Source: Deltaproteobacteria bacterium | GTDB lineage: Bacteria > Desulfobacterota > Binatia > JACPRU01 | NCBI GenBank assembly: GCA_016189835.1 | Contig: JACPRU010000040.1 | Location: 1,230-65,229, forward strand | Length of the DNA: 64,000 nt | Direction of reading: 5' to 3' | Part shown: one piece after another, positions 1-64,000 of the stretch | Numbering within the stretch: the first letter of the stretch is position 1 | Layout: every line of letters begins with the position of its first letter | Notes under the pieces: model-generated | Told to the model about the DNA's origin: nothing | Databases searched by the model: none | Seen by the model: the letters and a program-made list of their open reading frames with translations, nothing else | Position numbers and translations under genes: made by a program

Positions 1-566
1 GTTCTGCGCAGACTCGCGATCTGCCCCACCAGCTCCGGGGCCACGCGCAGCTCGAGCGTGCTCACCTGGCGCGAGGTCTGGCCGAGCGCCTCGGCGAGCC
101 GGCGGATGAGCATCTCCCGCGGTGCGGCGCCGAGCAGCAGGTCGGCCAGCAGCTCGAACTGATCCGCCGCTTCCGCGGCGGCGGGGCCGGTCGAGCCCGG
201 CGCCGTGCCGCGCGCGGCGAGGGTGCGGCGCAGCGGCGGCCGTCCGGTGATGTCCGAGACCGGCACACCCCAGACCTGGCCCGGCTCGATCTCGACGCCG
301 AGCTCACGCAGCGGCCAGGCCATGGAGCGGAGGCGCGCGTCTCCGTGATGGGCCAGCGCCGAGAGCAGCGCCGGATACGCGACGCGGGTGCGCTCGGCGA
401 TGAGCGTGCGGGCGTCGGCCGCGGGACGGGCGAGCTTGAACAGCTCGGCGACCAGCGCCTCGCGCTTGCGCCGCAGCAGATCCTTGCCCTTCACCACGCG
501 ATCCAGGCGCCGCCGAGCGCGCAGCAGGTTCATGCGCGTCGGCGCCAGGCCCCTGGCTCCGTTCAC
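1..566 (-). CDS. atpD: V/A-type ATP synthase subunit D (3' end runs off the window edge)
   Basis: Absent from the ORF track because there is no stop in the window. My minus-strand translation from GTG 566..564 reads VNGARGLAPTRMNLLRARRRLDRVVKGKDLLRRKREALVAELFKLA. This is the PTRMNLL...KGxxLLxxKRxAL N-terminus typical of subunit D. GTGA start/stop overlap with atpB and high GC3 in this frame. Track ORF 62..307 is off-frame. Confidence 0.8.
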   Translation of the reverse strand, partial: MNGARGLAPTRMNLLRARRRLDRVVKGKDLLRRKREALVAELFKLARPAADARTLIAERTRVAYPALLSALAHHGDARLRSMAWPLRELGVEIEPGQVWGVPVSDITGRPPLRRTLAARGTAPGSTGPAAAEAADQFELLADLLLGAAPREMLIRRLAEALGQTSRQVSTLELRVAPELVGQIASLRR

Positions 567-1954
567 GGCGGGCTTCCTCCGCCGGCCTGCCGTCGCGCTG
601 CCCAGGTCGCGTCGCTGATGCGCAGCAGATCCTCTCTCGGGACCGTCTCGAGGAGCTTCCAGCCCAGCTCGATGGTCTCGTGGATGGTGCGGCGGTAGGT
701 CCCCTGCCCGAGAAACTCGTTCTCGAAGCGCTCGGCGAACTTGAGTGCCCGCCGGTCGGCGGCGGCGAGCCCCGTCTCGCCGACGATCGTCGCCATCAGC
801 CGCGCCTCGCGACCCTGGGTGTAGAGCGCGTAGAGCTGGTTCGACCACTCGCGGTGCTCGGGCGCGGTCTTCCCCCTGCCGATTCCCGCGCTCATCAACC
901 GGGAAAGGGACGGCAGCACGTCGACCGGCGGGAAGACGCCCCGGCGGTGGAGATCGCGGCTCAGCACCACCTGGCCCTCCGTGATGTAGCCGGTCAGATC
1001 GGGGATCGGGTGGGTGATGTCGTCGTCCGGCATCGTCAGGATCGGCAGCTGCGTCACCGAACCGTCGTGGCCGTGGAGGATGCCGGCGCGCTCGAAGATG
1101 CTGGCCAGGTCCGTGTACATGTACCCGGGATATCCCCGTCGCCCCGGGATCTCCTCGCGGGCGGTGGCGATCTCGCGCAGCGCCTCGCAGTAGTGGGTGA
1201 TGTCGGCGACCACCACGAGCACGTGGATGCCGGCCTCGAAGGCGAGGAACTCGGCCTGCGCCAGGGCGACGCGCGGAGCGAGCAGGCGTTCGATCGTCGG
1301 ATCGCGGGCCTCGTTGAGATAGAGGACGCTGCGCTCCATGGCGCCGCTCTTCTCGAAGCGCTCGAGAAACGTCTGGGTCTCGCGGGCCGTGATCCCGATG
1401 GCCACGAAGACGACCGCGAAGGGCTCTCCGCGCGGCGCGCGCGCGCCTTCGACGATTTGCGCCGCCAGCTCGAGTGCGGGGAGTCCCGGGCCGGAGAAGA
1501 CCGGCAGCTTTTGCCCGCGCACCAGCGTGTTCATGCCGTCGATCGAGGACACGCCGGTCTCGATGAAGTCCGCCGGGCTCACCCGCCGCACCGGATTCAT
1601 CGGCGCACCCCAGATCGGGCGAATCGACTCGCCGACCGGCGCCGGCAGACCGTCGATCGGATGGCCGACGCCGTTGAAGATTCGTCCGAGCAGCTCCCGG
1701 CCGACCGCCACGGTGGCCGCTTCGCCGGTCAGGGTGAGCGTCGCTCGCGCCGGCGGCAGGCCGAGCGTCTCCTCGAGCACCTGGATCACCGTGACCTCTT
1801 CGCCGGCATCGATCACCTGCCCGCGCAGCGCCGGCCGCCCGGGGACGTCGATCGCCACGGTCTCGCCGAGGGCCGCGCGGTGGGTGGCACCGAGATAGAG
1901 GAGGGGGCCCGCCGCCGCGCGAGCGCCGCGATAGGAGCGGGAGACGAGGCTCAT
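563..1954 (-). CDS. atpB: V/A-type ATP synthase subunit B (non-catalytic)
   Basis: Track ORF 563..2383 trimmed to the ATG at 1954 (MSLVSRSYRG...), which overlaps the atpA stop (ATGA). 463 aa. Contains SSIDGMNTLVRGQKLPVFSGPGLP and ITEGQVVLSRDLHRRGVFPPVDVLPSLSRL, typical of the B subunit. Confidence 0.9.
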   Translation of the reverse strand: MSLVSRSYRGARAAAGPLLYLGATHRAALGETVAIDVPGRPALRGQVIDAGEEVTVIQVLEETLGLPPARATLTLTGEAATVAVGRELLGRIFNGVGHPIDGLPAPVGESIRPIWGAPMNPVRRVSPADFIETGVSSIDGMNTLVRGQKLPVFSGPGLPALELAAQIVEGARAPRGEPFAVVFVAIGITARETQTFLERFEKSGAMERSVLYLNEARDPTIERLLAPRVALAQAEFLAFEAGIHVLVVVADITHYCEALREIATAREEIPGRRGYPGYMYTDLASIFERAGILHGHDGSVTQLPILTMPDDDITHPIPDLTGYITEGQVVLSRDLHRRGVFPPVDVLPSLSRLMSAGIGRGKTAPEHREWSNQLYALYTQGREARLMATIVGETGLAAADRRALKFAERFENEFLGQGTYRRTIHETIELGWKLLETVPREDLLRISDATWAARRQAGGGSPP

Positions 1955-3810
1955 GCGGCCGCCTTTCTTCTGCCGAGGTCGTCGATCGCTTGCCGAGCCG
2001 CGGCCGCCAGCTCCTCCATGCGGTCGGCCGCCGCGCCGCGCAGCGCCATCAGAGCGTGACGCGCGGCAGCGACGTCGAGCTCCTGGAACGGCACTCCCCG
2101 GTCGAGGGCGTCGAGCCCCGCCCGGTAGAGAGCCTGAGCCAGCGAGGCGAGCCGATGGGTCTTCTCGATCGGAGAGCGCTCGTCGTTGGGATCGTAGGCG
2201 CTCTGGCCGAGCACCACCTCGCGGGTGACGCGAGCCGCTTCGAGGACCAGCCGGTCGCGGTCCTGCAGCGCCTCGGGTCCGATGAGCGCGGCGATGTCGC
2301 GCAGCTCCCGGTCGCGCTGCAGGAGCACGAGCGTGTCTCGACGCAGCTCTCCCCAATCCTTGCCGACGTTGCCCGTGAACCACGCCGCGGTCTGCTCGGC
2401 GGCCAGCGTGTAGCTCGTCTCCCAGTCGACCGCGGGAAATTGCCGCTGGTGGGCGAGCGCGGGATCGAGCGCCCAGAGCGCCGAGGCGACGCGCAGCGCC
2501 GCCTGCGTGACCGGCTCGGAGAAGTCGCCGCCCGGCGGCGAGATCGCGGCGACGAAGGTCACCGCCCCGGTGCGCGGCGGCCGTCCCGCGACTTCCGCGC
2601 GCCCCGCCCGTTCGAAGAGCTTGCCGAGGCGGTTGCCGAGATAGGTCGGGTAGCCTTCCTCGCCGGGCATTTCCTGGAGCCGCGCTCCGATCTCGCGCAG
2701 GGCCTCCGCCCAGCGCGACAGGCTGTCGGCCATCACCGCCACGCGATAGCCCATGTCGCGGTAGTACTCGGCGATGGCGATGCCGAGGAACACCGAGGTC
2801 TCGCGCGCCGCCACCGGCATGTTGGAGGTGTTGACGACCAGCACGGTGCGGTCGATGACCGGCCGGCCAGTCGCCGGATCGGTGAGGCGCGGAAACTCGT
2901 TCAGCACCTCGGCCATCTCGTTTCCGCGCTCGCCGCAGCCGACGTACACGACGATGTCGGCGGCCGCGAACTTCGCCAGCGACTGCTCGATCACCGTCTT
3001 GCCCGTGCCGAAGCCGCCGGGCACGACCACCGCCCCGCCTTCGGCGACCGGAAAGAGCAGATCGAAGATCCGCTGGCCGGTGAGAAACGGCTGGTGCGAG
3101 CGAAGCCGCCGCGCCACCGGACGAACGCTGCGCACCGGCCAGCGGTGCGCGAGCCGCAGCGGAGTACCGTCTGCGAGCTCGCCGAAGGGCTCGTCGATCG
3201 TGAACGGGCCCGAGCGGACCCGGGCGACGGCCCCCCCCTGGTCCGGCGGAACCATGATGCGATGGACGATGCCCGGGCGCTCCTCGACGGTGCCGAGCAC
3301 GTCGCCCGCCGACACTCGGTCGCCCGGGCGGACCACGGCCTCGAACTTCCAGCGGCGGCTCGCGTCGAGCGTCCTGGCGGTGGCACCGGGTTGGATGAAG
3401 TCCCCGGTCTCCTCCGCGATCCGCCGGAGCGGCCGGCCCACGCCATCGAGAGTCGCGCCGAGCAGCCCCGGACCGAGCTCGATCGTCAGGGCGCTGCCGG
3501 TGAGAGAAACCGCCTCGCCGACCCTCAGGCCCGTGGTGTCCTCGTAGACCTGAATCGTCGCCGTGTCGCCGGCGATGCGGATGACCTCGCCGAGGAGCTG
3601 CCTTTCCCCGACGCGAACCAGCTCGTAGAGCGAGGCCTCGGGCATCGGCCCCGCCTCGGCGAGGGCGCCCGAGACGCGCGTGATGTGCGCGCGCGATGAG
3701 GCTGCCGTCGCGCCCGGCGCTGCGGAGAGGCGCGGCGTCTCGTCCTCGCCGCGGCGGATCTCCGGCGCTGCGCTGCCGCCCGTCGTCGCGCTCGATCCCC
3801 GATCCGTCAT
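1951..3810 (-). CDS. atpA: V/A-type ATP synthase catalytic subunit A
   Basis: Walker A VPGGFGTGKTV, CGERGNEM, and colinear A-subunit motifs (TIQVYEDTTGL, SRWAEALREI). The ATG at 3810 overlaps the atpF stop. A roughly 40-aa low-complexity N-terminal extension makes the exact start uncertain. Confidence 0.9.
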   Translation of the reverse strand: MTDRGSSATTGGSAAPEIRRGEDETPRLSAAPGATAASSRAHITRVSGALAEAGPMPEASLYELVRVGERQLLGEVIRIAGDTATIQVYEDTTGLRVGEAVSLTGSALTIELGPGLLGATLDGVGRPLRRIAEETGDFIQPGATARTLDASRRWKFEAVVRPGDRVSAGDVLGTVEERPGIVHRIMVPPDQGGAVARVRSGPFTIDEPFGELADGTPLRLAHRWPVRSVRPVARRLRSHQPFLTGQRIFDLLFPVAEGGAVVVPGGFGTGKTVIEQSLAKFAAADIVVYVGCGERGNEMAEVLNEFPRLTDPATGRPVIDRTVLVVNTSNMPVAARETSVFLGIAIAEYYRDMGYRVAVMADSLSRWAEALREIGARLQEMPGEEGYPTYLGNRLGKLFERAGRAEVAGRPPRTGAVTFVAAISPPGGDFSEPVTQAALRVASALWALDPALAHQRQFPAVDWETSYTLAAEQTAAWFTGNVGKDWGELRRDTLVLLQRDRELRDIAALIGPEALQDRDRLVLEAARVTREVVLGQSAYDPNDERSPIEKTHRLASLAQALYRAGLDALDRGVPFQELDVAAARHALMALRGAAADRMEELAAAARQAIDDLGRRKAAA

Positions 3811-4136
3811 CTGAGCCTCACGCTGTAGCCGATGGCCTGGCGCAGGATCTCCACGATGTAGCTCTCGGCGGCCACCGCCGATTCGGCCCACGCCGGCCCG
3901 GCGAAGGGAACGATCATCGGCAACGGCCGCCGTCCGATCGCGCGGCGGGCCTCTTCCGGCAGTCCCTCGTAGAAGCGATCCTCGGTCAGGATCACGCCGA
4001 TCTCGGGCTGAGCGGCGAGATCGAGGAGCCTGGCCGCTCCCTCCTCTCGCGTGCCGGCTTCGACGGTGGGGAGCCCGGCGAGCGCGAAGCCGCTCGCCAC
4101 CTCGGGCCTGCAGATCACCCGGCCGGCGTACTTCAT
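3807..4136 (-). CDS. atpF: V/A-type ATP synthase subunit F
   Basis: 109 aa (MKYAGRVICRPEVASGFALAGL...IGVILTEDRFYEGLPEE...). Size, sequence style and position between C and A fit subunit F. 4-nt overlaps on both sides. Confidence 0.8.
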   Translation of the reverse strand: MKYAGRVICRPEVASGFALAGLPTVEAGTREEGAARLLDLAAQPEIGVILTEDRFYEGLPEEARRAIGRRPLPMIVPFAGPAWAESAVAAESYIVEILRQAIGYSVRLR

Positions 4137-5134
4137 GCGGTCACCAGCCCGAGCGCGAGGCCGGTCGCCGGCGCGCCGAGAGCGATTCCCCAGATGATGC
4201 GGCGGAGATCGACCGTCTCGGCGCGCAAGCGCAGCGTGTAGAGAAGGATCGGCGCGGGGCCGACCGGATCGCGGAGCATGGCGCGGGCCTGCTCGCGGAT
4301 CTGCGCGGTGAGGATCGCGTTCTCGAGCGTGGAGAGCCCGGCGCTGCGAAAGGCCTCGGCGAAGGCGGTGCGCACGAACGCCGCGCAGAGAAGCGCCGCC
4401 GCCGGGGACTTGCCGGCGGCGATCGTCTCGAATCGCTTGCGATCGAGCCGCCGGCCGCCGGAGAGGAAACACTCGCCGGGGGAGCCATCGCCACCCTGGG
4501 CGGCCAGCAGGAGCGCCGACCAGGCGTTCTCGAGGTCGATGACCTCCTGCACGTATTCGCGGAGCGCCCTCCCGGCCTTGCCGGCACCCGCCAGAGAGCG
4601 GCGGGCGAACGTCCGGTTCAGGGAGGACTCCAGACGGAACGGATCGGGGTGCTGCTGGCTCGCTTCCTCGAGCAGCGCCGAGCCGTAGGGATTCTCCCAG
4701 GCGACGAGCAGGGCTGCCACGGCCGACGGCGCGGGCGCGCCGGCGAGCTCCTCGAGCAGGCGTTCGGAGAGGCTCGGGGTCGGGATGCATCCGGCGAGCC
4801 GCGCCTGCGGGGCGGCTCCCTGGAGTGCTCCGCGAAGGATCGCACGCAGGCTGCGGCGGTCCTCGTCTTCGAAGACGACCGCCAGCGTCTCCGCTCGCCG
4901 CCCGCACCAGCGAGCGAGAGTGCGCATCCGCGCCGCCGCGCTACGCCGCACGGCGAGGTCGAGAGCCGCCGGCGAGTCGCCGGCCCCCGCCGTGTCGAAG
5001 CCATCCCGCTCTAGGGCGGCCGCCAGCGCCGGCAGATCCGCCGCCTGCGCCAGCGGCTCCAGCCGCGATCGCCCGAGGAGGTGAGTGCCGAGGCCGCGGG
5101 CGCGCGCGTCGACGTCGTCCCAGGTCGGCTTCAC
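4133..5134 (-). CDS. atpC: V/A-type ATP synthase subunit C (d-type central stalk socket)
   Basis: 333-aa helical protein in the canonical position between E and F. The call rests mainly on size, operon position and translational coupling. Confidence 0.7.
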   Translation of the reverse strand: MKPTWDDVDARARGLGTHLLGRSRLEPLAQAADLPALAAALERDGFDTAGAGDSPAALDLAVRRSAAARMRTLARWCGRRAETLAVVFEDEDRRSLRAILRGALQGAAPQARLAGCIPTPSLSERLLEELAGAPAPSAVAALLVAWENPYGSALLEEASQQHPDPFRLESSLNRTFARRSLAGAGKAGRALREYVQEVIDLENAWSALLLAAQGGDGSPGECFLSGGRRLDRKRFETIAAGKSPAAALLCAAFVRTAFAEAFRSAGLSTLENAILTAQIREQARAMLRDPVGPAPILLYTLRLRAETVDLRRIIWGIALGAPATGLALGLVTA

Positions 5135-5715
5135 GGCTCCACCCCGGATCGCGCCAGAACCTCGATGGCGAGCCTCCCTCGCAGCCGCTCGAGCCGCCCG
5201 GTGAGGGTGTTGTCGACGACCACCGCACCCTCCGCTGCGACGACCGCGATGCCCGGCTCGGCCCCGTCGCGGCTATCGACCGAGAGGTGCTCTCGACCCG
5301 CGACCAGCTCGCGCACGCGTGACGCGAGGGCGGCGGGACACCGCACCACGGCCGCCGCGCCGCCGAGGTAGCTCAGCGCCTCGGCCAGGTGCGAGCCGAG
5401 CACCGCGTCGTAGGCTTCGCTGCGCACCGCGTCGGCGAGGCGCTCCCGCGCGGCCGCGAAGACCCGTTCGAGCATTCGCTGGCGCGCGGCGAGCACCTCG
5501 CCGTGAACCCGGTGGCGCGCTTCGGCCAGGGCCAGCTCGGTTTCCGCCTCGAGATCGGCCTCGAGGGAGGCGAGGAACTCGGCGCGGCGGCGGCGGATCC
5601 GCTCCACGCCGTCGCCGGCGATGCGCGAGGCCTCGGCTCGGGCCGCTGCCAGCTCGGCGTCGGCTTTCGAGCGCGCGTCGCGTTCGAGCTCGGCGAGAAG
5701 ATCGTCGAGGGCCAC
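5131..5715 (-). CDS. atpE: V/A-type ATP synthase subunit E (peripheral stalk)
   Basis: 194 aa with an N-terminal charged coiled coil (LLAELERDARSKADAELAAARAEASRI...) and a C-terminal globular part. Position between K and C. Confidence 0.7.
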   Translation of the reverse strand: MALDDLLAELERDARSKADAELAAARAEASRIAGDGVERIRRRRAEFLASLEADLEAETELALAEARHRVHGEVLAARQRMLERVFAAARERLADAVRSEAYDAVLGSHLAEALSYLGGAAAVVRCPAALASRVRELVAGREHLSVDSRDGAEPGIAVVAAEGAVVVDNTLTGRLERLRGRLAIEVLARSGVEP

Positions 5716-5719
5716 GATT

Positions 5720-5941
5720 TCAGCCGCCCGCGCGGAGCATGACCAGGACGGCGATGACGAAGCCGAGAATCACCATGGTCTCCGGGATCGCCAGCATGAT
5801 GATGGCCGTGGTGGTCAGCTCCGGCTTCTCGGTGAGGCTCGCCGTGGCGGCCGGGCCGATGCGCGACTGCGCCCATGCCGTCGCCAGGGCCGGTAAACCC
5901 ACCGCCAGCGCGGCGCTCAACGTGATCAGGCCGAGCTCCAT
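5720..5941 (-). CDS. atpK: V/A-type ATP synthase proteolipid subunit K (c/L)
   Basis: 73 aa, two TM helices, with the conserved carboxylate in helix 2 (AIPETMVILGF). Confidence 0.8.
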   Translation of the reverse strand: MELGLITLSAALAVGLPALATAWAQSRIGPAATASLTEKPELTTTAIIMLAIPETMVILGFVIAVLVMLRAGG

Positions 5942-5965
5942 GTGCTGTTCTCCTCTCTTCGGGGG

Positions 5966-7852
5966 CTAGCCGGCGTGATTCACGCCGGGTTTCCAATGCG
6001 CGAACGGACGATACCGGGCTCCTCCGGGGCTGTAGAACTTGCCGAAGAACTCCACGTAGTGCAGGCGCAACGCGTGGATCGTCGGGCTGAACAGCCCCAG
6101 GGCGAAATTCACCAGGTGAAAGAGGAGCGCGAACACGACACCGACGACGGCGCTGCCGATCGCGCCGGTCATCCGGTTGGCGACCACGGCGAGCATCACC
6201 GACGCGGTGCCGAGCGCCATGATGCGAGCGTAGGAGAGGATGTTTCCGAGCATCGACAGGAACTCGACCGCGGCGATCACTCCTTCGACGATGACCAGCA
6301 GCGGAAACGCCACCAGCAGCGCGATCACGGTCGGGGTGAAGAACGCCGCCGGCAGTACCTGGAAGGCGGCGAGCAGCGCCACGATGATGAGCACGATCAT
6401 CGCCGCCGCCAGACCTCGCCCCGCCGCCTGACGAGGGTGATGTCTCCAGGTGTTGACGACGCCGAGGCCGAGACCGAGCAGCACGTGGACGACGCCGATC
6501 GACACGGCCAGCAGCAGAAAGGGGATCACCGCCTCCTCGCGGTCGAACAGCAGAGCGGGCATGCCGAGCCGGCGGCGTCCGAGGTCGCCGAACAACTCTC
6601 CGTAGCCGAATCCGAAGAGAATCGAGAAGGCCGCGCACGGCCCGCTGATCTCCGCGACGTCGCGCGGAGCGGTCCCGGGCTCCGAGCGTGCATGCAGGAC
6701 GAGCCCGAGGATCGCCAGAATCGAGCCGTAGCCGACGTCCCCGAGAATCAATCCGAAGAACATCGGTAGGAACACGCCCACGAGCGGCGTGGGATCGATG
6801 CTGCCGTAGCGGGGCAGCGGCATGAGCCGGATCACCGCTTCGAACGGCCGGAATAGCCGCGGATTGGACAGCACCACCGGCGCCTCTCCGGCGGCCCAGT
6901 CTTCGGCGGACAGCTCCTGCATCACCACCGTGTCTCCGCCTTCGCTCCGCAGGCGCTCCTCGAGGCGTCCGCGGCTTTCCGCCGGAAGCCAGCCCTCGAT
7001 CAACCAGGCCCGGTCGGTGACGCTCACCAGCGCGGTCGCCTCGAGGTGATCGAGGCGATCGCGAATCGCCGCGCGGGCGCGCTCGAGCTCCGCCGCGTGC
7101 GTGTGAGCCAGGTTCGCGAGATCGCTGCGCGCCGCGTCGTGCTCCCGCGGAAGCACCTCGAGCCGCTCGATCATGCGCGGCAGCGCCTCGGCGAGCGACC
7201 CGCCGCCGTAGGAGGCGGGCACGGGGATCTCCTGCACGCGGGCCTCGGAGAGCACGCGCTCGACCCGCGGCGCGGAGTCGGCGGTGACGATGAGCAGAAG
7301 TGCCAGCTCACCGGTCGGGAGCGCTCGGGCGCGCAGATCGAACGCGGCGCCGATGGCGGTTTCGAGGCTCGCGCGCAGGCGCCCGAGCGAGGCCGCTTCC
7401 CGGGTGCGCAGCACGAGGTGATACGCGACGGCGTTCGGCCAGCGCGCCTGGCTCTGCAACAGCGCCTGGAAGAGCGCGAGGTACTGGCGGTACTTCTCGA
7501 TCAGCGCCCGTTCCTCCTCCAGCTCGGTCAAGCGTCTGCGCAGGCGATCGACGGCGCGGCGGACGCGGCGTGCGCGCTTCATCCAGCGCGCGAAGTCTCC
7601 CGCCGCGGGATGTACGACCGGCGCAGCCGGGCGGCGGCCGAAGGCGGCGAGGACCGACTCCACGTCCTCCAACGTCCCGCGCAGCTGGCGGACCTGCCGC
7701 TTTTGCCGCGCGTCGAGCTCGAGCCGGGTCACGTGCTCGCGCGCCGGCGGGGGCGCGAGGTGCAGAACCCCGAGATCCTGCAGCACCGCCAGGACCTCGG
7801 AGAGCTTCTCCTGCGGTCCGAGGATGCGGATCTTCGACATGGCGAGGATCAT
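5966..7852 (-). CDS. atpI: V/A-type ATP synthase subunit I (a-type stator)
   Basis: 628 aa from MILAMSKIRILGPQEKL. The ATG at 7852 overlaps the upstream stop. Soluble N-terminal half plus a multi-TM C-terminal half carrying the conserved Arg region GNILSYARIMALG. An alternative ATG lies at 7840. Confidence 0.8.
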   Translation of the reverse strand: MILAMSKIRILGPQEKLSEVLAVLQDLGVLHLAPPPAREHVTRLELDARQKRQVRQLRGTLEDVESVLAAFGRRPAAPVVHPAAGDFARWMKRARRVRRAVDRLRRRLTELEEERALIEKYRQYLALFQALLQSQARWPNAVAYHLVLRTREAASLGRLRASLETAIGAAFDLRARALPTGELALLLIVTADSAPRVERVLSEARVQEIPVPASYGGGSLAEALPRMIERLEVLPREHDAARSDLANLAHTHAAELERARAAIRDRLDHLEATALVSVTDRAWLIEGWLPAESRGRLEERLRSEGGDTVVMQELSAEDWAAGEAPVVLSNPRLFRPFEAVIRLMPLPRYGSIDPTPLVGVFLPMFFGLILGDVGYGSILAILGLVLHARSEPGTAPRDVAEISGPCAAFSILFGFGYGELFGDLGRRRLGMPALLFDREEAVIPFLLLAVSIGVVHVLLGLGLGVVNTWRHHPRQAAGRGLAAAMIVLIIVALLAAFQVLPAAFFTPTVIALLVAFPLLVIVEGVIAAVEFLSMLGNILSYARIMALGTASVMLAVVANRMTGAIGSAVVGVVFALLFHLVNFALGLFSPTIHALRLHYVEFFGKFYSPGGARYRPFAHWKPGVNHAG

Positions 7853-8220
7853 GCTTGGTCCTCGACCACCCGCCGCACGACGTAGGCTGCGAGCTCGGCG
7901 ATGCGAGCCGCGCCGACCGCGTCGCAAGCCGCCACCCGCGCACGGCCGAGCGAGTCGATCGAATCGATCTCCTTCGCCCGCCTCCGCTCCATCTCGCCGC
8001 GCGGCGCTCGGGCCCCGTCCACGAGCTCGCGCTCGGTCCGTTCCTCGTCGGCCTGGACCGCGGACTGCGCGGTCTCGATGATGCGCTTTGCCTCGCTGCT
8101 GGCTTCGGCGAGCATCTTGGCGAGGCGGGCCTCGGTCTCGATCAGTCGCTCGAGGTCGCGCTCGGATGCACCTTCGCTCGGCTCTGACTTGGATGCGCCC
8201 ACCGGTTCACACGGCCGCAA
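7849..8220 (-). CDS. V/A-type ATP synthase small coiled-coil subunit (G/H-type), first gene of operon
   Basis: About 120-aa charged helical protein (ERLIETEARLAKMLAEASSEAKRIIETAQ...) in the position of Thermus atpG. The track start TTG 8220 lies inside the putative sigma-54 -12 element, so GTG 8202 is an alternative start. Confidence 0.55.
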   Translation of the reverse strand: MRPCEPVGASKSEPSEGASERDLERLIETEARLAKMLAEASSEAKRIIETAQSAVQADEERTERELVDGARAPRGEMERRRAKEIDSIDSLGRARVAACDAVGAARIAELAAYVVRRVVEDQA

Positions 8221-8231
8221 GACTCGTGCCA
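8217..8231 (-). promoter_or_regulatory. Candidate sigma-54 promoter core (-24/-12)
   Basis: The minus strand reads TGGCACGAGTCTTGC, which is TGGCAC-N5-TTGC, the consensus -24 GG / -12 GC core. It abuts the first ORF of the ATPase operon. Confidence 0.4.
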
Positions 8232-8354
8232 GTACCGTAGGTTACGAATCCCCTGTCGTCATCGAGCTCGCACGGGCGCGGTTCTCAGCGTTGGGAATGG
8301 GGCGGGCCAAGACTGCAAGATCTGAGAAGACCGTCTACGTCGCAGCGGGGCTGT

Positions 8355-9209
8355 CTACGGATAGCCGGCGCCGGGCACGTCGACGCGCGCGGTCTCGATC
8401 CGGCCTTTGGACTTGCCCTGCGAGAGCTCCTCGATCGTGGTCTCGGCGGTCAGCAGGAAGAGCGTCTTGCGGTCCTCGCCGCCGAGCATGCAGGCGACCG
8501 CGCGCCGTCCGGGGACCGCGACGCGCGCGGCGATGTCGCCGCCCTCCCAGACGCGGACGAACTCGTCCTGGCCGAAGCACGACGCCCACACCGCGCCTTC
8601 GGCGTCGAGGCAGATGCCGTCGGGCGTGCGGTCGCCGAGATGGGCGAAGAAGCGCCGGCCGGAGAGCGAGCCGTCGGACTTCAGGTTGAAGGCGGTCAGC
8701 AGGTTGCCGAACGACTCGGCGACGATCAGGGTCTTGCGGTCGGGCGTGATCACCGCGCCGTTCGGGAACGCGATGTCTTCCGCGACGACTCGCGCTCTTC
8801 CGTCGGGATCGACGCATACCAGGTTCGAGGGCCGCGGCTCCTCTCCCGCGAAGAGGTCGAAGCCGAAGTTGCCGACGAACGCGCGGCCGTCGGGATCGAC
8901 GACCATGTCGTTGGCGTCGCCGGCCATGAGCGAGCTCATGTCGGCGAAGGTCTCGAGCCGGCCGTCTTCCAGCCGCAGAAGTCGGCGGTCGCGCATCGAC
9001 ACGATGAGCGCTCGGCCGCGGGCGTCGAAGCCGATGCCGGAGGGCCGCGCCGGCACGGAGACCACCTTCTCGAGGCGGCCCTGGGCGTCGGCGGTCATCA
9101 CCCGCTCGCCGTGGATGTCCGAGAACCAGAGCTTCCCGCCGTGCCAGCGCGGGCCCTCCGGAAAGATGATGCCTTCGGCGGTGAGAACGGTTGGCGTGTA
9201 GGTCTTCAT
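8355..9209 (-). CDS. SMP-30/gluconolactonase/LRE-like beta-propeller protein
   Basis: 284 aa with propeller-repeat motifs: FPEGPRWH, FPNGAVITPDRKTL, PDGICLDAEGAVWAS. Confidence 0.75.
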   Translation of the reverse strand: MKTYTPTVLTAEGIIFPEGPRWHGGKLWFSDIHGERVMTADAQGRLEKVVSVPARPSGIGFDARGRALIVSMRDRRLLRLEDGRLETFADMSSLMAGDANDMVVDPDGRAFVGNFGFDLFAGEEPRPSNLVCVDPDGRARVVAEDIAFPNGAVITPDRKTLIVAESFGNLLTAFNLKSDGSLSGRRFFAHLGDRTPDGICLDAEGAVWASCFGQDEFVRVWEGGDIAARVAVPGRRAVACMLGGEDRKTLFLLTAETTIEELSQGKSKGRIETARVDVPGAGYP

Positions 9210-9249
9210 CGTGGTCCTCCCTCGCCCCTGGTCGAGCGGCCCCTGACTA

Positions 9250-9474
9250 TCACGCGGCCTCGACGCGAGTGAAGGCGGACGCCGCCCCGTGTCGACGCTG
9301 CCCCGTCAATGCGTCGACCGTCCCCCAGGCCGCGAGCACCTCGCCACGCACGCGGTCCTTGAATTGAGTCTCCCGCTCGACTACCAGCACGCGGGCGCCC
9401 TGCTCGGCCATCGCGCGAGCCAACGACGAGCCGCCGAGCCCGCCACCCACGGTGACGATGTCGTACGATCTCAT
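9250..9474 (-). pseudogene. Remnant: N-terminal 74 aa of an FAD-dependent oxidoreductase/monooxygenase
   Basis: [45 protein letters not shown] is a Rossmann GxGxxG dinucleotide-binding N-terminus. The ORF stops after 74 aa, about 40 nt before the next gene. Full-length family members are around 400 aa. Confidence 0.55.
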
Positions 9475-9540
9475 TCCCCCCTCCCGGTCGAGAAGGTCGT
9501 TGCGGCGTGAGCGGGGCCCCGATACCCGCAAGGCGCGGCG

Positions 9541-10545
9541 ATGACCAGCGCCGCGGCCTTCTGGCGACGACACTGGTTTCTCGTCGGCCTCGGCGGGGTG
9601 GCCGTCGCCGCCGTGGCGGCGCCGGCAGGCGGGGTTGCGCTGCGGCAAGCGGGCTTCGTGCTGCCGGCCATGACCGCGGCGAGCCTGTTCCTCTCCGGCG
9701 TCTCGCTCGAGACCGCCGGCCTGCGCGAGGGGGCCGACAAGCGCGGCTGGCTGCTCGGCGTATCGTCCACCTACCTGGTCGCGCCAGCGCTCGCCGTCGC
9801 GTTCGTCCGCCTGTGGGGGCCGGAGAACGGAGGGGCGGGCAGCGAGGGCTACTTGTTCTTCGAGGCGATGATGATCGTCGCCGCGCAGGCCGGCACGATC
9901 GCCTCGGCGCCGGCGCTGACGCTCGTCGCCGGCGGCAACCAGGGCCTCGCGCTGCTGATCACGCTGTCGACCAATCTCATGACCGCGTTCGTCACGCCGC
10001 TGCTGCTGCGCATCACCATCGGCACGGTGGTGTCGTTTCCGGTCGGCCGGATGATGCTGGAAGACGCGGCCGTCGTGCTGCTGCCGGTGCTGGCCGCGCA
10101 GGTCGTGCACCGCCTGTTCTGGCCCCGCCTGCATCGCTTCCGCCCGGCGATCGTCCACCTCTCGCAGGCGATCATCCTGGTCTTCGTCTACACCGGGATC
10201 TCCGCCGCGGCCGCGCACCTGTCGCAGCGGCCGGGCCTGATCTTCGCGTTCGTCGCCACGGCGGCATCGCTGCACGTGGCTCTTCTCCTCTGGAACCATC
10301 GCGCGGCGTCGTGGCTCGGCCTGTCGCCGGCGAACCGCACGGCGGTGGTCTTCTGCGGCTCGCAAAAGACGCTGCCGAACGGCATCTACCTGTGGGACAC
10401 GTTCTTCCCGGCGAACCCGCACGGCGCGCTCGCGCTGGTCTGCTATCACGTGTTTCAGCTCGTGCTCGACAGCCTGCTGGTGCCGTGGCTCGCGCCGCGG
10501 CCGGTGGCGGCGCAAGAGACCGAGGAGATCGTCGATGGTGCCTGA
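9541..10545 (+). CDS. Bile acid:Na+ symporter (SBF-like) family membrane transporter
   Basis: 334 aa, about 10 hydrophobic helices, and an SBF-like signature around [14 protein letters not shown]. Confidence 0.65.
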
Positions 10546-10561
10546 GCCATAGGGCCGACGC

Positions 10562-10759
10562 ATGGAGCGTGACGGCGACTCCCAACGGCGCCTCGGGCTC
10601 TGCGCGGGCTGCCGCTTCGCCCGCCGGGTGCGGAGCGCGAAGGGATCGGAGTTCCTGCTCTGCGGCCGCTCGGAGCTCGATCGCGCGTTTCCGCGCTATC
10701 CGCGCCTGCCGGTGGTTCGCTGCGGCGGCTTCGAATCGGACCGCGGGGACCGCCGCTAG
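10562..10759 (+). CDS. Small conserved Cys-rich protein (4 Cys: CxxC ... C ... C)
   Basis: 65 aa: CAGCRF...[10 protein letters not shown]...[16 protein letters not shown]. The pattern matches a small hypothetical family I recall from many high-GC bacteria. Coding-like GC3. Confidence 0.5.
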
Positions 10760-10832
10760 CGGATCCTGCGGCGTGCCGGGGGTAGCGCCGGCTGCTGCGT
10801 CGCCGGGGCTTCTGTGCCAGAATGGCCGGACT

Positions 10833-14497
<3,665 letters not shown>

Positions 14498-14513
<16 letters not shown>

Positions 14514-15208
14514 AAAAGGGGTCGGGAGTCTTTTCCTTCGGCTCCGGCCTTTCGAGGTCGCCCTCGGTGTCGCAACGTGAACTCGAGGCCGAGTTGCGAC
14601 GCAGTCCTCGCTTGCCATTCGGGAGTGCCGAATGGAGCTCCTCGGGCCATCGATTCACGGAGAGCCGCCTCTTCGGTCGGGGTGAGCGCAGCGTTCAGGT
14701 ACGCGAGCCAATCGCGCGAGTGTTCGAAGGGCCATGGAGCCAAAAGACGGTCGGAATCGCCGGCCAGACGGCTTGAGAGGCTCGACCAGGGCCATTCCTC
14801 GGCGTGGCGGACCAACCCGGCACGTAGCGGATTTCTCTCTACGTAGCGGCATGCGGTGAGCAGGTAGTTGTCGTTCTCGATGGGGAAGGATCTGAAGCGG
14901 CCCTGGTACAGCGCCCCGGTTCCCGCTGTCCGGTGAGCGGCATGCCATCGCTGTACGTGGGTAACGGTGAGCAGACGCATGAACTCGGAGAGATCGCCGG
15001 CGTGGGCTGGCCGGACGATCAAGTGCCAGTGGTTCGGCATGAGGCAATACACGAATATCTCCATCGGGATCCGTCGCGCGGTCTCTGCCAGCACCTTCTC
15101 AAACGCCCGGTAGTCGCCGTCCGTGGAAAACAACCGCACCCTGGCGACCGCTCGGTTGAGAACGTGGAAGGGCAAGCCGGCGGTATCGATACGGCGTCGT
15201 CGCGGCAT
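14498..15208 (-). CDS. REP-associated tyrosine transposase (RAYT; IS200/IS605 Y1 TnpA-like)
   Basis: 236 aa with the HUH motif in [11 protein letters not shown] and the catalytic Tyr motif [14 protein letters not shown]. Its last roughly 13 codons are encoded by REP copy 1 and the 3' end of metH (16-nt convergent overlap). Confidence 0.85.
14512..14536 (+). repeat. REP element copy 1 (GAAAAAGGGGTCGGGAGTCTTTTCC)
   Basis: The core GGGGTCGGGAGTCTTTT is identical in 6 copies in the window. The unit is self-complementary at its ends (GAAAAG...CTTTTC). It starts within the metH stop codon. Confidence 0.85.
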
Positions 15209-15350
15209 GACCGATTTCGCCGCCTTTCTTTGCGAAGACCGGGCCAGCGCCGAAGGGCAATTTTCTGCTGTCCTTCGCGAGGATCGAGCGAGATCCCCAG
15301 CCGCGATGAAACGAAACGCTTCGAATCGACCGGGGATGAAGCAGTCCGTT

Positions 15351-15377
15351 GAAAAAGACTCCCGACCCCTTTTCTCC
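15351..15377 (-). repeat. REP element copy 2 (inverted relative to copy 1)
   Basis: The plus strand reads GAAAAAGACTCCCGACCCCTTTTCTCC, the reverse complement of the REP core. Confidence 0.85.
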
Positions 15378-15426
15378 GCAGCGGCGACCGAGTATGGCAG
15401 CGGGGTCTGACGCGTCAGGGGATCTC

Positions 15427-15894
15427 ATGTCGCACGTCGATCCACCGGCTGCTCTCGGCACCCTGGGCTTCCTCGTCGGCCGCTTCCACGGCGAGGGGCG
15501 GTTTCAGCGCGGCGCGGTCACGTTCGAGAAGGAGGTCGTTGGGCGCTGGGAGGTCGGCGGCCATTTCCTGTCGTTGTCGATGGTCGCCAGCTACCGCGTC
15601 GAAGACGTCGTGGCGGACGTCCATCAAGCGCTGGCGCTGGTCGGCGTCGATCCCGCGAGCGGCGACCTCCAGGCGCACGTGTTCACCGACGGTGGACAGG
15701 TCCTCGAGCACCGCCTGCGGCTGGACGCCGATCGGCTCTCGTTTCACGACCGCGTTCCCCACGAGACCCGCGCGAAACAGGCGCGCAAGACCCTCGTCCG
15801 CACGGCGTACGGTTACGAGGAGACCCTCGAAGTCGACCGCGACGGCGACGGCTTCGAGACTTACTCGGTGGTGCGGCTGCGCCGGCTGCCGTAG
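15427..15894 (+). CDS. Hypothetical soluble protein (155 aa)
   Basis: Track ORF 15349..15894 trimmed to ATG 15427, because the upstream codons are REP sequence. Coding-like GC3, no family recognised with confidence. Bracketed by REP copies. Confidence 0.4.
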   Translation: MSHVDPPAALGTLGFLVGRFHGEGRFQRGAVTFEKEVVGRWEVGGHFLSLSMVASYRVEDVVADVHQALALVGVDPASGDLQAHVFTDGGQVLEHRLRLDADRLSFHDRVPHETRAKQARKTLVRTAYGYEETLEVDRDGDGFETYSVVRLRRLP

Positions 15895-15902
15895 GGGAGG
15901 CA

Positions 15903-15957
15903 GGAAAGGGGTCGGGAGTCTTTTCCGCCGAGCGGAAAAGACTCCCGACCCCTTTTC
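15903..15957. repeat. REP doublet (inverted pair, 7-nt spacer) forming a long hairpin between convergent genes
   Basis: GGAAAGGGGTCGGGAGTCTTTTCC gccgagc GGAAAAGACTCCCGACCCCTTTTC. Lies between the stop of 15427..15894 (+) and the stop of apaG (-). Plausible bidirectional terminator. Confidence 0.85.
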
Positions 15958-15958
15958 T

Positions 15959-16342
15959 CTAGTTGAGCGCCCCCGGAATCGCCAGCGTGAACGGCGCGAT
16001 TCGCGCGTCGAACGTCTCGCCGCTCTCGGTGACCATGCGGTAGCTCCCCTGCATCGCGCCGATCTGCGTGGAGAGCGGGCAGGCGCTGGTGTACTCGAAC
16101 GCCTCGCCGGGGCGCAAGCGCGGCTGCTTGCCGACCACGCCGGGGCCGCGCACCTCCTGTTCCTTGCCCATGCCGTCGGTGATGACCCAGTGGCGCGACA
16201 GCAGCTGCACCGGCTCGTCGCCCTGGTTTTCGATCGTCACGTGATAGGCGAAGAAGAACTCGCCGTTTTGCGGATCCGACCGCTCCGGAACGAACTCCGA
16301 TTCCACCTTCACCCGGATCCCGCGCGTGATCGCCTCTGACAT
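15959..16342 (-). CDS. apaG: ApaG (DUF525) protein
   Basis: 127 aa: ITRGIRVKVESEFVPERSDPQNGEFFFAYHVTIENQGDEPVQLLSRHWVITDG...F. Typical ApaG sequence throughout. Confidence 0.9.
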   Translation of the reverse strand: MSEAITRGIRVKVESEFVPERSDPQNGEFFFAYHVTIENQGDEPVQLLSRHWVITDGMGKEQEVRGPGVVGKQPRLRPGEAFEYTSACPLSTQIGAMQGSYRMVTESGETFDARIAPFTLAIPGALN

Positions 16343-16407
16343 TCCCGACCTCCGGGGGCCTTCCCTACATTTCCGGCGCGCGTTGCGCTAGGGGTGGCGA
16401 GCCACGA

Positions 16408-17634
16408 ATGGGCCTCCCGGCGCTGTCGATCTACTGGTTCCTCTACCTCGGCGCGCTCGGCATCCTGTTCCCGTTCTTCAGTCTCTACCTGAGCGACAAC
16501 GCCGGGTTGAGCGCCACGCAGGTGGGGGTCGTGGTGACCATGTCGCCGCTGCTGGCGCTGGTGGCGCCGACGGCCTGGGGCCAGTTGGCGGACCGCGCGC
16601 GCTCGCGCGTGCGCGTTCTGGCGCTGGCGACGCTCGGCGCCGCCGTTTTCACGGCCACGCTCGCCGCTCTGCGCGGCTTCGCCCCGTTGCTGGCCGGGGC
16701 CGCGGCACTGGCCGCGTTCTCCACCGGCGTCGTGCCGCTGATCGTTTCGGTGACCCTCGGCGCCCTCGGCGACGGCGCCCTCCATCGATTCGGCCTGACC
16801 CGGGTGTGGGGAACGGTCGGCTTTCTCGTCCTCGTCGTCGTCTTCCCGCCCGCGCTTCACCGCGTTCAGGCGATCCGCGGTCTCGAGCCGCAGGTCGGAG
16901 GACCCGCCGAGCCGGGCCTCGCGCTGATGTTTCCGGTCGCCTCCGTGCTGATGCTCGCCGCGGTGCTGGCGGCGCGGGTGATTCCCGAGCGGAAGGAGCT
17001 CGCGCTTCACGCCCGGCGCGGCGATTGGCTCGAGCTTCGCCGCCATGCCCCGTTCGTGCGCGCGCTCGGCTTCGCGTTCTGCGCTTCCCTCTTCCTGCAG
17101 GGACCGATGAGCCTGTTCCCGCTCTACGTGCGGGCGCGCGGCGGCGGCCTCGATTCGCTGAGCCGGATGTGGATCCTCATGCTGCTGCCGGAGATCCCGC
17201 TGGTGGCGTTCGCCGGGACGGCGCTGCGCCGCGTGGGTCCGCGCGGCCTGCTGGCCCTGGGCGTGGCGGCCGGCGGCCTGCGCTGGCTGGTCTGCGGGCT
17301 GGTGAGCGATCGGCGCGCGATCTACGCGACGCAGCTCCTTCACGGGGTGACGGTCGCCGGGCTCGGCGTCGGCGGACCGCTCTACGTGGAGTCGGTGGTG
17401 CCCTCGGGGCTGCGCTCCACCGGCCAGGGCCTGAACGCCGTGGCGGGCGTGGGCGTCGGGGCGATCGTCTCCAACGTAGCGGCCGGCTGGCTGATGGATC
17501 ACGTGAGCACCACCGCACCGTTCCTCGTCGGCGGCGCCGGCGCGCTCGCGCTCGCCGCGCTGACGCCGGTACTGCTGCCGCCGCCGCGCCGGCCGCGGCT
17601 TCCCGCAGTCGACGAAGGGCGACGAGGCGACTGA
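16408..17634 (+). CDS. MFS transporter (MFS_1_like / nucleoside-H+ symporter-like)
   Basis: 408 aa, about 12 TM helices, and an N-terminus (LSIYWFLYLGALGILFPFFSLYL...GQLADR) typical of this MFS subgroup. Confidence 0.65.
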   Translation: MGLPALSIYWFLYLGALGILFPFFSLYLSDNAGLSATQVGVVVTMSPLLALVAPTAWGQLADRARSRVRVLALATLGAAVFTATLAALRGFAPLLAGAAALAAFSTGVVPLIVSVTLGALGDGALHRFGLTRVWGTVGFLVLVVVFPPALHRVQAIRGLEPQVGGPAEPGLALMFPVASVLMLAAVLAARVIPERKELALHARRGDWLELRRHAPFVRALGFAFCASLFLQGPMSLFPLYVRARGGGLDSLSRMWILMLLPEIPLVAFAGTALRRVGPRGLLALGVAAGGLRWLVCGLVSDRRAIYATQLLHGVTVAGLGVGGPLYVESVVPSGLRSTGQGLNAVAGVGVGAIVSNVAAGWLMDHVSTTAPFLVGGAGALALAALTPVLLPPPRRPRLPAVDEGRRGD

Positions 17635-17648
17635 AGGGCTCGCCGGCG

Positions 17649-18335
17649 TCAGCCGGGAGCCACCCAGCGCACCAGGAACACGAAGTGCGCCGCGCTGCCG
17701 CCGAGCACGAACAGGTGGAAGATCTCGTGGAAACCGAACACCCGCGGCAGCGGGTTCGGTCGGCGCGTCGTGTAGACGATCGCCCCGCCGGTGTAGAGCA
17801 GTCCTCCGGCGAGCAGCCAGGCGAGAGCGCTCGGCGGAAACGCCCGCACCAGCGGCACGACCGCCACCAGCGCGGCCCACCCCATCGCCACGTAGATCGT
17901 CGCCGAGACCCGGCGCGGCAGCGCGGGGAAGAAGAGCTTGATCAGCGCGCCGGCCAGCGCCGCGCCCCAGATCACGCCGAAGACGCTCCAGCCCCAGCCG
18001 CCGCGCAGCGTGATCAGGCACACCGGGGTGTAGGTGCCGGCGATCAGCAGGAAGATGGCGACGTGGTCGAGGCGGTTCAGCCACTTTCGCTGCGCGATCG
18101 GCACCAGCAGCCCGTGATAGAACGCGCTGGCGAGATACAGCAGAATCAGGCTCCCGCCGTAGATCGAGAACGAGGCGAGCCTCCAGGGATCGCCCTCGGA
18201 CAGCACGATGAGCACCGCCAGGCCGGCGATCGCCGCCAGCGCGCCGGCCAGATGCGAGTAGCAGCTGAACGGCTCGACCGCCCGCCACCACGCACGGCGC
18301 CGGCGGGCGCGCGGCAGCCGACTCACCGTCTTCAC
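17649..18335 (-). CDS. Hemolysin III / PAQR family membrane protein
   Basis: Motifs: CYSHLAGA, LDHVAIFLLIAGTYTP, FHEIFHLFVLGGSAAHF. The track ORF extends to 18482. I place the start at GTG 18335 (VKTVSRLP), giving about 228 aa. The start is uncertain. Confidence 0.75.
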   Translation of the reverse strand: MKTVSRLPRARRRRAWWRAVEPFSCYSHLAGALAAIAGLAVLIVLSEGDPWRLASFSIYGGSLILLYLASAFYHGLLVPIAQRKWLNRLDHVAIFLLIAGTYTPVCLITLRGGWGWSVFGVIWGAALAGALIKLFFPALPRRVSATIYVAMGWAALVAVVPLVRAFPPSALAWLLAGGLLYTGGAIVYTTRRPNPLPRVFGFHEIFHLFVLGGSAAHFVFLVRWVAPG

Positions 18336-18469
18336 GGGCGCGGATTCTATGCGAGGTGGATCGGGTTCGCTACCCCGCGGCAACTTCACGGTTCTCCCCA
18401 CGCGCTCGGCTCGAGAGCTTCCTCGCGGCGAAGGGACTGCTATAGTGGCTGCTTTTCCGAGGACTCGAC

Positions 18470-20296
18470 TTGGGACAGCCACGCAACGACATCCGTAACA
18501 TCGCCATCATCGCTCACGTCGACCACGGCAAGACGACGCTCGTCGACGCCATGCTGCATCAGAGCGGGATCTTTCGGAAGAACGAGCGGGTCGTCGAGCG
18601 GGTGATGGATTCGTTCGCTCTCGAGCGCGAACGCGGCATCACGATCCTCGCCAAGAACACCGCCGTCGAATACCGCGGCGTGCGCATCAACATCGTCGAC
18701 ACCCCGGGGCACGCGGACTTCGGCGGCGAGGTCGAGCGCACGCTGGCGATGGTCGACGGCGTGATGCTGCTGGTCGACGCCTCCGAAGGACCGCTGCCGC
18801 AGACGCGCTTCGTGCTCAAGAAGGCGCTCGAAGCGGGACTGCCGCCGATCGTCTGCATCAACAAGATCGACCGGACCGACGCGCGCATCGCCGCCGTGCT
18901 CGACGAGATCTACGACCTGTTCATCGATCTCGACGCCACCGAGGAGCAGCTCGACTTTCCGATCGTCTACACCAACGCTCGCCGGGGCGCCGCCAAGCGC
19001 CGGCTCGAAGACGCCTCGGAAGACCTGCGGCCGCTCTTCGACCTCATCCTGTCGGCGCTGCCGCCGCCGACCGTCGATGCCGAGGCGCCGACCCAGTTCC
19101 AGTGCAACAATCTCGATTACGACAACTACGTGGGCCGCCTCGCCATCGGGCGCCTGACGAGCGGAGAGCTGCGAAGCGGCGGAAACTACGCGTGGCTGCG
19201 CGCCGACGGGTCGAGCGCGCCGGTCAAGGTGACGCAGATCTACTCGTGGCACGGCCTGACGCGGATGCCCGTCGATCGCGCGGCCGCCGGCGACGTGGTG
19301 GCGGTGGCCGGCATCGAGGACGCGCACATCGGCGACACCGTCGCCGACCCCGAGCGGCCCAGACCGCTGCCGCCGATCCGCGTCGACGAGCCGACGATCA
19401 CCATGATCTTCGCGGTCAACAACTCGCCGTGGGCGGGGCGGGAAGGGGAGTACGTGACCTCGCGCAAGCTCCGCGAGCGGCTGGAGCTCGAGCGGCGGCG
19501 CAACGTCAGCGTGCGCATCGAGGAGACCGATTCGCCGGACGCGCTGCGCGTGACCGGCCGCGGCGAGCTGCAGCTCGGCATCCTGATCGAGACCATGCGC
19601 CGCGAGGGCTACGAGCTCGCCGTGTCGAAGCCGACGGTGGTGACGCGCGAGAAGGACGGCGCGCTGCTCGAGCCGCTGGAGCTGCTGGTCATCGACGTTC
19701 CCGAGGAGTACATCGGCGTGGTGTCGCAGCTCCTCGCGCTGCGGCGGGGTAGGATGACCAAGATCCACCACGCCGGATCGGGGCGCGTGCGGCTGGAGTT
19801 CGCGGTGCCGTCGCGCGGCCTGATCGGCTTTCGCTCCCACTTCCTCACCCAGACGCGCGGCACGGGCATCCTGAACGCGCTGTTCGAGGGCTGGGCACCC
19901 TGGCACGGAGCGATCCAGGCGCGGACCAACGGCGCGATGGTGGCCGACCGCGAGGGCACGTCGACACCGTACGCGATCTTCAGCCTGCAGGAGCGGGGGA
20001 TTCTCTTCGTCGGGCCGGGGACGCGGGTGTACGAGGGCATGGTGGTCGGCGAGTATTCGCGCGACAACGATCTCAACGTGAACATCTGCCGCGAGAAGAA
20101 GCTCACCAACATCCGCGCGGCGGGACGGGACGAGAACATCATCATCACGCCGCATCGCGAGATGGGCCTCGAGGAGGCGATCGAGTGGATCGCCGACGAT
20201 GAGCTCGTCGAGGTGACGCCGCAGGCGGTGAGGCTGCGGAAGAAGATCCTGAAGCAGGTGGAAAGGCCGAAGCGGCGAGCCGAGGCTGGAGCGTAA
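18470..20296 (+). CDS. typA: Translational GTPase TypA/BipA
   Basis: [38 protein letters not shown]. 608 aa, colinear with TypA. The start codon is TTG. Confidence 0.95.
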
Positions 20297-20439
20297 CGCT
20301 CGCGCCGCCGGTCGAAGCGCGCCGGCTCGCGCCGTCGATTTCCGGCTCGCGCCGAGGCCACCCCGGGGCCGCGCGGTCGCGAGCGGCTCCGGCGTTGCGA
20401 AGGGGTGCGGCGGTCGAGGAGGCCGCGGACGCGGCGCGG

Positions 20440-21165
20440 TCACCCGAGCAAGTCGAGCAGGTCGGGGATGCGGCGAATGACGTGCCGCGGCCGGTCGCCG
20501 TCGGTCGGCGGCGGGCGGTCCTCGCGGTGCCAGATCAGTACCGAGCGCAGCCCGACCCGGTTCGCGCCGGCGATGTCCTGCGGCAACGAGTCGCCGACGA
20601 ACAGCGCCTCGTGCGGCTCGCACCCGGCGCGGCGCAGGGCCTCGGCGAAGATGCGGGAGTCGGGCTTGCACGACCCGGCTTCCTCGCTCGACAGCAGCCA
20701 GTCGAAGTGACGGTCGAGCTCCGCCAGCGTGCCGAGGTGAGCGAGCTGATCGCGATCGATGTTGCTGACCACGCCGAGGCGAAGCCCGCGCCGGCGCAGC
20801 TCAGCGAGCGTCTCGCGAGCGCCTTCGCGCAGCCGGAAGTCGCGCCGGTGGAGCCGCCACTGCATCTCTCGGTAGCGGTCGAGATGCTCGGGGTCGGCCG
20901 GGCAACCGAGCTCGTGGAGCATGCCGATGGCGGCCTCGCGGAACATGTCGCGATGCAGGAAGAAGCTCCGGGTGAGGTGGCAGCGAAAGGTCCGGCGCAA
21001 CGCCACGCGGTACGCGCGATGAACGGTCTCGACGTCGGCTTTCGCGCCGGCCAGCTCGGCGAGCAGCGTCAGGCTCTCGCGGTCGCCGGGCAGCAGCGAG
21101 TCGTAGGCGTAGAGCGTGCCGCCGAAATCGAAGAGAACGGCGCGCACCGGCGCCTTCCGATTCAT
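20440..21165 (-). CDS. HAD superfamily hydrolase (subfamily IA-like)
   Basis: Motif I is VLFDFGGTLY (haloacid-dehalogenase-like DxxGT form). Also VVSNIDRD and FVGDSLPQDIAGANRVG. Confidence 0.75.
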   Translation of the reverse strand: MNRKAPVRAVLFDFGGTLYAYDSLLPGDRESLTLLAELAGAKADVETVHRAYRVALRRTFRCHLTRSFFLHRDMFREAAIGMLHELGCPADPEHLDRYREMQWRLHRRDFRLREGARETLAELRRRGLRLGVVSNIDRDQLAHLGTLAELDRHFDWLLSSEEAGSCKPDSRIFAEALRRAGCEPHEALFVGDSLPQDIAGANRVGLRSVLIWHREDRPPPTDGDRPRHVIRRIPDLLDLLG

Positions 21166-21348
21166 GCGCCGGCTCCGTGACGGGCCGGCGCGTTGCCGGG
21201 CTTGCGGTCCATGACCGGATTGTCTCCGCTTCGCGGCGCGCTCTCAATCCCCCCTCTCGGAGCATCGCGGCGCCGACGTCGGGCCCGGGTCTCCCGACGT
21301 TCGGCCGTTCCTTTCGCTGGGTCGAGCACTCCTCTATGTAGAGCGGCC

Positions 21349-22260
21349 ATGAGCGAGCGCGCAGCGTCGGCCGCGGACCGCAAGATCGGTCACGTCACCG
21401 TGCTCGGCGGAGACCGGGGCGGAAGATACCCGCACGGCAACTCCCTGCTCGTCGAGGGCTCGCAGGAGACGATGCTCGTCGATCCGTCGCTCTCGCTGGT
21501 TCCCCGCGCGCGGGCGCTGCCGCGAGTCGATCGTGTGCTCAACAGCCACTGCCACGAGGATCACATCGCGGGCAACCATCTCTTTCCGAGCGCGCCCTGG
21601 CTGGTGCACGAGCTGGACGTCGTCGGGCTGCGCTCGCTCGACGACATGATGGCGATCTACGGCTACTTCGGAGCCGCCTTCACGTACATGCGCCAAGCCC
21701 TGATCGACGAGTTTCATTACACGCCGCGGCCCGACGCCGAGCGCTTCCGCGGCGGGCAGGTGTTCGATCTCGGCGGCGTCTCGGTACGGGTGATCCACAC
21801 ACCCGGACACACCCGGGGACATTGCTGCCTGGCGATCGAGCCGGACGGCGTGCTGTACCTCAGCGACATCGACCTTTCGAGCTTCGGACCGTACTACGGC
21901 GACGCCTGGTCGTCGCTCGAGGACTTCGAGCGCACGCTCGCCGCCGTGCGCGATCTCGAGGCCCGGCACTACGCGACCTTCCACCACATCGGCGTCGTCG
22001 AGGGCCGCGAGGAGTTCCTGGTACGGCTCGACCGCTTCGCCGACGTGATCGGCGCCCGCGAGCGGCGTCTGCTCGAGTTCCTCGGCGAGCCGCGCACGCT
22101 CGAGGAGGTGGTGGCGCGCCGCTTCGTCTATCGCCCCACCGACCCGGTGCCGTTCGCCGATCCGGTCGAGCTCCGCAGCATGAGCCAGCACGTCGAGCGC
22201 CTGATCGCGCAGGGGCGCGTGCGCGAGGTCGAGCCCGGCCGCTACCGCGCGGCGGGTTGA
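21349..22260 (+). CDS. MBL-fold metallo-hydrolase
   Basis: HxHxDH motif (NSHCHEDHIAG) and a downstream HTPGHTRGH. Track ORF trimmed to ATG 21349 (MSERAAS...). Confidence 0.7.
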   Translation: MSERAASAADRKIGHVTVLGGDRGGRYPHGNSLLVEGSQETMLVDPSLSLVPRARALPRVDRVLNSHCHEDHIAGNHLFPSAPWLVHELDVVGLRSLDDMMAIYGYFGAAFTYMRQALIDEFHYTPRPDAERFRGGQVFDLGGVSVRVIHTPGHTRGHCCLAIEPDGVLYLSDIDLSSFGPYYGDAWSSLEDFERTLAAVRDLEARHYATFHHIGVVEGREEFLVRLDRFADVIGARERRLLEFLGEPRTLEEVVARRFVYRPTDPVPFADPVELRSMSQHVERLIAQGRVREVEPGRYRAAG

Positions 22261-22339
22261 GCGCCGGCCGAGCGACCCGGCGTGCCGCGAAGGCGTCGAC
22301 GCGCGCGAGCCCCGCCGGCGGGGAGCGATTGCGGCGCGA

Positions 22340-23104
22340 TCACAACCGCAGGCAGGCCTCGGCGGCCGCCGCGAACAACCGCTCGCGCTCGCGCTCGAGC
22401 CTCAACCAGTCGCGATGGTCGTGCTCGTCGCCGCTCACGTCGTCGCCGCCGTACACCACCTGCCCGATGGTCACGCCGCGGAAGCGCGCCACCGCGAACA
22501 GCGCCGCCGCCTCCATCTCGACCACCGCGCAGCCCTCCTCGCGGCGCGCCCGCACCTTGTCGCGGGTCTCCCGGAAGATCGCGTCGGTGGTCCAGCTGAG
22601 CGCCGTGCGACACGGCTGGCCGCGCTCGCGAAGCACGGCCTCGAGCGCCGCCGTCGCCTCCGGCGAGGCTTCGACGACGCGGCCGGGCGGCAAGTAGTGA
22701 TAGGACGTCCCCTCGTCGCGCACGGCGCCGGACAGGACGATTGCCTGGCCGGCGGCGATCGCCGAATCGAGCACCCCGGCGCCGCCGCACACTACGAACT
22801 TGCGGCAACCGCGCGCGATCACGCTCTCGAGGAGCGCCGCCGCCAGCGGCGCGCCGACGCCGGGATGGATGAGCGCGAGCCGACGGCCGTCGAGCGAGAT
22901 CTCGTAGAGCGGGTGCAAGCCGATCTCGCTGCGAATCGACTTGACCATGCGCAGCCGCTGCTGGGCGGCGAGCCCGTCGATGACGTCCTGGAAGAAGGTC
23001 ACGACGCAGTGCTCGGCGACGTCGATGCGCCGGTTGTACCGCGACGGCTCGATCACCGCCGCGGGCGCGGGATCGAACTCGAGGATCGGGGCTTCGCGCC
23101 TCAC
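22340..23104 (-). CDS. Nucleoside phosphorylase family (PNP_UDP_1) protein
   Basis: 254 aa from GTG 23104 (GTGA overlap with the upstream stop). Motifs GVGAPLAAALLE, VCGGAGVL, VVEMEAAALFAVA. Confidence 0.75.
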   Translation of the reverse strand: MRREAPILEFDPAPAAVIEPSRYNRRIDVAEHCVVTFFQDVIDGLAAQQRLRMVKSIRSEIGLHPLYEISLDGRRLALIHPGVGAPLAAALLESVIARGCRKFVVCGGAGVLDSAIAAGQAIVLSGAVRDEGTSYHYLPPGRVVEASPEATAALEAVLRERGQPCRTALSWTTDAIFRETRDKVRARREEGCAVVEMEAAALFAVARFRGVTIGQVVYGGDDVSGDEHDHRDWLRLERERERLFAAAAEACLRL

Positions 23105-23496
23105 TCGACGCGGACCCGCCCGAGCGCCTTGACGTTCGTGCAGCGGTCGACGCCGCCGAGGTTGCACTCCTCGAGGTTCGGAATCAGGAAGCGCACGGGG
23201 CCGCCCTTGGCCGCCGGCAGCGGCTCGCTTCCCAGCCGGTAGACGAGCACCGCCGACAGCAGCGAGGCGAGCGGCGCCTGCTGCGAGAACGAGCCGTCCA
23301 CGGATTCGAGCGTGACGCGGCTCGCCGCCGGCGACGGATCGACGGCCTCGAGCAGCGAGCGAAACGGCACCGCGCCGCCCTCCCGCCCGGGGACGAGCGC
23401 GGCCACGTCGGCGACCTGACCGGGAAGCGCCGCGAGGTCCGCGAAACCGAAGTCGCCGGGCCGATGGACGTCGCCCTCCACGCGCAGCATCTCCAC
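23101..23496 (-). CDS. Small molybdopterin-binding oxidoreductase-like domain protein
   Basis: 131 aa: LRVEGDVHRPGDFGFADLAALP...GGPVRFLIPN...CTNVKALGRVRV. Resembles the Mo-cofactor-binding domain of the sulfite-oxidase/YedY family. Translationally coupled to the phosphorylase gene. Confidence 0.5.
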   Translation of the reverse strand: MEMLRVEGDVHRPGDFGFADLAALPGQVADVAALVPGREGGAVPFRSLLEAVDPSPAASRVTLESVDGSFSQQAPLASLLSAVLVYRLGSEPLPAAKGGPVRFLIPNLEECNLGGVDRCTNVKALGRVRVE

Positions 23497-23591
23497 TCAC
23501 CCTAGAGAATTCGCCGGTCCTTGGAAAGAACGGTCGGGAACCCCGGGAACTCTGGAGACGACGCCGCGGTTCGGGTAAGAAAACGGCGTCC

Positions 23592-25235
23592 ATGAGCCGG
23601 GAAGGATCACCGATGCGGGGTCAGAAGCTCGTGACGATGGCTTGTCTGCTGTGGGCCGCGATCGCCCGCGGCGAAGGCGCGCTGCCGCCGGGTGCCTTGA
23701 TGAGCGGCCTCGGCGACCACCACCATCCCATCAAGATCCGCAGCACCCTCGGCCAGAAGCTCTTCGACCAGGGGCTGACGCTGGTCTACGGATTCAACCA
23801 CGAAGAAGCCATCCGCTCCTTCCGGCGCGCGGCCGCGCTCGATCCCGAGGCGGCGATGCCGCTCTGGGGCATCGCCTACGCGCTCGGCCCGAACCTCAAT
23901 CTCGACGTCGACCCGGAGCGGGAGAAACAGGCCTACGAGGCGGTTCGCCGGGCGCTGCAGGTCGCCGAGGGAGCGCCCGAGAACGAGCGCGCCTACGTGA
24001 CGGCGCTCTCCAAGCGCTACTCGGAGGACCCGAACGCCGATCTCAAGCAGCTCGCCGCCGACTTCGCCGCGGCGATGCGCGACCTCTCGGAGCGCTACCC
24101 GGACGACCTCGACGCCGCGACGCTGTACGCCGAGAGCCTGATGGACCTGAACCCGTGGAAGCTGTGGACCGCCGACGGCCGGCCGGCGGAACGAACCGAG
24201 GAGATCGTCGCGGTTCTCGAGTCCGTGCTGCGGCGCGACCCGAACCACATCGGCGCCAACCACTACTACATTCACGCAGTGGAGGCATCGACGACGCCGG
24301 AGCGGGCGCTGGCGTCGGCAGCCCGCCTCGAGAAGCTCGTGCCGAACGCCGGCCACCTCGTGCACATGCCCGCGCACGTCTACATGCGAACCGGCGATTA
24401 CGCAGCGTCGGCCCGAGCGAACGCCGAGGCCGCGCGGGTCGACGAAGCCTACATCAAGGCCCGCGACGTGCAGGGCTTCTACCCGCTGATGTACTACAAC
24501 CACAACCTGGATTTTCTCTCCGCCGCCTCCTCGATGGCGGGCCGCTACGAAGACGCGCGGAAGGCATCGGAGCGAGCTTCGGCCAACATCGCCCCGCTCG
24601 TGAAGGACATGCCGATGGGCGAGTTCCTGGTGCCGCGCCCGCTGCTGGTGGACCTGCGCTTCCAGCGCTGGAGCCAGGTGTTGAAGGCGTCCGAGCCGCC
24701 CGAAGACCTGCCGACCTCGCGGGCGATCTGGCGCTACGCGCGCGGGGTGGCGCTGGCCGCGAAGGGCGACGTGGCCGCCGCCGCGCAGGAGCGGGCGGCG
24801 CTCGACGCCGAGTCGGCGAGGGTCGCCGACGGCGCCCCGTGGGGGCTCAACTCCACGAAGGCGGTGCTGGCGGTGGCCCAGGCCTCGCTCGACGCGCGCA
24901 TCGCCGCCGCCCGGCAGGATCGCCAGGCGGCGATCGCCGCCTGGCGGCTGGCCGTCGATGCCGAGGACCGGCTCGCCTACGACGAGCCCCCGCCGTGGTA
25001 CTACCCGGTGCGCGAGTCGCTCGGCGCGGCGCTGCTCGCTGACGGCCAGAAGGAAGAGGCGGAGAAGGTCTTTCGCGATGACCTGCGGCGGAACCCGCGC
25101 AATCCGCGCTCGCTGTTCGGTCTCTGGGAGACCCTCAAGGCGCAGAAGAAGACCGCCGACTCCGAATGGGTGCGCCGGGCGTTTCAAGAAGCGTGGAAGG
25201 GGGCGGACGCCGAGCTGCGGCTGGAGGACCTCTGA
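23592..25235 (+). CDS. Secreted TPR-repeat protein
   Basis: Signal-peptide-like N-terminus (alternative ATG at 23613, MRGQKLVTMACLLWAAIARG). Helical repeat content, with FNHEEAIRSFRRAALDPEAAM-type TPR units. Confidence 0.5.
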   Translation: MSREGSPMRGQKLVTMACLLWAAIARGEGALPPGALMSGLGDHHHPIKIRSTLGQKLFDQGLTLVYGFNHEEAIRSFRRAAALDPEAAMPLWGIAYALGPNLNLDVDPEREKQAYEAVRRALQVAEGAPENERAYVTALSKRYSEDPNADLKQLAADFAAAMRDLSERYPDDLDAATLYAESLMDLNPWKLWTADGRPAERTEEIVAVLESVLRRDPNHIGANHYYIHAVEASTTPERALASAARLEKLVPNAGHLVHMPAHVYMRTGDYAASARANAEAARVDEAYIKARDVQGFYPLMYYNHNLDFLSAASSMAGRYEDARKASERASANIAPLVKDMPMGEFLVPRPLLVDLRFQRWSQVLKASEPPEDLPTSRAIWRYARGVALAAKGDVAAAAQERAALDAESARVADGAPWGLNSTKAVLAVAQASLDARIAAARQDRQAAIAAWRLAVDAEDRLAYDEPPPWYYPVRESLGAALLADGQKEEAEKVFRDDLRRNPRNPRSLFGLWETLKAQKKTADSEWVRRAFQEAWKGADAELRLEDL

Positions 25236-25261
25236 CGTCGAGTCCGCGCGCGCATGAAAGG

Positions 25262-25348
25262 CTACACGAGCCCGACGTGCACGCCGCGGAAATCGGCGAC
25301 GGCGGAGTCGAGGTCGCGGGCGACGACGACGAACTGGCGAACTCTCAT
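25262..25348 (-). pseudogene. Remnant: first 28 codons of a glyoxalase/VOC-like protein
   Basis: MRVRQFVVVARDLDSAVADFRGVHVGLV then a stop. High GC3. ATGA overlap with the upstream VanZ-like stop. It is truncated 26 nt from the convergent TPR gene end. Confidence 0.3.
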
Positions 25349-26043
25349 GAGGCCTCCGTGCTCCGGCGGGCCAGTCGCCCGAGCCAGATCGGCACGGCGG
25401 CCGCGATCGAGTTGACCGCGACGTCGCGCCAGTCGAAGTAGCGGCCCGGCGTGGCGCCCTGGGTGCATTCATCGACGAAACCCACGAGCGAGGTCAAGGC
25501 CAAGGCCGCCCACGGCGCGCCTCGGCCGGCCGCCGGCGCGAGCATCCACCAGGCGAGCAACGACAGCACGCCGTACTCCGCGATGTGCACCACCTCGTCG
25601 GGAGCCGCGCTCAGGTAGGCGATCAGCGCGCCGTAGGCGAGCGCGGCGGCGGCCGCCGCCCGAGCGCGCAGCCGTCGCCAGCCGTAGACGATCGCCCCGG
25701 CGGCGAAGGCGAGGCCGGCCGAGCCGATCAGCCAGCGAGAATATCCCGCGCGGACCACCGCCTCGCTGATCGGACGCACGGCGGGGATCGACCACAGAAC
25801 GGCGTCGACGTAGACGGTCACGACGAGCGCGCGCAGCGCCGGACGCGCTGCCGGCCGCGCCGTGGCCGGTGCGATGGCTCTTCCCGCGCCCGTCTCGTTC
25901 TCCCGCCGCCTCGTGGACGGGCAACTTGCCAGAAGCGGGGGCGAGCGCTCAACCCCGCGCCGCTCGCGCCGCGGCGGATTGTAGATGTTGCAGCCGCTGC
26001 CGCACCAGGCGCCGGCCACGTGCAGGGGCGTGCTCAAGCTCAC
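25345..26043 (-). CDS. VanZ-like family membrane protein (N-terminal about 60 aa of different origin)
   Basis: The C-terminal 150 aa have 4 TM helices and GFVDECTQGATPGRYFDWRDVAVNSIAA (VanZ signature). The only canonical in-frame starts are GTG 26043 and GTG 26019, which lie inside sequence that looks like the tail of a pilin-associated protein. Confidence 0.55.
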   Translation of the reverse strand: MSLSTPLHVAGAWCGSGCNIYNPPRRERRGVERSPPLLASCPSTRRRENETGAGRAIAPATARPAARPALRALVVTVYVDAVLWSIPAVRPISEAVVRAGYSRWLIGSAGLAFAAGAIVYGWRRLRARAAAAAALAYGALIAYLSAAPDEVVHIAEYGVLSLLAWWMLAPAAGRGAPWAALALTSLVGFVDECTQGATPGRYFDWRDVAVNSIAAAVPIWLGRLARRSTEAS

Positions 26044-26504
26044 GAACGAGCCGCGATAGGTGAGCGTGAGCTGCGGACTCGCCGCCGCCGAGCTCCAGTC
26101 CTCGTGGAAGCGAGGGTAGTTCTCGAGGCCGCCGTTGTAGTTTCCGGGGGCGGTCGAGTCGACTCCGGCGAGGAACGCCGAGTAGAGGACCGTGCTCGAC
26201 GCCGGGCGCGCGGCCAGCGGCGCCCGGCTCTTCTGTGAACCGTGAACGCCGCGCCGTTGAAAACGTCCGGAGCGTTCACGGGGAAGGGATCTCGGGTGGC
26301 GATGCTCGCGTAGAGGAGCGAGCGAAGGTCTTCCATCTCGCGCTCCGCCAGGGCGACCGCGTGCGCGTCGAAGGCGTGCGAGCGAGTCGTCGTCATCGAC
26401 AGCGTCAACATGCTGGTGGCCGCCGCCGTGCCGACCGCGAGAATCGTCGAGGCGACCAGCGCCTCGACCACGCTGAACCCACGAACACGGCTCGCGCGTC
26501 GCAT
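25954..26504 (-). pseudogene. Prepilin-type (PilV/pseudopilin-like) gene with frame disruption
   Basis: The N-terminus MRRASRVRGFSVVEALVASTILAVG is a prepilin cleavage/methylation motif. Near 26225..26260 the coding signal (GC3) shifts frame to APLAARPASSTVLYSAFLAGVDSTAPGNYNGGLENYPRFHEDW...TYRGSFVSL...IYNPP, which runs in-frame into the VanZ-like ORF. Confidence 0.55.
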
Positions 26505-26584
26505 CGATCAGCTCGGGTTGACTTGCCCGAAAGGCCAGACCTCGACCGTCAGCTGCCGAGTTTATGTAGCAAGAAACAAACTGA

Positions 26585-27784
26585 TCAGCGGTCGACCAGC
26601 CCCTCGCTTTGCAAGTAGCGGAAGACCAGATTCGCCATCAGCTCTTGTCCCTCGCGGCCGTAGTGACGATCGCACCTGAAGCTCAGCCCGGGAAAGCCGA
26701 GCCCGCGCTCGCGCACGTAGGCCTGGGCGTCGTCGAACATGTCGTAGTAGTGCGCGATGCCGAGCTTCGCGCAGATCTCGCCGAGGCGGCGCCCCGGATG
26801 ATGCGGGGAGAGCGCGACCCCGCTGCGCAGCGACGTGAGTTGCAGCCAGTTGGGATCGAGCTGATAGGGGTCGGCGATGTCGACGACGACCAGCTTCGTG
26901 CCCCGCGCGCGCGTCAGCGCGTGCAGCCGGGCGAGCGAGGTTTCGACGATCGCCCAGGCGCGTCGCGCCTTCGCGTCTTCCTCGGGGATGTAGGGCCGGG
27001 CCAGCGCACGGCGGAGATCCCAGCGCAGGTTGACCCAGGCTTGCAGCTGCTGGCCGAGCGCGCGCCCTCCGAAGTACAGCAGCCGCACGATGCACCATCG
27101 GCTCTCGCGGCGCTCGGCGCCGTCCGGCGCCTCTTGCTCGGAGACCGCGGTCAGGATTTCGTCGCGGGTCTCGACGCGCCGGTAGACGAAGTTCAGATCC
27201 CGATCGATGAACTGCTCCTTGACGGGATCGAGCAGGTCTTCGAGGTCGTTGTAATTGAGGAAGAAGAGGATGACGATCTCGGGATCGAAGAAGCGAGCGA
27301 AGTTGTCGTAGAGCACCAGCTCGTCGATCGTCGAGAAGTATCCCGAGACGCCGAAGTTGAGCACCTGGAATTCCGGCCCGAGGCGCTCCCCCAGGAAATG
27401 CGCGGCGATCTCGTCCTCGTCGTTGCCCATGCCCTCTACGAACGAGTCGCCGAGCAGCGCGATCCTCCGTCCCCCGGGCCGGATCGGCCCGCCGCGCATG
27501 CCGAGCTCGTTGGTGCGGTAGAGCGCGTCGAAGCAAGGCGCGTGGTGGCGGACCTCGTTGCGGGGGAAATGCCACACGCCCCAGTAGGGGTTCGAGCTGA
27601 GGAACGGGCGGCTCTGATGCTCGTAGCGGGCGGCGGGCGACGAGCACCACGACGCGCGCAGCGCGATCTCCCCGCCCGCCAGCGCCGCCGCCACGCCGGC
27701 GGCGATCAGGGCGAGGCGCTGACCGGCCCACCGCAGTCCCTTCCGCGCCGCCGCGGGCGCCCGTTTCTCTCGCCGCGCGCTCAG
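26585..27784 (-). CDS. SGNH/GDSL-type hydrolase with N-terminal membrane anchor
   Basis: RIALLGDSFVEG (GDS block), FGVSGY, and an N-terminal TM (LALIAAGVAAALAGG). There is no ATG/GTG/TTG upstream of the TM. CTG 27784 overlapping the ACAD stop (CTGA) is my best guess. Start uncertain. Confidence 0.6.
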   Translation of the reverse strand: MSARREKRAPAAARKGLRWAGQRLALIAAGVAAALAGGEIALRASWCSSPAARYEHQSRPFLSSNPYWGVWHFPRNEVRHHAPCFDALYRTNELGMRGGPIRPGGRRIALLGDSFVEGMGNDEDEIAAHFLGERLGPEFQVLNFGVSGYFSTIDELVLYDNFARFFDPEIVILFFLNYNDLEDLLDPVKEQFIDRDLNFVYRRVETRDEILTAVSEQEAPDGAERRESRWCIVRLLYFGGRALGQQLQAWVNLRWDLRRALARPYIPEEDAKARRAWAIVETSLARLHALTRARGTKLVVVDIADPYQLDPNWLQLTSLRSGVALSPHHPGRRLGEICAKLGIAHYYDMFDDAQAYVRERGLGFPGLSFRCDRHYGREGQELMANLVFRYLQSEGLVDR

Positions 27785-28935
27785 CCGTCGAGCCCGAGTC
27801 GGCGAGCGATGATCACCTTCATGATCTCGTTCGAGCCGGCGTAGATCGATTGCACGGCGGCGTCGGCGTAGTCGGTGGCGATCGGATACTCCATCATGAA
27901 TCCGTAGCCGCCGTGGAGCTGCAGGCACTGGCTGGTCAACCGTTTCTGCAGCTCGGTCATCCACCACTTGCCCATGCTCACCTCGGTGACGATCTCGTCG
28001 CCGCGCACGTGCGCGGCCAGCAGCTTGTCGACGAACGCCTGCCCGATCTCCACCTCCGTGGCGAGCTCGGCGAGCTTGAACTGCGTGTTCTGGAAACGGG
28101 CGATCGGCTTGCCGAACGCGGTGCGCTCGAGCGTGTAACGCATGGTGTCGTCGAGCGAGCGGCGCGAGGAGGCGACCGAGCTGACGCAGATGACCAGACG
28201 CTCCTGTTGCAGCTTCTCCATGAGCTGCTTGAAGCCGAGGCCTTCCTCGGTGCCGAGTAGGTTCTTCGCCGGTACGCGGCAGTCCTCGAAGAGGATCTCG
28301 CTGGTGTCCTGTCCGCGCAGGCCGAGCTTGTCGAGCTTGCGCCCGCGGACGAAACCCGGAGAATCGGCTTCGACGAGGATCAGGCTGATGCCGCGACGCG
28401 GCGGCTCCGCCTTCGGGTCGGTCTTCGCCACCACGATGAACAGATCGCCGATCTGTCCGTTGGAGATGAACATCTTCGAGCCGTTCAGCACGTAGTGGTC
28501 GCCGTCGCGCCGCGCGGTGGTCTGGATGGCGGCGAGATCCGATCCGGTGCCGGGCTCGGTCATGCAGATGCCGAGGATGGCCTCGCCGCGGATCGCCGCG
28601 GTCAAGTAGCGGCGCTTCTGCTCCTCGGTGCCGAAGCTGGTGAGGTAGGGCATGCACACGTCGGAATGCAGCGGGACGGCCAGGCCGTGCGCGCGCACGC
28701 GCGCGATCTCCTCGATGACGATCGCGTCGTAGAGGAAGTCGCCGCCTGCGCCGCCGTACTCGACGGGAGCGTTCGTGCCGAGCAGGCCTTCCTCGCCGAA
28801 GCGCTTCCAGATCGCGCGGTCGACCATGCCGCGCTCGTTCCACTCGGCGACTTTGGGCGCCACCTCCTTGTCGACGAAGCGGCGCACCTGGTCGCGGAAC
28901 AGCTCATGCTCCTCGCTGAAGATCTCCCGTTTCAT
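27781..28935 (-). CDS. Acyl-CoA dehydrogenase
   Basis: 384 aa, ACAD motifs throughout (CMTEPGTGSDLAAI, GSKMFISNG, QLHGGYGFMMEYP, IYAGSNEI). Confidence 0.9.
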   Translation of the reverse strand: MKREIFSEEHELFRDQVRRFVDKEVAPKVAEWNERGMVDRAIWKRFGEEGLLGTNAPVEYGGAGGDFLYDAIVIEEIARVRAHGLAVPLHSDVCMPYLTSFGTEEQKRRYLTAAIRGEAILGICMTEPGTGSDLAAIQTTARRDGDHYVLNGSKMFISNGQIGDLFIVVAKTDPKAEPPRRGISLILVEADSPGFVRGRKLDKLGLRGQDTSEILFEDCRVPAKNLLGTEEGLGFKQLMEKLQQERLVICVSSVASSRRSLDDTMRYTLERTAFGKPIARFQNTQFKLAELATEVEIGQAFVDKLLAAHVRGDEIVTEVSMGKWWMTELQKRLTSQCLQLHGGYGFMMEYPIATDYADAAVQSIYAGSNEIMKVIIARRLGLDG

Positions 28936-29243
28936 TCTCGCCTCCGATGCTCGGGCCGGCGCGACGCGGAAGCATCTTCGACGTCGTCAGCCCGTCGGGC
29001 GCTCTCGCCGCATCCCGACCGAAACGCCGAATCATATCGTGCGGCAAGAGGCTGCGCCACTCGGGTCCGTCCGGGGCGCGGCCGCCCTCGCGGCCACCGC
29101 TTCCCGCGCGCCGAATGGCGAGCGGCCGGGGCAGCGGCCCGGGCGGCGGCGGTTCCGGGCTTGGATTGTCGAGCGGTTTCGTGAGACAAGAGGATACGAT
29201 CGCGGTCGGTCGGTGCACCGGTCGGTATGCGGGGGCGGGAACG

Positions 29244-30686
29244 GTGGACGAAGCCCATTCCTTCGATCTCGTGGTCATCGGTTCCGGGCCGGCGGGGGAG
29301 AAGGGCGCCGCGCAGGCGGCGTACTTCGGCAAGCGGGTGGCGATCGTCGAGCGGGAGGCGGTGTTCGGCGGCGCCGCCGCCAACACCGGCACGCTGCCCA
29401 GCAAGACGCTGCGCGAGACCTCGCTGACGCTTTCGGGCTTCCGCAATCGCGGGCTCTACGGCGTCGATCTGTCGCTGCGCCGCCAGGCCACGGTGCCGGA
29501 CTTGATGCGCCGTGCGGGCGCGATCATGGCGACCGAGCGCGAGCGCATCCGAGCGAATCTCGACCGCCACCGGATCGCCACCTTCCGAGGGGAGGGATCG
29601 TTCGTCGACCCGCACACCGTACGCGCCACCCCGCGCGGCAAGCCGCCGGTCGACCTGCGCGCGGAGATCGTGCTGATCGCCACCGGCTCGAGCCCGCGCC
29701 GCACGCCCCTATTTCCCTTCGGCCACCCCCTGGTCTTCGACTCGGACGAGATCCTGAAGATCGACCGCTTGCCGCGCACGCTGGCGGTGGTCGGCGGCGG
29801 CGTGATCGGCGCCGAGTACGCCTCGACGTTCGCCGCGCTCGAGATCGAGGTGTCGCTGATCGAGGGGCGCGACCGGCTGCTCCAGTTCCTCGACGGCGAA
29901 ATCGCCGAGGCGCTGCGCAAGGGCATGCAGCATCTGGGGATCCGCTTCTACATGCCGAAGCGCGTGGTGAGCTGCGAGGCCGGCGCCGAATCGGTCACGC
30001 TGCGGCTCGACGGCGGGGAGAGCGTGACGGCCGAGGCCGTGCTGGTGTCGGCGGGGCGGGTGAGCAACACGGCGACGCTCGATCTCGCTGCCGCGGGCAT
30101 CCGCTGCGGCGAGCACGGGCTCATCCCGGTGGACGAGCACTTCCGCACCTCGGCGCCGAACGTCTATGCCGCCGGAGACGTGATCGGCTTCCCCGCGCTC
30201 GCGTCGACGTCGATGGAGCAGGCGCGACTGGCGATGGTCCACGCGTTCGACCTGCGGTACAAGAAGGCGCTGGCGCCCGTGCTGCCCTACGGCATCTACA
30301 CGATCCCCGAGGTGTCGATGGCCGGCGAGACCGAGGAATCGCTCACCGCCAAGGGGATCGACTACGTGGTCGGGCGCGCCGCCTATCAGCAGAACGCCCG
30401 GGGGCAGATCATCGGCGATCGCGAGGGCATGCTGAAGCTCCTGTTCGAGCGCCGCGGCCTGCGGCTCCTCGGCGTGCACGTGCTCGGGGAGCAGGCGACC
30501 GAGCTGGTCCACGTGGGGCTCACCGCGCTGCTCGCCGGCGCCGGCGCCGATCTCTTCATCCAGACCTGCTACAACTACCCGACGCTCGCCGAGACCTACA
30601 AGTACGCGACGTACGACGCGATGGGGAAGCGCGACGCCGCCGATCTGCTGAGCCGGGAGGACCCATGGCCAGGCTGCCGTACGTGA
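29244..30686 (+). CDS. sthA: Soluble pyridine nucleotide transhydrogenase (SthA/UdhA-like flavoprotein)
   Basis: 480 aa from GTG 29244 (VDEAHSFDLVVIGSGPAGE). By eye it is colinear with E. coli SthA. GGAAANTGTLPSKTLRE lacks the redox-active Cys pair, as in SthA. Also YAAGDVIGFPALAS and NYPTLAETYK. Confidence 0.8.
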   Translation: MDEAHSFDLVVIGSGPAGEKGAAQAAYFGKRVAIVEREAVFGGAAANTGTLPSKTLRETSLTLSGFRNRGLYGVDLSLRRQATVPDLMRRAGAIMATERERIRANLDRHRIATFRGEGSFVDPHTVRATPRGKPPVDLRAEIVLIATGSSPRRTPLFPFGHPLVFDSDEILKIDRLPRTLAVVGGGVIGAEYASTFAALEIEVSLIEGRDRLLQFLDGEIAEALRKGMQHLGIRFYMPKRVVSCEAGAESVTLRLDGGESVTAEAVLVSAGRVSNTATLDLAAAGIRCGEHGLIPVDEHFRTSAPNVYAAGDVIGFPALASTSMEQARLAMVHAFDLRYKKALAPVLPYGIYTIPEVSMAGETEESLTAKGIDYVVGRAAYQQNARGQIIGDREGMLKLLFERRGLRLLGVHVLGEQATELVHVGLTALLAGAGADLFIQTCYNYPTLAETYKYATYDAMGKRDAADLLSREDPWPGCRT

Positions 30687-31225
30687 TCCCGGAGAAGGCC
30701 CCCCCGCCGGTCCAGGAGACCTTCGCGCAGCTGGCGACCCCGCTCAACGTGTTCAAGATGATGGCGCACGCGGAGACCAACTTTCGGCCGCTCGTCCGTC
30801 TCGGCAGCTCGATCCTGGCGCAGCAGAAGCTGTCTGCGAAGCTCCGCGAGCTCGCGGTCCTGCGGGTCACGAGCCTGTCGGGCTGCCGCTACGAGTGGGT
30901 GCAGCACGTGTCGATCGCTCTGCTGATGGGCGCGACGCGCCTGCAGGTGGACGCGATCGAGAAGAGCGACATCCACGCCGAGTGCTTCGACGCGGTCGAG
31001 CGTCGCGTGCTCGATTTCGCCACCGAGGTGGTGCGCGACGGCCGCTGCTCGCCGCGGACCTTCTCGAGCCTGCGGGAGCACCTCTCGCCGCGCGAGATCG
31101 TCGAGCTGCTGGTGGCGATCGGCTACTATTTGATGGTCGGACGCTTGGTCGAGACTCTGGAGGTCGAGGTTGAAGCGCCGTCCGAACAGGTCGCGAACCA
31201 GGCCCGGAAGTGGCGTCCGACCTGA
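30665..31225 (+). CDS. Carboxymuconolactone decarboxylase (AhpD-like) family protein
   Basis: 186 aa with the typical CMD-family segment LRELAVLRVTSLSGCRYEWVQH. Overlaps the sthA 3' end by 22 nt. Confidence 0.7.
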   Translation: MARLPYVIPEKAPPPVQETFAQLATPLNVFKMMAHAETNFRPLVRLGSSILAQQKLSAKLRELAVLRVTSLSGCRYEWVQHVSIALLMGATRLQVDAIEKSDIHAECFDAVERRVLDFATEVVRDGRCSPRTFSSLREHLSPREIVELLVAIGYYLMVGRLVETLEVEVEAPSEQVANQARKWRPT

Positions 31226-31233
31226 TCCCCCGC

Positions 31234-31310
31234 GAAAAAGGGGTCGGGAGTCTTTTGCCGGAACGGCCCAAGGGGTGCTTCGCACAAAAGACTCCCGACC
31301 CCTTTTCGGG
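31234..31310. repeat. REP doublet (inverted pair, 27-nt spacer) between convergent genes
   Basis: GAAAAAGGGGTCGGGAGTCTTTTG ...27 nt... CAAAAGACTCCCGACCCCTTTTCGGG. Same 17-nt core as at 14.5 and 15.9 kb. Confidence 0.85.
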
Positions 31311-31316
31311 ATCTCC

Positions 31317-31967
31317 TCACGGCTTCTGGATGTAGCGCTCGACGAAGAAGCATTCGTCGACGGAGCGCCGCATCGGTCGGCCGTACGTGCCGATCGGCCA
31401 GCCGATCGGCAGCATGGCGCAGCTCGGACAGTCCGGCGGCAAGCCGAGCCAGGCGTCGATCTCGGCGCCGAACCTGCGGTGCAGCGTGGTGAGCGAAGCG
31501 CCGAGGCCGACCGCGCGGCAGGCGAGCAAGACGTTCTGCACGGCGGGGAACAGCGCCTGGATCTGCGGTCTGCCCCGCCGAGTCCAGCCCGCGACGAACA
31601 GCAGCACCGGCGCCTCGTGCAGATGGTCCGCGAGGTGCAGGGCGGCGCGCAAGGTCCGGCGCTTCTCCTCCGGGTAGGAGGGCGACCGCGAGGCCTCGAG
31701 CGCGGGGGCGATGTAGGCGTGAAACCCCGGTCGATAGCGGTCGGCGACCCAGCGGCGCCGCTCGGCGTCGGTCACCGCGATGAACAACCACGGCTGGCGG
31801 TTTCCGCCGCTCGGCGCGAAGGTTCCGGCCTCGCACACCTTGCGGATCAGCTCGAGCGGCACGGGATCGGGGCGCAGCCGGCGGATCGCACGGGTGGTGC
31901 GGATGCCCTCGAGCAGAGGGACGTCCTCGCCGATCGTGGCGGCGTCGAGCGCTTTCACCTCACTCAT
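31317..31967 (-). CDS. Nitroreductase family protein
   Basis: RTTRAIRRLRPDPVP...APSGGNRQPW, typical of the nitroreductase fold. ATG 31967 is preferred over the upstream GTG 32009. Confidence 0.7.
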   Translation of the reverse strand: MSEVKALDAATIGEDVPLLEGIRTTRAIRRLRPDPVPLELIRKVCEAGTFAPSGGNRQPWLFIAVTDAERRRWVADRYRPGFHAYIAPALEASRSPSYPEEKRRTLRAALHLADHLHEAPVLLFVAGWTRRGRPQIQALFPAVQNVLLACRAVGLGASLTTLHRRFGAEIDAWLGLPPDCPSCAMLPIGWPIGTYGRPMRRSVDECFFVERYIQKP

Positions 31968-32018
31968 CGATGGACGTCGCTCCCGCTCCGCCTCCCGCGG
32001 TCGCTCCACGCCCCGCCC

Positions 32019-32318
32019 TCATCGGTACGGCCTGGCCCACGCCGGGATCGGGCGTGCGTGCGCGTGGTAGTGATCGGGGATCTGCCGCATGTGGTCGTCG
32101 AAGAACCAGCCGTCGGGATACTTGGCGTCGGCGATACGACCGAGCTCGCGCCGGAGGATCGCATGCTCCTCTTCGGTCGGCGCCCGGCGGTGCGCGCCGA
32201 GCACCGCCATCGGCACGTCGCAGGAATCGCACTCGATGATCACGAACGGGAACGGCTCGGTGAACTCCGCGTACCAACAGGTGGTGCGGGCCGGCCGGCA
32301 AAGCTCGCATCCCGCCAT
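32019..32318 (-). CDS. Small Cys/His-rich protein, possibly HIT-like
   Basis: 99 aa with an N-terminal CxxC (GCELCR) and a C-terminal DHYHAHA resembling a histidine-triad HxHxHx motif. Coding-like GC3. Confidence 0.35.
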   Translation of the reverse strand: MAGCELCRPARTTCWYAEFTEPFPFVIIECDSCDVPMAVLGAHRRAPTEEEHAILRRELGRIADAKYPDGWFFDDHMRQIPDHYHAHARPIPAWARPYR

Positions 32319-32343
32319 CAGCCCGCCCCCCCGCCGGGGACCT

Positions 32344-33495
32344 CTACTTGAGGATCTCCTTCGCGATGGTGTTGAGCTGCACGTTCGACGTGCCCTCGTA
32401 GATCTTGCCGATCTTCGAGTCGCGGAAGAACTTCTCGACCGGGAAGTCCTTGGTGAAGCCGTAGCCGCCGAAGATCTCGACCGCCAGCGAGGCCACGCGC
32501 TCGGCGACCTGCGAGCAGTGGTACTTGGCCATCGCCCCCTCCTTGAGGAACGGGAGGTTCGCCTCGCGCAGCCGGGCGGCGTTGTAGACCATCAGACGCG
32601 CCGACTCGACGTCGATCGCCATGCGCGCGAGATCGTGCTGTACGGCCTGGAACTCGGCGATCGGTTGCCCGAACTGCTTGCGTTCCTTGGCGTAGGCGAG
32701 TGCCGCCCGCCACGCGCCGGTCGCGAGGCCGACCATCTGCGCGCCGATGCCGATGCGCCCCTCGTTGAGCGTCTCGATCGCCACCTTGTAGCCCTGGCCG
32801 ATCTCGCCGAGCACGTTCTCGCGCGGCACGCGGCAGTCCTCGAGGATGAGCTCGCAGGTCGAGCTGGCGCGGATGCCGAGCTTGTTCTCCTTCTTGCCGA
32901 CCGTGAAGCCCGGGAACGAGCGCTCGACCAGGAACGTGGTGATGCCGCGGTAGCCCTTGGCGGGATCGACCGTTGCGTGCAGCACGAAGAGGCCGGCCTC
33001 GGCGCCGTTGGTGATCCACAGCTTGCGGCCGTTCAGCCGATAGTCGTCGCCGTCGAGCGTGGCGCGCGTGGTGAGCGCGAACGCGTCGCTGCCCGAAGCC
33101 GGCTCGGAGAGCGCGTAAGCGCCGACCGTGTCCTTGGCGAGCTTGGGAAAGTAGCGCCGCTTCTGCTCCTTCGTGGCCCAGCGCAGCAGCGCGTTGTTCA
33201 CCAGCGTGTTCTGCACGTCGACGAGCGCCGCCACCGAGGGGTCGACCTTGGACAGCTCCTCGATCGCCAGGATCGACATGAAGAACGAGGCGCCCGCGCC
33301 CCCCAGTTCCTGCGGGATCTCGATGCCCATCACACCGAGGTCGAAGACGCCGCCGACCAGCGCCGGATCGAGCTTCTGCTCCTCGTCCATCTTCTCGACG
33401 AGCGGTCGGACCCTCTCCTCCGCGAAGGCGCGGATCGTCTCTTGGAACTGCCGCTCCTCGTCGGTGAGCGTCGTCAGCGCGTGCGATTCGTTCAT
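32344..33495 (-). CDS. Acyl-CoA dehydrogenase (short/branched-chain type)
   Basis: 383 aa: GAYALSEPASGSDAFAL, WITNGAEAG, IFGGYGFTKDFPVEKFFRDSKIGKIYEGTSNVQ. Confidence 0.9.
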   Translation of the reverse strand: MNESHALTTLTDEERQFQETIRAFAEERVRPLVEKMDEEQKLDPALVGGVFDLGVMGIEIPQELGGAGASFFMSILAIEELSKVDPSVAALVDVQNTLVNNALLRWATKEQKRRYFPKLAKDTVGAYALSEPASGSDAFALTTRATLDGDDYRLNGRKLWITNGAEAGLFVLHATVDPAKGYRGITTFLVERSFPGFTVGKKENKLGIRASSTCELILEDCRVPRENVLGEIGQGYKVAIETLNEGRIGIGAQMVGLATGAWRAALAYAKERKQFGQPIAEFQAVQHDLARMAIDVESARLMVYNAARLREANLPFLKEGAMAKYHCSQVAERVASLAVEIFGGYGFTKDFPVEKFFRDSKIGKIYEGTSNVQLNTIAKEILK

Positions 33496-33662
33496 GGCTC
33501 GGGCTCCTCCCCGCGGGAATCGTGTCTAGTTACCCGATCGCGGGGCGGCGGAAAAGCCGCCGCCAAATGACTTCCGTCGGGCTTCGAGCTATGTGCGCGG
33601 AAAGGCCCGAGGGAAACCGGGGCGCAGCGACTTCGCGAACGGCCGCAAAGGAGGCGAAAACG

Positions 33663-34868
33663 ATGGGACCGCTCTCGGGAATCAAGGTCGTCGAGATGGG
33701 CGTGTTCGTGGCCGGGCCGGCGGCGGCGGCCGTCCTCGCCGACTGGGGCGCCGACGTGGTCAAGATCGAGAACCCGGCGGGTGGAGACCCGATCCGCGCG
33801 CTGGTGTCGCTCGGCCTGGCGGCGATCGAGCCCGAGGTCAACGTGCCGCTCGAGCTCGAGAACCGCAACAAGCGCGGCGTCGCCGTCGACGTGACCCGAC
33901 CCGAAGGCCGCGAGGTGGTGCTGCGCCTGCTGCGCGGTGCGGACGTCTTCCTGAGCAACCTGCGCGCCGGGGCCCTCGAGCGCGCGGGGCTCGCCTACGC
34001 GGACGTGAAGGCGGTCAACCCCCGCATCATCTACGCGACGCTCAGCGGGTACGGCACGCGCGGCCCCGACAAGGATCGCGCCGCATTCGACTACGCGGCG
34101 TTCTGGGCGCGCAGCGGCGCGATGGCTTCCCTCGGCGAGCCGGGCGGCACGCCGCCGACGCAGCGCCCGGCGATGGGGGACCATTCCGTCGGCCTGCAGC
34201 TGGCGGGCGCCGTGTCGGCGGCGCTCTTCCATCGCGAGAGGACCGGCGAGGGGCAGGCGATCCACCTGTCGCTCTTCCAGGCCGGTCTGTGGATGATGGC
34301 GAGCGACATCGAGATCGCGCTTGCCACCGGAAACGGCTACGTGCCGACGGGGCGAATCGTGCCGAACCCGCTGTGGAACCACTACCAGGCGAAGGACGGG
34401 CGCTGGTTCCATCTGGTGATGATCCAGGCGGATCGCTTCTGGGCGAGATTCTGCGAGGCGATCGGCGAGCCGGATCTCGGCAAGGACGAGCGCTACGACG
34501 GGGTCGTCCGGCGCGGCCGGCACGCGCGCGAGCTGATCGAGCGGCTCGACCGCATCTTCGCCACCCGCACGCGCGACGAATGGGCGGCGATCTTCGACCG
34601 CAACGAGTTCATCTGGGCGCCCGTGCAGACCGTGCTCGAAGCCTCGCGGGATCCGCAGGCGCTCGCGCTCGGCTTCTACGAGACGGTCCCGCACCGCAGC
34701 GGGCGCGACCTCCCCATCGTCAAGAGCCCGGTCGAGTTCGCGGCCACCCCGGCGGCGATCCGCCGCGGTGCGCCCGAGCTCGGCGAGCACACCGAGGAGG
34801 TGCTGCTCGAGCACGGCTACGGCTGGGACGACATCGCGCACCTGCGCGAGAAGGGAGTGTTCGGGTGA
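33663..34868 (+). CDS. Family III CoA-transferase (CaiB/BaiF-like)
   Basis: 401 aa from ATG 33663: GPLSGIKVVEMGVFVAGPAAAAVLADWGADVVKIE...NRNKRGVAVD, the typical CoA_transf_3 N-terminus. Confidence 0.85.
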   Translation: MGPLSGIKVVEMGVFVAGPAAAAVLADWGADVVKIENPAGGDPIRALVSLGLAAIEPEVNVPLELENRNKRGVAVDVTRPEGREVVLRLLRGADVFLSNLRAGALERAGLAYADVKAVNPRIIYATLSGYGTRGPDKDRAAFDYAAFWARSGAMASLGEPGGTPPTQRPAMGDHSVGLQLAGAVSAALFHRERTGEGQAIHLSLFQAGLWMMASDIEIALATGNGYVPTGRIVPNPLWNHYQAKDGRWFHLVMIQADRFWARFCEAIGEPDLGKDERYDGVVRRGRHARELIERLDRIFATRTRDEWAAIFDRNEFIWAPVQTVLEASRDPQALALGFYETVPHRSGRDLPIVKSPVEFAATPAAIRRGAPELGEHTEEVLLEHGYGWDDIAHLREKGVFG

Positions 34869-35812
34869 CGGAGGCGGCGCGGACGGCGCTGGTGTTCCCC
34901 GGGCAGGGTTCGCAGCGCGTCGGCATGGCGCAGGACTTCCATCGCCAGTTCGCCGTCGCGCGCGAGGCGTTCGCCGAAGCGTCGGACGCCTGCGGCGTCG
35001 ATCTCGCGGCGATCGCCTTCGGCGACGAGCAGCGGTTGAACCTGACGGAGTACACGCAGCCCTGCGTTCTCGCCGCCGAGATCGCCATGCTGCGCGCGCT
35101 GCGGCAGCAGCTCGGTCTCGAGGCGCGGTGGTTCGCCGGACACAGTCTCGGAGAATACGGCGCGCTGGTCGCCGCGGGGGTGCTCCAGCTCGGCGAAGCC
35201 GCGCGCCTCGTGCGCCGGCGCGGCGCGCTCATGCAGCAGGCGGTGCCGGCCGGCCAGGGCGCGATGCTCGCCGTGATCGCCCGCGGCCTCGACCTCGCCG
35301 AGCTGCGCGCGCAGCTCGCCGGCCTCGAGGTGGACGCCGCGAACCACAATTCCTCGTCGCAGATCGTCGTCAGCGGCTCGGCCGCCGACGTCGAGAAGGC
35401 GCGCCAGCGGCTGGCCGGCAAGGGCCGGCGCTTGATCCCGCTCAACGTCAGCGCTCCCTTCCACTCGCGCTTCATGCGCGAGGTGGAGCCCGCGTTCGCG
35501 GCCGCGCTCGCCGCCGCCGCGGTCGATCCCGTGGCCGCGCCGCGAGTGGCTTCGAACTACACGGGCGCGTTCCACGTCGCCGACGCCGGCGCGGTGCGCG
35601 AGGCGCTCGTGCGGCAGATCAGCGGTACGGTGCGCTGGGTCGACAACATGCGCGCGCTCGTCGAGCGGGCGAGCCGCATCCTCGAGATCGGCCCCGGAGC
35701 GCCGCTCGGCGGCTTCTTCCGGGACCTCGGGGTGACGGTCGAGGCCATCACGGATCTCGCCGCAGCCGAGCAGAAGCTGGCGTCGGCCGACCGACAGGAG
35801 AGGGGCACATGA
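34865..35812 (+). CDS. fabD: Malonyl-CoA:ACP transacylase-like acyltransferase
   Basis: GTG 34865 overlaps the CoA-transferase stop (GTGA). Motifs FPGQGSQRVGM, the active-site GHSLGEY, and VSAPFHS. Confidence 0.8.
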   Translation: MTEAARTALVFPGQGSQRVGMAQDFHRQFAVAREAFAEASDACGVDLAAIAFGDEQRLNLTEYTQPCVLAAEIAMLRALRQQLGLEARWFAGHSLGEYGALVAAGVLQLGEAARLVRRRGALMQQAVPAGQGAMLAVIARGLDLAELRAQLAGLEVDAANHNSSSQIVVSGSAADVEKARQRLAGKGRRLIPLNVSAPFHSRFMREVEPAFAAALAAAAVDPVAAPRVASNYTGAFHVADAGAVREALVRQISGTVRWVDNMRALVERASRILEIGPGAPLGGFFRDLGVTVEAITDLAAAEQKLASADRQERGT

Positions 35813-36534
35813 GCGAACGACCCGTGGCACTGGTCACCGGCGGCGCCGGCGGCATCGGCGCGGCGTGCTGCCGCGCGCTCGCCCGGGAGGGTCTGCGCGT
35901 CGGCGTCGGCTACCGCTCGAGCGCGCAGGCGGCGAAGGCGCTCGGCGAGGAGATCGACGGCTTCCTGGTGCCGGGCGACGTCGCCGTGGTGGAGGACGTC
36001 GAGAAGATGATCGCCACCGTCAAGGACGCGGCCGGCCGCCTCGACGTGCTCGTCAACAACGCCGCCGTCAACGTCAACGGCGCGTTCATGATGATGCCGC
36101 TCGAGGACATCGACAAGGTCCGCGCGGTGACGCGCGGAACGATGCTGCTCACCAAGCTGGCGATCCGCCGCTTCATGTTTCGCCAGCGGAGCGGGCGGAT
36201 CATCAACATCTCGAGCGTCGTCGGGCACCAGGGAAACGCCGGGCAGGTTCCCTACACGATGGAGAAGGCGGGGCTCGACGCGATGACCCGCTCGCTGGCG
36301 CTCGAGCTCACGGACCGCGGGATCCTGGTCAATTCCGTGGCCCCCGGCTTCATCGACACGGCGATGACCGCCGGGCTGCCGGACGACGTCAAGGAGACGA
36401 TCTTGCGGCAGATCCCGCTCGGCCGCATGGGACGGCCCGAAGAGGTCGCCGAGGTCGTGGCCTTCCTGGCGACCAAGGCCTCGTACGTCACCGGCACGGT
36501 CGTGCACGTGAACGGCGGGCTCTACCGGGGCTGA
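35809..36534 (+). CDS. fabG: 3-oxoacyl-ACP reductase-like SDR
   Basis: ATG 35809 overlaps the fabD stop (ATGA). Motifs TGGAGGIG, NNAA, and YxxxK (YTMEKAG). 241 aa. Confidence 0.8.
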   Translation: MSERPVALVTGGAGGIGAACCRALAREGLRVGVGYRSSAQAAKALGEEIDGFLVPGDVAVVEDVEKMIATVKDAAGRLDVLVNNAAVNVNGAFMMMPLEDIDKVRAVTRGTMLLTKLAIRRFMFRQRSGRIINISSVVGHQGNAGQVPYTMEKAGLDAMTRSLALELTDRGILVNSVAPGFIDTAMTAGLPDDVKETILRQIPLGRMGRPEEVAEVVAFLATKASYVTGTVVHVNGGLYRG

Positions 36535-37451
36535 GCGGGCGGCGGCCGGGAAGGGATCGGCTCGGCGGGCTCGTCCCGTTCGTAACGGGGCAGATCGTCG
36601 TCGATCCGCAGCCAGGGCAGCTGGCTCGACGTGAAGACATGCTCGTCGGGGACGAGCGCCTCCGGCCGGTCGAAGCTGCCGACCGTCACGTCGATCCGTT
36701 CCGGGCGCGCCGCTTCGCGAAAGGTGAGCGGCGTTCCGCACGCGCCGCAGAAGCCGCGGGTGGCCGCCGCCGACGAGCGGCGCTCGAGCGGGCCCCCGGA
36801 GGTGAGCTCGAACGCCGATCGATCGACGGTCGCCCAGGTGACGAACGGAGCGCCGCTCGCGCGGCGGCACATCGAGCAGTGGCAGTGACTGACCTCGCGC
36901 GGCGGCGACGTCACGCGGTACCGCACGCTGCCGCAAGCGCAGCCGCCGGCGAGCGGGGCAAAGGGCCCGGCCACCGTCTGCGGGCGCTCCGGCGCCGGCA
37001 GCCGGAGCGACCATCGCCGGCGGGAGAGGGCGCGAAAGCCCTCTCGCGCATAGAGCGTGCCGACGCGCTCGTGGCCCTTCTCGACCTCCAGGTCGAGCGC
37101 CCGGGCGCCGATCGATCGCGCCGCCCGGTAGGCCTCGCGGAGCAGGGCCCGCCCGATGCCGCGCCCGCGCCGCTCGGGCTTCACGTAGAGCTCGTCGAGC
37201 CAGGCGGCTCGCCCGCCGTGCTCGAGGGTCCAGAGAAACGACAGCGCGGCGAGGCCGACGACTCGCCGGTTCTCGACCGCGATCAGCAAGGCTCCGAGCT
37301 GCGGGCGCCGCAAAAGGCCTTCGACCGCCGCGCCGAGCTGCGGAGCGCTCAGCGTCACGCCGTGCTCGTCGAGCTGGATGCCGAGCAGATCGACCAGCGA
37401 GGAGAGGTCGGCGGCGGAGGCGGGGCGGATCTCGATGCCGGGTCGATCCAT
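36522..37451 (-). CDS. GNAT acetyltransferase fused to GFA/CENP-V-type zinc domain
   Basis: The N-terminal half is GNAT (LYVKPERRGRGIGRALL). The C-terminal half has CACGSVRY...CHCSMCRR...FCGACGTPL, the Cys pattern of glutathione-dependent formaldehyde-activating (GFA) domains. Start at ATG 37451 (MDRPGIEI). Confidence 0.7.
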   Translation of the reverse strand: MDRPGIEIRPASAADLSSLVDLLGIQLDEHGVTLSAPQLGAAVEGLLRRPQLGALLIAVENRRVVGLAALSFLWTLEHGGRAAWLDELYVKPERRGRGIGRALLREAYRAARSIGARALDLEVEKGHERVGTLYAREGFRALSRRRWSLRLPAPERPQTVAGPFAPLAGGCACGSVRYRVTSPPREVSHCHCSMCRRASGAPFVTWATVDRSAFELTSGGPLERRSSAAATRGFCGACGTPLTFREAARPERIDVTVGSFDRPEALVPDEHVFTSSQLPWLRIDDDLPRYERDEPAEPIPSRPPPAQPR

Positions 37452-37516
37452 GACGGCGTCCTGATATATGCCGTGCAATACATCAGGCTGAGAATCCGCG
37501 CGAGCCAGGGAAGGAG

Positions 37517-38686
37517 ATGGCGATGCGAAAAGAGCCCTTCACGATCTCGATCAGCGACGAGGCGCTCGCCGACTTGCGGCGACGCCTGGAGCGGACCCGC
37601 TGGGCGGAGGACTTCGCGAACGCGGACTGGGCCTACGGCACGAACGGCGAGTATCTGCGGTCGCTCGTCGAGTACTGGCGCGATCGCTTCGACTGGCGGG
37701 CGCAGGAGAAGGAGATGAACGCCTTCTCGCACTATCGCACGACGATCGAAGAGGTGCCGATCCACTTCATTCACGAGCGGGGGAAAGGTCCGCGTCCGAT
37801 GCCGCTGGTGCTCAGCCACGGGTGGCCCTGGACGTTCTGGGACCTCCGCAAGGTGATCCGCCCGCTCGCCGATCCGGCCGCTTTCGGCGGCGACCCGCGC
37901 GACGCCTTCGACGTCGTCGTGCCCTCGCTGCCGGGGTACGGCTTCTCCACGCCGCTGCGCAAGACCGGCTTCAACTTCTGGCGCACGGCCGACCTCTGGG
38001 TGAAGCTCATGCAGGACGTGCTCGGCTACGAGCGCTTCGCGGCCGAGGGCGGCGACTGGGGCGCGCTGGTCACGGCGCAGCTCGGCCACAAGTACGCCGA
38101 CCGGCTGTTCGGAGTCTACGTCCACCTGCTCGCGCCGCTCGACGTGTTCCTCGGCACGCTGCCCGACGCCGCGGCGTATGGGCCGGGGGAGGAGGGGCTG
38201 TTCGAGAAGAACGTGCACTTCTTCACCGCCGAGAGCGGCTACTCGGCGATCCAGGCGACCAAGCCGCAGACGCTCGCGTTCGCGCTCAACGACTCGCCGG
38301 TCGGCCTCTGCTCCTGGCTGGTCGAGAAGCGGCGCACCTGGAGCGACTGCGGCGGCGACGTCGAGAAGCGCTTCACGAAGGACGATCTGCTCACCACCGT
38401 CACGCTCTACTGGGCGACGCAGAGCTTCGGCACGTCCGCCCGTTACTACTACGAGTGCACGCACAATCCCTGGCGGCCGTCGCACCAGCGGAGGCCGGTG
38501 GTCGAGGCGCCGACCGGCGTCGGGGTCTTCCAGGACGTCGTCGTGCTGCCGAGGAGATGGGCCGAGCGGTACTACGACCTGAAGCGCTGGACGGTCATGC
38601 CGCGCGGCGGACACTTCGCCCCGATGGAGGAGCCGGACCTGCTCGTCGAGGACATCCGGGCGTTCTTCCGGACGCTGCGAGACTGA
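37517..38686 (+). CDS. Epoxide hydrolase (alpha/beta hydrolase with EHN N-terminal domain)
   Basis: FTISISDEALADLRRRLERTRW..., HGWPWTFWD, PSLPGYGFS. 389 aa. Confidence 0.8.
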   Translation: MAMRKEPFTISISDEALADLRRRLERTRWAEDFANADWAYGTNGEYLRSLVEYWRDRFDWRAQEKEMNAFSHYRTTIEEVPIHFIHERGKGPRPMPLVLSHGWPWTFWDLRKVIRPLADPAAFGGDPRDAFDVVVPSLPGYGFSTPLRKTGFNFWRTADLWVKLMQDVLGYERFAAEGGDWGALVTAQLGHKYADRLFGVYVHLLAPLDVFLGTLPDAAAYGPGEEGLFEKNVHFFTAESGYSAIQATKPQTLAFALNDSPVGLCSWLVEKRRTWSDCGGDVEKRFTKDDLLTTVTLYWATQSFGTSARYYYECTHNPWRPSHQRRPVVEAPTGVGVFQDVVVLPRRWAERYYDLKRWTVMPRGGHFAPMEEPDLLVEDIRAFFRTLRD

Positions 38687-38869
38687 ACGGGAACCGGCGC
38701 CGGACGTACGCGAAGGCCTGCAATCCGGGAAGCTCAGGCTTCCGCCGCCACTCCCGCGGTGGACAAATCGGTCCGCGCCAAGCGCCCAATTTGTCACCAA
38801 CCCGCGGCGGGTGCCCGATCCGGACCACGATCGATCTGTGGCTCCCGGTTCTAAGCGCCGGAAAGCGCG

Positions 38870-40552
38870 ATGGATGTCGAGGAGGCACGCCGCCGCCGGC
38901 GGCGTTGGAGCGGTTTATGCTGTCTCCGCCTTCTCGTGATCGTCATCACGCCCACCACCTGGGTGCTGCTGCTCGCCTGCGCCGCGCTCGTCGCCGTCAG
39001 CCTGCAGCTCCGCTACCGCGCCCGTCAGGAGCGGTCGCAGATGGCCCGCCACCTGCACGAGCGCGAGGAGCGGCTCGCCCTGGTGCTGGAAGCCGCCGAG
39101 ATGGGCTGGTGGGAGCACGACCTGCGCAGCGGCGCGATCGAGCGAGACCGGCGCCACGACCAGATCTACGGCTACGGGTCGGGTCTCGGCGAATTCACCA
39201 TCGAAGCCTTTCTCCGCCACGCCTTGCCCGCGGACCACGACCGGATCTCGGCGGCCATCTGCGCCGCCGCTGAGACCGGTCGGTTCTCGCTCGAATGGCG
39301 CATCCGCAGGAAGGACGGCGAGATCCGCTGGGTCGAGGGCCACGGCAAGCTCGAGCGCGACGGCGCCGGAGAGCCGGCGCGCTTTGTCGGCGCCATCCGG
39401 GACGTCACCTGCCGCAAGGTCATGGAGGAGGCGCTGCGCGAGAGCGAGGAACGCTTCCGCCAGCTCGCCTTCGCGGCGCCGGTGGGGATCTTCCGCACCG
39501 ACCTCTCGGGAGGGTGCGTCTACACCAATCCCCGCTGGCATCGGCTCGCCGGGCTTTCGTTCGAGCAAAGCCTCGGCGACGGATGGGCGTCGGCCGTTCA
39601 CCCCGAGGACCGCGAGCGAGTACTGACCGAGTGGCGGAACGCGACGCATCGCGGCCAGGAGTTCGACCTGGAGTTCCGCGTGCGAACGCCGGCGGGAGCG
39701 GTGCGTTGGATCCAGGCGCACGCCGGCGCGATCCGTTCCGAACGCGGGGAGCCGCTCGGCTACGTCGGGACCAACGACGACGTCACGGAAAAGAAGGCGA
39801 TCGAGCAGCTGCGGCGCGATGTCGTCAGCATGCTCTCTCACGACATCAAGAATCCGCTGATGGCGATCCGCGGCTACGCCGAGATACTGCGCGAGAACCT
39901 TCACGACTCGTGCGACGCCGAGGCCTCGATCGACGCCATCGAGAGCGCCGCCGAGCAGGCGATGAGCCTGGCGCTGAATTTCCTCGAAGCGGATCGCATC
40001 GAGAGCGGCCTTCTCGAGCTTCGCCGCGCGCGAGCCTCGTTGAACGAGATCGTGGAGAGAGTGATCGGGCAGCAGGCCGCGCGAGCGCGCTTCAAGGGCG
40101 TGCAGCTTCGCGCCGACGTCGACGCCGCCCTGCCGCCGTTCGAGCTCGATCGGTCGCTGATCGAGCGCGTGCTCGCCAACCTGTTGAGCAACGCGATCAA
40201 GTTTTCCCCGGCGGGCGGTGCCGTCGACGTCGCGACGCGCCGTGACGGAGATCGGGCGACGGTCTCGGTGCGAGACCACGGGCCCGGGATCGACGCCGAC
40301 AACGTGTCGAGGCTCTTCCAGCGCTACTCGCGAAGCGGGCGCAGCGACTCGACGGGGCTCGGTCTCTTCATCGTGCGCACGCTCGTCGAGGCCCACGGCG
40401 GCTCGGTCGGCGTGGAATCGGAGCGCGGCGCTGGAGCCGTGTTCGCGTTTTCCCTGCCGCTGGGCGCGGCTGCCGCGGGCGAGCCTTGCGAGCGCGCCGC
40501 GCCTCGAGCCTGGGCGCGCACCCGCGAACGGATCGCCGCCGCGCCGGTCTAG
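38870..40552 (+). CDS. Membrane-anchored PAS-domain sensor histidine kinase
   Basis: N-terminal TM, two PAS-like segments (GWWEHDL..., ESEERFRQLAFAAPVGIF...), an H-box SHDIKNPL, and N/G boxes (LSNAIKF, DHGPGI, GLGLFIV). No response regulator is adjacent. Confidence 0.85.
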   Translation: MDVEEARRRRRRWSGLCCLRLLVIVITPTTWVLLLACAALVAVSLQLRYRARQERSQMARHLHEREERLALVLEAAEMGWWEHDLRSGAIERDRRHDQIYGYGSGLGEFTIEAFLRHALPADHDRISAAICAAAETGRFSLEWRIRRKDGEIRWVEGHGKLERDGAGEPARFVGAIRDVTCRKVMEEALRESEERFRQLAFAAPVGIFRTDLSGGCVYTNPRWHRLAGLSFEQSLGDGWASAVHPEDRERVLTEWRNATHRGQEFDLEFRVRTPAGAVRWIQAHAGAIRSERGEPLGYVGTNDDVTEKKAIEQLRRDVVSMLSHDIKNPLMAIRGYAEILRENLHDSCDAEASIDAIESAAEQAMSLALNFLEADRIESGLLELRRARASLNEIVERVIGQQAARARFKGVQLRADVDAALPPFELDRSLIERVLANLLSNAIKFSPAGGAVDVATRRDGDRATVSVRDHGPGIDADNVSRLFQRYSRSGRSDSTGLGLFIVRTLVEAHGGSVGVESERGAGAVFAFSLPLGAAAAGEPCERAAPRAWARTRERIAAAPV

Positions 40553-40592
40553 TTCGGGGTCGGCGATCCCGTGGGCGGCGGCTCTGTGTCCG

Positions 40593-40729
40593 GCGTCCCG
40601 GGGCCGCGCGTGGCTCGCCGGCGCTGCGGACGCTTCCGCCGCGGAGGTCTTCGGCGCCTCGTAGGGACGGCGCCGCTGTGTCTCTGGCGCGTCCGATGCG
40701 CCTGCGAGCCACGCGCCACCCCGGGACGC
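40593..40729. repeat. Long imperfect inverted repeat (41-nt arms, 36/41 complementary, 55-nt spacer with inner 7-bp hairpin)
   Basis: The arms are 40593..40633 and 40689..40729. An inner CGGCGCC/GGCGCCG stem lies at 40652..40675. Intergenic, between the convergent kinase and ACAD genes. Confidence 0.7.
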
Positions 40730-40789
40730 TGCTGCGGCGGCCGTGGCCCGCGGCGCGCCGGCGCGTGCCGGTCCTGCGCCGGCGCGGCT

Positions 40790-41935
40790 TCAGAAGGCCG
40801 CGAGGCCGATCAGGTTCCGGCCGATGACCAGCTTCTGGATCTCGGAGGTGCCGTCCGGGATCGTCATCATGCGCGCGTTGCGGAAATGGAGCTCGATCGA
40901 GAGCTCGCGACTCAGCCCGTAGGCGCCGTGGACCTCGATCGCGCGCGAGGCGATTCGCACCGCGGCCTCGGTCGCGAAATACTTCGCCATCGAGGTCTGG
41001 GTGTCGCAGCGGATCCCCTTCTGCACGAGATGCAGCCCGCGGAGCATGAGCAAGCGCGCGGCATCGAGCTCGGTGGCCATGTCGGCGATCAGCTCCTGAA
41101 CGAGCTGATGTCCGCCGATCTTCTTGCCCCACTGCTCGCGGGTCTGCACGTACGCGACCGCCGCGTCCAGCGCCGCCCGCGCGATGCCGTTGGCGATCGC
41201 GGCGACGAAGCAGCGCGCCCGCTCGAAGAGCTGGAGCGTACGGCGCAGCCCACCCCCGGGCTCGCCGAGCAGCCGGTCGCCGGGCACGAACACGTCGTCG
41301 AACACCAGCTCGGCCGTGGACCAGTCGTTCAGCCCGAGCTTGGCCAGCTCCCGCGAGCGGTAGCCGTCCTCGCGCTCGACGACGATCTGGGAAAGCCCTT
41401 GCGATTCGTCCTCGCCGCGCACCACCACGACCGCGAGATCGGAAATGCCGGCGTTGGAGATCCACGTCTTCTCGCCGCGCACGCGCCAGCCGTCGCCGTC
41501 GCGCACGGCGCGGGTGCGCACGTCCCGCACGTTCGAGCCGACCCCCGGCTCGGTGATCGCCGAGCAGCCGATCGAATCCCCGGCGAGGAGCGCCGGCAGC
41601 CAGCGCCGCTTCTGCTCCGGGGTGCCGAGCGTCGCGATGGCGAGGGACACGCCCTCGTTGATGAACGCCGTGCCGGCGAGTCCGGGCGAGATGCGGGCGA
41701 GCTCCTCGTAGAGCAAGCCGCTGGTCACCAGATCGAGCGCGAGGCCGCCGTCGCTCTCGCCGAGCCAGCCGCTGCCGACGCCGTAGCGCGACAGCTTGCG
41801 CAAGAGCCCGCGGGCGAGAGCCTTCGGGATGGGTGCGTCGCGCCAGGGCTCGACGGCCGGGGCGACCTCCGCTTCGGCGAATCGCCGGAGCGCGTCGAGC
41901 GCGATGCGCTGATCCTCGCTGAGATCGAAGTCCAT
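40790..41935 (-). CDS. Acyl-CoA dehydrogenase
   Basis: 381 aa: CSAITEPGVGSNVRDV, WISNAG, VHGAYGLSRELSIELHFRNARMMTIPDGTSEIQ. Confidence 0.9.
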   Translation of the reverse strand: MDFDLSEDQRIALDALRRFAEAEVAPAVEPWRDAPIPKALARGLLRKLSRYGVGSGWLGESDGGLALDLVTSGLLYEELARISPGLAGTAFINEGVSLAIATLGTPEQKRRWLPALLAGDSIGCSAITEPGVGSNVRDVRTRAVRDGDGWRVRGEKTWISNAGISDLAVVVVRGEDESQGLSQIVVEREDGYRSRELAKLGLNDWSTAELVFDDVFVPGDRLLGEPGGGLRRTLQLFERARCFVAAIANGIARAALDAAVAYVQTREQWGKKIGGHQLVQELIADMATELDAARLLMLRGLHLVQKGIRCDTQTSMAKYFATEAAVRIASRAIEVHGAYGLSRELSIELHFRNARMMTIPDGTSEIQKLVIGRNLIGLAAF

Positions 41936-42102
41936 CTGGATGCGCCTCCGCCGCCAGGGTTACGATCCTCGAGACCATCAGGCAAGCGCGCGCGGCGATC
42001 GCGGCCATCGCCGCGGTCATCGCCAAATGCCTCCGGCTCCGTTAGTGTGGGTCCGGGCGCGCGGCGACGAGGACGAAGCGAAGGCGAGAAGGAGAGCACG
42101 AC

Positions 42103-43281
42103 GTGATCGTTGGTGTTCCCAAAGAAGGCTATCCCGGGGAGCGGCGCGTCGCGCTCGTCCCCATGGTGATCCCCGATCTGATCAAGGGGGGTCTGGAGGT
42201 GGTGATCGAGGCCGGCGCGGGAAGAGCCGCGGGGTATCCCGACGCCCAGTACGCGGAGAAGGGCGCGCGGGTCCTGTCGGATCGGGGCGCGGTTTTCGCG
42301 GCGGCGGACGTGATCGTGCAAGTTCTCTGCTGCGGCTCCAACGATCTCACCGGCCGGGAGGACCTCCCCCTGCTGCGAGCCGGGCAGCTCCTGATCGGCT
42401 TCCTCCGGCCGCTCGGCGATCTGGCGATGATCCGGGAAGTCGCCGCCACCGGCGTGACCTCGTTCGCCGTCGAACTGATGCCGCGCACCACGCGAGCGCA
42501 GTCCATGGACGCGCTGTCCTCCATGGCGACGATCTGCGGTTACAAGGCCGTGTTGATCGCGGCCGACACGCTGCCGCGCCTCTTTCCGATGCTCACCACC
42601 GCGGCCTGTACGATCAAACCGGCGCGCGTCCTGGTGATCGGCGCCGGAGTCGCCGGCCTCCAGGCGATCGCGACGTCTCGCCGTCTGGGCGCGGTCTCGT
42701 ACGCTTACGATCTTCGCCCGGCCGTCAAGGAGCAGGTGCAAAGCGTCGGAGCGCTGTTCGTCGAGCTGCCGATCGAGGTCGCGGACGCGGAGGATTCGCG
42801 GGGCTACGCACGCGCCCAGGACGAGACCTTCTACACCCGCCAGCGCGAGCTGCTCGGCAAGGTCGTCGCGCAGAGCGACGTGGTGATCACCGCCGCCATC
42901 GTGCCGGGAAAGAAATCGCCGATCCTGGTGACGAAGGAGATGGTGCAACGGATGGCGCCGGGATCGGTGATCTTCGATCTCGCCGCCGAGCGCGGCGGGA
43001 ACTGCGAGCTGACGCGCATCGGCCAGACCGTCGTGGAGCACGACGTCACGATCATCGGCCGGATCAACGTCGCGAGCGGCGCGCCCTATCACGCGAGCCA
43101 GATGTACGCCCGCAATCTCACCGCGTTTCTGCTGTACCTGATGAAGGACGGGAAGCCGCGCCTGGACGTCCAGGACGAGATCGTCCGCGAGACGCTGCTC
43201 ACCCACGCGGGGAAGATCGTGAATCAGCGGGTCCTCGAGTCCTTCGGGCTGTCGCCGGAACCGGCCCCCGCCTCGGCCTGA
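42103..43281 (+). CDS. pntAA: NAD(P) transhydrogenase alpha subunit part 1 (dI, PntAA), orphan
   Basis: GTG start. ELMPRTTRAQSMDALSS, MLTTAACT, VIGAGVAGLQAIATSRRLGA, AAERGGNCE. By eye colinear with Rhodospirillum PntAA rather than with alanine dehydrogenase. Confidence 0.85.
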   Translation: MIVGVPKEGYPGERRVALVPMVIPDLIKGGLEVVIEAGAGRAAGYPDAQYAEKGARVLSDRGAVFAAADVIVQVLCCGSNDLTGREDLPLLRAGQLLIGFLRPLGDLAMIREVAATGVTSFAVELMPRTTRAQSMDALSSMATICGYKAVLIAADTLPRLFPMLTTAACTIKPARVLVIGAGVAGLQAIATSRRLGAVSYAYDLRPAVKEQVQSVGALFVELPIEVADAEDSRGYARAQDETFYTRQRELLGKVVAQSDVVITAAIVPGKKSPILVTKEMVQRMAPGSVIFDLAAERGGNCELTRIGQTVVEHDVTIIGRINVASGAPYHASQMYARNLTAFLLYLMKDGKPRLDVQDEIVRETLLTHAGKIVNQRVLESFGLSPEPAPASA

Positions 43282-43294
43282 GTCGCGATCCGGG

Positions 43295-43639
43295 TCAAGG
43301 CCGGTCGGCGGCGAGCGGGTCTTCGGGGGCGGCGCGTTCGAGCGTCACCGAAAGCACTCCGGCCCCGAGAACGGCGAACAGCATCGTCGCCAGGTTGGAA
43401 CGATTCCCCGTGACGAACCCGAGGTGTTCACCGGCCCGGACGTCGAACCGGACGGTCTTCCACACCAGGGTATTGTAGGCGCGCAGCCGATGGCGCCCCG
43501 GGGCGACCTCGCGGGATACGGCCTGCCCCGGGAACAAGTGCGCCATGCGCTCGCCGTCCAGCGACACGGTGATCGGATACCGCGCGCCGAGCGTGTCCGG
43601 GTGGAGCCGCTGGACGGTGATTCGCGTCGCCTTCTCCAT
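43295..43639 (-). CDS. Hypothetical small protein with C-terminal hydrophobic segment
   Basis: 114 aa with coding-like GC3. No family recognised. Confidence 0.35.
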   Translation of the reverse strand: MEKATRITVQRLHPDTLGARYPITVSLDGERMAHLFPGQAVSREVAPGRHRLRAYNTLVWKTVRFDVRAGEHLGFVTGNRSNLATMLFAVLGAGVLSVTLERAAPEDPLAADRP

Positions 43640-43850
43640 TCCCTGCCTCGCCTGGCTTCGGCCCGCCCCCGAGGAAGAGCCGGTCCCGCCGCTCTAGCCA
43701 AGCCGCCGCCGCCCCGCAACCCGGTCGACGAGTCGCGCGCCGACGGCGACGCACCGGGCGGTTTTCGCCGCCGCCGCCGCGGCGATCGCGAGCCCGCCCC
43801 GCCGCTCGGCCTGGTCGCGAGCGGGGCGGCGATGATACACGTCGGTCACC

Positions 43851-44114
43851 GTGCGGCCCGACGAGAATCGCCTCACGATCGGCGGCGGGACCCGGATCCT
43901 CGCGCTGATCGCCGATCCGGTGTCGCAAGTGCGGTCGCCGGCCATGGTCAATGCGCTGCTCGAGCGCCGAGGACGATTCGGAGCGTTCGTCCTGGTGCCG
44001 ATGCAGGTTCCGAGAGGCGCGCTCGCCCGGACGAAGGGGCGCGGCGTTCACTCGGGCGTGCCGATGCTGACCGCGCAGATGGAGCTGATGCTCCGCTTCA
44101 TGGGTGTCGAGTGA
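43851..44114 (+). pseudogene. Shikimate/quinate dehydrogenase-like remnant (in-frame internal deletion)
   Basis: 87 aa. The N-terminus TRILALIADPVSQVRSPAMVNALLERRG...VPMQV matches the AroE-family substrate domain. It is joined directly to a C-terminal-type GVPMLTAQMELMLRFMG. The roughly 180-aa NAD(P) domain is missing. Confidence 0.5.
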
Positions 44115-44128
44115 CGGGCCCGGCCGCG

Positions 44129-44488
44129 ATGCTCTACCGCGTGCTCGCCGACTTCACGCTCGCGCTCCACCTGAGCTTCGTCGCGTTCGTCGCGCTCGGC
44201 GGCCTGCTGGTGCTGCGCCGTCCGCGGCTGGCGTGGGTTCACCTGCCGGCCGTGGTGTGGGGCGTCCTCATCGAGTATTCGGGTTGGACGTGCCCGCTGA
44301 CGCCGCTCGAGATCGAGCTGCGCGGTCGGGCCGGCGCGGCGGGCTATGCCGGGGGCTTCATCGACCGCTACGTCACCGCCGCGCTCTATCCCGAGGGCCT
44401 GACGCGCGGCCAGCAGGTGATGCTCGGCACGCTGGCGCTGCTCGTGAACGCGCTCTGCTACGGGCGGCTCCTCGCGAGCCGGCGCTGA
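44129..44488 (+). CDS. DUF2784 family membrane protein
   Basis: 119 aa: MLYRVLADFTLALHLSFVAFVALGGLLVLRRPRLAWVHLPAVVWGVLIEYSGWTCPLTPLE, which matches my recollection of DUF2784 proteins. Confidence 0.65.
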   Translation: MLYRVLADFTLALHLSFVAFVALGGLLVLRRPRLAWVHLPAVVWGVLIEYSGWTCPLTPLEIELRGRAGAAGYAGGFIDRYVTAALYPEGLTRGQQVMLGTLALLVNALCYGRLLASRR

Positions 44489-44602
44489 GCACCCTGCGGG
44501 GGCATCTCCGAGCTCGACGGCGAGGACCCCGCGGGTCGGCGCCAGGCGCCCGGCGGTGCCCCGCAGGGCGGCGCGCCGCCGGCGGCGTGACCGCTCTCGG
44601 CG

Positions 44603-46027
44603 TCAGCCCGCCGAACGCGTCGCCGCATGGCCGTATGCGGCTTCCGCGGCCTGCTCTCCCGAGCGGATGCAATCCGGCAGGCCGACGGCGCCGAGGCTGC
44701 CGCCGGCGAGGAACAGCCCGGCGTGGGACGCGAGCCGGCGGGCGATCGATGCGGCGCGCCGCGGGAAGCCGACCTCGTACTGCGGCATCGACCGCACGGC
44801 GCGCGTCGCGCGCGCGAAGCGCGGCTCGCCGCGGATGCCGAGAATGGCGCACAGCTCGCGGTCGACGAGCGACACGAGGGCGCCCTCGGAGAGCTCCGCC
44901 AGCGCCGGTCGCAGCGCGCCGCCGACGAAGCAGCGCACCAGCAGCTCGCCGCTGGGCCAGCAACCGGGGTATTTGAGGCTCACGTAGCTCGCGGCGAGCA
45001 GGTCGCGGCCCTCGCTGCGCGGCACGAAGAAGCCGAAGCCTTCGAGCGGCCGAGCGACGTCGGCGTCTCGGTAGGAGAGGTGGACGATCGCGCAGGAGGC
45101 GTACCGCTGGTCCCCCACCTCGCGCGCGAGGTCGGCATCGACGTCGCGCAGCGCCGGCGCCGATGCATAGGCCGGGCAGGCGAGCACCACCGCGTCGGCC
45201 AGGATCGCCGTCGAGCCGCCGGTGATCAGCCGCCAGGAGCCGTCCGGGTCGCGCGCGAGAGCGCGCAGCGGCGTGCGGGTGCGCGCCGCGCCCTCGGGCA
45301 GCCGCTCGACCAGCCGCTCGACGATCCGGCCGACGCCGCCGCGCGGGTAGGCGAAGCCGACGCCGCCGTGCGGCCGAATCGGCCCGCCGCCGGGGGAGCG
45401 GCGCAGGCCACGGCTCACGCTGCCGAACGCTCGCTCCATCTCGACGAAGCGCGGCAGCACGGCCGAGACCGAGAGCGCGTCCGCGTCGGCCATGAACACG
45501 CTGGCGAGCACGGGCTCAGCGGCGCGCTCGAGCACCTCGCCGCCGAAGCGCCGGGTGACGAACGATGCGAGGCTCTCGTCGTCGCGCGCGGGGGCCGGCG
45601 GCACGAAGCGCTCGAGCGCCATGCGCAGCTTCCCCCACGGCGAGAACAACGGCGAAACGACCACGGGCCAGAGCCGGGTCGGCGCCGTCATGAGAAATCC
45701 CGGCGGCAGCTCGCGCAGCCGGCCGCCGACCAGGACGCGCGCGCCGCCGCCGGCGTCGACCCGCAGCAGCTCGCCGTCGATGCCGAGGCGCTCGCAGAGC
45801 TCGACGCCGGCCGGCTTGGCGAGCAGGAACGAATCCGGACCGGCTTCGAGTAGCGCCGCGCCGACGCGATCGGTGCGAACCAGGCCGCCGAAGCGCCCGG
45901 CCGCCTCGAGCACGACGAGGGAGGGCGGCTCGCCGCGCTCGCGGCACAGCTCGCCCAGGCGGTGGGCGGTGGCGAGGCCGGCGATGCCTCCGCCGACCAC
46001 GGCGAACCTTCTGCGCTCGGGGCTCAT
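44603..46027 (-). CDS. hemY: Protoporphyrinogen/coproporphyrinogen III oxidase (HemY-type FAD enzyme)
   Basis: 474 aa from ATG 46027 (ATGA overlap with the hemH stop). Motifs FAVVGGGIAGLATAH and a C-terminal GLFLAGGSLGAVGLPDCIRSG. Confidence 0.8.
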   Translation of the reverse strand: MSPERRRFAVVGGGIAGLATAHRLGELCRERGEPPSLVVLEAAGRFGGLVRTDRVGAALLEAGPDSFLLAKPAGVELCERLGIDGELLRVDAGGGARVLVGGRLRELPPGFLMTAPTRLWPVVVSPLFSPWGKLRMALERFVPPAPARDDESLASFVTRRFGGEVLERAAEPVLASVFMADADALSVSAVLPRFVEMERAFGSVSRGLRRSPGGGPIRPHGGVGFAYPRGGVGRIVERLVERLPEGAARTRTPLRALARDPDGSWRLITGGSTAILADAVVLACPAYASAPALRDVDADLAREVGDQRYASCAIVHLSYRDADVARPLEGFGFFVPRSEGRDLLAASYVSLKYPGCWPSGELLVRCFVGGALRPALAELSEGALVSLVDRELCAILGIRGEPRFARATRAVRSMPQYEVGFPRRAASIARRLASHAGLFLAGGSLGAVGLPDCIRSGEQAAEAAYGHAATRSAG

Positions 46028-47082
46028 CGCTCCGCCAGCCAGCGCGACGCGTCGCGGGCGATCGCGACGACCGCCTCGGCCCACGCGTCGCGGGCGTTCA
46101 GCGACGGCACCAGGCGCAGCGTATCACCGCCGTTCGCGCGCCAGTCGTCGGCCGCGCGCAAGCCGATCTCCTCGATCGTCTCGAGACAGTCGGCGACGAA
46201 CGCCGCCGAGATCACCAGCGCCCGCTTCACGCCGCGCCGCGCGGCGGCGCGGATCTCGACGTCGGTGAAGGGACGGATCCAGCGCGGCGAGAACCGCGAC
46301 TGGAAGCAGACGAGGCGCCGTTCGGGCGGCACGCCGAGCGCGTCCGCGAGCAGCCGCGCGGTCGTGAGGCACTGCGCGCGGTAGCAGTCGCCGAGCGCGC
46401 CCGGGTTCTCGACGGCGGCGCGCGCGCAGCAGTCGGCGGCGGCGAGGCAATAGCCGCCGCGGCGGTCGCTCTTGCGGATCTGGCTCTGCGGCAAGCCGTG
46501 GAAGCTGAAGAACACGAGCTCGGGATCGACCTCACGCAAGAGCGGGGCCGCGCTCTCGGCCATCGCGGCGATGTAGCGCGGGTCGTCGAAGAAGGGCGGC
46601 ACGACGTGCAGGTACGGAACGTTCCATCGCCGCGAAGCCTCGGCGAAGACGCGCTCGATCGAGGAGCCGGTCGCCGCGGCGCTGTGCTGCGGATAGAGCG
46701 GGAAGACGACGAGCCGCCGCACGCCCTCGCGGTGGAAGCCGTCGATCGCCTCGGCGATCGACGGCCGGCCGTAACGCATGGCGAGCCGCACGACCGCCGC
46801 CGCGCCGAGGCGGCTCTGCACCTTGGCGGCGAGGTCCAGGCCGTGGAAGACGAGTGGCGAGCCGCGCTCGCTCCAGATCTTGGCGTAGGCGCGCGCCGAG
46901 CGCCGCGGGCGCAGCGGCAGGATGAAGAGGTTCAGCACCAGCCAGCGCAGCGCCGCGGGCAGGTCGAGCACGCGCGGGTCGGAGAGGAACTCGCGCAGGT
47001 AGCGGCGCACCGCGGCCGGGTGCGGCGCGTCGGGGGTGCCGAGGTTCACGAGCAGCAGGCCGGGAAGGTCGCGCGGCGGCAT
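46024..47082 (-). CDS. hemH: Ferrochelatase
   Basis: 352 aa: LLLVNLGTPDAPHPAAVRRYLREFLSDPRV and ISAAFVADCLETIEEI. Confidence 0.9.
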   Translation of the reverse strand: MPPRDLPGLLLVNLGTPDAPHPAAVRRYLREFLSDPRVLDLPAALRWLVLNLFILPLRPRRSARAYAKIWSERGSPLVFHGLDLAAKVQSRLGAAAVVRLAMRYGRPSIAEAIDGFHREGVRRLVVFPLYPQHSAAATGSSIERVFAEASRRWNVPYLHVVPPFFDDPRYIAAMAESAAPLLREVDPELVFFSFHGLPQSQIRKSDRRGGYCLAAADCCARAAVENPGALGDCYRAQCLTTARLLADALGVPPERRLVCFQSRFSPRWIRPFTDVEIRAAARRGVKRALVISAAFVADCLETIEEIGLRAADDWRANGGDTLRLVPSLNARDAWAEAVVAIARDASRWLAER

Positions 47083-47691
47083 TCACGATCCCGCTTTCGA
47101 TTCCTCGAGCACGCGGCGCGAGCGCCAGAAGACCTCGTCGAGCCCGAGCGGGTCGGCGCCGTAGCCGCCGCGCAGGCCGCCCGCGGCATCGACCAGAAAG
47201 ATCTCGCCGCCGGGCGCCGCGTCGAGACCCGCGCTCCGTCCGGCCGCGGCGGCGGCGGGCTCGATCCGGAATCCGTGCTCGGCGAGCTCGCGCACCTGCT
47301 CGCGCGGCCCGTGCAGCAGCACCCAGCGCCGGGGATCGAGGCCGTGGGTCTTCGCGGCTTCGCGCGCGCGCGCCGCCGCGCCGTCTTCGCGATCGGCGCT
47401 GATGCTCACCAGGCGAATCGAGTCGAGCCCCTCGTCGCGATAGCGGCGGGCGAGGCTCGACATCGCCTGCAGCCGGGCGGGCGTCGCGGCGAAGCTCGCC
47501 ACGTAGACGTGTCCGCGCAGCTCGTCGCTGCCGTAGCGCTCGCCGCTCGCCGTCATCAGCGAGAACTCCGGCACCTGCCCGATCACCGGCGGCGGGTCGG
47601 GGATCCGGCGCAAGAGCGGCCGCATCAGCGTGATCACCGCGCACCCCACGACGAACGCCCACAGGAAGGGGTTGCGCAGCCCGCGGCTCAT
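47083..47691 (-). CDS. SCO1/SenC-like thioredoxin-fold protein lacking the CxxxC copper site
   Basis: 202 aa with an N-terminal TM. VPEFSLMTASGERYGSDELRGHVYVASFAATPARLQ aligns by eye with the SCO motif F(G/T)xTxCPDVCP, but both Cys are replaced. ISADRED and WVLLHGPREQV match the SCO blocks ISVDPERD and WxxLTG. Confidence 0.55.
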   Translation of the reverse strand: MSRGLRNPFLWAFVVGCAVITLMRPLLRRIPDPPPVIGQVPEFSLMTASGERYGSDELRGHVYVASFAATPARLQAMSSLARRYRDEGLDSIRLVSISADREDGAAARAREAAKTHGLDPRRWVLLHGPREQVRELAEHGFRIEPAAAAAGRSAGLDAAPGGEIFLVDAAGGLRGGYGADPLGLDEVFWRSRRVLEESKAGS

Positions 47692-47957
47692 CGTGGGATC
47701 AGCTTCTCGAGGATCGCGGCGAACTTGTGCTGGCGGAGGTTCTGGCGGGCGTTCAGCAGGATCAGCAGGACGATGACGGCGCGGGGCGCGAGCGCGAAGC
47801 CGGGATCGCGCAGCCGCTCGTAGCCGTAGACGGCGGCGAGCGCCAGCGCCACCGCGATGCTCGCGTTCGAGAGGCTCGAGAACAGACGCTTGCGGCGAAT
47901 CGCCCGCCCGGCGAAGGCGCGTTCGGCCTCGGTGAGTGGCTCGTCTCGTTCGCTCAT
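47688..47957 (-). CDS. Small membrane protein (2 TM), first gene of the hemH operon
   Basis: 89 aa from ATG 47957. ATGA overlap with the downstream SCO-like gene. Confidence 0.4.
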   Translation of the reverse strand: MSERDEPLTEAERAFAGRAIRRKRLFSSLSNASIAVALALAAVYGYERLRDPGFALAPRAVIVLLILLNARQNLRQHKFAAILEKLIPR

Positions 47958-48190
47958 CGGAACGGGACTCTTGTGACAGACTCCCTCCGTGAATTCCAGG
48001 CGGCGAGCGCGGGGGGACACTTGACGTTTTCCTCCGCGCTGCGATAAGCACGCCGGCGAAAAATTCCGGGATCCTTCCGCTGACGCGGTTTCAGGGACGA
48101 GGGGGAAAAACGACGGGTCGAGGCTAGCGAGCCGCCCTCGAGGCGGTCTCACTACGCGGTTCGGCAATCGCGGTCGTCGGGTGCAGGCTG

Positions 48191-48838
48191 GTGGCACAGA
48201 TCTTTTCCGAACGAATCAATCGACTTCCCCTGTTCCTCGGCGTCGGGGCGCCCCTCGGCTTGGTCGGCGCGATCGCGTTCGTGTGGTACTTCTTCTCCCC
48301 CTGGTACACGGACGTCGGTTACCAGCCGACGCAGCCCGTCCCGTACAGCCACCGCCTGCATGCGGGCGACATGGAGATCAACTGCCGCTACTGTCATGCG
48401 ATGGCGGAGATCTCGCCGGCGGCCGGCGTGCCGCCCACTCAGTCGTGCATGAACTGTCACACCCTGGCGATGAAGGACAGCCCGCGGCTGCAGCCGATTC
48501 GCGACAGCGCGGCGGATGGCCTTCCCATGCGCTGGGTGCGCGTGCACGAGCTGGCCGACTACGTCTACTTCGAGCACGCCTCGCACGTACGGGCGGGCGT
48601 GGGCTGCGTGTCGTGTCACGGCCGCATCGACCAGATGGACGTCGTGCGCGAGGAGAAGCCGCTCAGCATGAGCTGGTGCCTCGACTGTCACCGCGACCCC
48701 GCTCCGAATCTCCGGCCCGTGGATCAGGTGACGAACATGCGCTGGGTCCCGCCGCCGAATCATCCCGAGTGGGCGCTACGGACGATCCAGGAGCGCGGCA
48801 TCCAGCCGCCGGTCGACTGCTCGGGGTGCCATCGGTGA
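48191..48838 (+). CDS. actA: Alternative Complex III-type pentahaem cytochrome c (ActA)
   Basis: GTG start and an N-terminal TM. Five CxxCH motifs (CRYCH, CMNCH, CVSCH, CLDCH, CSGCH). QPVPYSHRLHAG...INCRYCH is typical of ActA. Confidence 0.85.
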   Translation: MAQIFSERINRLPLFLGVGAPLGLVGAIAFVWYFFSPWYTDVGYQPTQPVPYSHRLHAGDMEINCRYCHAMAEISPAAGVPPTQSCMNCHTLAMKDSPRLQPIRDSAADGLPMRWVRVHELADYVYFEHASHVRAGVGCVSCHGRIDQMDVVREEKPLSMSWCLDCHRDPAPNLRPVDQVTNMRWVPPPNHPEWALRTIQERGIQPPVDCSGCHR

Positions 48839-48929
48839 GCCAAGACTCCGCGACCCGGCGGCCGGCGAAGGGCGAGGAGCGGCCCCGGGACGGTGTTCCC
48901 GAGCGGCCGGAGCGCTCGCGGGGACGCGA

Positions 48930-51862
<2,933 letters not shown>

Positions 51863-51866
<4 letters not shown>

Positions 51867-52558
51867 AGGGGCACGCGAAGAAGGCGGCGCAAGAGGCTGC
51901 GGGGGGAACGGGTTTGCTTGGGACGGACTCGTCGCCGTCCACGGCGCAAACCCGTTCCCCCCGCAGCCGTGTCACCGGGCATCTGCTGATCGTAGTCCTC
52001 GGCGCCGTGCTCGCCGTCACCACGCTGGAGGGCTGCATGCGCGGCTGCGGCTCCTCGCGGCCGCCGATCCACCCGAACTACAGCATGTTCAACCAGCCGA
52101 AGTACCGCCCCTATGGCGCCAGCGCGTTCTTCTACGACGGAGCGGCGATGCGCCGGCCGGTGCCGGGCACCGTGGCCCGCGGCCACCTCGTCGAGGATCC
52201 GGTACTCGAGAGCGGCAAGAGCGCCGACGGCTCGCCGGTCGCCTCCTCGCCCGTGGCGGTGGACGAGGCGCTCGTCGACCGCGGCCGCGACCGCTACGGC
52301 ATCTATTGCCAGCCCTGCCACGACGAGCGCGGCGAGGGCAAAGGCATTCTCTTCCAGCGCGCCAAGGTGCCGACCGCGAACCTGCTCGACAAGCGCATCC
52401 GCGACCTGCCCGACGGCAGCCTGTTCGACACCATCACCAACGGCAAGGGGCTGATGGCGGGCTACCGCTATCCGATCCGCGCGCGCGACCGCTGGGCGAT
52501 CATCGCCTACGTGCGGAGCCTGGAGAAGGCGCAGGCGCAGAGGGAGGCCGCGCGGTGA
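51863..52558 (+). CDS. actE: ActE-like lipoprotein monohaem cytochrome c
   Basis: GTG 51863 overlaps the actB stop. Signal/lipobox-like LIVVLGAVLAVTTLEGC. MFNQPKYRPYGASAFFYDGAAMRRPVPGTVARG, CQPCH and RDRWAIIAYVRSLE match ActE. The first 35 codons are a palindromic element, so the start is uncertain. Confidence 0.7.
51895..51968. repeat. Perfect 23-bp inverted repeat with nested 6-bp inner hairpin
   Basis: GGCTGCGGGGGGAACGGGTTTGC (51895..51917) and its exact reverse complement (51946..51968). The 28-nt spacer contains GGACGG/CCGTCC (51921..51940). Confidence 0.9.
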
Positions 52559-54426
52559 ACCGTCGAGCGCTCCTCGGCATCGTCGGCGCGTTCCTGCTGC
52601 TCACCGCGGTGCTGCGCGTGTGGGTGGCGGTCAACGATCGGGCCTACCGGGCGCCGGTCTACTCCACCCAGGTGCAGCCGGTGCCGCGCGAGCAGGGCAT
52701 CGCCGATCAGCAGAAAGCGGCCGAAGCCAAGGCCAAGGCCAAGAAATACGAGGCGCCGACGTACCGTCAGTTTCCGTTCGTCGGCAGCCGCGTGGCGATC
52801 TGGGTGGTCGCCGAGCTGCACCTGATGTTCGCCGCCTTCGTGCTCGCCGTACCGATGTTCGCGTTCATCATCGAGGTGATCGGCTACGCGACCGGCGACA
52901 AGCGCTACGACCGGCTGGCCTTCGAGTTCACCAAGCTGCTCTCGACCTCGTTCTCGTTCACGGCGAGCTTCGGCGGCTTTCTGACCTTCATGCTGATCGC
53001 GCTCTACCCGGCGTTCACGAACTACCTGATGGAGGTCTTCTCGCCGACGTTCCTGCCCTACGTGCTGCTGTTCTTCGCCGAGGCGGGCTGCCTCTACAGC
53101 TACTACTACGGCTGGGGCAAGTTTCATCCGCTCGTCCACCTCGCGCTCGGCCTGGCGATCAACGTGGTCGGCACCCTGATCATGTTCATCGCCAACGCCT
53201 GGGCCTCGTTCATGATGACGCCGCAAGGCATCTCCGACTCCGGGGCGCTCGTCGATCTCTACGCCGCGTTCGACAACTTCACGTGGATGCCGATCAACAT
53301 CCACCGCTTCATCGGCAACATCGCCTTCGGCGGATCGGTGGCCGCGGCGTACGCGGCGTGGAAGTTCCTGCACGCCGAGACCGACGAGCAGCGCGCCCAC
53401 TACGACTGGATGGGCTACGTCGGCAACTTCGTCGCGATCAGCGCGTTCCTGCCGCTGCCGTTCGCCGGCTACTACCTCGCCGCGGAGATCTACGCCTACA
53501 ACCAGGCACTCGGCATCATGATGATGGGCGGCGCGTTCTCCTGGCTGTTCATCATCCAGGCCGTCTTGATCGGCAACCTGTTCCTCGCCGCCAACTACTA
53601 CCTGTGGCTCGGCATGGGCCGGGTCGAGGGTGTGCAGGCCTACCAGAAGTACGTCAAGTACCTGCTGGCGGCGATCGCCGTGTGCTTCGCGGTGTGGGCG
53701 ACGCCGCACTCGCTCATCGCCACCACCGCCGAGATCCGCGCGATGGGCGGAACGCTGCATCCGATGCTCGGCTACCTCGGCGTGATGTCGGCGAAGAACA
53801 CCGCGGTGAACGTGCTGATCCTCACCACGTACGTGAGCTTTCTCTTCTATCGCCGCACCGGAAAGCGGCCGACGGTGTCTTGGGCGAAGCTCGGCAACCT
53901 CGTGCAGTTCCTGATCTTCGCGGCCTCCACCGCGATCGTGATCTTCTACGGCATCTACGGCTACTTCGTGGAGGCGGCGGTGCGCATCGCCTTCTCGGTG
54001 CCGCAGGTGCTGTCGGTGCTGGTGGCGATGGTATTGATGACGGTGATCGACATCTTCCTCATGCGCGGCGCCCACGCCACGGGCGAGACCCACTGGGGCA
54101 AGATCCCGGCGGTCTCGCAGTACGTGCTGATCTTCATCGCCGTGACGTTCACCTGGCTCATGGGGCTGATGGGCTACGTCCGATCGGGCCTCCGCCAGCA
54201 CTGGCACGTGTACGGCGTGCTGGTGGATTCTTCGCCCGATGCCTTCACGCCCACGCTGGGATTCGCGGCCAACGTCGTCTCGGTCTGCGTGATCCTGTTC
54301 TTCGCGCTCATCGCGTTCGTGTTCTGGCTCGCCAGCCTGCACGACAAGAGGGATTGGGGGACGACGCAATCCGACGAGCCGGCCCACGGCGGGCACGCGC
54401 CGAAGAGGGTGTCGGCGGGCTCATGA
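52555..54426 (+). CDS. Cytochrome bd subunit I (CydA)-like polytopic membrane protein, no CydB partner
   Basis: 623 aa, GTGA overlap with actE. By eye it aligns to E. coli CydA at AELHLMFAAFVLAVPMF (H19 region), FFAEAG (E99 region), IANAWASFMM, NIHRFIGNIAFGG...AAW (H186 region) and GLRQHW (GRQPW region). It has a much shorter Q-loop and extra C-terminal TM helices. Confidence 0.6.
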   Translation: MNRRALLGIVGAFLLLTAVLRVWVAVNDRAYRAPVYSTQVQPVPREQGIADQQKAAEAKAKAKKYEAPTYRQFPFVGSRVAIWVVAELHLMFAAFVLAVPMFAFIIEVIGYATGDKRYDRLAFEFTKLLSTSFSFTASFGGFLTFMLIALYPAFTNYLMEVFSPTFLPYVLLFFAEAGCLYSYYYGWGKFHPLVHLALGLAINVVGTLIMFIANAWASFMMTPQGISDSGALVDLYAAFDNFTWMPINIHRFIGNIAFGGSVAAAYAAWKFLHAETDEQRAHYDWMGYVGNFVAISAFLPLPFAGYYLAAEIYAYNQALGIMMMGGAFSWLFIIQAVLIGNLFLAANYYLWLGMGRVEGVQAYQKYVKYLLAAIAVCFAVWATPHSLIATTAEIRAMGGTLHPMLGYLGVMSAKNTAVNVLILTTYVSFLFYRRTGKRPTVSWAKLGNLVQFLIFAASTAIVIFYGIYGYFVEAAVRIAFSVPQVLSVLVAMVLMTVIDIFLMRGAHATGETHWGKIPAVSQYVLIFIAVTFTWLMGLMGYVRSGLRQHWHVYGVLVDSSPDAFTPTLGFAANVVSVCVILFFALIAFVFWLASLHDKRDWGTTQSDEPAHGGHAPKRVSAGS

Positions 54427-54917
54427 GATCTCCGGTCGGCGTCAACGTGGTCCTGGTGGTGGCGGGCGCGACGCTCTTCTACACCTACGTCGGCCAGCTC
54501 GTGCCGCAGAAGGAGCTGCAGCCGCCGCCGAAGGTCGAGATCACCCAGGAGATGACGCCGGTACAGCTCGCCAAGGTCGGCGACGAGCTCGCGCGCGGCA
54601 AGGGCATGTGCCTCACCTGCCACACGGTCGGGCACAGCGGCGGGCCGCTCCGCTATCCCGACCTCGCCGGCGTGGCCGAGCGGGCCAAGACGCGCGTCGC
54701 GGGGCTCGATCAGCTGCACTACTTCGCGCAGTCGGTCTGCCAGCCGGACGCGTTCGTCGTCGCCGGCTTCGCGCCGGGCATGCCGGCCATCCACAGGCCG
54801 CCGATCGGGCTCTCCGACGAGGAGCTGCACGCGGTGGTCGCGTGGCTCCAGAGCCAGGGGGGGCAGGCGACGATCACCTTGAAGGAGAAGCTGCCGTACT
54901 GCGGAGGCCCCGGGTGA
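54423..54917 (+). CDS. Membrane-anchored monohaem cytochrome c
   Basis: 164 aa with an N-terminal TM and one CxxCH (CLTCH). ATGA overlap with the upstream gene. Confidence 0.7.
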   Translation: MRSPVGVNVVLVVAGATLFYTYVGQLVPQKELQPPPKVEITQEMTPVQLAKVGDELARGKGMCLTCHTVGHSGGPLRYPDLAGVAERAKTRVAGLDQLHYFAQSVCQPDAFVVAGFAPGMPAIHRPPIGLSDEELHAVVAWLQSQGGQATITLKEKLPYCGGPG

Positions 54918-54930
54918 GCGGAGACCGCGC

Positions 54931-55758
54931 ATGAAGCTCGCGATCGTCCTTGCCGTCGTCGCCGTGATGGTCGTGCTGCGCCTGGTGCGCGCCGGGCTGC
55001 TCGTGTGGCTCGCCGCCTGGTGGGTCGGCACGTACGCGGTGCTGCGCTACGGCTTCGTGACGCCGATTCCCGCTTCCGCCCTGCACATCTTCATGGCGAT
55101 CACGGCGCTCTCGCTGTTCGCCTACGCGACGTCGAGCCGCGAGCGGATGCGCGCGACCTACGAGCCGGTCCTCGCGTTCGCGAGCGAGAGCCGCTTCACG
55201 CTGCCGCTCGCGCTGGTGGCCGCGTCGATTCCCGGGGTCGTCGCCTGGAGCGTCTACCAGGGCCTGCAGCAGCCGCTCCAGCCGCCTTACTTCGGGCGCA
55301 CGGTCCACCCGTCGCCGCCCGCCGAGATCACGTCGCGCGGCGAGAAGGTCGATCTCGCGCGCGCCGCCAACCCCTTCCGCAATCTCGAGAAGACGGACGT
55401 CCAGGCGTTTCGCCGGCACGTCGAGAACGGCCGGCGGGTTTACTACCGCAACTGCTTCTTCTGTCACGGCGACGACCTCGGCGGCGCCGGGATGTACGCC
55501 CACGGCCTCGACCCGGTGCCCGCGAACTTCCTCGACTCGGGCGTGCTGCCGATGTTCCAGGAGTCGTTCTTCTTCTGGCGCATCGCCAAGGGCGGCCCGG
55601 GCATGCCCGACGAGGGCGCCCCCGGCGACTCGGCGATGCCCGAGTGGGAGCGCATGCTCAGCAACGAAGAGATGTGGGACGTGATCCTGTTCCTCTACGA
55701 CGACGCGGGCTACCGGCCGCGGGCGCTCGAGGCAGTCGGCGCCGAGGTGGCTCACTAG
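54931..55758 (+). CDS. Polytopic (about 4 TM) membrane protein with C-terminal monohaem cytochrome c domain
   Basis: 275 aa with one CxxCH (CFFCH), followed by MPEWERMLSNEEMWDVILFL, typical of class I cytochromes c. Confidence 0.7.
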   Translation: MKLAIVLAVVAVMVVLRLVRAGLLVWLAAWWVGTYAVLRYGFVTPIPASALHIFMAITALSLFAYATSSRERMRATYEPVLAFASESRFTLPLALVAASIPGVVAWSVYQGLQQPLQPPYFGRTVHPSPPAEITSRGEKVDLARAANPFRNLEKTDVQAFRRHVENGRRVYYRNCFFCHGDDLGGAGMYAHGLDPVPANFLDSGVLPMFQESFFFWRIAKGGPGMPDEGAPGDSAMPEWERMLSNEEMWDVILFLYDDAGYRPRALEAVGAEVAH

Positions 55759-57456
55759 ATGCCTCCGATTTCGCGACGCCACGAGGCCTCCTCCTGGGTG
55801 ACGCTCGCCCTGGCCCTGGCGGCGCTGCCGTGCTTCGCCGCGCCCGCGCCCGACCTCGGCACGGATCAGCAACGACAGGCGGGAAAGCCGCTCTACGACC
55901 GGCACTGTTCGCAGTGCCACGGCGAAAAGGGGGACGGCCTCGGCGTGGCGGCGCCGTTCCTCAGCCCCAAGCCCCGCGACTTCACCTCCGGCAAGTTCAA
56001 GATCCGCACCACGCCGAGCGGCGCACTGCCCACCACGCAGGATCTCAAGGCCATCATCCGCGCCGGGATGCCCTACACCGCGATGCCGGGCTGGCCGCAG
56101 TTCAACGACCGGCAGCTCACCGACGTCGCGTACTACGTGAAGTCGTTCGCCGCGGACTTCGCCGACCCCGATCGCCAGCCCGAGCCGATCCAGAGCCCGC
56201 CGGTGCCGGCCATCAGCGGCGAATCGATCGGCAGAGGCAAGAAGCTCTACGAGGAGCTCGGCTGCGCACGCTGCCACGGCGAGACGGGCCGCAGCGACGG
56301 CGTCGCGGCGCCGACGCTGACCGACGACTGGGGATACCTGATCCGCTCCGCCGACCTCACTCGGCGCTGGACGTTCCGCGGCGGCCCGACGCGCCAGGAA
56401 ATCTTCCGTGCATTCTCGACCGGCCTGAACGGTACGCCCATGCCTTCGTTCGTCGACGCGCTGACGGTCGAGCAGCGCTGGGATCTCGCCGACTTCGTCT
56501 ACTCGCTGTCGCCGAGGGACTCGCCGGAGTACGCGACGCTGCTCGTCGCCAAGAAGGTCGCACGCGAGCTGGACCTGGCCGAAGGGGCGAAGCTCTTCGA
56601 GGAAGCCGAGCCCGCCTACTTCCCGGTGATCGGCCAGATCATGCAGCCGGGGCGCGCGTTTCACCCGTCGTGCAACGGCATCGCCGTGCGCGCCGTCTAC
56701 AACGAGACCGACATCGCCTTCGAGCTGCGCTGGAACGACATGCGGGCGGAGGTCACGGGCAAGAACGGACCCGAGCTGGCGGTGGCGGCGGCCGAGGACG
56801 AGGGCGACGAGCCCGCCGCGGCGCCGCCGGCCGCTGAAGGTGGCGGCGGGTGGGGCGACGCGGAAGCCGCCGCGCCGGCGGCCGAGCCCGCCGCGGCGCC
56901 GGCCGACGTTTGGGGAGAAGGCGAAGCCGGCGCCGCGGCGTCTGCGGCCGTACCGCAGAGCGAATTCTCCGACGCCGTGGCCATCCAGTTCCCGGCCGAG
57001 AAGTCGCTGACGATCCGCAAGCCCTACTTCGTCTTCGGCGACAAGGGCAACGCCGTCAACCTCTGGTTCGTCGACCTCGCGAAGCCGGAGCCGGCGCTGT
57101 ACGTCGGCCGGGGCAGCGACTCCCTGGAGCCGCTCGGGCCCCGCGATCTGACGGTCACCCGCGGCTACGACAAGGGCGAATGGACCGTCGTCTTCAAGCG
57201 GCGGCTGCGCAGCCAGGGAGAGGTCACGTTCGAGGAGCAGGGCTTCCTGCCGATCGCCTTCTCGGTGTGGGACGGCCTCGCCGGCGAGCGGGGCAACAAG
57301 CGCGGCCTCACCAACTGGTGGACCGTCTATCTCTCGCCCGACGAGAAGCCGTCGCTCGTCCGCGAGATGGCGAAGTGGGGGGGGCTGGCGTTCGCGCTCG
57401 AAGTGGTGTTCATCGGCTGGGCACGCCGCCGCGCGCACAACTCGGCGGGATCCTGA
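55759..57456 (+). CDS. Dihaem cytochrome c fused to EB_dh-like (type II DMSO-reductase gamma-subunit-like) haem-b domain, C-terminal TM anchor
   Basis: 565 aa with a signal peptide and two CxxCH (CSQCH, CARCH). The C-terminal about 270 aa (AVRAVYNETDIAFELRWND...DAVAIQFP...NLWFVD...GEWTVVFKRRL...IAFSVWDG) resemble the ethylbenzene-dehydrogenase gamma/NxrC-type domain from memory. Terminal TM is GGLAFALEVVFIGW. Confidence 0.55.
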   Translation: MPPISRRHEASSWVTLALALAALPCFAAPAPDLGTDQQRQAGKPLYDRHCSQCHGEKGDGLGVAAPFLSPKPRDFTSGKFKIRTTPSGALPTTQDLKAIIRAGMPYTAMPGWPQFNDRQLTDVAYYVKSFAADFADPDRQPEPIQSPPVPAISGESIGRGKKLYEELGCARCHGETGRSDGVAAPTLTDDWGYLIRSADLTRRWTFRGGPTRQEIFRAFSTGLNGTPMPSFVDALTVEQRWDLADFVYSLSPRDSPEYATLLVAKKVARELDLAEGAKLFEEAEPAYFPVIGQIMQPGRAFHPSCNGIAVRAVYNETDIAFELRWNDMRAEVTGKNGPELAVAAAEDEGDEPAAAPPAAEGGGGWGDAEAAAPAAEPAAAPADVWGEGEAGAAASAAVPQSEFSDAVAIQFPAEKSLTIRKPYFVFGDKGNAVNLWFVDLAKPEPALYVGRGSDSLEPLGPRDLTVTRGYDKGEWTVVFKRRLRSQGEVTFEEQGFLPIAFSVWDGLAGERGNKRGLTNWWTVYLSPDEKPSLVREMAKWGGLAFALEVVFIGWARRRAHNSAGS

Positions 57457-57469
57457 CCGGGAGGCAGCG

Positions 57470-59494
57470 ATGTACAAGACCATCTACGTTCCGGTGGACA
57501 ACTCCGACTTCTCCAATCAGGCCGTTCGCCTGGCCATCGATCTCGGCAAGAGCTTCGGCTCGAAGATGGTGGGCTGCCACGTCTACGCGGCCAAGATGCA
57601 CGACTACCGCTTCAAGCAGATGGAGTACACGCTGCCCGCGGAGTACCTCGAGGAGACCGAGCTCGAGCGGCAGCGGAAGATCCACGACAGCCTGATCACC
57701 ATGGGCTTGAAGCTCATTTCCGACAGCTATCTCGCGTCGATGGAGCAGCAGTGCGGGGCGGCCGGCCTCGAGTTCGAGCCGCGCATGACGGACGGCAAGC
57801 ACTCGACCGAGATCGTCAAGGACCTCGCCGCGGGCGGTTACGACCTGGTCGTGCTCGGCGTGCTCGGCCTCGGCCGCGTGCGCGACAGTCAGGTGGGATC
57901 GGTTTGCGAGCGCGTGGTGCGTCACGCCAGGCAGGACGTGCTCGTGGTCAAGCAGTTGCCGAACGGGGACGGCGCCGCGCGCGACACGATCCTGGTCGGC
58001 ATCGACGGCAGCCCGCAGTCCTTCGGGGCGCTCTTGACGGCGACCGACCTCGCCAAGCGCTTCGGCAAGAAGGTCGAGGCGATCGCCGTCTACGATCCCT
58101 ACCTCCACTACACCGTGTTCAACGGCATCGTGAACGTGCTCAGCGAGAAGGCGGCCAAGGTCTTCCGCTTCGAGGAGCAGAACCAGCTGCATGAGGAGGT
58201 GATCGACACCGGGCTCGCGCAGATCTACCAGTCGCACCTCGAGGTGGCCGCGAAGATGGCGGTCGAGACCGGCTTCGAGATCCAGAAGACGCTGCTCGAC
58301 GGCAAGGCATTCCAGAAGGTGTTGAACCACGCCCGCAAGATCGATCCCTGGCTGCTGGTGGTCGGCCGCACGGGGATTCACGGCGTGAAGGACGAGACCG
58401 AGCTCGGCAGCAACGCGGAGAACCTGTTCCGCAGCTGCCCGTGCGACCTGCTGCTCACCACCCGGCTCGAGGTCCCCGAGCTCGACGTCAAGGCCGAGGA
58501 GTCGATCCGCTGGACGGCTGAGGCCGAGGAGCGCATGACCCGCGTGCCGCCGCTCGTGCAGGGGATCGCGCGCACCGCGATCTACCGCCTGGCGATCGAG
58601 AGGGGCCACAGCGTGATCACCAGCAGCCTGCTCGACGAGGCGATGGAGCGGTACATGCCGAAGGGCGCGAAGGCGACGACGCGGCTGGCCGAGAGCGTCG
58701 TGCTCGAGCACGCGAAGGACCGGGCGGTGTCGATCTGCAAGAAGTGCGGCGTGTCGGCGGCCGAGGCGAGCCCCGTCGCGTGCGCGGTCTGCGGCGGCGA
58801 CGCCTTCCACGTGATCTCGCCGGGAATGGTCGAGGAGATCATCGAGAGCGAGGGCGGAGCGCAGGCCGAGACCACCTACGACGGCCGCACGCTCACCTGG
58901 ACGCGCGAGGCCAAGCGGGCGTTGTGGACGATTCAGGACGGCTACCAGCGCCGTCGCACCAAGGCGCGGGTCGAGAAGGCGGCGCGTCTGAGGCGGTTCG
59001 AGGCCGTGAGCCTGGAGCTGGCCCGGGCGCTGATCGAGGAGGAGACCGGCGAGCCGCTGGTGCTGCCGCCGCGAGGCGCCGAGGCGCCCCCGCCGCCGGC
59101 CGAGACGCAGGACGGCAAGAAGCTCGTTGCCCGTGACGAGAAGCGCAACCCCTTGTTCTCCGCGCTCGACTGGCAGCCGGACGCGGTCATGCGGATCCTG
59201 CGCGTGCCGGCCGGGTTCATGCGCAACCGCACGCAGCAGAGGATCGAGGACCTGGCACGTGAGCGCGGCGCCGACGCGATCGACCTCGCGCTCGTCGAGG
59301 AGGGCATCGAGCAGGGCCGCCAGCTCATGGAAGAGATGATCCAGGAGTACAAGGCGAATCCGCAGGCCGCGCGCGCGACGACGACTCGCCCCGAACCGCC
59401 GCCGTCCGCCGCGGCTCCCGCTTCCGACGGTTTGCCGCTGAACGAGGTCGGCGTCATGGCGGTCATGGAAGCGAGGCGGGCCGGTAAGGCCTGA
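57470..59494 (+). CDS. Tandem universal stress protein (UspA x2) fused to zinc ribbon and three PCP_red-like domains
   Basis: 674 aa. Usp motifs (IYVPVDNS...GSVCERVVRHARQDVLVV; ILVGIDGS...LGSNAENLFRSCPCDLLL). CKKCG...CAVCG. Three W(T/Q)xEAxxxLxRVPxFV...ERG...-type domains at about 58505..58657, 58892..59041 and 59165..59329. Confidence 0.6.
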   Translation: MYKTIYVPVDNSDFSNQAVRLAIDLGKSFGSKMVGCHVYAAKMHDYRFKQMEYTLPAEYLEETELERQRKIHDSLITMGLKLISDSYLASMEQQCGAAGLEFEPRMTDGKHSTEIVKDLAAGGYDLVVLGVLGLGRVRDSQVGSVCERVVRHARQDVLVVKQLPNGDGAARDTILVGIDGSPQSFGALLTATDLAKRFGKKVEAIAVYDPYLHYTVFNGIVNVLSEKAAKVFRFEEQNQLHEEVIDTGLAQIYQSHLEVAAKMAVETGFEIQKTLLDGKAFQKVLNHARKIDPWLLVVGRTGIHGVKDETELGSNAENLFRSCPCDLLLTTRLEVPELDVKAEESIRWTAEAEERMTRVPPLVQGIARTAIYRLAIERGHSVITSSLLDEAMERYMPKGAKATTRLAESVVLEHAKDRAVSICKKCGVSAAEASPVACAVCGGDAFHVISPGMVEEIIESEGGAQAETTYDGRTLTWTREAKRALWTIQDGYQRRRTKARVEKAARLRRFEAVSLELARALIEEETGEPLVLPPRGAEAPPPPAETQDGKKLVARDEKRNPLFSALDWQPDAVMRILRVPAGFMRNRTQQRIEDLARERGADAIDLALVEEGIEQGRQLMEEMIQEYKANPQAARATTTRPEPPPSAAAPASDGLPLNEVGVMAVMEARRAGKA

Positions 59495-59586
59495 GAGCGG
59501 AGCGCGTTGTCACCTCTGCGGACCGTGCGACGCGTCTTCCGCCGGCGGCGGACACCGAGGGGTCGCCGGAGGTAACGGGCGCCTGC

Positions 59587-60426
59587 ATGTCGGGCTATCG
59601 CTTCTGCCGCACGGACGACATCCCCGCTCTGGTCGACGCCTACAACGACTGCTGGCTGCCGCACTTCGCCCCGCAGGCCCCGCTGACCGTCGACGCCTTC
59701 AAGCGCGAGGTTCGCGAGATCCATCTGTGGGCGTCGAGCTGCATGCTGGCGACCGAGGACGACCGGTCGATCGGCGTGCTGCTCGGCGCCAAGCGCGACG
59801 ACGCCAACTTGGTGCGGGCGATCGCCCTGCGGCCTGGCCACGAGCGCCGCGGTCATGGCCGGCACCTGCTCGATTCGCTGCGCCGCAAGGTCGCAATCCT
59901 CGGACCGCGGCGGCTGCTCGTCGAAGTGCCGGCGGAGTGGGGGGGCGTGCGGCGCTTCTTCGAGCGGTGCGGCTTCCACGCCGAGGCCCGCTACGTGGAT
60001 TTCGCGCACGCGGCGCCGCGGCGCGCGCCGGTGGCTCCGGCGGCGCTGGTTTCGGCGATCACCCTCGAGGAGCTGCGCGAAGCCGGGGCGTTCGACCCGC
60101 CTCCGGGTTTGCCCTGGGAGCGGTCCCCGCAAACGCTCGTCAACCGCAGTCGACAGATAGAGGGCCTGGCGGTGGCTTCCGACGTGCGCATCGAGGCCTA
60201 CCTGCTCCATCGCCGCGTCGGGGCCGGCAACGAGCTGCTCGCCGTGGGCGGCCCGCGGGCCGAGCTCTTGCATCTGCTGCTCGCCGGACTCTATGAACGG
60301 ACGAGCGGCCCGATCACGTTTCCCAAGGTGAGCGAGCGGGAGACGGCTCACGCCGCTCTGCGGGACCTCGGGTTCGAGTCCGTGCGCGAGCACGTCGGGT
60401 ATGCGGCCGAGCTGAGCGAATCGTGA
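59587..60426 (+). CDS. GNAT-family acetyltransferase-like protein
   Basis: 279 aa. IALRPGHERRGHGRHLLDSL (acetyl-CoA-binding R/QxxGxG-like block) and FFERCGF. Confidence 0.5.
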   Translation: MSGYRFCRTDDIPALVDAYNDCWLPHFAPQAPLTVDAFKREVREIHLWASSCMLATEDDRSIGVLLGAKRDDANLVRAIALRPGHERRGHGRHLLDSLRRKVAILGPRRLLVEVPAEWGGVRRFFERCGFHAEARYVDFAHAAPRRAPVAPAALVSAITLEELREAGAFDPPPGLPWERSPQTLVNRSRQIEGLAVASDVRIEAYLLHRRVGAGNELLAVGGPRAELLHLLLAGLYERTSGPITFPKVSERETAHAALRDLGFESVREHVGYAAELSES

Positions 60427-61292
60427 AGAGCTACTTCGACATCGCCGGCGACGGCGGCTCGCGCGTTCTCGAGCAGGTCCGGGCCAAGCAGTCGCGCATC
60501 GCCGCGGCGCTCGCGGGCGTGCGGCGCATGGTGGCGGTCGGCTCCGGCAAGGGCGGCGTCGGCAAGAGCACGCTCACCCTGCAGCTCGCCCACGCGCTGC
60601 GCGAGGACGGCGCCTCGGTCGCGATCCTCGACGCCGACCTGAACGGTCCCAGCCAGGCGCGCATGACCGGGCTCGGCTCGGTGGCGCCGGTACCGGGGCC
60701 CGACGGGCTCGTCCTGCCGCGCACCGCCGCGGGCATCGGCGTGGTGTCGATGGGCCTCTTCGTCCCCGAGTCCGCGGCGCTCGACTTCGAGAGCGTCGCC
60801 GCCGGGGACAGCTACGTGTGGCGGGCGACCAAGGAGTTCGCGGTGCTCGGCGATCTGCTCGCCGGAGTCGCCTGGGGCCCGCTCGACTTCCTGCTCGTGG
60901 ACCTGCCGCCCGGGGCGGAGCGCACCGTGCAGTACGCCGAGTTCTTCGGCGCCGCCGCCGCGCTCGTGCTCGTCACCTTGCCCTCGGATCTCTCTCGCGG
61001 CGTGGTCGCGCGCTCGGTAGCGGGGCTCCGCCGGGCGCCGAATCGAGTGCTCGGTTACGTGGAGAACATGAAGGGCTACTGCTGCAGCGAGTGCGGCTCG
61101 GTCCGTCCGCTGTTCGCCGAGTCGTCCGCGATCGATCTCGGCATCCCCTGTCTCGGCGCGGTGCCGTTCGATCCCGCGCTCGCCGCCGCCTGCGACCGCG
61201 GCGAGCCGCTGCCCGCAGCGGCCGCCGGCCCGGCGTGGCCTGCGGTTCGTTCCGTGGCCGCGGCGATCCGCGGCGCACTGGAGGCGTCATGA
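60423..61292 (+). CDS. Mrp/NBP35/ApbC-family P-loop ATPase (Fe-S cluster carrier)
   Basis: GTG start overlapping the upstream stop. VGSGKGGVGKST, DADLNGPS, VENMKGYCCSECG. Confidence 0.85.
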   Translation: MKSYFDIAGDGGSRVLEQVRAKQSRIAAALAGVRRMVAVGSGKGGVGKSTLTLQLAHALREDGASVAILDADLNGPSQARMTGLGSVAPVPGPDGLVLPRTAAGIGVVSMGLFVPESAALDFESVAAGDSYVWRATKEFAVLGDLLAGVAWGPLDFLLVDLPPGAERTVQYAEFFGAAAALVLVTLPSDLSRGVVARSVAGLRRAPNRVLGYVENMKGYCCSECGSVRPLFAESSAIDLGIPCLGAVPFDPALAAACDRGEPLPAAAAGPAWPAVRSVAAAIRGALEAS

Positions 61293-61702
61293 AGTTTCTC
61301 TGCGTGCTGTGCGATCAGCCGATGAAGCTCGTCGAGGTCGCGCCGCCGGATCGCGGCGCGCTCAGCGTGCTCTACGAGTGCCCCGAGTGCGCGCACCGCA
61401 TCGCCATGCTCACCAACCCGTTCGAGACGCAGATGGTGACCTCGCTCGGCGTCGAGATCGGCCCGGGCGGCGAGAAGACCGAGTCGAAGTGCCCGTTCTC
61501 GGCGATGGTGCCGGGCGCGGGCGCGCCCGGCGCCGAGAGCGGCGTGACCTGGACCGCGAGCGCGCTCCGGCGCCTCGAGCGGATCCCCGAGTTCGTGCGG
61601 CCGATGGCGCGCGGCGGCATCGAGCGCTTCGCACGCGAGCGCGGCCTCAGCGAGGTCGACGAGGCGGTGCTCGACGAGGCGAAGAGCTTCTTCGGCATGT
61701 AG
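61289..61702 (+). CDS. Zinc-ribbon + PCP_red-like domain protein
   Basis: 137 aa, ATGA overlap. CVLCD...CPEC ribbon. The C-terminal VTWTASALRRLERIPEFVRPMARGGIERFARERGLSEVDEAVLDEAK strongly resembles the ChlB/BchB C-terminal (PCP_red) domain. Confidence 0.6.
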   Translation: MKFLCVLCDQPMKLVEVAPPDRGALSVLYECPECAHRIAMLTNPFETQMVTSLGVEIGPGGEKTESKCPFSAMVPGAGAPGAESGVTWTASALRRLERIPEFVRPMARGGIERFARERGLSEVDEAVLDEAKSFFGM

Positions 61703-63043
61703 GTGGAGACCCGGGATTCGCCGCCCGTCTTCCGATCGGGAACCGACGTGGACGCCTCCTTCGCACGACCGTACGTCATCTCCTGGAACCTGACGTATCG
61801 CTGCAACCTGGCCTGCGAGCACTGCTACCTCGACGCCGGCGGCAAGCCCGAGGTCGCCGCCCCCGCCTTCGCGGACCGCAGCGAGCTATCGACCGAGGAA
61901 TGCCTGCGCGTCGCCGACGAGATCGCCGCCTTCGCCCCGGACTGCCTGCTGATCCTGACGGGCGGGGAGCCGCTGCTGCGGCGCGACATCCTGGAGATCG
62001 TCCGCCACGCCGCGGCCCGGGGGCTGTGGGTGGTGGTGGGCACCAACGGCGTGAAGATCACCGAGAACCTCGCGGAGATCCTGCGCCGCGAGGGAGCCCG
62101 CGGCCTGTCGCTCTCGCTCGACGCGCTGGACCCGGAGCGGCACGACCGCTTCCGCCGCGTGCGCGGCGCGTGGCGCAACACCGTGGAGGGCGCCAAGATC
62201 CTCGCGCGCGCGGGCCTGCCGTTCATCGTGCAGACCACCGTCGCCCGCCACAACGTCGGCGAGCTCGCCGCCATCGCCGCGTTCGCCTGCGAAGAGCTCG
62301 CGGCGAGCGTGTGGAACCTCTTCTTCCTGGTTCCGACCGGCCGCGGGGCGCACGTCTCCGACCTCGACGCCGCCGCCTACGACGGCGTGCTCGCCGAGCT
62401 GCAACGGCTGCAGCGCCGCTTCGCCGGGCGCATGCTGGTCAACGCGAAGTGCGCGCCGCACTACGTCCGGCTGCTGCAGGGCGAAGCGGGGCAGGGGGCG
62501 GTGGTCAAGGGCTACGCCGGCGGCGCCGGCGGCTGTCCCGCGGGCACCCACTACCTCGGCATCCGTCCGAACGGCGACGTCACGCCGTGCCCCTACCTGC
62601 CGCTGTTCGGCGGAACGTTGAAGCGCTCGACCCTGCGCGAGATCTGGAGCGATTCGGATCCGTTCGTGCGCATCCGCGACCGCGCGCGGCTCGGCGGCCG
62701 CTGCGGCGCTTGCGAGCTGAACGCGGCCTGCGGCGGCTGTCGCGCACGCGCCTTCGGCATGACCGGCGACGTGCTCGCCGAGGACCCGCTGTGCACGCAT
62801 CAGCCCGGAACCTTCGGCCGGCCGGCGGCCCCGGACGTCGAGTACGGCGGGGCGGTCGAGACGACGCTGCCGTGGGACGCGGCGGCGCGCGAGCGCATGC
62901 AGCAGGTCCCCGCCTTCGTGCGCGGCATGGTCAGCCGCCGCGTCGAGGCCTACTGCCGCGAGCAGGGGCTGCCGCGCGTCACCGAGCAGGTGCTCGGCGA
63001 GATCCGCGCGCGCATGCCGACGCCGAAGCTGTTCGGCAGATGA
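61703..63043 (+). CDS. Radical SAM/SPASM enzyme (AhbD/NirJ-like haem-modifying type) with C-terminal PCP_red-like domain
   Basis: GTG start immediately after the upstream stop. CNLACEHC (CxxxCxxC), GGEPLL, SPASM Cys clusters (CPAGTHYLGIRPNGDVTPCPY; CGACELNAACGGCRARA). C-terminal LPWDAAARERMQQVPAFVRGMVSRRVEAYCREQGLPRV. Confidence 0.85.
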   Translation: METRDSPPVFRSGTDVDASFARPYVISWNLTYRCNLACEHCYLDAGGKPEVAAPAFADRSELSTEECLRVADEIAAFAPDCLLILTGGEPLLRRDILEIVRHAAARGLWVVVGTNGVKITENLAEILRREGARGLSLSLDALDPERHDRFRRVRGAWRNTVEGAKILARAGLPFIVQTTVARHNVGELAAIAAFACEELAASVWNLFFLVPTGRGAHVSDLDAAAYDGVLAELQRLQRRFAGRMLVNAKCAPHYVRLLQGEAGQGAVVKGYAGGAGGCPAGTHYLGIRPNGDVTPCPYLPLFGGTLKRSTLREIWSDSDPFVRIRDRARLGGRCGACELNAACGGCRARAFGMTGDVLAEDPLCTHQPGTFGRPAAPDVEYGGAVETTLPWDAAARERMQQVPAFVRGMVSRRVEAYCREQGLPRVTEQVLGEIRARMPTPKLFGR

Positions 63044-63059
63044 CGGGGCGCTCCCGCGA

Positions 63060-63662
63060 ATGGCGTCGCGCCTGATCCTCCCGGTTCACTACGACTTCTC
63101 GTCGACGATCTGCTTCGTCGCCCATCGCGTGCTCGAGCGCATGCACGACCAGCTCGAGGAGATGGGCGTCGAGCTGCGCTGGCGCCCGCTCGACCTGGTG
63201 GCGCTCAGCGGCTGGCGCCGCGGCGCAGAGGTCGCTGGCCCGCGGCGCGACAACGCGTTGCGCGTGGCGAGCGAGCTCGACGTCGCGGTGCGCATGCCGG
63301 CGGTGCTGCTCGATTCGCGGCGGGCGCACGCGGTGGCGCTCGCGCTCGCGGACGGACCGCGCGAGGCGGCGTGGCGGGAGCGCGTGTGGAGCGCGGTCTT
63401 CGAGGAGGGCCGTGACATCGGCGAGGAGGGAGAGATCGAGCGGCTCGCCGCCGATCTGACGATCGATCTTCGCGCCGTGGAAGGCGCGGGCGACCTCGCG
63501 CGCCTGGAAGCCGAGACCGATGCCGCGCGCGAGGCCGAGGTGACCGGCGTCCCCACCTTCCACGTCGGCTTCCCGCTCGGCGGCATCCAGGACCCGCACA
63601 CCATGAAGCTGCTGTTCCAGCGCTGGGTCGACCGGCAGCGCCGGGTGCGCTCGGGCGAGTGA
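63060..63662 (+). CDS. DsbA-like thioredoxin-fold protein (FrnE/HCCA-isomerase type) with SxxC in place of CxxC
   Basis: 200 aa. YDFSSTICFVAH at the active-site position and a C-terminal EAEVTGVPTFHVG typical of DSBA-like proteins. Confidence 0.55.
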   Translation: MASRLILPVHYDFSSTICFVAHRVLERMHDQLEEMGVELRWRPLDLVALSGWRRGAEVAGPRRDNALRVASELDVAVRMPAVLLDSRRAHAVALALADGPREAAWRERVWSAVFEEGRDIGEEGEIERLAADLTIDLRAVEGAGDLARLEAETDAAREAEVTGVPTFHVGFPLGGIQDPHTMKLLFQRWVDRQRRVRSGE

Positions 63663-63702
63663 ACCGCGCCGGCCGTCGACGCGACCGTCGCGGGCGGCGG
63701 CT

Positions 63703-64000
63703 TCAGCGAAGCGCGCGTTGCAGCGCCGGCCGCGCCTCGAGGCGGGCGAGGTAGGCGAGCAGGTTGGGGGTGCGCGCGTCGAGCACCTCGAACCGTCGCG
63801 CGATCAGCAGCGTCACGCCCATCATCACGTCGGCGGCGGAGAATTCGCCGCCGAGCAGGTAGTCCTTGCCCTCGAGCGAGCGCTCGGCGACGGCGAACGT
63901 CGCGGCGGCGCGGCCGCGGGCGTCCTCGACCACCGCGGCGATGCGCTCCGCCTCGGGCTTGAAGATCGTGTGGCGAACGATGTCGCCGAGCGGCGGCATC
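63703..64000 (-). CDS. Glutathione S-transferase, C-terminal part (N-terminus beyond window edge)
   Basis: KDYLLGGEFSAADVMMGVTL...LAYLARLEARPALQRA is typical of the GST C-terminal domain. Confidence 0.6.
   Translation of the reverse strand, partial: MPPLGDIVRHTIFKPEAERIAAVVEDARGRAAATFAVAERSLEGKDYLLGGEFSAADVMMGVTLLIARRFEVLDARTPNLLAYLARLEARPALQRALR

Follow-up and report, generated by a model that had tools for sequence, protein, structure and literature searches.

Several described respiratory modules are close to the locus analysed here. ACIII (ActABCDEF) is known from solved structures (Rhodothermus marinus 6F0K, Flavobacterium johnsoniae 6BTM, Roseiflexus 6LOD, 8K9E), and in ACIII-caa3/aa3 gene clusters and supercomplexes it is a complex-III substitute beside a terminal oxidase. 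Another is OR-N2 (NIDE0901-like; TO_1 of Ca. Manganitrophus), whose operons combine two cytochrome c genes with one for a periplasmic cytochrome b like EbdC (10.1101/2021.01.16.426971 supplement; 10.1101/2021.11.15.468770), and for which O2 reduction is a hypothesis from the literature. In Nitrospirales and in TO_3 of Ca. Manganitrophus, an ACIII set lies directly upstream of the Q-loop-less OR-N5 CydAA', which has been read as a quinol-to-O2 chain (PMC12342949; 10.1101/2021.11.15.468770). In the window (the whole 64-kb stretch of DNA that was analysed), actABE is detached from actCDF and set directly upstream of an OR-N2-type bd-like module, in the following order:

48191..48838, + strand: ActA, pentahaem cytochrome c with an N-terminal TM anchor (five CxxCH; 6f0k_A, E = 2e-77)
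48930..51866, + strand: ActB, Tat-exported, 978 aa (6f0k_B, E = 2e-297)
51863..52558, + strand: ActE, monohaem cytochrome c lipoprotein (one CxxCH, lipobox ...LEGC; 6f0k_E, E = 3.7e-45)
52555..54426, + strand: CydA-like polytopic membrane protein of the OR-N2 (NIDE0901-type 'bd-like') subfamily, 623 aa
54423..54917, + strand: membrane-anchored monohaem cytochrome c (Pfam Cytochrom_C, 3e-7)
54931..55758, + strand: monohaem cytochrome c with about three N-terminal TM segments (Pfam Cytochrome_CBB3, 3e-9; TM scan)
55759..57456, + strand: dihaem cytochrome c with an EB_dh domain and a C-terminal TM (Pfam Cytochrom_C twice; EB_dh, 2.1e-13)

All seven are intact ORFs on one strand with ten CxxCH motifs in total, as reported by the first-pass annotation, and its gene identifications all hold by Pfam family, Fer4 families among them, and by matches to the 6f0k chains. 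The identical gene order in 53 independent genome assemblies shows that the cluster is not a mis-assembly.

ActA, ActB, and ActE are, as judged by sequence, true ACIII orthologues, with the R. marinus chains 6f0k_A, 6f0k_B, and 6f0k_E as their closest solved relatives. They share with ACIII the haem count, the Tat signal, the lipobox of ActE, and the Fe-S motifs, one of which is the 3-Cys group. ActB consists of a cofactor-less MopB-like domain B1 and a four-cluster Fe-S domain B2; one of its four Cys groups is of the 3-Cys type C-x5-C-x3-CP, and its signal region is a TIGR04519 TAT-variant domain, QrcB/QrcC-like. The complete periplasmic electron-transfer arm of ACIII is encoded by actA-actB-actE and carries all of its cofactors, i.e. 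one [3Fe-4S] and three [4Fe-4S] clusters and six c haems. In contrast to ACIII, the act genes fall into two operons, actABE and actCDF, the latter half being absent from the window, and actE follows actB, moved from its place between actD and actF.

The start of ActE is uncertain, being either GTG 51863 (GTGA overlap with ActB) or an internal start up to 52007, and the alignment with 6f0k_E runs from the lipobox onward. A single structured element of its kind in the window marks the ActB-ActE junction:

51895..51968, + strand: very stable 74-nt hairpin with perfect 17-bp arms (51901-51917 and 51946-51962), MFE -67.7 kcal/mol, z = -9.4

In L003, the closest relative, the reading frame of ActE likewise runs on through a long stretch upstream; in the more distant relatives that were aligned (L001, L002, and L164), ActB and ActE overlap by 4 nt and the ActE signal peptide is short. 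In the ActB tree, the window and L003 are sister to L001/L023, and this joint group is sister to L056/L085/L086/L088/L164.

In agreement with the first-pass annotation, the membrane protein resembles CydA and not NrfD. Pfam Cyt_bd_oxida_I matches residues 78-314 only (1.2e-21), and in Foldseek searches with the AF2 model (pLDDT 85) the top ten hits are all CydA (E down to 4e-10), whereas ActC appears at rank 41 with E = 0.82. The protein shares the fold and the haem-ligand histidines of canonical CydAB, but differs from it by extra helices, c-type partners, the lack of CydB and the Q-loop, and a Tyr in place of one of the two proton-channel glutamates. The His19-equivalent haem ligand and the His186 and Glu107 equivalents are nearly invariant, and the Q-loop quinol site is missing from the subfamily. 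It has about 14 TM helices, its N-terminal part is CydA-like and contains the His19 and His186 equivalents, and it shares the Tyr/Glu/Tyr/Tyr/His/Ser/Trp signature of OR-N2. The signature residues H89/Y169/E176/Y183/Y185/H195/H250/S544/W550 are all present, and the protein fits, at the level of sequence, both the residue signature and the operon layout given for OR-N2 by Murali et al. The first-pass annotation was right to connect it with the bd-like proteins of Nitrospira-type genomes that have c-type partners, and the combination of a CydA-like protein, cytochromes c, and an EbdC-like protein has already been described as OR-N2/TO_1.

The small cytochrome c that follows starts at ATG 54423, overlapping the CydA-like stop codon (ATGA), which corrects an earlier boundary; in three homologues (P0121, P0122, and P0136), a monohaem cytochrome c is fused to the CydA-like C-terminus. 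The last protein of the module shares the haem-b EB_dh domain with EbdC/NxrC, the gamma subunits of the type II DMSO-reductase family, but it is below family cutoffs (TIGR03477, 1.6e-22) and forms a single chain with a dihaem cytochrome c and a TM anchor, and no catalytic molybdoenzyme gene lies nearby. This fusion also sets it apart from published OR-N2 modules, which stand alone or beside a Rieske/cytochrome b module, whereas here ActABE precedes the module and the carriers are Binatia-like and Acidobacteriota, not nitrite or Mn oxidisers.

The reported absence of NrfD, ActD, and CydB genes from the cluster and the 64-kb window was confirmed. Queries for ActC, ActD, ActF, the cupredoxin-like protein, and COX1-4 gave no tblastn match in the window, so that ActC/ActD/ActF/COX genes are missing from the 48 kb before the cluster and from the 6.5 kb after it. 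Three other predicted polytopic ORFs are present in the window, at 9541-10545, 16408-17634, and 17649-18335; the first of them, which was searched against the family library, is an SBF-like transporter. The 22-kb locus L003, whose flanks mirror those of the window (HemY-HemH-SCO1 at one end and DsbA at the other), appears to lack these genes as well, as it gave no match to an ActC fragment. None of the ActC clusters inspected contains an ActC with an accession in the block of the MAG (MBI29632xx), and the genome may therefore lack ActC.

Other relatives carry the missing half. We surveyed 82 genome loci, 70 of which have enough upstream sequence to be judged; ActA-ActB-ActE is found directly upstream of the OR-N2 module in 53 of these, and the three cytochrome genes follow in all loci with room. 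The remaining 17 have an OR-N2 module without ActABE upstream, and ACIII is therefore not obligatory for it. Six loci contain a divergent operon of a small 2-TM protein gene, SCO1, ActC, ActD, and ActF, which may continue with Cup-COX1-COX3-COX4-COX2; five of them (L056, L085, L086, L088, and L164) belong to the same ActB clade as the window, L083 being the sixth. The CydA-like proteins of these relatives are 77-83% identical to that of the window where measured. Comparison with 6f0k_C, 6f0k_D, and 6f0k_F shows their ActC, ActD, and ActF to be true orthologues (E = 6e-202, 1e-48, and 1e-86, respectively), which complete the ACIII subunit set; as the partner operon lacks its own ActA/B/E, the two operons jointly encode the six ACIII subunits once each. 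According to the first-pass annotation, ActC/D/F immediately adjacent to the cluster would refute its proposal; they are adjacent in relatives and not in the window.

Other arrangements of the partner operon occur as well. On contig JAXLQJ010000005.1 (L034 and L163), it is convergent, just past the radical-SAM gene; ten more ActABE-linked loci (L001/L023 on one contig, L002, L006, L011, L021, L022, L024, L032, L033, and L043) end with the same COX2 at this place, and L051 contains the entire convergent COX operon. In metagenomes (L089, L091/092, L094, L096, and L097), ActC-ActD-ActF-Cup is found alone, with ActA/B not within reach. In Rhodothermales (L080), the OR-N2 cluster points the same way as COX genes and the genes of a canonical ACIII, and in L167 Rieske and cytochrome b genes take the place of ACIII beside OR-N2, a bc-type context like the published one of Nitrospirota; OR-N2 modules are thus repeatedly sited beside a complex-III-type module.

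In the window, a divergent unit lies to the left of ActA:

47688..47957, - strand: small conserved 2-TM protein, first gene of the unit (two hydrophobic segments)
47083..47691, - strand: SCO1/SenC-like copper chaperone (Pfam SCO1-SenC, 2.2e-5, barely over cutoff)
46024..47082, - strand: ferrochelatase HemH (Pfam Ferrochelatase, 2.5e-88; TIGR00109, 217 bits)
44603..46000, - strand: HemY-type protoporphyrinogen/coproporphyrinogen oxidase, last gene of the unit (Pfam Amino_oxidase, 6e-45; NCBIfam TIGR00562, 215 bits, over cutoff)

The small 2-TM protein had no match in Pfam or NCBIfam searches, and its gene is kept beside ActA in many loci. Orthologues of the SCO1 gene stand at the head of the ActC-ActD-ActF-COX partner operon in relatives, followed by ActC in L056, L083-L088, and L164. 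The window's unit keeps the small 2-TM and SCO1 genes, but continues with HemH-HemY instead of ActC-ActD-ActF; the HemY-type gene has an equivalent position in L003, L012, L019, L025, L033, and L037.

On the other side, the seven genes are tightly spaced as described, but the co-directional run does not end at 57456; six more genes follow with intergenic gaps of -4 to 92 nt, through 63662:

57470..59494, + strand: Usp domains fused to two PCP_red (BchB C-terminal-like) domains (Pfam Usp, 1e-40; PCP_red, 7e-22)
59587..60426, + strand: GNAT-family acetyltransferase (Pfam Acetyltransf_1/7)
60423..61292, + strand: Mrp/ApbC-type Fe-S cluster carrier ATPase (Pfam ParA (NUBPL), 1e-52; NCBIfam MrpORP/ApbC below cutoffs)
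61289..61702, + strand: small PCP_red-domain protein (Pfam PCP_red, 1.2e-16)
61703..63043, + strand: AhbD/NirJ2-like radical SAM/SPASM enzyme fused to PCP_red (Pfam Radical_SAM, SPASM, PCP_red; TIGR04545 AhbD 294 bits and NirJ2 279 bits, both under the cutoff of 500)
63060..63662, + strand: DsbA-like thioredoxin-fold protein, final gene of the run (Pfam DSBA, 2e-16)

The OR-N2 module is thus followed by conserved genes for the maturation of tetrapyrroles and Fe-S clusters. The AhbD/NirJ-like radical-SAM enzyme, PCP_red proteins, and the Mrp-type Fe-S carrier accompany such modules across phyla; the Usp/PCP_red gene does so in nearly all loci, and the AhbD/NirJ2-like gene also adjoins the module in ActABE-less loci. 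The DsbA-like gene is shared only with the closest relative, L003 (tblastn).

The seven genes most probably encode the electron-wire half of an ordinary ACIII beside a known but uncharacterised Nitrospira-type bd-like oxidase module. We consider it probable that this ACIII is split-encoded but complete, with ActCDF in a separate operon, and that it feeds the OR-N2 terminal module.

There is a smaller chance that the neighbourhood reflects co-location or co-regulation only, with the two-operon ACIII and OR-N2 as separate complexes and electrons reaching the latter through diffusible carriers, such as a soluble cytochrome c or the cupredoxin-like protein, rather than directly from ActE. OR-N2 modules without ActABE, or beside bc-type modules or aa3 operons, are consistent with this, as are the cupredoxin-like carrier gene in the partner operon and the reported dispensability of Flavobacterium ActE for electron transfer to aa3 (PMC8552683). 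However, the module's cytochromes are all membrane-anchored and none is soluble, and the translationally coupled 4-nt overlap of actE with the CydA-like gene recurs in L001, L164, and, as placed by HSP coordinates, L085. Only L002, the last of the four relatives that have gene calls, differs, with a gap of 10 nt; this conservation suggests that the two products are made in stoichiometric amounts.

It is unlikely that OR-N2 is not an O2 reductase and instead provides electron entry or exit between periplasmic partners and ACIII or the quinone pool, for example through a putative molybdoenzyme docking on EB_dh, including the reverse electron flow once proposed for Nitrospina. Lücker et al. 2013 called the function of bd-like proteins enigmatic and raised an ACIII-like reverse-flow role, and both the channel Tyr and the aa3 oxidase of the partner operon would fit; yet the haem-ligand and Glu107 equivalents are nearly invariant, catalytic molybdoenzyme genes are absent from the loci examined, and the carriers are mostly aerobic soil and sediment lineages.

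The NrfD-free novel complex proposed by the first-pass annotation, in which ActA-ActB-ActE dock on a quinol-oxidising CydA-like protein that substitutes for ActC/ActF, is probably not what the locus encodes: in its favour are the NrfD-less 64 kb, the tight 4-nt overlaps, the nature of ActB as an alpha-beta-type fusion for which EB_dh could be the gamma-like seat, and L029, where a full, divergent second ActA-ActB-ActC set makes the CydA-linked ActABE copy surplus to a canonical ACIII, but the six related loci encode ActC/D/F once, in the partner operon, these subunits hold no cofactors and are functionless without ActAB, the CydA-like subfamily has no Q-loop site, and the module occurs without ActABE.

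For the split but complete ACIII, the nearest relatives suggest that ActC-ActD-ActF would be encoded elsewhere in the genome, alongside genes for a cupredoxin-like protein and an aa3-type oxidase. Quinol would be oxidised at ActC, as in the solved ACIII structures, and electrons would pass from FeS1 of ActB through the ActA haems to ActE. The OR-N2 module would then take them up through its membrane-anchored c-type cytochromes and its EB_dh haem b and deliver them to the b-type haems of the CydA-like protein for O2 reduction. The ACIII-OR-N5 clusters differ in keeping actC/actD in the same operon and in having two CydA paralogues of 10 TM helices, whereas here the NrfD-type genes are assigned to another operon and OR-N2 is single-copy. 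As in ACIII-caa3/aa3 clusters, the actCDF of relatives runs into COX1-COX3-COX4-COX2, but each act half is joined to a candidate terminal module of its own, one to aa3 and the other to OR-N2. If this is true, OR-N2 would form a second terminal branch besides that from ACIII to aa3, comparable to the ACIII-caa3 and ACIII-OR-N5 gene clusters.

The window encodes a complete, cofactor-bearing arm of alternative complex III (ACIII) together with, and partly translationally coupled to, a module of OR-N2, the NIDE0901-type "bd-like" subfamily of the cytochrome bd superfamily. Gene calling by codon-usage score in this G+C-rich sequence (about 70%) yielded an unbroken co-directional run on the + strand (48191-63662) with junctions of -4 to 92 nt. 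The seven genes that the first-pass annotation had listed are all present, Pfam agrees with each assignment, and the ten CxxCH motifs claimed for them are exactly the number found. Six further genes continue the run:

48191-48838, + strand: ActA, with five CxxCH motifs and one N-terminal TM segment (residues 14-32)
48930-51866, + strand: ActB, 978 aa
ending at 52558, + strand: ActE, a monohaem lipoprotein
52555-54426, + strand: CydA-like protein, 623 aa
starting at ATG 54423, + strand: small anchored monohaem cytochrome c, joined by an ATGA overlap
54931-55758, + strand: monohaem cytochrome c with about three TM segments
55759-57456, + strand: dihaem cytochrome c with an EB_dh domain and a C-terminal TM segment
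57470-63043, + strand: five genes of a conserved set, for a Usp protein with two PCP_red domains, a GNAT protein, an Mrp/ApbC-type Fe-S carrier, a small PCP_red protein, and a radical SAM enzyme
63060-63662, + strand: DsbA-like protein

ActA, ActB, and ActE each find their best solved relative in the Rhodothermus marinus ACIII structure 6f0k (chain A, E = 2e-77 over the full length; chain B, E = 2e-297; chain E, E = 3.7e-45, with the alignment starting at the lipobox and including its cysteine), and by sequence they are identified as true ACIII subunits, not look-alikes. ActB bears the TAT-variant signal domain TIGR04519 and is a Tat-exported fusion of MopB-like and Fe-S domains. Its four cysteine groups (CIGCNACVVAC, CQHC..., CIGTRYCSNNCP, and CSYC...) suggest four Fe-S clusters, and the one group with three cysteines would be of the type expected for the [3Fe-4S] cluster FeS1. 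A near-perfect hairpin of 74 nt (51895-51968; -67.7 kcal/mol, z = -9.4, perfect arms of 17 bp), unique within the window, separates the ActB stop codon from the ActE lipobox and makes the ActE start codon ambiguous. The closest relative of the window, locus L003, likewise has an ActE with a long upstream extension; in the more distant loci L001, L002, and L164, ActB and ActE instead overlap by 4 nt and the signal peptide is short. The hairpin resembles an inserted palindrome or a signal for mRNA processing or stability. Elsewhere in the window, a run at 3-8202 on the - strand resembles by eye a V/A-type ATPase operon, with a 628-aa subunit that has five TM segments towards its C-terminus and a proteolipid-like ORF of 73 aa with two TM segments.

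The polytopic protein encoded after ActE matches the Pfam family Cyt_bd_oxida_I above the cutoff (1.2e-21), with only residues 78-314 aligned to positions 2-239 of 418. This region corresponds to TM1-5 of CydA and places H89 at the haem ligand His19 and H250 at His186; H89 is invariant in 32 of 32 close homologues and retained by at least 90% of a set of 50 diverse homologues. The match does not extend into the Q-loop portion of the profile, and the protein is predicted to lack a Q-loop quinol site; no second CydA- or CydB-like gene was found in the cluster or the related loci examined, in line with the CydB absence noted previously. An AlphaFold2 (AF2) model based on a shallow alignment (at least 70% identity) was unusable (pLDDT 49), whereas the 50 diverse homologues gave a model with about 14-15 long helices (pLDDT 85, pTM 0.82). 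In a Foldseek search of the PDB with this model, the ten best matches were all CydA (E 4e-10 to 1.5e-6), CydB was weaker, and ACIII ActC (6btm_C) ranked 41st (E = 0.82, probability 0.08). The resemblance to CydA thus spans the entire protein, which is not NrfD-like. Pfam and NCBIfam likewise returned no NrfD match, and together these results uphold the original CydA-like call against an NrfD/PsrC assignment. An NrfD-like C-terminal half, which would explain the docking of ActB, was rejected by Foldseek. An extra N-terminal TM helix specific to the ActABE-linked forms was also rejected, as homologues without ActABE have a divergent N-terminal hydrophobic segment.

The OR-N2 reference protein TKS59798.1 has 14 TM segments and the signature H99/Y183/E190/Y197/Y199/H213/H269/S563/W569 (Murali, Gennis and Hemp, Supplementary Table 6; 10.1101/2021.01.16.426971). 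By spacing, and not by direct alignment to TKS59798.1, this corresponds to H89/Y169/E176/Y183/Y185/H195/H250/S544/W550 of the window protein, and these residues are conserved among its homologues. The operon also shows the OR-N2 trait of several cytochromes c and an EbdC homologue. Signature and operon content thus make genes four to seven a member of a described, biochemically uncharacterized module, as anticipated by the earlier comparison with bd-like homologues and c-type partners in Nitrospira-type genomes. The same set of genes for a CydA-like protein, cytochromes c, and an EbdC-like protein is named TO_1 in the Candidatus Manganitrophus papers (10.1101/2021.11.15.468770), and O2 reduction by any OR-N2 protein is a literature hypothesis. 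The EB_dh haem-b domain, typical of the gamma subunits of type II DMSO-reductase-family enzymes, scores above the Pfam cutoff and below that of TIGR03477, and the only alpha-beta-like protein encoded nearby is the MopB-like, cofactor-less ActB. In some homologues (P0121, P0122, and P0136), the CydA-like protein continues at its C-terminus into the monohaem cytochrome c that is otherwise encoded downstream, which supports a physical complex. In two Fibrobacteria loci (L069 and L073), a cytochrome c domain precedes the CydA-like protein in the same reading frame, and one homologue with 32% identity (P0161) is encoded in isolation among unrelated genes.

At E <= 1e-10, a collection clustered at 90% contains more than 7,400 homologues of the CydA-like protein, and the best 120 of these are 70-90% identical to it. 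In a scan of one genome per species, OR-N2 relatives occurred in at least 581 species-level genomes. The best 80 of these are all MAGs, mostly from soil and sediment lineages, and belong to the Acidobacteriota (Vicinamibacterales, Thermoanaerobaculia, Polarisedimenticolia), "delta proteobacterium"/Binatia-like bacteria, Rhodothermales/Bacteroidota, Calditrichia, and Fibrobacteria. Searches by tblastn with the window proteins showed that, wherever a locus offers sufficient room, the CydA-like gene is followed by all three cytochrome genes. Of the 70 loci that allowed a judgement, 53 have ActA-ActB-ActE immediately upstream. The juxtaposition of ActB and CydA-like genes is thus a recurrent one, which rules out a mis-assembly junction as its source. 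In the remaining 17 loci, ActA-ActB-ActE are absent despite up to 10 kb of upstream sequence; ActABE thus often accompanies the module without being obligatory.

[quoted passage not shown]

L164, 10001-18108: partner operon
L163, 10001-18183: partner operon
L056, 582-5552: partner operon

L056 is a 7-Mb contig from a "delta proteobacterium" MAG, and its CydA-like protein shares 83% identity with that of the window. It has a divergent unit of small-2TM, SCO1, ActC, ActD, ActF, and a cupredoxin-like protein (Cup), without ActA, ActB, or ActE of its own. When metagenome contigs were scanned with ActC reconstructed from L056, its closest relatives (76-93% identical) all lay in SCO1-ActC-ActD-ActF-Cup operons with no ActE between ActD and ActF, and more distant ones in the canonical ActABCDEF order. 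In L083, L085, L086, and L088, the ActC/ActD/ActF operon, detected by tblastn only, is divergent to ActA-ActB-ActE; the CydA-like and cytochrome genes follow in the last three, and L083 ends within ActB. Five further loci (L089, L091/092, L094, L096, and L097) show the SCO1-ActC-ActD-ActF-Cup operon alone. Gene calls and Pfam place the seven-gene cluster of L164 (GCA_020848745.1) divergent to an operon for a 91-aa protein, SCO1, NrfD (ActC), ActD, ActF, a CarboxypepD_reg-like protein, COX1, COX3, COX4, two small ORFs, and COX2, in which ActC, ActD, and ActF match the corresponding 6f0k chains C, D, and F (E = 6e-202, 1e-48, and 1e-86). The CarboxypepD_reg-like protein of the partner operon bears a cupredoxin-type C-x2-H-x2-M motif, and in many homologues from this clade ActC forms a single polypeptide with ActD (PF11821 and PF03916, 640-716 aa). 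The operon can also be convergent: on contig JAXLQJ010000005.1 (L034 and L163), the genes from ActC to COX2 end 55 nt past the radical SAM gene that closes the cluster, and ten further ActABE-linked loci have the same COX2 at the corresponding end, with the entire convergent COX operon visible in L051.

ActC, ActD, and ActF carry no cofactors. In the genomes with the partner operon, where these subunits are encoded in the one operon and ActA, ActB, and ActE only beside the CydA-like gene, the two operons together encode one complete ACIII. An Acidobacteriota MAG (L029) has a second ActA-ActB-ActC set (1-4678, - strand, truncated where the locus stops) that diverges from the ActABE-CydA-like cluster; here, the CydA-linked ActABE would be a paralogous extra copy, not the only one. 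In the Rhodothermales/Bacteroidota, Cup and COX1-COX3-COX4-COX2 immediately precede the CydA-like gene and share its direction (L070, L071, L079, and L080); in L080, ActC-ActD-ActE-ActF come before them. In L167, Rieske/cytochrome b genes adjoin OR-N2 in a bc-type context resembling the published Nitrospirota one. OR-N2 modules have thus repeatedly been placed beside a complex-III-type module across lineages, be it ACIII (window, L080) or Rieske/cytochrome b (L167).

Within the 64-kb window, tblastn found none of ActC, ActD, ActF, Cup, or COX1-4, confirming the reported absence of the three Act subunits; the single one classified among the remaining polytopic ORFs, 9541-10545, is an SBF-like transporter. 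The divergent unit keeps small-2TM and SCO1, followed by genes for a ferrochelatase and a HemY-type oxidase. On the right flank, the DsbA-like gene is followed by a partial gene (63703-63999, - strand) whose C-terminal 98 residues resemble the C-terminal domain of glutathione S-transferase, at the position held in many relatives by COX2 of the partner operon. The flanks of L003 look the same. The neighbor-joining tree of ActB groups the window with L003, has L001/L023 as the sister of this pair, and sets all of these as sister to L056, L085, L086, L088, and L164. Because of this phylogenetic bracketing, the partner operon has most likely been relocated elsewhere in the genome, a state that we consider probable if the integrated and merely co-located variants are taken together. 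True loss of the ActC-ActD-ActF operon in this lineage is an improbable, minority alternative; no accession of the window's GenBank block (proteins MBI2963283-89, on a 102-kb contig), that is, with the prefix MBI29, appeared among the ActC clusters inspected (top matches and part of their members), which is weak evidence given this partial coverage and the incompleteness of MAGs. We likewise regard as unlikely a joint reading for the window and L003, in which the ActCDF operon was lost and ActABE docks directly on the OR-N2 module, where the EB_dh domain would hold the alpha-beta-like ActB in the manner of a gamma subunit. This would produce an NrfD-free ACIII descendant whose O2 site would have a dedicated, possibly non-canonical haem supplied by the AhbD/NirJ-like radical SAM/PCP_red set. 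The first-pass proposal that the CydA-like protein replaces the NrfD subunits is not supported, as relatives encode ActC, ActD, and ActF in a partner operon without its own ActA, ActB, and ActE.

The genes that follow the cytochromes point to tetrapyrrole and Fe-S maturation. The radical SAM/SPASM enzyme is fused to PCP_red and scores 294 bits for AhbD and 279 bits for NirJ2, both below the equivalog cutoffs of 500. In L070 and L079, as well as in further Rhodothermales/Bacteroidota loci such as L063 and L074, the radical SAM gene immediately follows the EB_dh gene. Since the Usp, Mrp, PCP_red, and radical SAM genes accompany the OR-N2 module across phyla in both ActABE-linked and ActABE-less loci, they belong to this module and not to ACIII. 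Their conservation suggests that a dedicated system makes or modifies haem for the bd-like protein. In the window, the ferrochelatase and HemY-type porphyrinogen oxidase genes (44603-47082, - strand) come after SCO1, in the place that ActC-ActD-ActF hold in close relatives; HemH, HemY, and the AhbD-like radical SAM gene could jointly provide a local route to haem b of the coproporphyrin type. As HemH and HemY adjoin the module in several loci, a local AhbD-type supply converting coprohaem to haem b would be the simplest reading, with a modified haem for the bd-like site as the alternative.

For the electron path, the solved ACIII structures suggest that quinol would be oxidized at ActC, from where electrons may pass through FeS1 and the haem wire of ActA to ActE. 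From ActE, they could reach the b haems of the CydA-like protein via the anchored cytochromes c and the EB_dh haem b, and O2 would be reduced at these b haems, with the aa3 oxidase of the partner operon as a parallel branch. ACIII followed by an oxidase is a known theme, as described for OR-N5 in Nitrospirales (PMC12342949) and for TO_3 in Manganitrophus (10.1101/2021.11.15.468770), and ACIII and OR-N2/TO_1 are known parts. We therefore rate the ActABE-OR-N2 arrangement as a variant of known parts and not as a new kind of complex. In the literature, we found no description of act genes split into actABE and actCDF operons, of an actABE half joined to an OR-N2 cluster in Acidobacteriota or Binatia-like bacteria, or of a maturation set after the module with PCP_red/AhbD-like genes beside bd-like oxidases.

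For genome annotation, these loci caution that an "incomplete ACIII" may be merely a split ACIII. More broadly, they tie the OR-N2 module genetically to an ordinary quinol-oxidizing ACIII, an aa3 oxidase, and a conserved tetrapyrrole/Fe-S maturation set. The function of bd-like (OR-N) proteins has been a question since the Nitrospira and Nitrospina genomes, and the cluster makes a direct feed from ACIII to OR-N2, a second, perhaps high-affinity, oxidase branch, and a special haem requirement testable outside the slow-growing nitrifiers.

Follow-up and report, generated by a model that had tools for sequence, protein, structure and literature searches.

Gene and fold

The gene at 52555-54426 (+ strand) raises the question of whether it encodes a subunit of a quinol-oxidising cytochrome bd or a haem protein of another function that is served by other electron donors. 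The database annotation of the product is "cytochrome ubiquinol oxidase subunit I". The window, meaning the whole stretch of 64,000 nucleotides that was analysed, comes from a Binatia/"Deltaproteobacteria"-type MAG. The initial annotation described a CydA-like protein at this place, and this was borne out by Pfam, the profile and the fold. The ORF is real, encodes 623 aa with 14 TM helices, and begins at a GTG codon that overlaps the stop codon of the upstream gene (GTGA); homologues of 613-644 aa span 96-100% of the protein. The Pfam model Cyt_bd_oxida_I (PF01654) matched with E=1.2e-21, over residues 78-314 only, which correspond to profile positions 2-239 of 418. CydA chains of the PDB matched the family profile at 4e-18 to 6e-7 (hmmsearch), with 5doq_A at 4e-18. 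The gene was found by profile methods only and was missed by a tblastn of the window with the single E. coli CydA sequence.

The AF2 model (pLDDT 80, pTM 0.79) contained 14 helices, in agreement with the hydropathy, and its ten best Foldseek matches were all CydA (E=3e-9 to 2e-6). The fold is therefore like that of the canonical CydA of E. coli (6rko), G. thermodenitrificans (5doq) and M. tuberculosis (7nkz), with Foldseek E values down to 3e-9. A fusion of CydA and CydB was rejected, as E. coli CydB gave a probability of 0.2% against the family profile.

CydA-derived core and candidate ligands

The residue equivalences to CydA were taken from profile-profile alignments (hhalign) with a family profile of 220 sequences. 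TM1-TM6 (residues 74-312; 52774..53490, +) aligned to residues 4-245 of E. coli CydA with P=1e-14. In this region H89 (ELH89L) corresponds to H19, the His19-type axial ligand on TM1, and is kept in 217 of the 220 sequences, while H250 (IH250R) corresponds to H186, the His186-type low-spin haem ligand on TM5, and is kept in 218. The proposals that ELHLMFAAF and NIHRFIGN represent the H19 and H186 regions agreed with these positions. The motif FFAEAG had been matched to the FFLE motif and labelled as the E99 region. The match to FFLE stood but the label did not; E176 (FFAE176) is equivalent to E107 of FFLE107, and the position of E99 is occupied by Y169/P168. H195 corresponds to H126, and H89, E176, H195 and H250 are each at least 97% conserved among the 220 homologues. 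Tyrosines at positions 169, 183 and 185 accompany E176 and H195 of the cytoplasmic proton pathway.

The second homologous region, TM11-13 (residues 480-598; 53992..54348, +), aligned to E. coli CydA 388-499 with P=4.7e-5 to 7e-5, and the reversed controls gave 0.2-0.6. It contains W534 (=W441) and R547-Q-H-W550 (=R448-Q-P-W451), which supports the earlier pairing of GLRQHW with GRQPW. The glutamate of the E445 region, already noted as not evident, is indeed replaced; its position falls on L538 or S544 according to the register, and there is no acidic residue at either. M393 aligned to V485, and to K414 by paralogy. The Met-rich LGIMMMGG (322-324) that had been placed at M393 belongs to a helix for which no homology to TM7 of CydA was detected. 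Among the proposed ligand positions, the equivalents of H19 and H186 were retained in the profile alignment but that of M393 was not. Altogether, TM1-6 and TM11-13 are collinear with TM1-6 and TM7-9 of CydA.

Residues that are invariant among the 220 homologues and new in comparison with canonical bd are H402, H549, H551, K414, E473 and several Met. The His pair of HATGETH (507 and 513), which had been pointed out in the initial annotation, was not conserved among these homologues at either position. In canonical bd, the residues at the E99 and E445 positions are ligand or active-site residues. Because their equivalents here are non-acidic, the active site differs from that of canonical bd. 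A cofactor complement different from the canonical one is only indirectly supported, by the change of E99 to Tyr, that of E445 to Ser/Leu and the new invariant residues.

Replacement of the Q-loop by inserted helices

In the profile alignment of the family, the counterpart of the Q-loop (E. coli CydA residues 246-387) is absent, and the Q..K....E motif with the quinol-binding residues K252 and E257 was not found in the protein. The initial annotation assumed a Q-loop of about 50 aa; the position in fact holds about 160 aa as four TM helices (TM7-10; residues 313-473; 53491..53973, +), which are absent from canonical CydA and are present as helices in the AF2 model. The periplasmic loop of this insertion (residues 382-410) carries the invariant residues E393, M397 and H402, followed by M411, K414 and N415. 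The extra helices were also thought to lie at the C-terminus, but the C-terminus is collinear with CydA, and the additional helices are four internal ones and one at the N-terminus.

TM9-10 (residues 420-470; 53812..53964, +) repeats the TM11-12 hairpin in tandem (hhalign Prob 94%, P=1.2e-7, against P=0.41 for the reversed control). At the level of profile comparison, this shows that two of the inserted helices arose by tandem duplication of the TM7-8 hairpin of CydA. TM7-8 of the protein gave no signal as a third copy of this hairpin or as a copy of TM5-6 (P=0.07-0.4). The N-terminal extra helix (TM0) was considered as an element for ActAB docking that is exclusive to ActAB loci, and this was rejected; orthologues without ActAB also begin with a hydrophobic helix, and the divergence is in the TM0 sequence only.

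Organisation of the gene cluster

Neither CydB nor a second CydA was found in the window by tblastn with E. coli queries, in line with the earlier statement that CydB is missing. The gene is followed by three cytochrome genes on the same strand. The first (54423..54917) encodes a membrane-anchored monohaem cytochrome c (PF00034; 7zs0_A 1.5e-24), and the second (54931..55758) a monohaem cytochrome c with hydrophobic N-terminal helices (PF13442). In the product of the third (55759..57456), which is anchored by a C-terminal TM segment, a dihaem cytochrome c is joined to a haem b domain of the EbdC-like kind (EB_dh) (PF00034 twice, PF09459; TIGR03477 1.6e-22; 6h5l_B 3.8e-49; 2ivf_C 1.4e-5). This order was found in each of the 66 related loci whose downstream DNA was long enough. 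The initial annotation spoke of a bd-like scaffold repurposed with other partners and other cofactors. The different partner set is supported by the absence of CydB and the Q-loop and by the operon common to the 66 loci; the cofactor part has the indirect support of the residue changes. In comparison with canonical bd, cytochromes would take the place of quinol as the electron donors.

Upstream of the bd-like gene, also on the + strand, are genes for close orthologues of three subunits of alternative complex III (ActABCDEF; Rhodothermus marinus 6f0k), in the same order. ActA (48191..48838; 6f0k_A 2.1e-77) is a membrane-anchored pentahaem cytochrome c with five CxxCH motifs. ActB (48930..51866; 6f0k_B 2.4e-297) is TAT-exported (TIGR04519) and combines a molybdopterin-like domain and an Fe-S domain (Fer4) in a fusion. 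ActE (51863..52558; 6f0k_E 2.7e-45) is a monohaem cytochrome c with one CxxCH motif, and its start was placed at the GTG that overlaps the stop codon of actB. Alternative complex III also has the NrfD-type quinol-oxidising subunits ActC and ActF, together with ActD, whereas these are absent from the operon and the window, and none was called in the syntenic loci. The sole polytopic membrane subunit of this locus is the bd-like haem protein; besides it, the window has polytopic ORFs for V-ATPase subunit I, SBF, MFS and HlyIII only. A resemblance of the inserted or C-terminal helices to NrfD, as a substitute for ActC, was rejected because no NrfD-type fold was detected among the Foldseek matches. 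ActA/B/E stand upstream of the bd-like operon in 47 of 62 related loci. Since the other 15, from several phyla, keep the core operon without them, ActABE is an add-on rather than a part of the core.

Downstream, from 57470 to 63043 on the + strand, is a set of accessory genes identified by Pfam and NCBIfam, with synteny conserved across phyla. They encode a Usp+PCP_red protein (57470-59494), a GNAT protein (59587-60426), an Mrp/NUBPL protein (60423-61292), a small PCP_red protein (61289-61702) and an AhbD/NirJ2-like radical SAM/SPASM+PCP_red protein (61703-63043). These genes possibly serve cofactor maturation; the radical SAM enzyme, the PCP_red-domain proteins and the Mrp-type Fe-S carrier would probably mature or deliver the cofactors of the bd-like protein. 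The neighbourhoods of distant paralogues (30-36% identity; P0149, P0161) were unrelated and uninformative.

Assignment to the OR-N2 subfamily

Murali, Gennis and Hemp (2021, bioRxiv 10.1101/2021.01.16.426971) described the OR-N2 subfamily as having 14 TM helices, and its operon as encoding several cytochromes c together with a homologue of EbdC. The signature in their Supplementary Table 6 was matched by H89, Y169, E176, Y183, Y185, H195, H250, M411/N415, S544 and W550, each at least 93% conserved, and from H250 to W550 they are spaced exactly as in the reference. The glutamate at the E107 position (E176) sets the protein apart from OR-N1, which has G there, and no OR-N1 paralogue was found nearby by tblastn of the window. 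By its signature residues, spacing, 14 helices and operon, the product of 52555-54426 matches subunit I of the OR-N2 bd-like proteins. The same subfamily has appeared as NIDE0901 of Nitrospira (Lucker 2010/2013), and as bd-like clade I / TO_1 of Ca. Manganitrophus, and it likewise lacks the quinol site and is accompanied by two cytochromes c and the EbdC-like periplasmic cytochrome b.

In published work OR-N2 is viewed as a putative cytochrome-c-oxidising terminal oxidase, and high expression was reported in Nitrospira and Manganitrophus. The idea of a bd-like oxidase is already published (Lucker 2013, PMC3578206; Murali et al. 2021). As the family was already known with its chief peculiarities, the present discovery is incremental. 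Unlike the described OR-N2 proteins, the one studied here belongs to a host that is not a nitrifier, and it has ActA-ActB-ActE upstream with no ActC/D/F, an arrangement for which no earlier description was found in the literature searched. The family is large: its homologues number more than 7,400, at least 575 species genomes carry it, and its carriers outside the nitrifiers include Acidobacteriota, Binatia, Bacteroidota/Rhodothermales and Fibrobacterota. Complete genomes such as OY970399.1 and OZ241363.1 are among those with the cluster.

Proposed function

We consider it probable that the OR-N2 bd-like membrane subunit is a cytochrome-c-fed O2 reductase. Two or three haems of the b type would be bound by the subunit close to the periplasmic face, and electrons would be delivered by the co-encoded periplasmic proteins, namely the two monohaem cytochromes c and the dihaem-c/EbdC-type haem b protein, instead of quinol. 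In this lineage, the wire of ActA (five haems), ActB (Fe-S) and ActE (one haem), taken over from alternative complex III, may also donate. O2 would be reduced to water with cytoplasmic protons, as in a cytochrome-c-type terminal oxidase, and membrane potential would thereby be generated by charge separation. ActB usually docks on a quinol-oxidising subunit of the NrfD type. That partner is absent here, and some quinone interaction is conceivable.

A bolder proposal, which we offer tentatively and hold to be less likely than the O2 reductase above, is that in Acidobacteriota/Binatia-type bacteria the ActA/B/E wire has moved from its NrfD-type quinol-oxidising base to the OR-N2 protein, and the result would be a hybrid respiratory complex of a kind not described before. 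The insertion of four helices, which in part is a duplicated TM7-8 hairpin with the invariant K414, E473 and H402, might then contribute ligands for a haem or a metal that are new, or a new quinone site, and a dedicated AhbD/NirJ-like radical SAM enzyme might tailor the cofactor together with the PCP_red tetrapyrrole-binding proteins.

It is unlikely that the bd-like protein replaces ActC/ActF as the quinone-interacting anchor of an ACIII-like quinol:cytochrome c oxidoreductase, or one running in reverse, and is not an O2 reductase. This arrangement would account for true actA, actB and actE adjoining the bd-like gene with actC/D/F missing, and for the recurrence of ActABE in most of the 62 loci, and Lucker et al. 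(2013) raised such a possibility for bd-like oxidases. However, the Q-loop and all known quinol-binding residues are missing, the core operon occurs in several phyla without ActA/B/E, and the near invariance of the His19-type ligand and the proton-channel residues fits haem catalysis.

Nor do we find it likely that the protein is a periplasm-fed haem reductase or detoxifier acting on NO, H2O2, nitrite or chlorite-type substrates, and not a respiratory O2 reductase. The replacement of E99 by Y and of E445 by S/L, with H402, H549, H551 and K414 newly invariant, would suit another substrate. The partner homologues 6h5l_B and 7zs0_A stand in the PDB as hypothetical cytochromes, and in nitrite oxidisers and anammox bacteria relatives of the subfamily are encoded within NXR gene clusters. 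On the other hand, none of the genes of the conserved operon codes for a periplasmic enzyme that would turn over such substrates, MAGs of ordinary soil Acidobacteriota and Bacteroidota commonly carry the subfamily, and O2 is favoured by the consensus of the literature. A canonical quinol-oxidising CydA with CydB/CydX encoded elsewhere, to which the database name would point, is refuted by 14 TM helices instead of 9, by the loss of the Q-loop, K252 and E257, by M393 and E445 not being kept, and by a window that has no CydB and a conserved operon of another kind.

Significance

In nitrite oxidisers and in manganese-oxidising Nitrospirota, the putative OR-N-type bd-like oxidases are presumed to serve as the main terminal oxidases, and this locus shows that OR-N2 is very common beyond nitrifiers. 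The analysis provides a structural map of the protein, with the CydA-derived helices, the site of Q-loop replacement, the internal hairpin duplication and a few invariant residues that are candidate ligands. The gene context adds two leads for biochemistry, the presence of ActABE without ActC/D/F and a conserved gene set resembling those for haem tailoring.

The bd-like gene and its relatives

The bd-like gene (52555-54426, + strand), which lies in a window of ~70% G+C, encodes a CydA relative of 623 aa. Its GTG start codon shares GTGA with the stop of the gene before it, and its stop shares ATGA with the ATG of the gene after it; these overlaps fit a translationally coupled operon. An identical protein sequence is already in public data. 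A protein database search scored more than 7,400 homologues, the best 120 of which have 613-677 aa and at least 70% identity, and a library of 50%-identity representatives held 1,203 relatives at E<=0.001. When one genome per species was scanned, at least 575 species proved to carry a close relative, most of them Acidobacteriota (Vicinamibacterales, Thermoanaerobaculia, Polarisedimenticolia) and "Deltaproteobacteria"/Binatia-type MAGs, with further carriers in Rhodothermales/Bacteroidota, Fibrobacterota and Calditrichia. Two distant bd-like paralogues of ~630 aa (P0149 and P0161) share 30-36% identity with the query; both are orphan genes without cytochrome partners and possibly represent another OR-N subfamily.

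Homology to CydA

The bd-like protein is CydA-like. Its match to Pfam PF01654 (E=1.2e-21) is limited to residues 78-314 (profile positions 2-239 of 418). With phmmer and the family profile its PDB matches are CydA chains only, and the top ones (5doq_A, 4e-18; 9r2g_A, 5e-17) cover the N-terminal half only. The ten best PDB fold matches of the AlphaFold2 model (pLDDT 80, pTM 0.79) are all CydA, from E. coli bd-I and bd-II, M. tuberculosis, M. smegmatis, C. glutamicum and Geobacillus (E 3e-9 to 2e-6; TM-score 0.44-0.59, normalised by target length), and CydB chains rank next.

A family alignment of 220 bd-like sequences was compared by hhalign with a canonical CydA alignment of nine species, consisting of E. 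coli and eight plasmid-borne cydA genes from Actinomycetota, Bacillota, Deinococcota, Pseudomonadota and Halobacteria. Residues 74-312 correspond to E. coli CydA 4-245 (Prob 98%, P=1e-14). The H19 and H186 matches proposed in the initial annotation hold in this alignment, as H89 (217/220) and H250 (218/220), respectively. FFAE had been read as the E99 region, but its glutamate E176 (215/220) aligns to E107, and Y169/P168 occupy the E99 position. H195, conserved in 219 of the 220 sequences, aligns to H126. Residues 480-598 pair with E. coli CydA 388-499 in a collinear second alignment (P=4.7e-5 to 6.9e-5; reversed-sequence controls, P=0.22-0.59), with W534 at W441 and G540 at G447. The proposed GRQPW match is borne out by R547-Q-H-W550, which aligns to R448-Q-P-W451, and a glutamate is indeed absent at E445, where L538, or S544 in the ungapped register of Murali et al., is found. 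LGIMMMGG had been assigned to M393, but M393 aligns to V485. HATGETH is not conserved in the family alignment. The residues M323/M324, E393, M397, H402, R477, M536, M539, R543, H549 and H551 are near-invariant and lie on the predicted periplasmic side. The initial observation is partly confirmed.

Replacement of the Q-loop and internal duplication

The AlphaFold2 model has 14 helices. TM0 (residues 3-27) is an additional N-terminal helix relative to CydA. According to the model and both hhalign alignments, TM1 (78-113), TM2 (116-150), TM3 (152-185), TM4 (192-221), TM5 (244-272) and TM6 (277-315) are CydA TM1-6, and TM11 (474-502), TM12 (519-550) and TM13 (568-595) are CydA TM7-9. TM7 (317-354), TM8 (367-381), TM9 (411-434) and TM10 (444-471), within residues 313-473, take the exact place of the CydA Q-loop, which is replaced by these four membrane helices. 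In the profile alignment E. coli CydA 246-387 has no counterpart, and the Q..K....E motif was not found in the protein; therefore neither a 50-aa Q-loop nor a C-terminal extension exists, and the C-terminal helices once counted as extra are collinear with CydA TM7-9.

TM9-10 (residues 420-470; 53812-53964) are a tandem duplicate of TM11-12 (residues 491-541; 54025-54177), with an hhalign Prob of 94% and P=1.2e-7 (reversed control, 0.41), and hhalign detected no relative of TM7-8. In the duplication register K414 on TM9, invariant in 219/220, falls on the M393 position, with M411 (215/220) one helical turn ahead, and E473, acidic in 206/220, is the paralogue of S544. We found no mention of this hairpin duplication in the cited bd-like literature.

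Assignment to OR-N2

Murali, Gennis and Hemp (bioRxiv 10.1101/2021.01.16.426971) split the superfamily into qOR, OR-C and OR-N, the last without a quinol site, and described OR-N1 and OR-N2 with 14 helices. Their OR-N2 signature (Table S6: H99, Y183, E190, Y197, Y199, H213, H269, M430/N434, S563, W569) is found here as H89, Y169, E176, Y183, Y185, H195, H250, M411/N415, S544 and W550, with identical spacing from H250 on, whereas OR-N1 carries Gly at the E107 position and has other spacing. The TO_1 cluster of Ca. Manganitrophus is a counterpart of this operon, and the NIDE0901-like protein of Nitrospirales, seen as their likely cytochrome-c-oxidising terminal oxidase, is of the same type. In 2013 Lucker et al. 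(PMC3578206) had already described 14 helices, noted that the N-terminal part, which bears the haem b ligands, is conserved, and placed membrane helices where the Q-loop would be. Our protein is thus a member of an already known kind, and the initial interpretation of a repurposed bd-like scaffold is partly supported, its essence being already published.

Gene neighbourhood

The genes actA (48191..48838), actB (48930..51866) and actE (51863..52558) lie upstream on the same strand (48191-52558, +) and are close orthologues of three subunits of Rhodothermus alternative complex III (ACIII): ActA, with five CxxCH motifs, matches 6f0k_A (2e-77), ActB 6f0k_B (2e-297) and ActE 6f0k_E (3e-45). No NrfD-type ActC/ActF and no ActD was found in the operon or in the rest of the 64-kb window, and the bd-like protein is the sole polytopic membrane protein of the cluster. 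Elsewhere in the window, a V-type ATPase subunit I-like membrane protein is encoded at 5969-8206 (-; PF01496, 1e-20). Among 62 related loci with sufficient upstream DNA, actA-B-E directly precede the bd-like gene in 47; since it is the first operon gene in the other 15 (Bacteroidota/Rhodothermales, Fibrobacterota, Calditrichia and some Acidobacteriota), the universal core comprises four genes, to which ActABE is added in particular lineages. The published pairings found of ACIII with bd-like proteins concern OR-N5 or clade V proteins and include ActC, and the literature searched held no description of an ActC-less OR-N2 and ActABE arrangement.

Domain searches placed two monohaem cytochromes c (54423-54917 and 54931-55758, both +) downstream, and domain and PDB profile searches a fusion of a dihaem cytochrome c with an EB_dh/EbdC-type haem b domain (55759-57456, +). 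In each of the 66 related loci with sufficient downstream DNA, these three genes come after the bd-like gene, which fits the published OR-N2 operon. The first cytochrome matches the "Hypothetical (Diheme) protein" of PDB 7zs0-7zs2 (1.5e-24), and the dihaem part of the fusion (55759-56520) matches 6h5l_B, "Conserved hypothetical cytochrome protein" (3.8e-49); relatives of partner subunits therefore have solved structures.

An accessory set further downstream (57470-63043, +), kept across phyla, encodes a Usp and PCP_red protein, a GNAT, an Mrp/NUBPL Fe-S carrier, a small PCP_red protein and an AhbD/NirJ2-like radical SAM/SPASM protein with a C-terminal PCP_red domain (TIGR04545, 294 bits, under the cut-off of 500). 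In BchB, PCP_red forms the C-terminal domain and caps the bound tetrapyrrole. The presence of three PCP_red proteins and a haem-type radical SAM enzyme suggests tetrapyrrole tailoring or delivery, and this set may serve the bd-like complex in that way. Upstream of the operon, a divergent group at 44603-47700 (-) holds a hemY-like protoporphyrinogen/coproporphyrinogen oxidase gene, ferrochelatase hemH and a SCO1/SenC-like gene; SCO1 recurs at this position in related loci, hemH/hemY sometimes.

Proposed function

The bd-like protein combines a haem-binding core of the CydA type, which includes the His19 and His186 ligands, with E107/H126-type proton-channel residues, and is without a quinol site. 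Its gene is obligately linked to genes for ten c-type haem motifs and a single EbdC-type haem b domain; in the lineage of the window the link extends to the ActB Fe-S domain. Electrons would enter from the periplasmic side via the cytochromes to the H250 haem and move on to the haem site at H89; there, cytoplasmic protons would be used to reduce O2. Drawing periplasmic electrons and cytoplasmic protons to O2, the complex would be a cytochrome-c-type terminal oxidase, and the charge separation would build membrane potential. We consider this putative function probable. A quinone-interacting, ACIII-like role of the bd-like subunit, to which its ActABE neighbours could point, seems unlikely beside the missing quinol site, and we hold it similarly improbable that the complex reduces another small oxidant. 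A canonical quinol oxidase is refuted. To a well-documented family this locus contributes a map of homology helix by helix, the internal duplication and two leads from gene context.

Follow-up and report, generated by a model that had tools for sequence, protein, structure and literature searches.

A conserved PCP_red-domain module around an AhbD-like radical SAM enzyme: a possible haem-finishing and hand-off system linked to respiratory haem proteins

Why should a domain of protochlorophyllide reductase recur five times, in three genes, beside a cytochrome cluster of a non-phototrophic bacterium? The window, a stretch of 64,000 nucleotides from contig JACPRU010000040.1 of a Deltaproteobacteria bacterium (Binatia, assembly GCA_016189835.1), holds such an arrangement at positions 57470-63043. 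The answer that we tentatively favour is an oxygen-independent, AhbD-type module for finishing haem and handing it on, tied to respiratory haem proteins and not strictly dedicated to the complex encoded upstream. The module is widely conserved and no description of it was found in the literature searched; the cytochrome bd-like oxidases that it may serve are little understood.

The five genes lie on the forward strand and encode a tandem-Usp fusion (57470..59494, 674 aa, in the order tandem-Usp, PCP_red, Zn-ribbon, PCP_red, PCP_red), a GNAT acetyltransferase (59587..60426, 279 aa, matching Acetyltransf_1 and Acetyltransf_7), an Mrp/NBP35/ApbC-type P-loop Fe-S carrier ATPase (60423..61292, 289 aa, PF10609 at 1e-52), a small Zn-ribbon–PCP_red protein (61289..61702, 137 aa, with CVLC...CPEC) and an AhbD-like radical SAM/SPASM enzyme with a C-terminal PCP_red domain (61703..63043, 446 aa, or 431 aa from 61748). 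Coordinate arithmetic reproduced the spacings given in a preliminary description of this DNA, namely gaps of 13 and 92 nt, two 4-nt overlaps, a 0-nt junction and a gap of 16 nt. The 0-nt junction stands with GTG 61703 as start, but is lost if the NCBI model, an identical protein of 431 aa starting at GTG 61748, is right. The block of 14 genes described there has to be revised on both counts, as 13 genes were counted in 48191-63662 and parts of this supposed single unit are separable in other genomes. None of the five module proteins contains CxxCH or transmembrane segments, save two weak hydropathy matches in Mrp, which argues for a cytoplasmic module.

The five segments were scanned one by one with the Pfam profile PF08369 (PCP_red, gathering score 32.5 bits), and the domain was recovered. 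Four copies pass: the first and third of the Usp fusion (58505..58657, 49.2 bits; 59165..59329, 37.5 bits), that of the Zn-ribbon protein (61541..61699, 63.4 bits) and that at the C-terminus of the radical SAM enzyme (62864..63016, 53.2 bits). The second copy of the Usp fusion (58892..59041), which contains the very basic stretch YQRRRTKARVEKAAR, stays below the gathering score with 14.6 bits (E 0.034, profile positions 1-41 of 45). The same columns are occupied by the middle copies of homologues in eight other lineages, at 16-39 bits on a purpose-built PCP_red profile, and it is predicted to fold into a short helix, a long helix and a further helix, as the other copies are. By sequence and predicted structure we take it to be a diverged copy, in register with significant copies of homologues, and the claim of five copies in three genes is upheld in this sense. 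Compared with solved structures, the PCP_red copy of the Zn-ribbon protein hits the C-terminal end of ChlB/BchB chains (2xdq_B, E 3e-8), and alignment with two BchB/ChlB sequences displays the motif W-T-x2-A-x3-L-x2-(I/V)P-x-FVR...E-x2-ARE(R/Q)G, indicating sequence homology of PCP_red here to the C-terminal domain of BchB/ChlB.

Homologues of the Usp fusion (Pfam Usp 1e-40, PCP_red 7e-22; AF2 model with a mean pLDDT of 76.8) number more than 4,000, and the top 120 align over the full length at 63-100% identity. The two Usp domains of the fusion (57470..58459, aa 1-161 and 173-330) carry the nucleotide-binding motifs G-2x-G-9x-GS at aa 130 and G-2x-G-10x-GS at aa 299, invariant among 49 homologues, and the modelled pair resembles the folds of the ATP-binding tandem Usps TTHA0350, Rv2623 and UspE. 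All four cysteines of the Zn-ribbon between PCP_red copies 1 and 2 (58736..58792, CKKC...CAVC, motifs at aa 423 and 438) are likewise invariant among the 49 homologues. The Mrp protein has the motifs GKGGVGKS and CSEC and falls below the MrpORP and ApbC equivalog cut-offs.

The radical SAM protein matches Radical_SAM, SPASM and PCP_red in Pfam, with the radical SAM core at about 61787-62278 and the auxiliary-cluster cysteines at 62450-62794, upstream of PCP_red; its AF2 model has a mean pLDDT of 84. CNLACEHC at aa 34 is followed by eight conserved cysteines between aa 250 and 364, and the CxxxCxxC motif and the eight SPASM-region cysteines are invariant throughout the clade. NCBIfam was searched with the window protein, with three distant members of its clade and with four loci of other phyla, and each time the AhbD models TIGR04545 and TIGR04055 came first (nearly full length, 278-349 bits), followed by TIGR04053 and then by models mostly of tetrapyrrole radical SAM enzymes (NirJ, AhbC, NirJ1). 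These matches place the enzyme within the AhbD/NirJ/AhbC clan, in agreement with the tie to tetrapyrrole chemistry suggested earlier. The window enzyme scores 294 bits on TIGR04545 against a cut-off of 500, and its nearest relatives without PCP_red, from which its clade is separate, score 331-470 bits on AhbD. On sequence grounds the enzyme has AhbD as its best match, yet below the curated cut-off, and belongs to a separate clade marked by C-terminal PCP_red domains, of which distant members carry one to four fused copies. Two operons (loci L027 and L030) each hold two paralogues of the enzyme and one clade member is a natural fusion with a TIGR04053 radical SAM protein, a hint of more than one chemical step.

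The comparison took in 86 related loci, drawn from at least 11 phyla, with 10 kb as the neighbourhood. In 60 of them, in at least 10 phyla, the radical SAM–PCP_red gene has the Usp–PCP_red gene as its direct neighbour, and these two form the conserved core; PCP_red copies average about 3.4 per locus. Mrp (40/86) and the Zn-ribbon–PCP_red gene (38/86, nearly always directly 3' of Mrp) are frequent partners, although no Mrp gene lies within 10 kb in any locus of Nitrospira, Nitrospina, Alphaproteobacteria or anammox bacteria. GNAT is a lineage-specific accessory gene, found in 17 loci that all belong to Binatia, Acidobacteriota or close relatives. The DsbA-like gene, counted as a block member in the preliminary description, drops out: it is missing from all 86 related loci, and its product has one cysteine and no CxxC.

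Upstream of the module, Pfam matches together with CxxCH and transmembrane counts define an OR-N2-type cytochrome bd-like cluster (48191..57456, forward strand) encoding ActA-like (five haems) and ActB-like proteins, a CydA-like membrane protein, three cytochromes c and a dihaem one that bears an EB_dh domain. It resembles the OR-N2 operons of Murali et al. (bioRxiv 10.1101/2021.01.16.426971) in its CydA-like subunit without quinol site, its several cytochromes c and its EbdC-like subunit. The term "radical SAM" was not found in the main text or supplements of that study, and compared with the operons described there the linkage to the module appears new. This linkage is seen again in other genomes: the module adjoins a CydA-like and cytochrome c cluster of OR-N2 type in 27 of the 86 loci (Binatia, Acidobacteriota, Gemmatimonadota, Rhodothermales, Bacteroidota, an alphaproteobacterial MAG and an anammox MAG), with shuffled gene order, and CydA-like adjacency recurs on two further contigs. 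The core pair also occurs without a cytochrome cluster within 10 kb, in 21 of 21 Nitrospira and 10 of 10 Poribacteria loci, in Nitrospina and in most anammox loci, and none of three Rokubacteria/Methylomirabilota loci has a CydA-like gene within that distance. In some Acidobacteriota neither the Usp gene nor the cytochrome cluster is next to the Mrp/Zn-ribbon/radical SAM trio, which in some lies beside COX/ACIII genes only, and in one Binatia genome about 7 kb of unrelated genes lie between.

Other haem genes recur near the module. In the window, a HemY-type porphyrinogen oxidase (44603-46084, TIGR00562, 220 bits) and ferrochelatase HemH (46024-47082, TIGR00109, 217 bits), both above cut-off, with matches in Pfam as well, and on the reverse strand, diverge from the block; a Sco1/SenC gene separates them from it. 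In four loci (L017, L077, L083, L088) HemY is found within the module or immediately behind it, and HemH lies beside the module in L077 as in the window. A HemJ/CopD-like membrane protein gene is present in 31 loci, Nitrospira loci among them, COX1 in 22 of 86, HmuY and CcmH in L091, and a Rieske/cytochrome b cluster next to the module in Scalindua; ahbABC genes do not recur among the neighbours. A module dedicated to the upstream haem complex, as first proposed, is not what this distribution describes. Wide occurrence without cytochrome neighbours had been named as one observation that would count against that proposal, and the outcome is divided, because the core pair does occur without the cluster and its neighbours include other haem genes, while 27 loci have a CydA-like cluster.

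The haem-finishing reading is favoured because AhbD models rank first, the cysteines are invariant, PCP_red is homologous to a BchB/ChlB domain, and late haem-synthesis genes and haem-protein complexes adjoin the module. It is in line with the report that AhbD serves coproporphyrin-pathway bacteria without other Ahb enzymes (PMC13564367). The enzyme, with one predicted SAM cluster and two predicted auxiliary [4Fe-4S] clusters, would most likely catalyse the O2-independent oxidative decarboxylation of propionate side chains of a coproporphyrin-type iron tetrapyrrole to vinyl groups (coproheme to haem b), a step that would come after HemY and HemH. Its C-terminal PCP_red, a basic three-helix unit whose other known hosts are the tetrapyrrole enzymes DPOR and COR, may cap or hold the tetrapyrrole, and the copies on the tandem-Usp and Zn-ribbon proteins may take over substrate or product for onward passing. 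The Usp pair could provide nucleotide-dependent control, Mrp could load or repair the three Fe-S clusters, and GNAT would be a lineage-specific add-on. Membrane respiratory complexes would be the main recipients of the haem, first among them the co-encoded OR-N2 cytochrome bd-like complex.

Several observations sit less well with haem finishing. The TIGR04545 score is well short of its cut-off and the clade is separate from its nearest non-PCP_red relatives; canonical AhbD works without Usp, Mrp or PCP_red partners; and there are the paired paralogues and the TIGR04053 fusion. Bacteroidota and Alphaproteobacteria normally make haem via the protoporphyrin route, so that an extra haem b synthase would seem redundant in their loci. 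Moreover, Gms, an AhbD homologue of similar identity set apart solely by an extra domain, acts on lipids (PMC11214058); similarity alone therefore leaves the substrate of the window enzyme unfixed.

A second reading, close to that of the preliminary description, is dedicated cofactor maturation for OR-N cytochrome bd-like oxidases, either of a non-standard haem (e.g. a partly decarboxylated or tailored coproheme derivative) or by haem insertion specific to the CydA-like subunit, with PCP_red proteins as carriers. Direct adjacency to CydA-like and cytochrome c clusters, found with varying gene order in eight or more lineages and again on the two unrelated contigs, speaks for it, as do the distinctness of the clade from AhbD, the alphaproteobacterial islands with their own HemY beside the module (in L077 also HemH), and the operons with two paralogues or a double radical SAM fusion. 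All 11 phyla with the clade fall among the 27 reported to carry OR-N, although co-occurrence at phylum level is coarse. The loci of Nitrospira, Poribacteria, Rokubacteria/Methylomirabilota, Nitrospina and most anammox bacteria without a CydA-like gene, the Scalindua neighbourhood and the acidobacterial trios beside COX/ACIII genes only weigh against it, and we consider it rather unlikely. Improbable, in our view, is a SPASM maturase that modifies or cross-links a cytochrome subunit or a PCP_red protein, with PCP_red serving recognition or docking like RRE domains in RiPP maturases. The closest solved folds are indeed those of the peptide-modifying PqqE, SkfB, SuiB and CteB, but this ranking is uncontested since the PDB holds no AhbD/NirJ structure; a small protein gene lies directly 5' of the enzyme in 38 of 86 loci, but no short precursor-like gene is conserved across loci. 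Peptide-maturase families match at about 100-165 bits, far below AhbD, NirJ and AhbC, and the other known context of PCP_red is tetrapyrrole enzymes.

We find it quite improbable that the module delivers electrons in an ATP-driven manner as in DPOR, with an Mrp dimer and its bridging [4Fe-4S] cluster as a BchL/NifH-like reductant of the radical SAM cluster and PCP_red as the Mrp docking site instead of a tetrapyrrole binder. BchL and Mrp share the SIMIBI P-loop fold, and Mrp combines a deviant Walker A with CxxC motifs and nearly always precedes the Zn-ribbon–PCP_red gene; however, it is missing from the four groups named above, we know of no Mrp/NBP35 protein that acts as a reductase, and in DPOR the PCP_red domain is not known as the docking surface for BchL. 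A chance or purely regulatory association, in which a stress regulator (the Usp fusion) and an unrelated housekeeping protein (the radical SAM enzyme) carry the same domain without a common role, is strongly disfavoured and barely credible: Usp proteins in general are stress proteins, and in Nitrospira marina they increase when oxygen is low (PMC8115632), but the adjacency of the core pair across phyla and the recurrence of the rare PCP_red on all partners, or in extra copies on the enzyme itself in loci that lack the partners, stand against it.

Among known systems, the C-terminal domain of DPOR BchB/ChlB shares with PCP_red sequence homology, the three-helix pattern and the conserved W, P, FVR and ARE(R/Q)G positions; the domain also exists as free small proteins (PDB 2kru, 2l09). 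In contrast to DPOR, the nitrogenase-like catalytic domain is missing here, the hosts are non-phototrophs, and PCP_red shares its polypeptide with a radical SAM enzyme, a Usp pair or a Zn ribbon, where its role would be that of a carrier. AhbD (NirJ2), a radical SAM enzyme, acts as haem b synthase in the sirohaem-dependent pathway and in some coproporphyrin-dependent ones. Across the full catalytic core no curated family matches better, and AhbD shares CxxxCxxC, the SPASM-region cysteines for two auxiliary clusters and the tetrapyrrole substrate class; homologues of the window protein carry the JGI label "AdoMet-dependent heme synthase". The window enzyme differs in its lower score and separate clade, in the C-terminal PCP_red domains of that clade and in its conserved partners (Usp–PCP_red, Zn-ribbon–PCP_red and Mrp), and its activity is predicted. 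NifB–NifX/NafY likewise unites a radical SAM enzyme with a small carrier domain that also occurs on separate proteins handing the product on, NifX-type domains trafficking FeMo-co precursors on NifB and as free proteins (PMC13474568). Folds and cofactor are unrelated, and as a model for PCP_red this system is an analogy only. HemW, a radical-SAM-like haem chaperone for respiratory enzymes of the membrane, is a radical SAM family protein devoted to haem supply for respiratory complexes, a role like the one proposed for the module. It is described as a haem-binding radical SAM enzyme of the HemN-like subfamily (PMC13495026). HemW is, however, a HemN paralogue without SPASM domain, whereas the window enzyme retains every cluster cysteine expected of a catalyst.

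The module consists of five closely packed genes on the plus strand (57470-63043), which encode a tandem-Usp fusion of 674 aa (57470-59494), a GNAT protein (59587-60426), an Mrp/NBP35-type ATPase (60423-61292), a zinc-ribbon protein of 137 aa (61289-61702) and a radical SAM/SPASM enzyme (61703-63043). The intergenic spacings given in the preliminary description agree with the gene coordinates, but the block that it counted as 14 genes (48191-63662) contains 13. The 0-nt junction upstream of the radical SAM gene depends on the choice between two in-frame GTG start candidates, 61703 and 61748: it holds only with GTG 61703, whereas a start at 61748, implied by the 431-aa NCBI model of the identical protein, leaves a 45-nt gap. 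A scan for promoters and terminators gave no more sites than shuffled sequence and none within the intergenic gaps of the block, and nothing in Rfam matched over 44000-64000. The five module proteins have no haem c motif and no transmembrane segments, except for two weak hydropathy matches in Mrp, which makes the module cytoplasmic. The DsbA-like gene downstream (63060-63662) is not conserved beside the module, with a counterpart in 0 of 86 related loci. Its product shows a DSBA-like fold match with a single cysteine and no active-site CxxC, which rules it out as a classical disulfide oxidoreductase.

Three of the module genes share a repeated motif that had been assigned to PCP_red (PF08369), the C-terminal domain of the DPOR subunit BchB/ChlB. 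Pfam indeed recovers PF08369 in all three, and the motif is visible in an alignment with two BchB/ChlB sequences. When scanned singly, the five segments scored, in gene order, 49.2, 14.6, 37.5, 63.4 and 53.2 bits for a gathering score of 32.5 bits: four copies stand on their own (37.5-63.4 bits) and only the middle copy of the Usp fusion fails (14.6 bits). We used our own PCP_red profile, built from the radical SAM clade, on the middle copies of Usp-fusion homologues from Acidobacteriota, Poribacteria, Nitrospira, Rhodothermales, Bacteroidota, Rokubacteria and Chloroflexota. They scored 16-39 bits, and the window's middle copy shares alignment columns with these copies, which include significant matches. 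It also displays the short-helix/long-helix/helix pattern of the other copies in the AF2 model, the three-helix PCP_red unit being seen in the models of both the Usp fusion and the radical SAM enzyme. The PCP_red of the zinc-ribbon protein matched the solved ChlB/BchB C-terminus (2xdq_B, E 3e-8) as well as the free-standing domains 2kru and 2l09. The nitrogenase-like catalytic domains of DPOR BchB/ChlB were not found upstream of PCP_red, and matches to BchB models were restricted to their last ~55-70 positions (19-44 bits vs cut-offs of 490-912). In the DPOR crystal structures of 2010, the BchB C-terminal domain reportedly sits like a lid on the other half's pigment pocket; the DPOR reviews that we searched describe no role for it. 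The middle copy of the Usp fusion (58940-58990; aa 491-507) bears a run of basic residues (R494, R495, R496, K498, R500, K503 and R506), which is invariant in 49 homologues and could bind carboxylates, for example haem propionates.

Besides CNLACEHC at aa 34, the radical SAM enzyme has eight cysteines that are invariant (C250, C278, C296, C334, C337, C343, C346 and C364); together they fit one SAM cluster and two auxiliary [4Fe-4S] clusters. The enzyme was modelled by AF2 with good confidence (pLDDT 84, pTM 0.84). Fold searches returned the SPASM enzymes PqqE, SkfB, SuiB and CteB as generic matches only, and no AhbD or NirJ structure was among the matches of the PDB sequence search. The best NCBIfam matches were the two AhbD models TIGR04545 (294 bits) and TIGR04055 (279 bits), then TIGR04053 (261 bits), followed mostly by other tetrapyrrole radical SAMs such as NirJ, AhbC and NirJ1, all of them below the curated cut-offs (500, 500 and 395 bits for the first three). 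The same ranking was obtained for distant family members and for loci of other phyla (278-349 bits). A search of 1.8 billion cluster representatives yielded two tiers of matches: relatives whose alignment extends across the PCP_red region, mostly with at least ~37-47% identity, and below them AhbD-like proteins of ~330-380 aa that end before it. When a neighbour-joining tree was computed on the catalytic core alone, the proteins that bear PCP_red all fell into one clade, which was observed directly and includes three members without detectable PCP_red. Ten representatives of the tree neighbours, nine of them outside the clade, scored 289-470 bits on AhbD; the sampled neighbours without PCP_red scored 331-470 bits, one passing TIGR04053. 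The clade structure and the sub-cut-off scores indicate that the enzyme lies outside the curated AhbD equivalog and represents, as judged from its sequence, a distinct sister group of AhbD-like proteins. Its annotation is inconsistent ('radical SAM protein' at NCBI, 'AdoMet-dependent heme synthase' at JGI). Why the distinction from AhbD matters is illustrated by Gms, an enzyme that crosslinks lipids: it shares 36% identity with Methanosarcina AhbD and is set apart by an extra domain (PMC11214058). The extra domain found here, PCP_red, has its other known occurrences in tetrapyrrole enzymes and so speaks for a tetrapyrrole substrate.

A natural fusion was encountered in P0392, a protein encoded on a further contig, where the radical SAM-PCP_red unit is joined to a second radical SAM unit whose score, 477 bits, exceeds the TIGR04053 cut-off. 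Upstream of the P0392 gene are a smaller CydA-like gene, a cytochrome c gene and a Usp-PCP_red gene. A TP_methylase match in P0392 was rejected as a sirohaem link: it is sub-threshold, has no significant stretch and falls in the second radical SAM unit.

In the Usp fusion, two stretches matched Pfam Usp (1e-40). The motif G-2x-G-9x-GS is exact in domain 1 (aa 130) and recurs in domain 2 (aa 299) with a 10-residue spacer, and both nucleotide-binding motifs are invariant in 49 homologues. By Foldseek, the pair has the fold of the ATP-binding tandem Usps TTHA0350, Rv2623 and UspE (3ab8, E 2e-16). Behind it come a PCP_red copy, a CxxC...CxxC zinc ribbon, the very basic PCP_red and a third PCP_red. 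The Mrp protein (PF10609, 1e-52) has a deviant Walker A motif, GKGGVGKS, and a C-terminal CxxC motif, and remains under the equivalog cut-offs of MrpORP (162 vs 450 bits) and ApbC (124 vs 348 bits).

We compared 86 non-redundant loci, each with up to 10 kb per side, obtained from exact-protein look-ups and a scan of species-representative genomes; their ORFs were assigned with phmmer searches against the window proteins and with the PCP_red profile. The clade comprises thousands of sequences from Binatia, Acidobacteriota, Gemmatimonadota, Poribacteria, Nitrospirota, Nitrospinota, anammox and other Planctomycetota, Methylomirabilota/Rokubacteria, Rhodothermales and other Bacteroidota, Chloroflexota, and alpha- and zetaproteobacterial MAGs. 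Neighbours were counted directly. Usp-PCP_red was present in 60 of the 86 loci, Mrp in 40, zinc-ribbon-PCP_red in 38 and GNAT in 17, the latter only in Binatia, Acidobacteriota and close relatives; an EB_dh cytochrome c was found in 28, a CydA-like protein in 27 and COX1 in 22. The loci contain on average ~3.4 PCP_red copies. Where the Usp fusion is lacking, the enzyme itself tends to bear more of them; it has two or three in anammox bacteria and up to four in other lineages, and in a zetaproteobacterial MAG a separate four-copy PCP_red ORF adjoins it. The system seems to require several PCP_red units, in cis or in trans. At ~9890-13210, the contig of L009 (CAYYWP010000053.1) mirrors itself perfectly about the end of the radical SAM gene, every gene being repeated on the opposite strand with identical scores, and looks like a hairpin assembly artefact. 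L013 (CAYNUO010000021.1), titled 'uncultured Bifidobacteriaceae bacterium', contains the complete OR-N2/Usp/GNAT/Mrp/radical SAM/COX/ACIII arrangement; as this arrangement is typical of Acidobacteriota, the contig is probably mis-binned or mislabelled.

The genes upstream of the module (48191-57456, plus strand) fit a cytochrome bd-like operon of the OR-N2 type, described as having a CydA-like subunit without quinol site, several cytochromes c and an EbdC-like subunit (bioRxiv 10.1101/2021.01.16.426971). They include cytochrome c genes and an EB_dh domain. The CydA-like protein matched PF01654 (Cyt_bd_oxida_I) in its N-terminal part only (profile positions 2-239 of 418) and shows, by a rough count, thirteen hydropathy segments vs the 14 helices reported. 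The main text and supplements of the OR-N2 paper mention no radical SAM gene. The published list of 27 OR-N-carrying phyla includes all 11 phyla in which we detected the clade. With ZnR for the zinc-ribbon protein and rSAM for the radical SAM enzyme, the order is cytochromes-Usp-GNAT-Mrp-ZnR-rSAM in Binatia and Acidobacteriota, Mrp-ZnR-Usp-rSAM-CydA-like-cytochromes-COX in Gemmatimonadota, CydA-like-cytochromes-rSAM...Usp-Mrp-ZnR in Bacteroidota and Rhodothermales, and CydA-like-cytochromes-Usp-rSAM-HemY in a Rhodospirillaceae MAG; two further contigs show CydA-like-cyt c-...-Usp-PCP_red-double rSAM (that of P0392) and CydA-like-five cytochromes c-Usp-CBS-rSAM. Since adjacency is kept while gene order varies among phyla, the linkage of the module to the cytochrome cluster is real and old. 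In two Vicinamibacterales loci, a 44%-identical radical SAM-PCP_red paralogue directly follows the cytochrome cluster (L027, 9995-11302; L030, 9857-11290); a second, window-like copy starts in L027 (15493-15930) after Mrp and the zinc-ribbon gene, and L030 ends sooner.

This linkage has its limits. All 21 Nitrospira loci consist of Usp-rSAM-HemJ/CopD-like and nothing more of the module or the cytochromes, Poribacteria have Usp...Mrp-ZnR-HemJ/CopD-like-rSAM-small PCP_red protein, Nitrospina loci hold the radical SAM enzyme by itself, and most anammox loci have no haem-protein neighbour within 10 kb per side. In Scalindua the radical SAM gene is divergent from a Rieske/cytochrome b cluster. In several Acidobacteriota the Mrp-ZnR-rSAM trio lies away from the Usp gene and the cytochrome cluster and faces a COX/ACIII operon only, and in one Binatia genome ~7 kb of unrelated genes separate this trio from the Usp-GNAT pair and the cytochromes.

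Genes of haem synthesis also occur nearby. In the window, a HemY-type porphyrinogen oxidase, a ferrochelatase and a Sco1/SenC copper chaperone are encoded divergently just upstream of the cytochrome block (44603-47700, minus strand). With HemY and HemH, the two enzymes preceding coproheme decarboxylation are neighbours of the module; the NCBIfam names of these two proteins do not split CgoX from PgoX or CpfC from PpfC. HemY lies inside the module or directly after it in 4 of the 86 loci (L017, L077, L083 and L088) and HemH is a neighbour in one (L077), as in the window together with HemY; CtaB is another haem-gene neighbour. No ahbABC-like family recurred among the module neighbours in the compared loci. 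A HemJ/CopD-like membrane protein of ~165 aa is found in 31 of the 86 loci (Nitrospira 21/21, Poribacteria 10/10), where it adjoins the radical SAM gene (e.g. L056:11230-11814, L028:9403-9942); it scored 21 bits with UPF0093 (HemJ) and 30 bits with CopD, each below cut-off. At L091 (6137-10685), genes for a DUF420-like protein, Usp-PCP_red, a radical SAM enzyme with several PCP_red copies and an HmuY-like haem-binding protein stand together, with CcmH upstream. The remaining part of the window (1-44000) encodes ordinary metabolism, and the ten proteins scanned there included no further haem genes; in this part are a B12-dependent methionine synthase (within 9456-14510), three acyl-CoA dehydrogenases, a family III CoA-transferase, a PAS histidine kinase, an alanine dehydrogenase/PNT-type protein and a V-ATPase subunit I-like protein, among others.

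It is probable, in our view, that these genes form a radical SAM module that processes tetrapyrroles and is tied to respiratory haem proteins. The complete mechanism that we favour over its rivals, combining AhbD-type haem finishing, PCP_red carriers, clusters from Mrp and nucleotide coupling through Usp, is tentative, with slightly less than even odds as a whole; for substrate, reaction, carrier role and destination it states what we infer. Acting after HemY and HemH, the enzyme would decarboxylate the propionates of a coproporphyrin-type iron tetrapyrrole oxidatively and without O2, in the manner of AhbD. Its basic three-helix PCP_red would hold or cap the tetrapyrrole, and through their own PCP_red copies the Usp fusion and the zinc-ribbon protein would receive substrate or product and pass it on. 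Mrp would supply Fe-S clusters, and the Usp pair would link the process to nucleotide state.

The main alternative, which we consider somewhat unlikely, is that the module makes or inserts a special haem for OR-N oxidases. It comes near the preliminary description, which read PCP_red as a shared docking or tetrapyrrole-handling module and the block as dedicated cofactor maturation for the upstream haem complex. It is favoured by the adjacency across phyla, the separation of the clade from AhbD, islands that bring a HemY of their own in phyla where the protoporphyrin route is the norm, the two paralogues per operon in L027 and L030, and the fusion with a TIGR04053 radical SAM, suggesting more than one chemical step. 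We regard as unlikely its more specific form, in which the enzyme and its PCP_red carriers would make or insert a novel coproheme-derived haem as the active-site cofactor of OR-N oxidases, putative terminal oxidases of Nitrospira and Nitrospina included, and PCP_red would be a family of general tetrapyrrole-carrier domains reaching far outside chlorophyll synthesis. What the neighbourhoods have in common is haem and the respiratory complexes that contain it, and not just the OR-N2 complex. Less likely are a peptide-modifying role of this AhbD-related enzyme, BchL-like electron donation by Mrp, and a mere coincidence of genes that stay adjacent across phyla.

Searches of the literature on PCP_red/PF08369/IPR013580 and on AhbD in Nitrospira, anammox bacteria and Planctomycetes turned up no description of the module; haem goes unmentioned in the Nitrospira moscoviensis model paper, and the anammox papers mention nirJ only where linked to nirS. 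Taken singly, the parts (AhbD-like radical SAM, PCP_red, Usp and Mrp) are of known kinds; no searchable paper describes the clade, the fusion that defines it, the partner proteins or the OR-N2 linkage. PF08369 is among the Pfam families of a genome pre-screen for phototrophy (PMC12815261). It is unsafe as a marker of this trait because it is common in non-phototrophs through the present module, and screens that use it could be inflated by them.

The clade spans environmentally important groups, including key nitrogen-cycle and soil bacteria, and the module offers a route to two questions, how haem is finished in its hosts and what bd-like oxidases contain. If the enzyme is their terminal haem synthase, it would close a gap in the haem pathway with a multi-protein, carrier-assisted AhbD step. 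If it serves OR-N bd-like oxidases, it would open their cofactor content and assembly to direct experiment, as in the respiratory chains of nitrite oxidisers. AhbD itself works in coproporphyrin-pathway bacteria without other Ahb enzymes (PMC13564367), and the carrier role that we propose for PCP_red would resemble that of the NifX-type domains, which occur both on NifB and on free proteins (PMC13474568).

Follow-up and report, generated by a model that had tools for sequence, protein, structure and literature searches.

A haem-pathway-type radical SAM enzyme with a PCP_red tail, encoded in a conserved gene set beside a cytochrome bd-like respiratory cluster

Closest described systems and the focal enzyme

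Radical SAM enzymes of several families act on iron tetrapyrroles. NirJ and AhbC strip propionate or acetate groups from didecarboxysirohaem (PMC10114771), and AhbD, for which an auxiliary cluster motif of the form CX2CX5CX2CX17C has been described (PMC10114771), occurs according to reviews in some coproporphyrin-pathway bacteria without the other Ahb enzymes (PMC13564367). HemW, also of the radical SAM family, delivers haem b to the respiratory protein NarI (PMC10114771). On the respiratory side, OR-N-type cytochrome bd-like enzymes (Murali, Gennis and Hemp) are the proposed terminal oxidases of nitrite oxidisers in the Nitrospirota and Nitrospinota. The OR-N literature mentions no radical SAM or PCP_red accessory set, and our literature searches returned no paper joining bd-like proteins with radical SAM enzymes and haem.

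Here we analyse a 64,000-nt window (the whole stretch of DNA examined) from a Binatia genome, which encodes a radical SAM protein, hereafter rSAM, with the following features:

61703..63043, + strand: rSAM, a radical SAM/SPASM/PCP_red enzyme (446-aa open reading frame)
about 61787-62278 (aa 29-192): Radical_SAM domain (Pfam, E = 1e-24)
about 62534-62713 (aa 278-337): SPASM domain (Pfam, E = 2e-8)
about 62873-63001 (aa 391-433): PCP_red domain (Pfam, E = 9e-14; 51.7 bits against a cut-off of 32.5)

Either of two start codons is possible, the one at 61703, which abuts the stop of the upstream gene, or the one at 61748, 15 codons later, used in the public gene call (P0001, 431 aa) and preceded at 8 nt by a weak GGGA. 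GC3 in the rSAM frame is 0.94, so the long antisense open reading frames are high-GC artefacts. A promoter and terminator scan of positions 47000-64000 yielded nothing above chance.

The preliminary description had likened this protein to AhbD and NirJ from its CxxxCxxC cluster and SPASM domain, and the family scores bear this out. Among NCBIfam profiles, the best matches were AhbD (TIGR04545; 294.1 bits, or 294.9 in the genome scan, against a cut-off of 500, which a single one of the 14 named control genomes reached) and then NirJ2 (TIGR04055; 279 bits, cut-off 500), both aligned along the full length of the models, followed by the uncharacterised AhbD-like family TIGR04053 (260.7 bits in two stretches, cut-off 395). 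NirJ (TIGR04051; 153 bits, cut-off 515), AhbC (144 bits, cut-off 650) and the peptide maturases MftC (mycofactocin; 130 bits, cut-off 265) and PqqE (124 bits, cut-off 381) scored far lower, and the HemN/HemW class was absent among the best 25 of the 71 families matched. Since rSAM falls below the AhbD, NirJ2 and TIGR04053 cut-offs, its chemistry may differ from theirs. MoaA, considered because a moaC gene follows rSAM at one locus (L098), was rejected at only 72 bits.

Motif spacing is identical to that of AhbD and NirJ2: the radical SAM cluster motif CX3CX2C reads CNLACEHC (aa 34-41), and the auxiliary motif at aa 334-364 (CGACELNAACGGCRARAF...DPLC) has the form CGACELNAACGGC-x17-C, that is, CX2CX5CX2CX17C. 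Across 31 rSAM homologues, C19, C23, C26 and the GGEP motif at G72-P75 (431-aa numbering), together with the eight SPASM-region cysteines, are invariant, and the subfamily as a whole is highly conserved (61-90% identity across phyla). For all this likeness in core, SPASM domain and spacing, rSAM differs from AhbD and NirJ2 in scoring far below their 500-bit cut-offs, in belonging to a separate clade and in its additional C-terminal PCP_red domain. As the preliminary description had supposed, this tail is atypical, carried by none of the AhbD, NirJ2 and TIGR04053-type relatives sampled.

In a core-only tree, rSAM and all PCP_red-tailed proteins formed a separate clade of 38 rows (support 100/99), with PCP_red detected in 35 of them. 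In a quick tree of the same rows, the AhbD-scoring rows and AhbD-siroheme decarboxylase fusions lay across a branch with 100% SH-aLRT, and the NirJ2 group (P0208, 533 bits) was separate and among the nearest outside groups. TIGR04053-type proteins belong to the same enzyme group but to another clade. Fusions in the sister clades, to siroheme decarboxylase and to ferrochelatase, point to iron tetrapyrroles as the substrates of the wider group, and the TIGR04053-type ferrochelatase fusion (P0220) shows that a place beside haem-pathway enzymes is not restricted to relatives in the siroheme route. Judged by sequence, rSAM is placed in the haem-pathway group (AhbD/NirJ2/TIGR04053) as a distinct subfamily defined by its fused PCP_red domain. 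Some family members carry the JGI label 'AdoMet-dependent heme synthase'; labels of this kind are to be treated as unproven.

The PCP_red domain is the 45-residue domain recognised at the C-terminus of BchB/ChlB (PF08369), and residues 450-503 of PDB entry 2xdq_B match the rSAM copy. BchB/ChlB belong to dark-operative protochlorophyllide reductase (DPOR), which acts on a tetrapyrrole together with a NifH/Mrp-like ATPase. At this locus, in contrast, PCP_red is detached from the nitrogenase-like fold (Oxidored_nitro) and appears on a radical SAM enzyme, a Usp protein (three copies) and a Zn-ribbon protein; BchB models match these neighbours only over the last 50-70 model positions. In the literature searched, no function of PCP_red outside DPOR was discussed and no paper linked PCP_red with radical SAM enzymes. 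An AlphaFold2 model of rSAM (31-sequence alignment) had a mean pLDDT of 67.8, with values below 50 both in the loops around the clusters and in the stretch leading to PCP_red, and is thus too weak to position PCP_red relative to the active site. In the PDB, Foldseek matched nothing beyond generic folds of the SPASM/twitch radical SAM type (SkfB, PqqE, SuiB and anSME), and no AhbD or NirJ structure came up in a search by sequence; neither result discriminates between substrates.

A conserved accessory gene set and its respiratory neighbours

The genes flanking rSAM are:

57470..59494, + strand: tandem-Usp-PCP_red protein (Pfam Usp 140 bits, PCP_red 77.6 bits)
59587..60426, + strand: GNAT-family acetyltransferase-like protein (279 aa; Pfam Acetyltransf_7 and Acetyltransf_1)
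60423..61292, + strand: Mrp/ApbC/NBP35-type P-loop ATPase (PF10609, 179 bits; CxxC at aa 221)
61289..61702, + strand: small Zn-ribbon-PCP_red protein (137 aa; Pfam PCP_red 60.9 bits)
63060..63662, + strand: DsbA-like thioredoxin-fold protein, downstream of rSAM

The GNAT, Mrp, small PCP_red and rSAM genes are translationally coupled through 4-nt overlaps or abutting codons, the small PCP_red gene overlapping the Mrp stop by 4 nt and abutting the rSAM start. Its product has an N-terminal CxxC...CxxC (aa 5 and aa 31) of Zn-ribbon or rubredoxin-like type; the Usp protein combines three PCP_red-like segments (aa 348, 477 and 568) with a CxxC-x12-CxxC knuckle. The ATPase is of the iron-sulfur cluster carrier type (MrpORP 162 bits and ApbC 124 bits, both below the NCBIfam cut-off).

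Upstream of these genes lies a respiratory cluster:

47083..48051, - strand: SCO1/SenC-like protein, divergent from the cytochrome operon
48191..48838, + strand: pentahaem cytochrome c7/QrcA-like protein (five CxxCH)
48930..51866, + strand: ActB/QrcBC-like subunit, Tat-exported, molybdopterin-like with 4Fe-4S
52306..54426, + strand: cytochrome bd subunit I-like membrane protein (PF01654, 76.6 bits)
54423..54917, + strand: small monohaem cytochrome c (164 aa; start ATG overlapping the stop of the bd-like gene)
54931..55758, + strand: membrane-anchored monohaem cytochrome c (275 aa)
55759..57456, + strand: dihaem cytochrome c fused to EB_dh (Pfam and NCBIfam; CxxCH at aa 50 and 169)

The bd-like protein (about 13 hydrophobic segments, no CxxCH) matches PF01654 positions 2-239, the N-terminal half of CydA only, over aa 161-397; its true start is probably downstream of 52306. 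As described for OR-N, it keeps the N-terminal CydA helices only, has no haem c motif and is encoded next to c-type cytochromes and an ACIII-like module; it is apparently of OR-N type. In the cytochrome c-EB_dh protein, an N-terminal membrane anchor or signal precedes a haem b-binding EB_dh domain resembling the gamma subunit of type II DMSO reductases. An equivalent of the small monohaem cytochrome c was called at another locus (L006, 167 aa), and the position of the SCO1/SenC-like gene is conserved in Binatia and Thermoanaerobaculia.

To place this arrangement in a broader setting, we compared 82 rSAM loci, which come from Binatia and Acidobacteriota except for a few with an Acidimicrobiia or other label. 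The small PCP_red gene lay beside rSAM in 80 of the 82 loci and an Mrp gene near it in 76; Mrp, Zn-ribbon-PCP_red and rSAM thus form a conserved core (76-80 of the 82 loci), found downstream of the Usp-PCP_red, dihaem cytochrome c-EB_dh and bd-like genes. Other members were more variable: the GNAT gene occurred in 49 loci and was absent from distant versions of the module, Usp-PCP_red was within 10 kb in 40, the 275-aa type of monohaem cytochrome c was near rSAM in 30, and the DsbA-like gene was present in 3, in some Binatia only. Cytochrome c-EB_dh (27 of the 82 loci) and bd-like genes (18 of the 82) were counted within limits set by the 10-kb flank; in 12 regions taken further upstream, genes of the bd-like cluster were found in all 12 and the bd-like gene itself in 10. 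ACIII-caa3 genes were convergent downstream in the island in 41 of 84 loci.

The link between rSAM and the respiratory genes recurs in four sampled lineages with homologues 43-47% identical, in varying order: Usp-PCP_red, rSAM, bd-like, cytochrome c, cytochrome c-EB_dh and PCP_red in L099; rSAM, Usp-PCP_red, Mrp, PCP_red and bd-like in L101; bd-like, cytochrome c-EB_dh, Usp-PCP_red, rSAM and hemY in L102; and cytochrome c-EB_dh, Usp (a protein without a PCP_red match) and rSAM in L095. Usp-PCP_red adjoins rSAM in L098 to L102, and two of these (L098 and L100) have no bd-like gene within 10 kb of rSAM. In some genomes the module lies far from the cytochrome cluster, at approximately 570 kb in G027. 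Even so, all 22 rSAM-bearing genomes examined, including those with detached modules, contain a cytochrome c-EB_dh orthologue. Among the relatives, an rSAM orthologue and a bd-like gene were both present in the same 6 genomes and both missing in the other 20, a co-occurrence that amounts to one phylogenetic event for linked genes and not to independent events.

Genes of the haem pathway turn up repeatedly near the module. In L102, hemY directly follows rSAM and is translationally coupled to it; in family f1, to which the focal genome belongs, it is hemY-hemH; in L101, a CtaB-like gene of the UbiA family lies near rSAM; and at three Vicinamibacteria-type loci, a ChdC-like paralogue lies nearby. 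Several versions of the cluster also contain small unannotated open reading frames.

The haem route of the genome

Two haem-biosynthesis genes in the window had been singled out in the preliminary description, and both annotations stand:

44603..46084, - strand: hemY (TIGR00562, 220.6 bits, over the cut-off)
46024..47082, - strand: hemH (TIGR00109, 217.1 bits, over the cut-off)

The NCBIfam models do not tell CgoX/CpfC from PgoX/PpfC types, and in eight other Binatia genomes hemH and hemY were not beside chdC, so that chdC neighbourhoods offer no comparison for typing them. The genomic setting is more informative. HemF is encoded elsewhere in the genome (382 bits), a bona fide HemN lies on another contig (C50:17103-18467; 566 bits, cut-off 325) and the HemN and HemW-like genes are separate. 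As previously noted for the window, ChdC is absent, here also from the whole assembly (75% complete); an AhbA/B-type siroheme decarboxylase (PF17805) was over the cut-off in none of 26 genomes, the focal genome included; and a search of the genome for an AhbC-like paralogue found none. With HemF and HemN present, and neither AhbA/B nor an AhbC-like protein, HemY and HemH fit a protoporphyrin-dependent route that is complete and leaves no step unfilled, in which they are most likely the protoporphyrinogen oxidase and protoporphyrin ferrochelatase. In contrast with AhbD, rSAM is thus found without ahbA, ahbB and ahbC genes, and although it shares with NirJ and AhbC a superfamily branch acting on iron tetrapyrroles and a SPASM-type auxiliary cluster, no siroheme decarboxylase was found in its genome to make their substrate.

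In the focal genome's Binatia family (f1, 8 genomes), ChdC occurs in none and HemF in 6, whereas in the other 18 Binatia genomes sampled ChdC occurs in all and HemF in none; the family has switched cleanly to the protoporphyrin route. The occurrence of rSAM is independent of this choice. Nine of 25 genomes with an rSAM orthologue also encode a full-length ChdC; of the other 16, HemF occurs in 8 and HemN in 6, one having both, so that 13 have either; and the last 3 show nothing but weak ChdC-like matches. In none of the 25 is rSAM the sole candidate decarboxylase. Nor is the proximity to hemY-hemH general: the pair adjoins the cluster only in family f1, with the exception of one distant hemH, neither gene was within 10 kb of rSAM at any of the 82 loci, and hemY-hemH are outside the conserved module. 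The proposal that rSAM completes a ChdC-less hemY-hemH branch as an anaerobic coprohaem decarboxylase is therefore not supported, and in this genome rSAM is not a stand-in for ChdC.

Readings of the enzyme's role

What survives in part of the initial proposals is a role connected with the bd-like protein, for which synteny is strong, being both deep and recurrent with respect to the bd-like and cytochrome c-EB_dh genes; a modified or d-type haem as product would be hypothetical. Of the two findings that were together to refute those proposals, a complete canonical haem route and a placement of rSAM outside the haem-modifying clade, only the former was obtained. Our preferred reading, which we hold with about even confidence, is that rSAM is a haem-directed accessory enzyme for the bd-like/cytochrome c-EB_dh respiratory complex. 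It would act in the cytoplasm within a dedicated accessory module with the Usp-PCP_red and Zn-ribbon-PCP_red proteins, joined in this lineage by the Mrp-type Fe-S carrier ATPase and the GNAT protein, and the client would be the complex of the bd-like (apparently OR-N-type) protein, the c-type cytochromes and cytochrome c-EB_dh. We infer that the CX3CX2C cluster would convert SAM to a 5'-deoxyadenosyl radical, that this radical would take a hydrogen from an iron-tetrapyrrole side chain, most likely a propionate, and that the two auxiliary SPASM clusters would remove the electron, as in the mechanism put forward for AhbD. The PCP_red domains may be shared docking or hand-over handles among the three proteins, or substrate lids, and Mrp may load or repair Fe-S clusters, although it could equally serve the Fe-S-rich ActB-like subunit. 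The product would be a haem for the complex, made or tailored without oxygen, and either ordinary haem b or a derivative. Weighing against this accessory role, rSAM is cytoplasmic, whereas the supposed client exposes its EB_dh domain, c-type cytochromes and bd haems to the periplasm, so that delivery would need further steps; and the client could instead be the ACIII-caa3 oxidase, or respiratory haem proteins in general.

A more specific version, in which rSAM starts from haem b or a precursor and makes a non-b haem (a chlorin, a d-type or another side-chain-altered haem) specific to the bd-like/EB_dh complex, seems doubtful to us. It would account for the strict association of rSAM with the bd-like and cytochrome c-EB_dh genes and not with haem pathway type, for the distinctness and strong conservation of its clade and for its presence in protoporphyrin-route genomes, in which coprohaem is an unexpected intermediate; its relatives NirJ and AhbC tailor iron-tetrapyrrole side chains, and the cofactors of OR-N enzymes are not established in the literature. 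The AhbD-specific motif and nearest families, however, favour a plain propionate-to-vinyl decarboxylation. Canonical bd oxidases also obtain haem d in organisms such as E. coli, which makes this haem without being known to encode an AhbD/NirJ-type enzyme; haem d itself is therefore an unlikely product of rSAM. Bolder still, and in our view quite unlikely, is a haem-tailoring machine composed of the PCP_red-tagged rSAM, the Mrp-type ATPase and two PCP_red proteins of rubredoxin-like type, docking through PCP_red as BchB and the NifH-like BchL do in DPOR, that makes an OR-N-specific non-b haem; if true, it would define the cofactor set of the OR-N oxidase family.

That rSAM is instead a housekeeping, oxygen-independent coprohaem decarboxylase, an AhbD isozyme replacing ChdC at the end of a HemY(CgoX)-HemH(CpfC) branch, strikes us as improbable. 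AhbD is its top family match, with the auxiliary motif kept; ChdC is missing from all eight genomes of family f1; AhbD without other Ahb enzymes has precedent in coproporphyrin-pathway bacteria (PMC13564367); one TIGR04053-type relative is fused to ferrochelatase; and hemY directly follows rSAM in L102. Against these stand the HemF and bona fide HemN of the genome, the lack of a recognised coprohaem source (no AhbA/B domain in the 26 genomes, no AhbC-like paralogue), the presence of another candidate in every one of the 25 rSAM genomes irrespective of pathway type, the missing link to hemY-hemH outside one family, and a score of 294 bits against 500 in a separate clade.

The SPASM architecture is common to many peptide and protein maturases, and QhpD and anSME are SPASM maturases that modify proteins, so rSAM might introduce a cross-link or other change into a subunit of the complex or a small peptide before export, with PCP_red for docking. 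The small unannotated open reading frames and the PCP_red copy number of one to three, as often in docking repeats, would suit such an enzyme, as would the nearest solved folds (those returned by Foldseek). The fold matches, however, only reflect the lack of AhbD-type structures in the PDB, scores for haem enzymes are two- to three-fold above those for any peptide maturase, sister clades are fused to haem-pathway enzymes, and no conserved candidate precursor was recognised in a non-systematic look at the small open reading frames; we give this option a low probability. Least probable by our estimate is a HemW-like chaperone, in which rSAM and its PCP_red partners would bind haem and pass it on to the complex in the membrane, the Fe-S cluster serving for control and the macrocycle undergoing no net chemistry: the concept matches HemW, a cytoplasmic radical SAM protein supplying haem to the membrane respiratory complex NarGHI, several PCP_red-bearing proteins could make a relay and the canonical haem b route is complete, but all catalytic features (CX3CX2C, GGEP and eight auxiliary cysteines) are invariant, HemW is of the HemN-like class without SPASM, to which rSAM is unrelated, and PCP_red lacks any conserved His, Met or Cys as a potential ligand of haem iron.

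Whatever its substrate, rSAM belongs to a helper gene set, conserved but so far unstudied, that accompanies an uncharacterised bd-like complex in many soil bacteria, its partners being the Usp-PCP_red, Mrp and Zn-ribbon-PCP_red proteins and the bd-like/cytochrome c cluster, and not the haem-pathway operons of AhbD and NirJ2. The related bd-like genes here belong to abundant soil lineages (Acidobacteriota and Binatia), for which a co-inherited, haem-type radical SAM module offers a concrete handle on OR-N-type complexes: co-expression of the module may be needed for an active complex, and its product would reveal the haems used. In addition, the AhbD enzyme group is widened to protoporphyrin-pathway bacteria, where coprohaem would not be expected, and PCP_red, so far known only from chlorophyll synthesis, gains a second context.

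The gene and its place among radical SAM families

The open reading frame of the radical SAM/SPASM/PCP_red enzyme (61703..63043, forward strand; 446 aa) is a genuine gene; its GC3 is 0.94 in a surrounding region of 70–74% GC, which marks the long antisense ORFs as composition artefacts. Either of two starts is possible: 61703, abutting the stop codon of the upstream gene, or 61748, as in the public gene call (431 aa).

Pfam domains of the enzyme, all above the gathering score
aa 29–192, Radical_SAM
aa 278–337, SPASM
aa 391–433, PCP_red

The radical SAM motif CNLACEHC lies at aa 34–41, and CGACELNAACGGCRARAF...DPLC (aa 334–364) reads CX2CX5CX2CX17C, the auxiliary-cluster motif of AhbD (PMC10114771). 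The cluster-motif cysteines and the GGEP SAM motif were invariant among 31 homologues. Read from its sequence, the protein is an AhbD-like enzyme, predicted to be catalytically intact and with both auxiliary-cluster sites complete. The predicted structure model is of modest confidence, and a search of the PDB found no close relative. Pfam, motif and gene-call checks thus confirmed the preliminary description of an AhbD/NirJ-like radical SAM protein with a PCP_red tail.

NCBIfam models ranked the protein closest to AhbD (294 bits), NirJ2 (279) and TIGR04053 (261), well below the curated cut-off of each (500, 500 and 395 bits, respectively); NirJ, AhbC and NirJ1 scored 136–153 bits, and peptide maturases such as PqqE and MftC 124–130 bits. 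Its nearest relatives were drawn from 1.84 billion cluster representatives, searched exhaustively. Among those outside its own clade, P0208 was typed as NirJ2 (533 bits) and P0255 as TIGR04053 (453 bits), three others (P0218, P0236 and P0221) scored 456–497 bits to AhbD, and natural fusions joined AhbD to siroheme decarboxylase (five proteins) or a TIGR04053-type protein to ferrochelatase (one), which firmly identifies the neighbouring clades as haem-pathway enzymes. The fusions (P0220, P0200, P0185, P0210, P0250 and P0267) are sister-clade relatives from outside the window, and the siroheme decarboxylase part of the AhbD-like ones is a NirDL-like HTH plus AsnC_trans_reg2.

In a careful IQ-TREE analysis of the radical SAM/SPASM core only (78 rows, 363 columns, PCP_red columns left out), all PCP_red-tailed proteins fell in one 38-row clade (support 100/99, bootstrap not fully settled); PCP_red was found in 35 of the 38 rows, and the remaining three appear to be truncated or chimeric. 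The phylogeny proposed earlier accordingly placed the enzyme with the haem-type radical SAM proteins and apart from the peptide maturases, although in no characterised equivalog. Because public annotations already name some family members 'AdoMet-dependent heme synthase', the resemblance to AhbD is not new.

Haem biosynthesis in the genome and its relatives

Both hemY and hemH lie in the window where they had been placed, and the enzyme had been proposed as an anaerobic coprohaem decarboxylase standing in for a missing ChdC. ChdC (PF06778) was absent from all eight genomes of the window's family, its own included, and present in all 18 genomes from other families of class Binatia; HemF showed the reverse (six of the eight versus none of the 18), and HemN was found in two of the eight. 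No AhbA/B-type siroheme decarboxylase domain exceeded its cut-off in any of these 26 genomes (control searches were positive in Haloferax, Sulfolobus and Methanosarcina), and the window's genome held no AhbC-like paralogue. From this distribution, the family has moved to the protoporphyrin-dependent route (HemF/HemN, HemY and HemH, the last two most likely protoporphyrin-specific), a clean switch within Binatia. The window's assembly, whose close relatives carry the label Candidatus Binatia, is a metagenome-assembled genome (2.6 Mb, 87 contigs) that is 75% complete, yet a sampling artefact is unlikely given that every one of the eight family genomes lacks ChdC. Its protoporphyrin route is complete and yields no coprohaem by any recognised path.

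HemF and HemN genes in the window's genome
C17:350–1228, HemF
C50:17103–18467, bona fide HemN (566 bits, cut-off 325)

Among 25 other genomes with an orthologue of the enzyme (two of them family relatives also in the count of eight), nine carried full-length ChdC; of the 16 that did not, 13 had HemF or HemN (HemF in eight, HemN in six, both in one), and the last three had only weak ChdC-like matches. The enzyme thus accompanies either type of pathway, and in no case is it the sole candidate terminal decarboxylase. Together with the complete canonical route, which had been named in advance as half of what would count against it, these results argue against the ChdC proposal as stated; assignment to the haem-type class stands. 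AhbD proper serves some coproporphyrin-pathway bacteria (PMC13564367), and AhbD-type chemistry in the PCP_red clade is possible.

A second ChdC/HemQ-family paralogue, below threshold (124 bits to HemQ_actino, cut-off 235), was seen in or beside the ACIII–caa3 gene set adjoining the module at three Vicinamibacteria-type loci, and just beyond the fetched flank in several more genomes.

ChdC/HemQ-family paralogues
L069:16165–16995, reverse strand
L062:19680–20471, reverse strand
L087, about 20559–21344, reverse strand

Conserved neighbours and a possible respiratory partner

Gene order was compared across 82 loci (tblastn, 61–90% identity to the query) from Binatia, Acidobacteriota (Vicinamibacteria, Thermoanaerobaculia and Holophagales) and a few genomes labelled Acidimicrobiia or otherwise.

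Genes near the enzyme in 82 loci (cytochrome c–EB_dh and bd-like counts limited by the 10-kb flank)
Zn-ribbon–PCP_red protein, adjoining the enzyme, 80
Mrp, 76
GNAT, 49
Usp–PCP_red, 40
Membrane cytochrome c, 30
Cytochrome c–EB_dh, 27
bd-like, 18
hemH, 1
hemY, 0

All 12 regions fetched further upstream contained more genes of the c7/ActB-like/bd-like cluster (bd-like itself in 10), with hemY–hemH beside it in three Binatia genomes only. The module genes either lie within the bd-like/cytochrome c–EB_dh cluster or are inherited together with it. In the window, translational coupling extends from GNAT across Mrp and the Zn-ribbon–PCP_red gene to the radical SAM gene, and three proteins carry five PCP_red-like segments with a common signature (W..A..R....P.F.R......E..A.E.G), in which arginines and aromatic residues are conserved and no conserved residue could ligate haem iron.

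A cytochrome c–EB_dh orthologue was present in all 22 enzyme-bearing genomes tested, including those with detached Mrp–PCP_red–radical SAM trios (47–58% identity over most of the length in 21; 38% in G008). Among 26 relatives, the enzyme and the bd-like gene occurred in exactly the same six genomes, which, as one phylogenetic event involving linked genes, is weak evidence alone; recurrence of the link among remote PCP_red-clade proteins (43–47% identity) is stronger. Locus L099 holds Usp–PCP_red, radical SAM, bd-like, cytochrome c, cytochrome c–EB_dh and PCP_red genes in one co-directional string; L102 runs bd-like, cytochrome c–EB_dh, Usp–PCP_red, radical SAM and a translationally coupled hemY; L101 runs radical SAM, Usp–PCP_red, Mrp, PCP_red and bd-like, adjoining a caa3 operon that includes a CtaB-like gene of the UbiA family; and L095, from another Binatia family with ChdC, runs cytochrome c–EB_dh, Usp and radical SAM. 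The Usp–PCP_red/radical SAM pair was also kept beside other cytochromes in L098 (Nitrospinota) and L100, neither of which has a bd-like gene inside its 10-kb flanks. An ACIII–caa3 set lies convergently downstream of the enzyme in 41 of 84 loci; the region as a whole forms a respiratory island.

Several further features accompany these clusters. At L099:816–6641, the string is preceded by a pair of CCP_MauG peroxidase-like genes and by a Rieske/molybdopterin pair resembling arsenite oxidase, suggesting that the bd-like module can couple to different electron donors. On the window's contig (C14, ~74359–82600, ~9–17 kb past the window end), ACIII genes (NrfD/ActC-like, ActD) and COX1, COX2 and COX3 lie ~10 kb downstream of the enzyme on the same strand, only 26–58% similar to the convergent set of most other loci. 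A SCO1/SenC-like gene (47083–48051, reverse strand), divergent from the c7/ActB-like/bd-like operon and kept in position in Binatia and five Thermoanaerobaculia genomes, points tentatively to a copper site within or close to the bd-like complex. A 164-aa monohaem cytochrome c gene (54423–54917, forward strand), readily overlooked amid overlapping high-GC ORFs, has an ATG overlapping the bd-like stop codon. The bd-like gene is in several pieces at G006:C14:232940–234965 (the contig of L009; in-frame stops), where Mrp, PCP_red and radical SAM genes are intact, and at G003:C20:61949–64067, reflecting indel errors in long reads or, alternatively, a decaying oxidase gene.

Possible function of the module

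We consider the case about evenly balanced that the enzyme acts on an iron tetrapyrrole and supplies haem to the neighbouring complex. By analogy with AhbD, it would abstract hydrogen from a propionate side chain, making or tailoring haem independently of oxygen; PCP_red may be a docking or hand-over element common to the module proteins, and Mrp a possible source of Fe–S clusters. Two reactions fit this general reading: ordinary haem b synthesis from coprohaem, favoured by the nearest families and the auxiliary motif, and a haem-tailoring reaction, favoured by the enzyme's occurrence regardless of pathway type and its strict association with the complex. Rival explanations are a protein-modifying maturase and a HemW-like chaperone.

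Papers defining or discussing OR-N/OR-C bd-like enzymes mention neither a radical SAM protein nor a PCP_red set, and full-text searches for these combinations found nothing. The fusion to PCP_red, the set of partner genes and the association with bd-like clusters seem not to have been described before. The enzyme, of haem-type radical SAM class, is part of a conserved and hitherto unstudied set of accessory genes for a bd-like respiratory complex.
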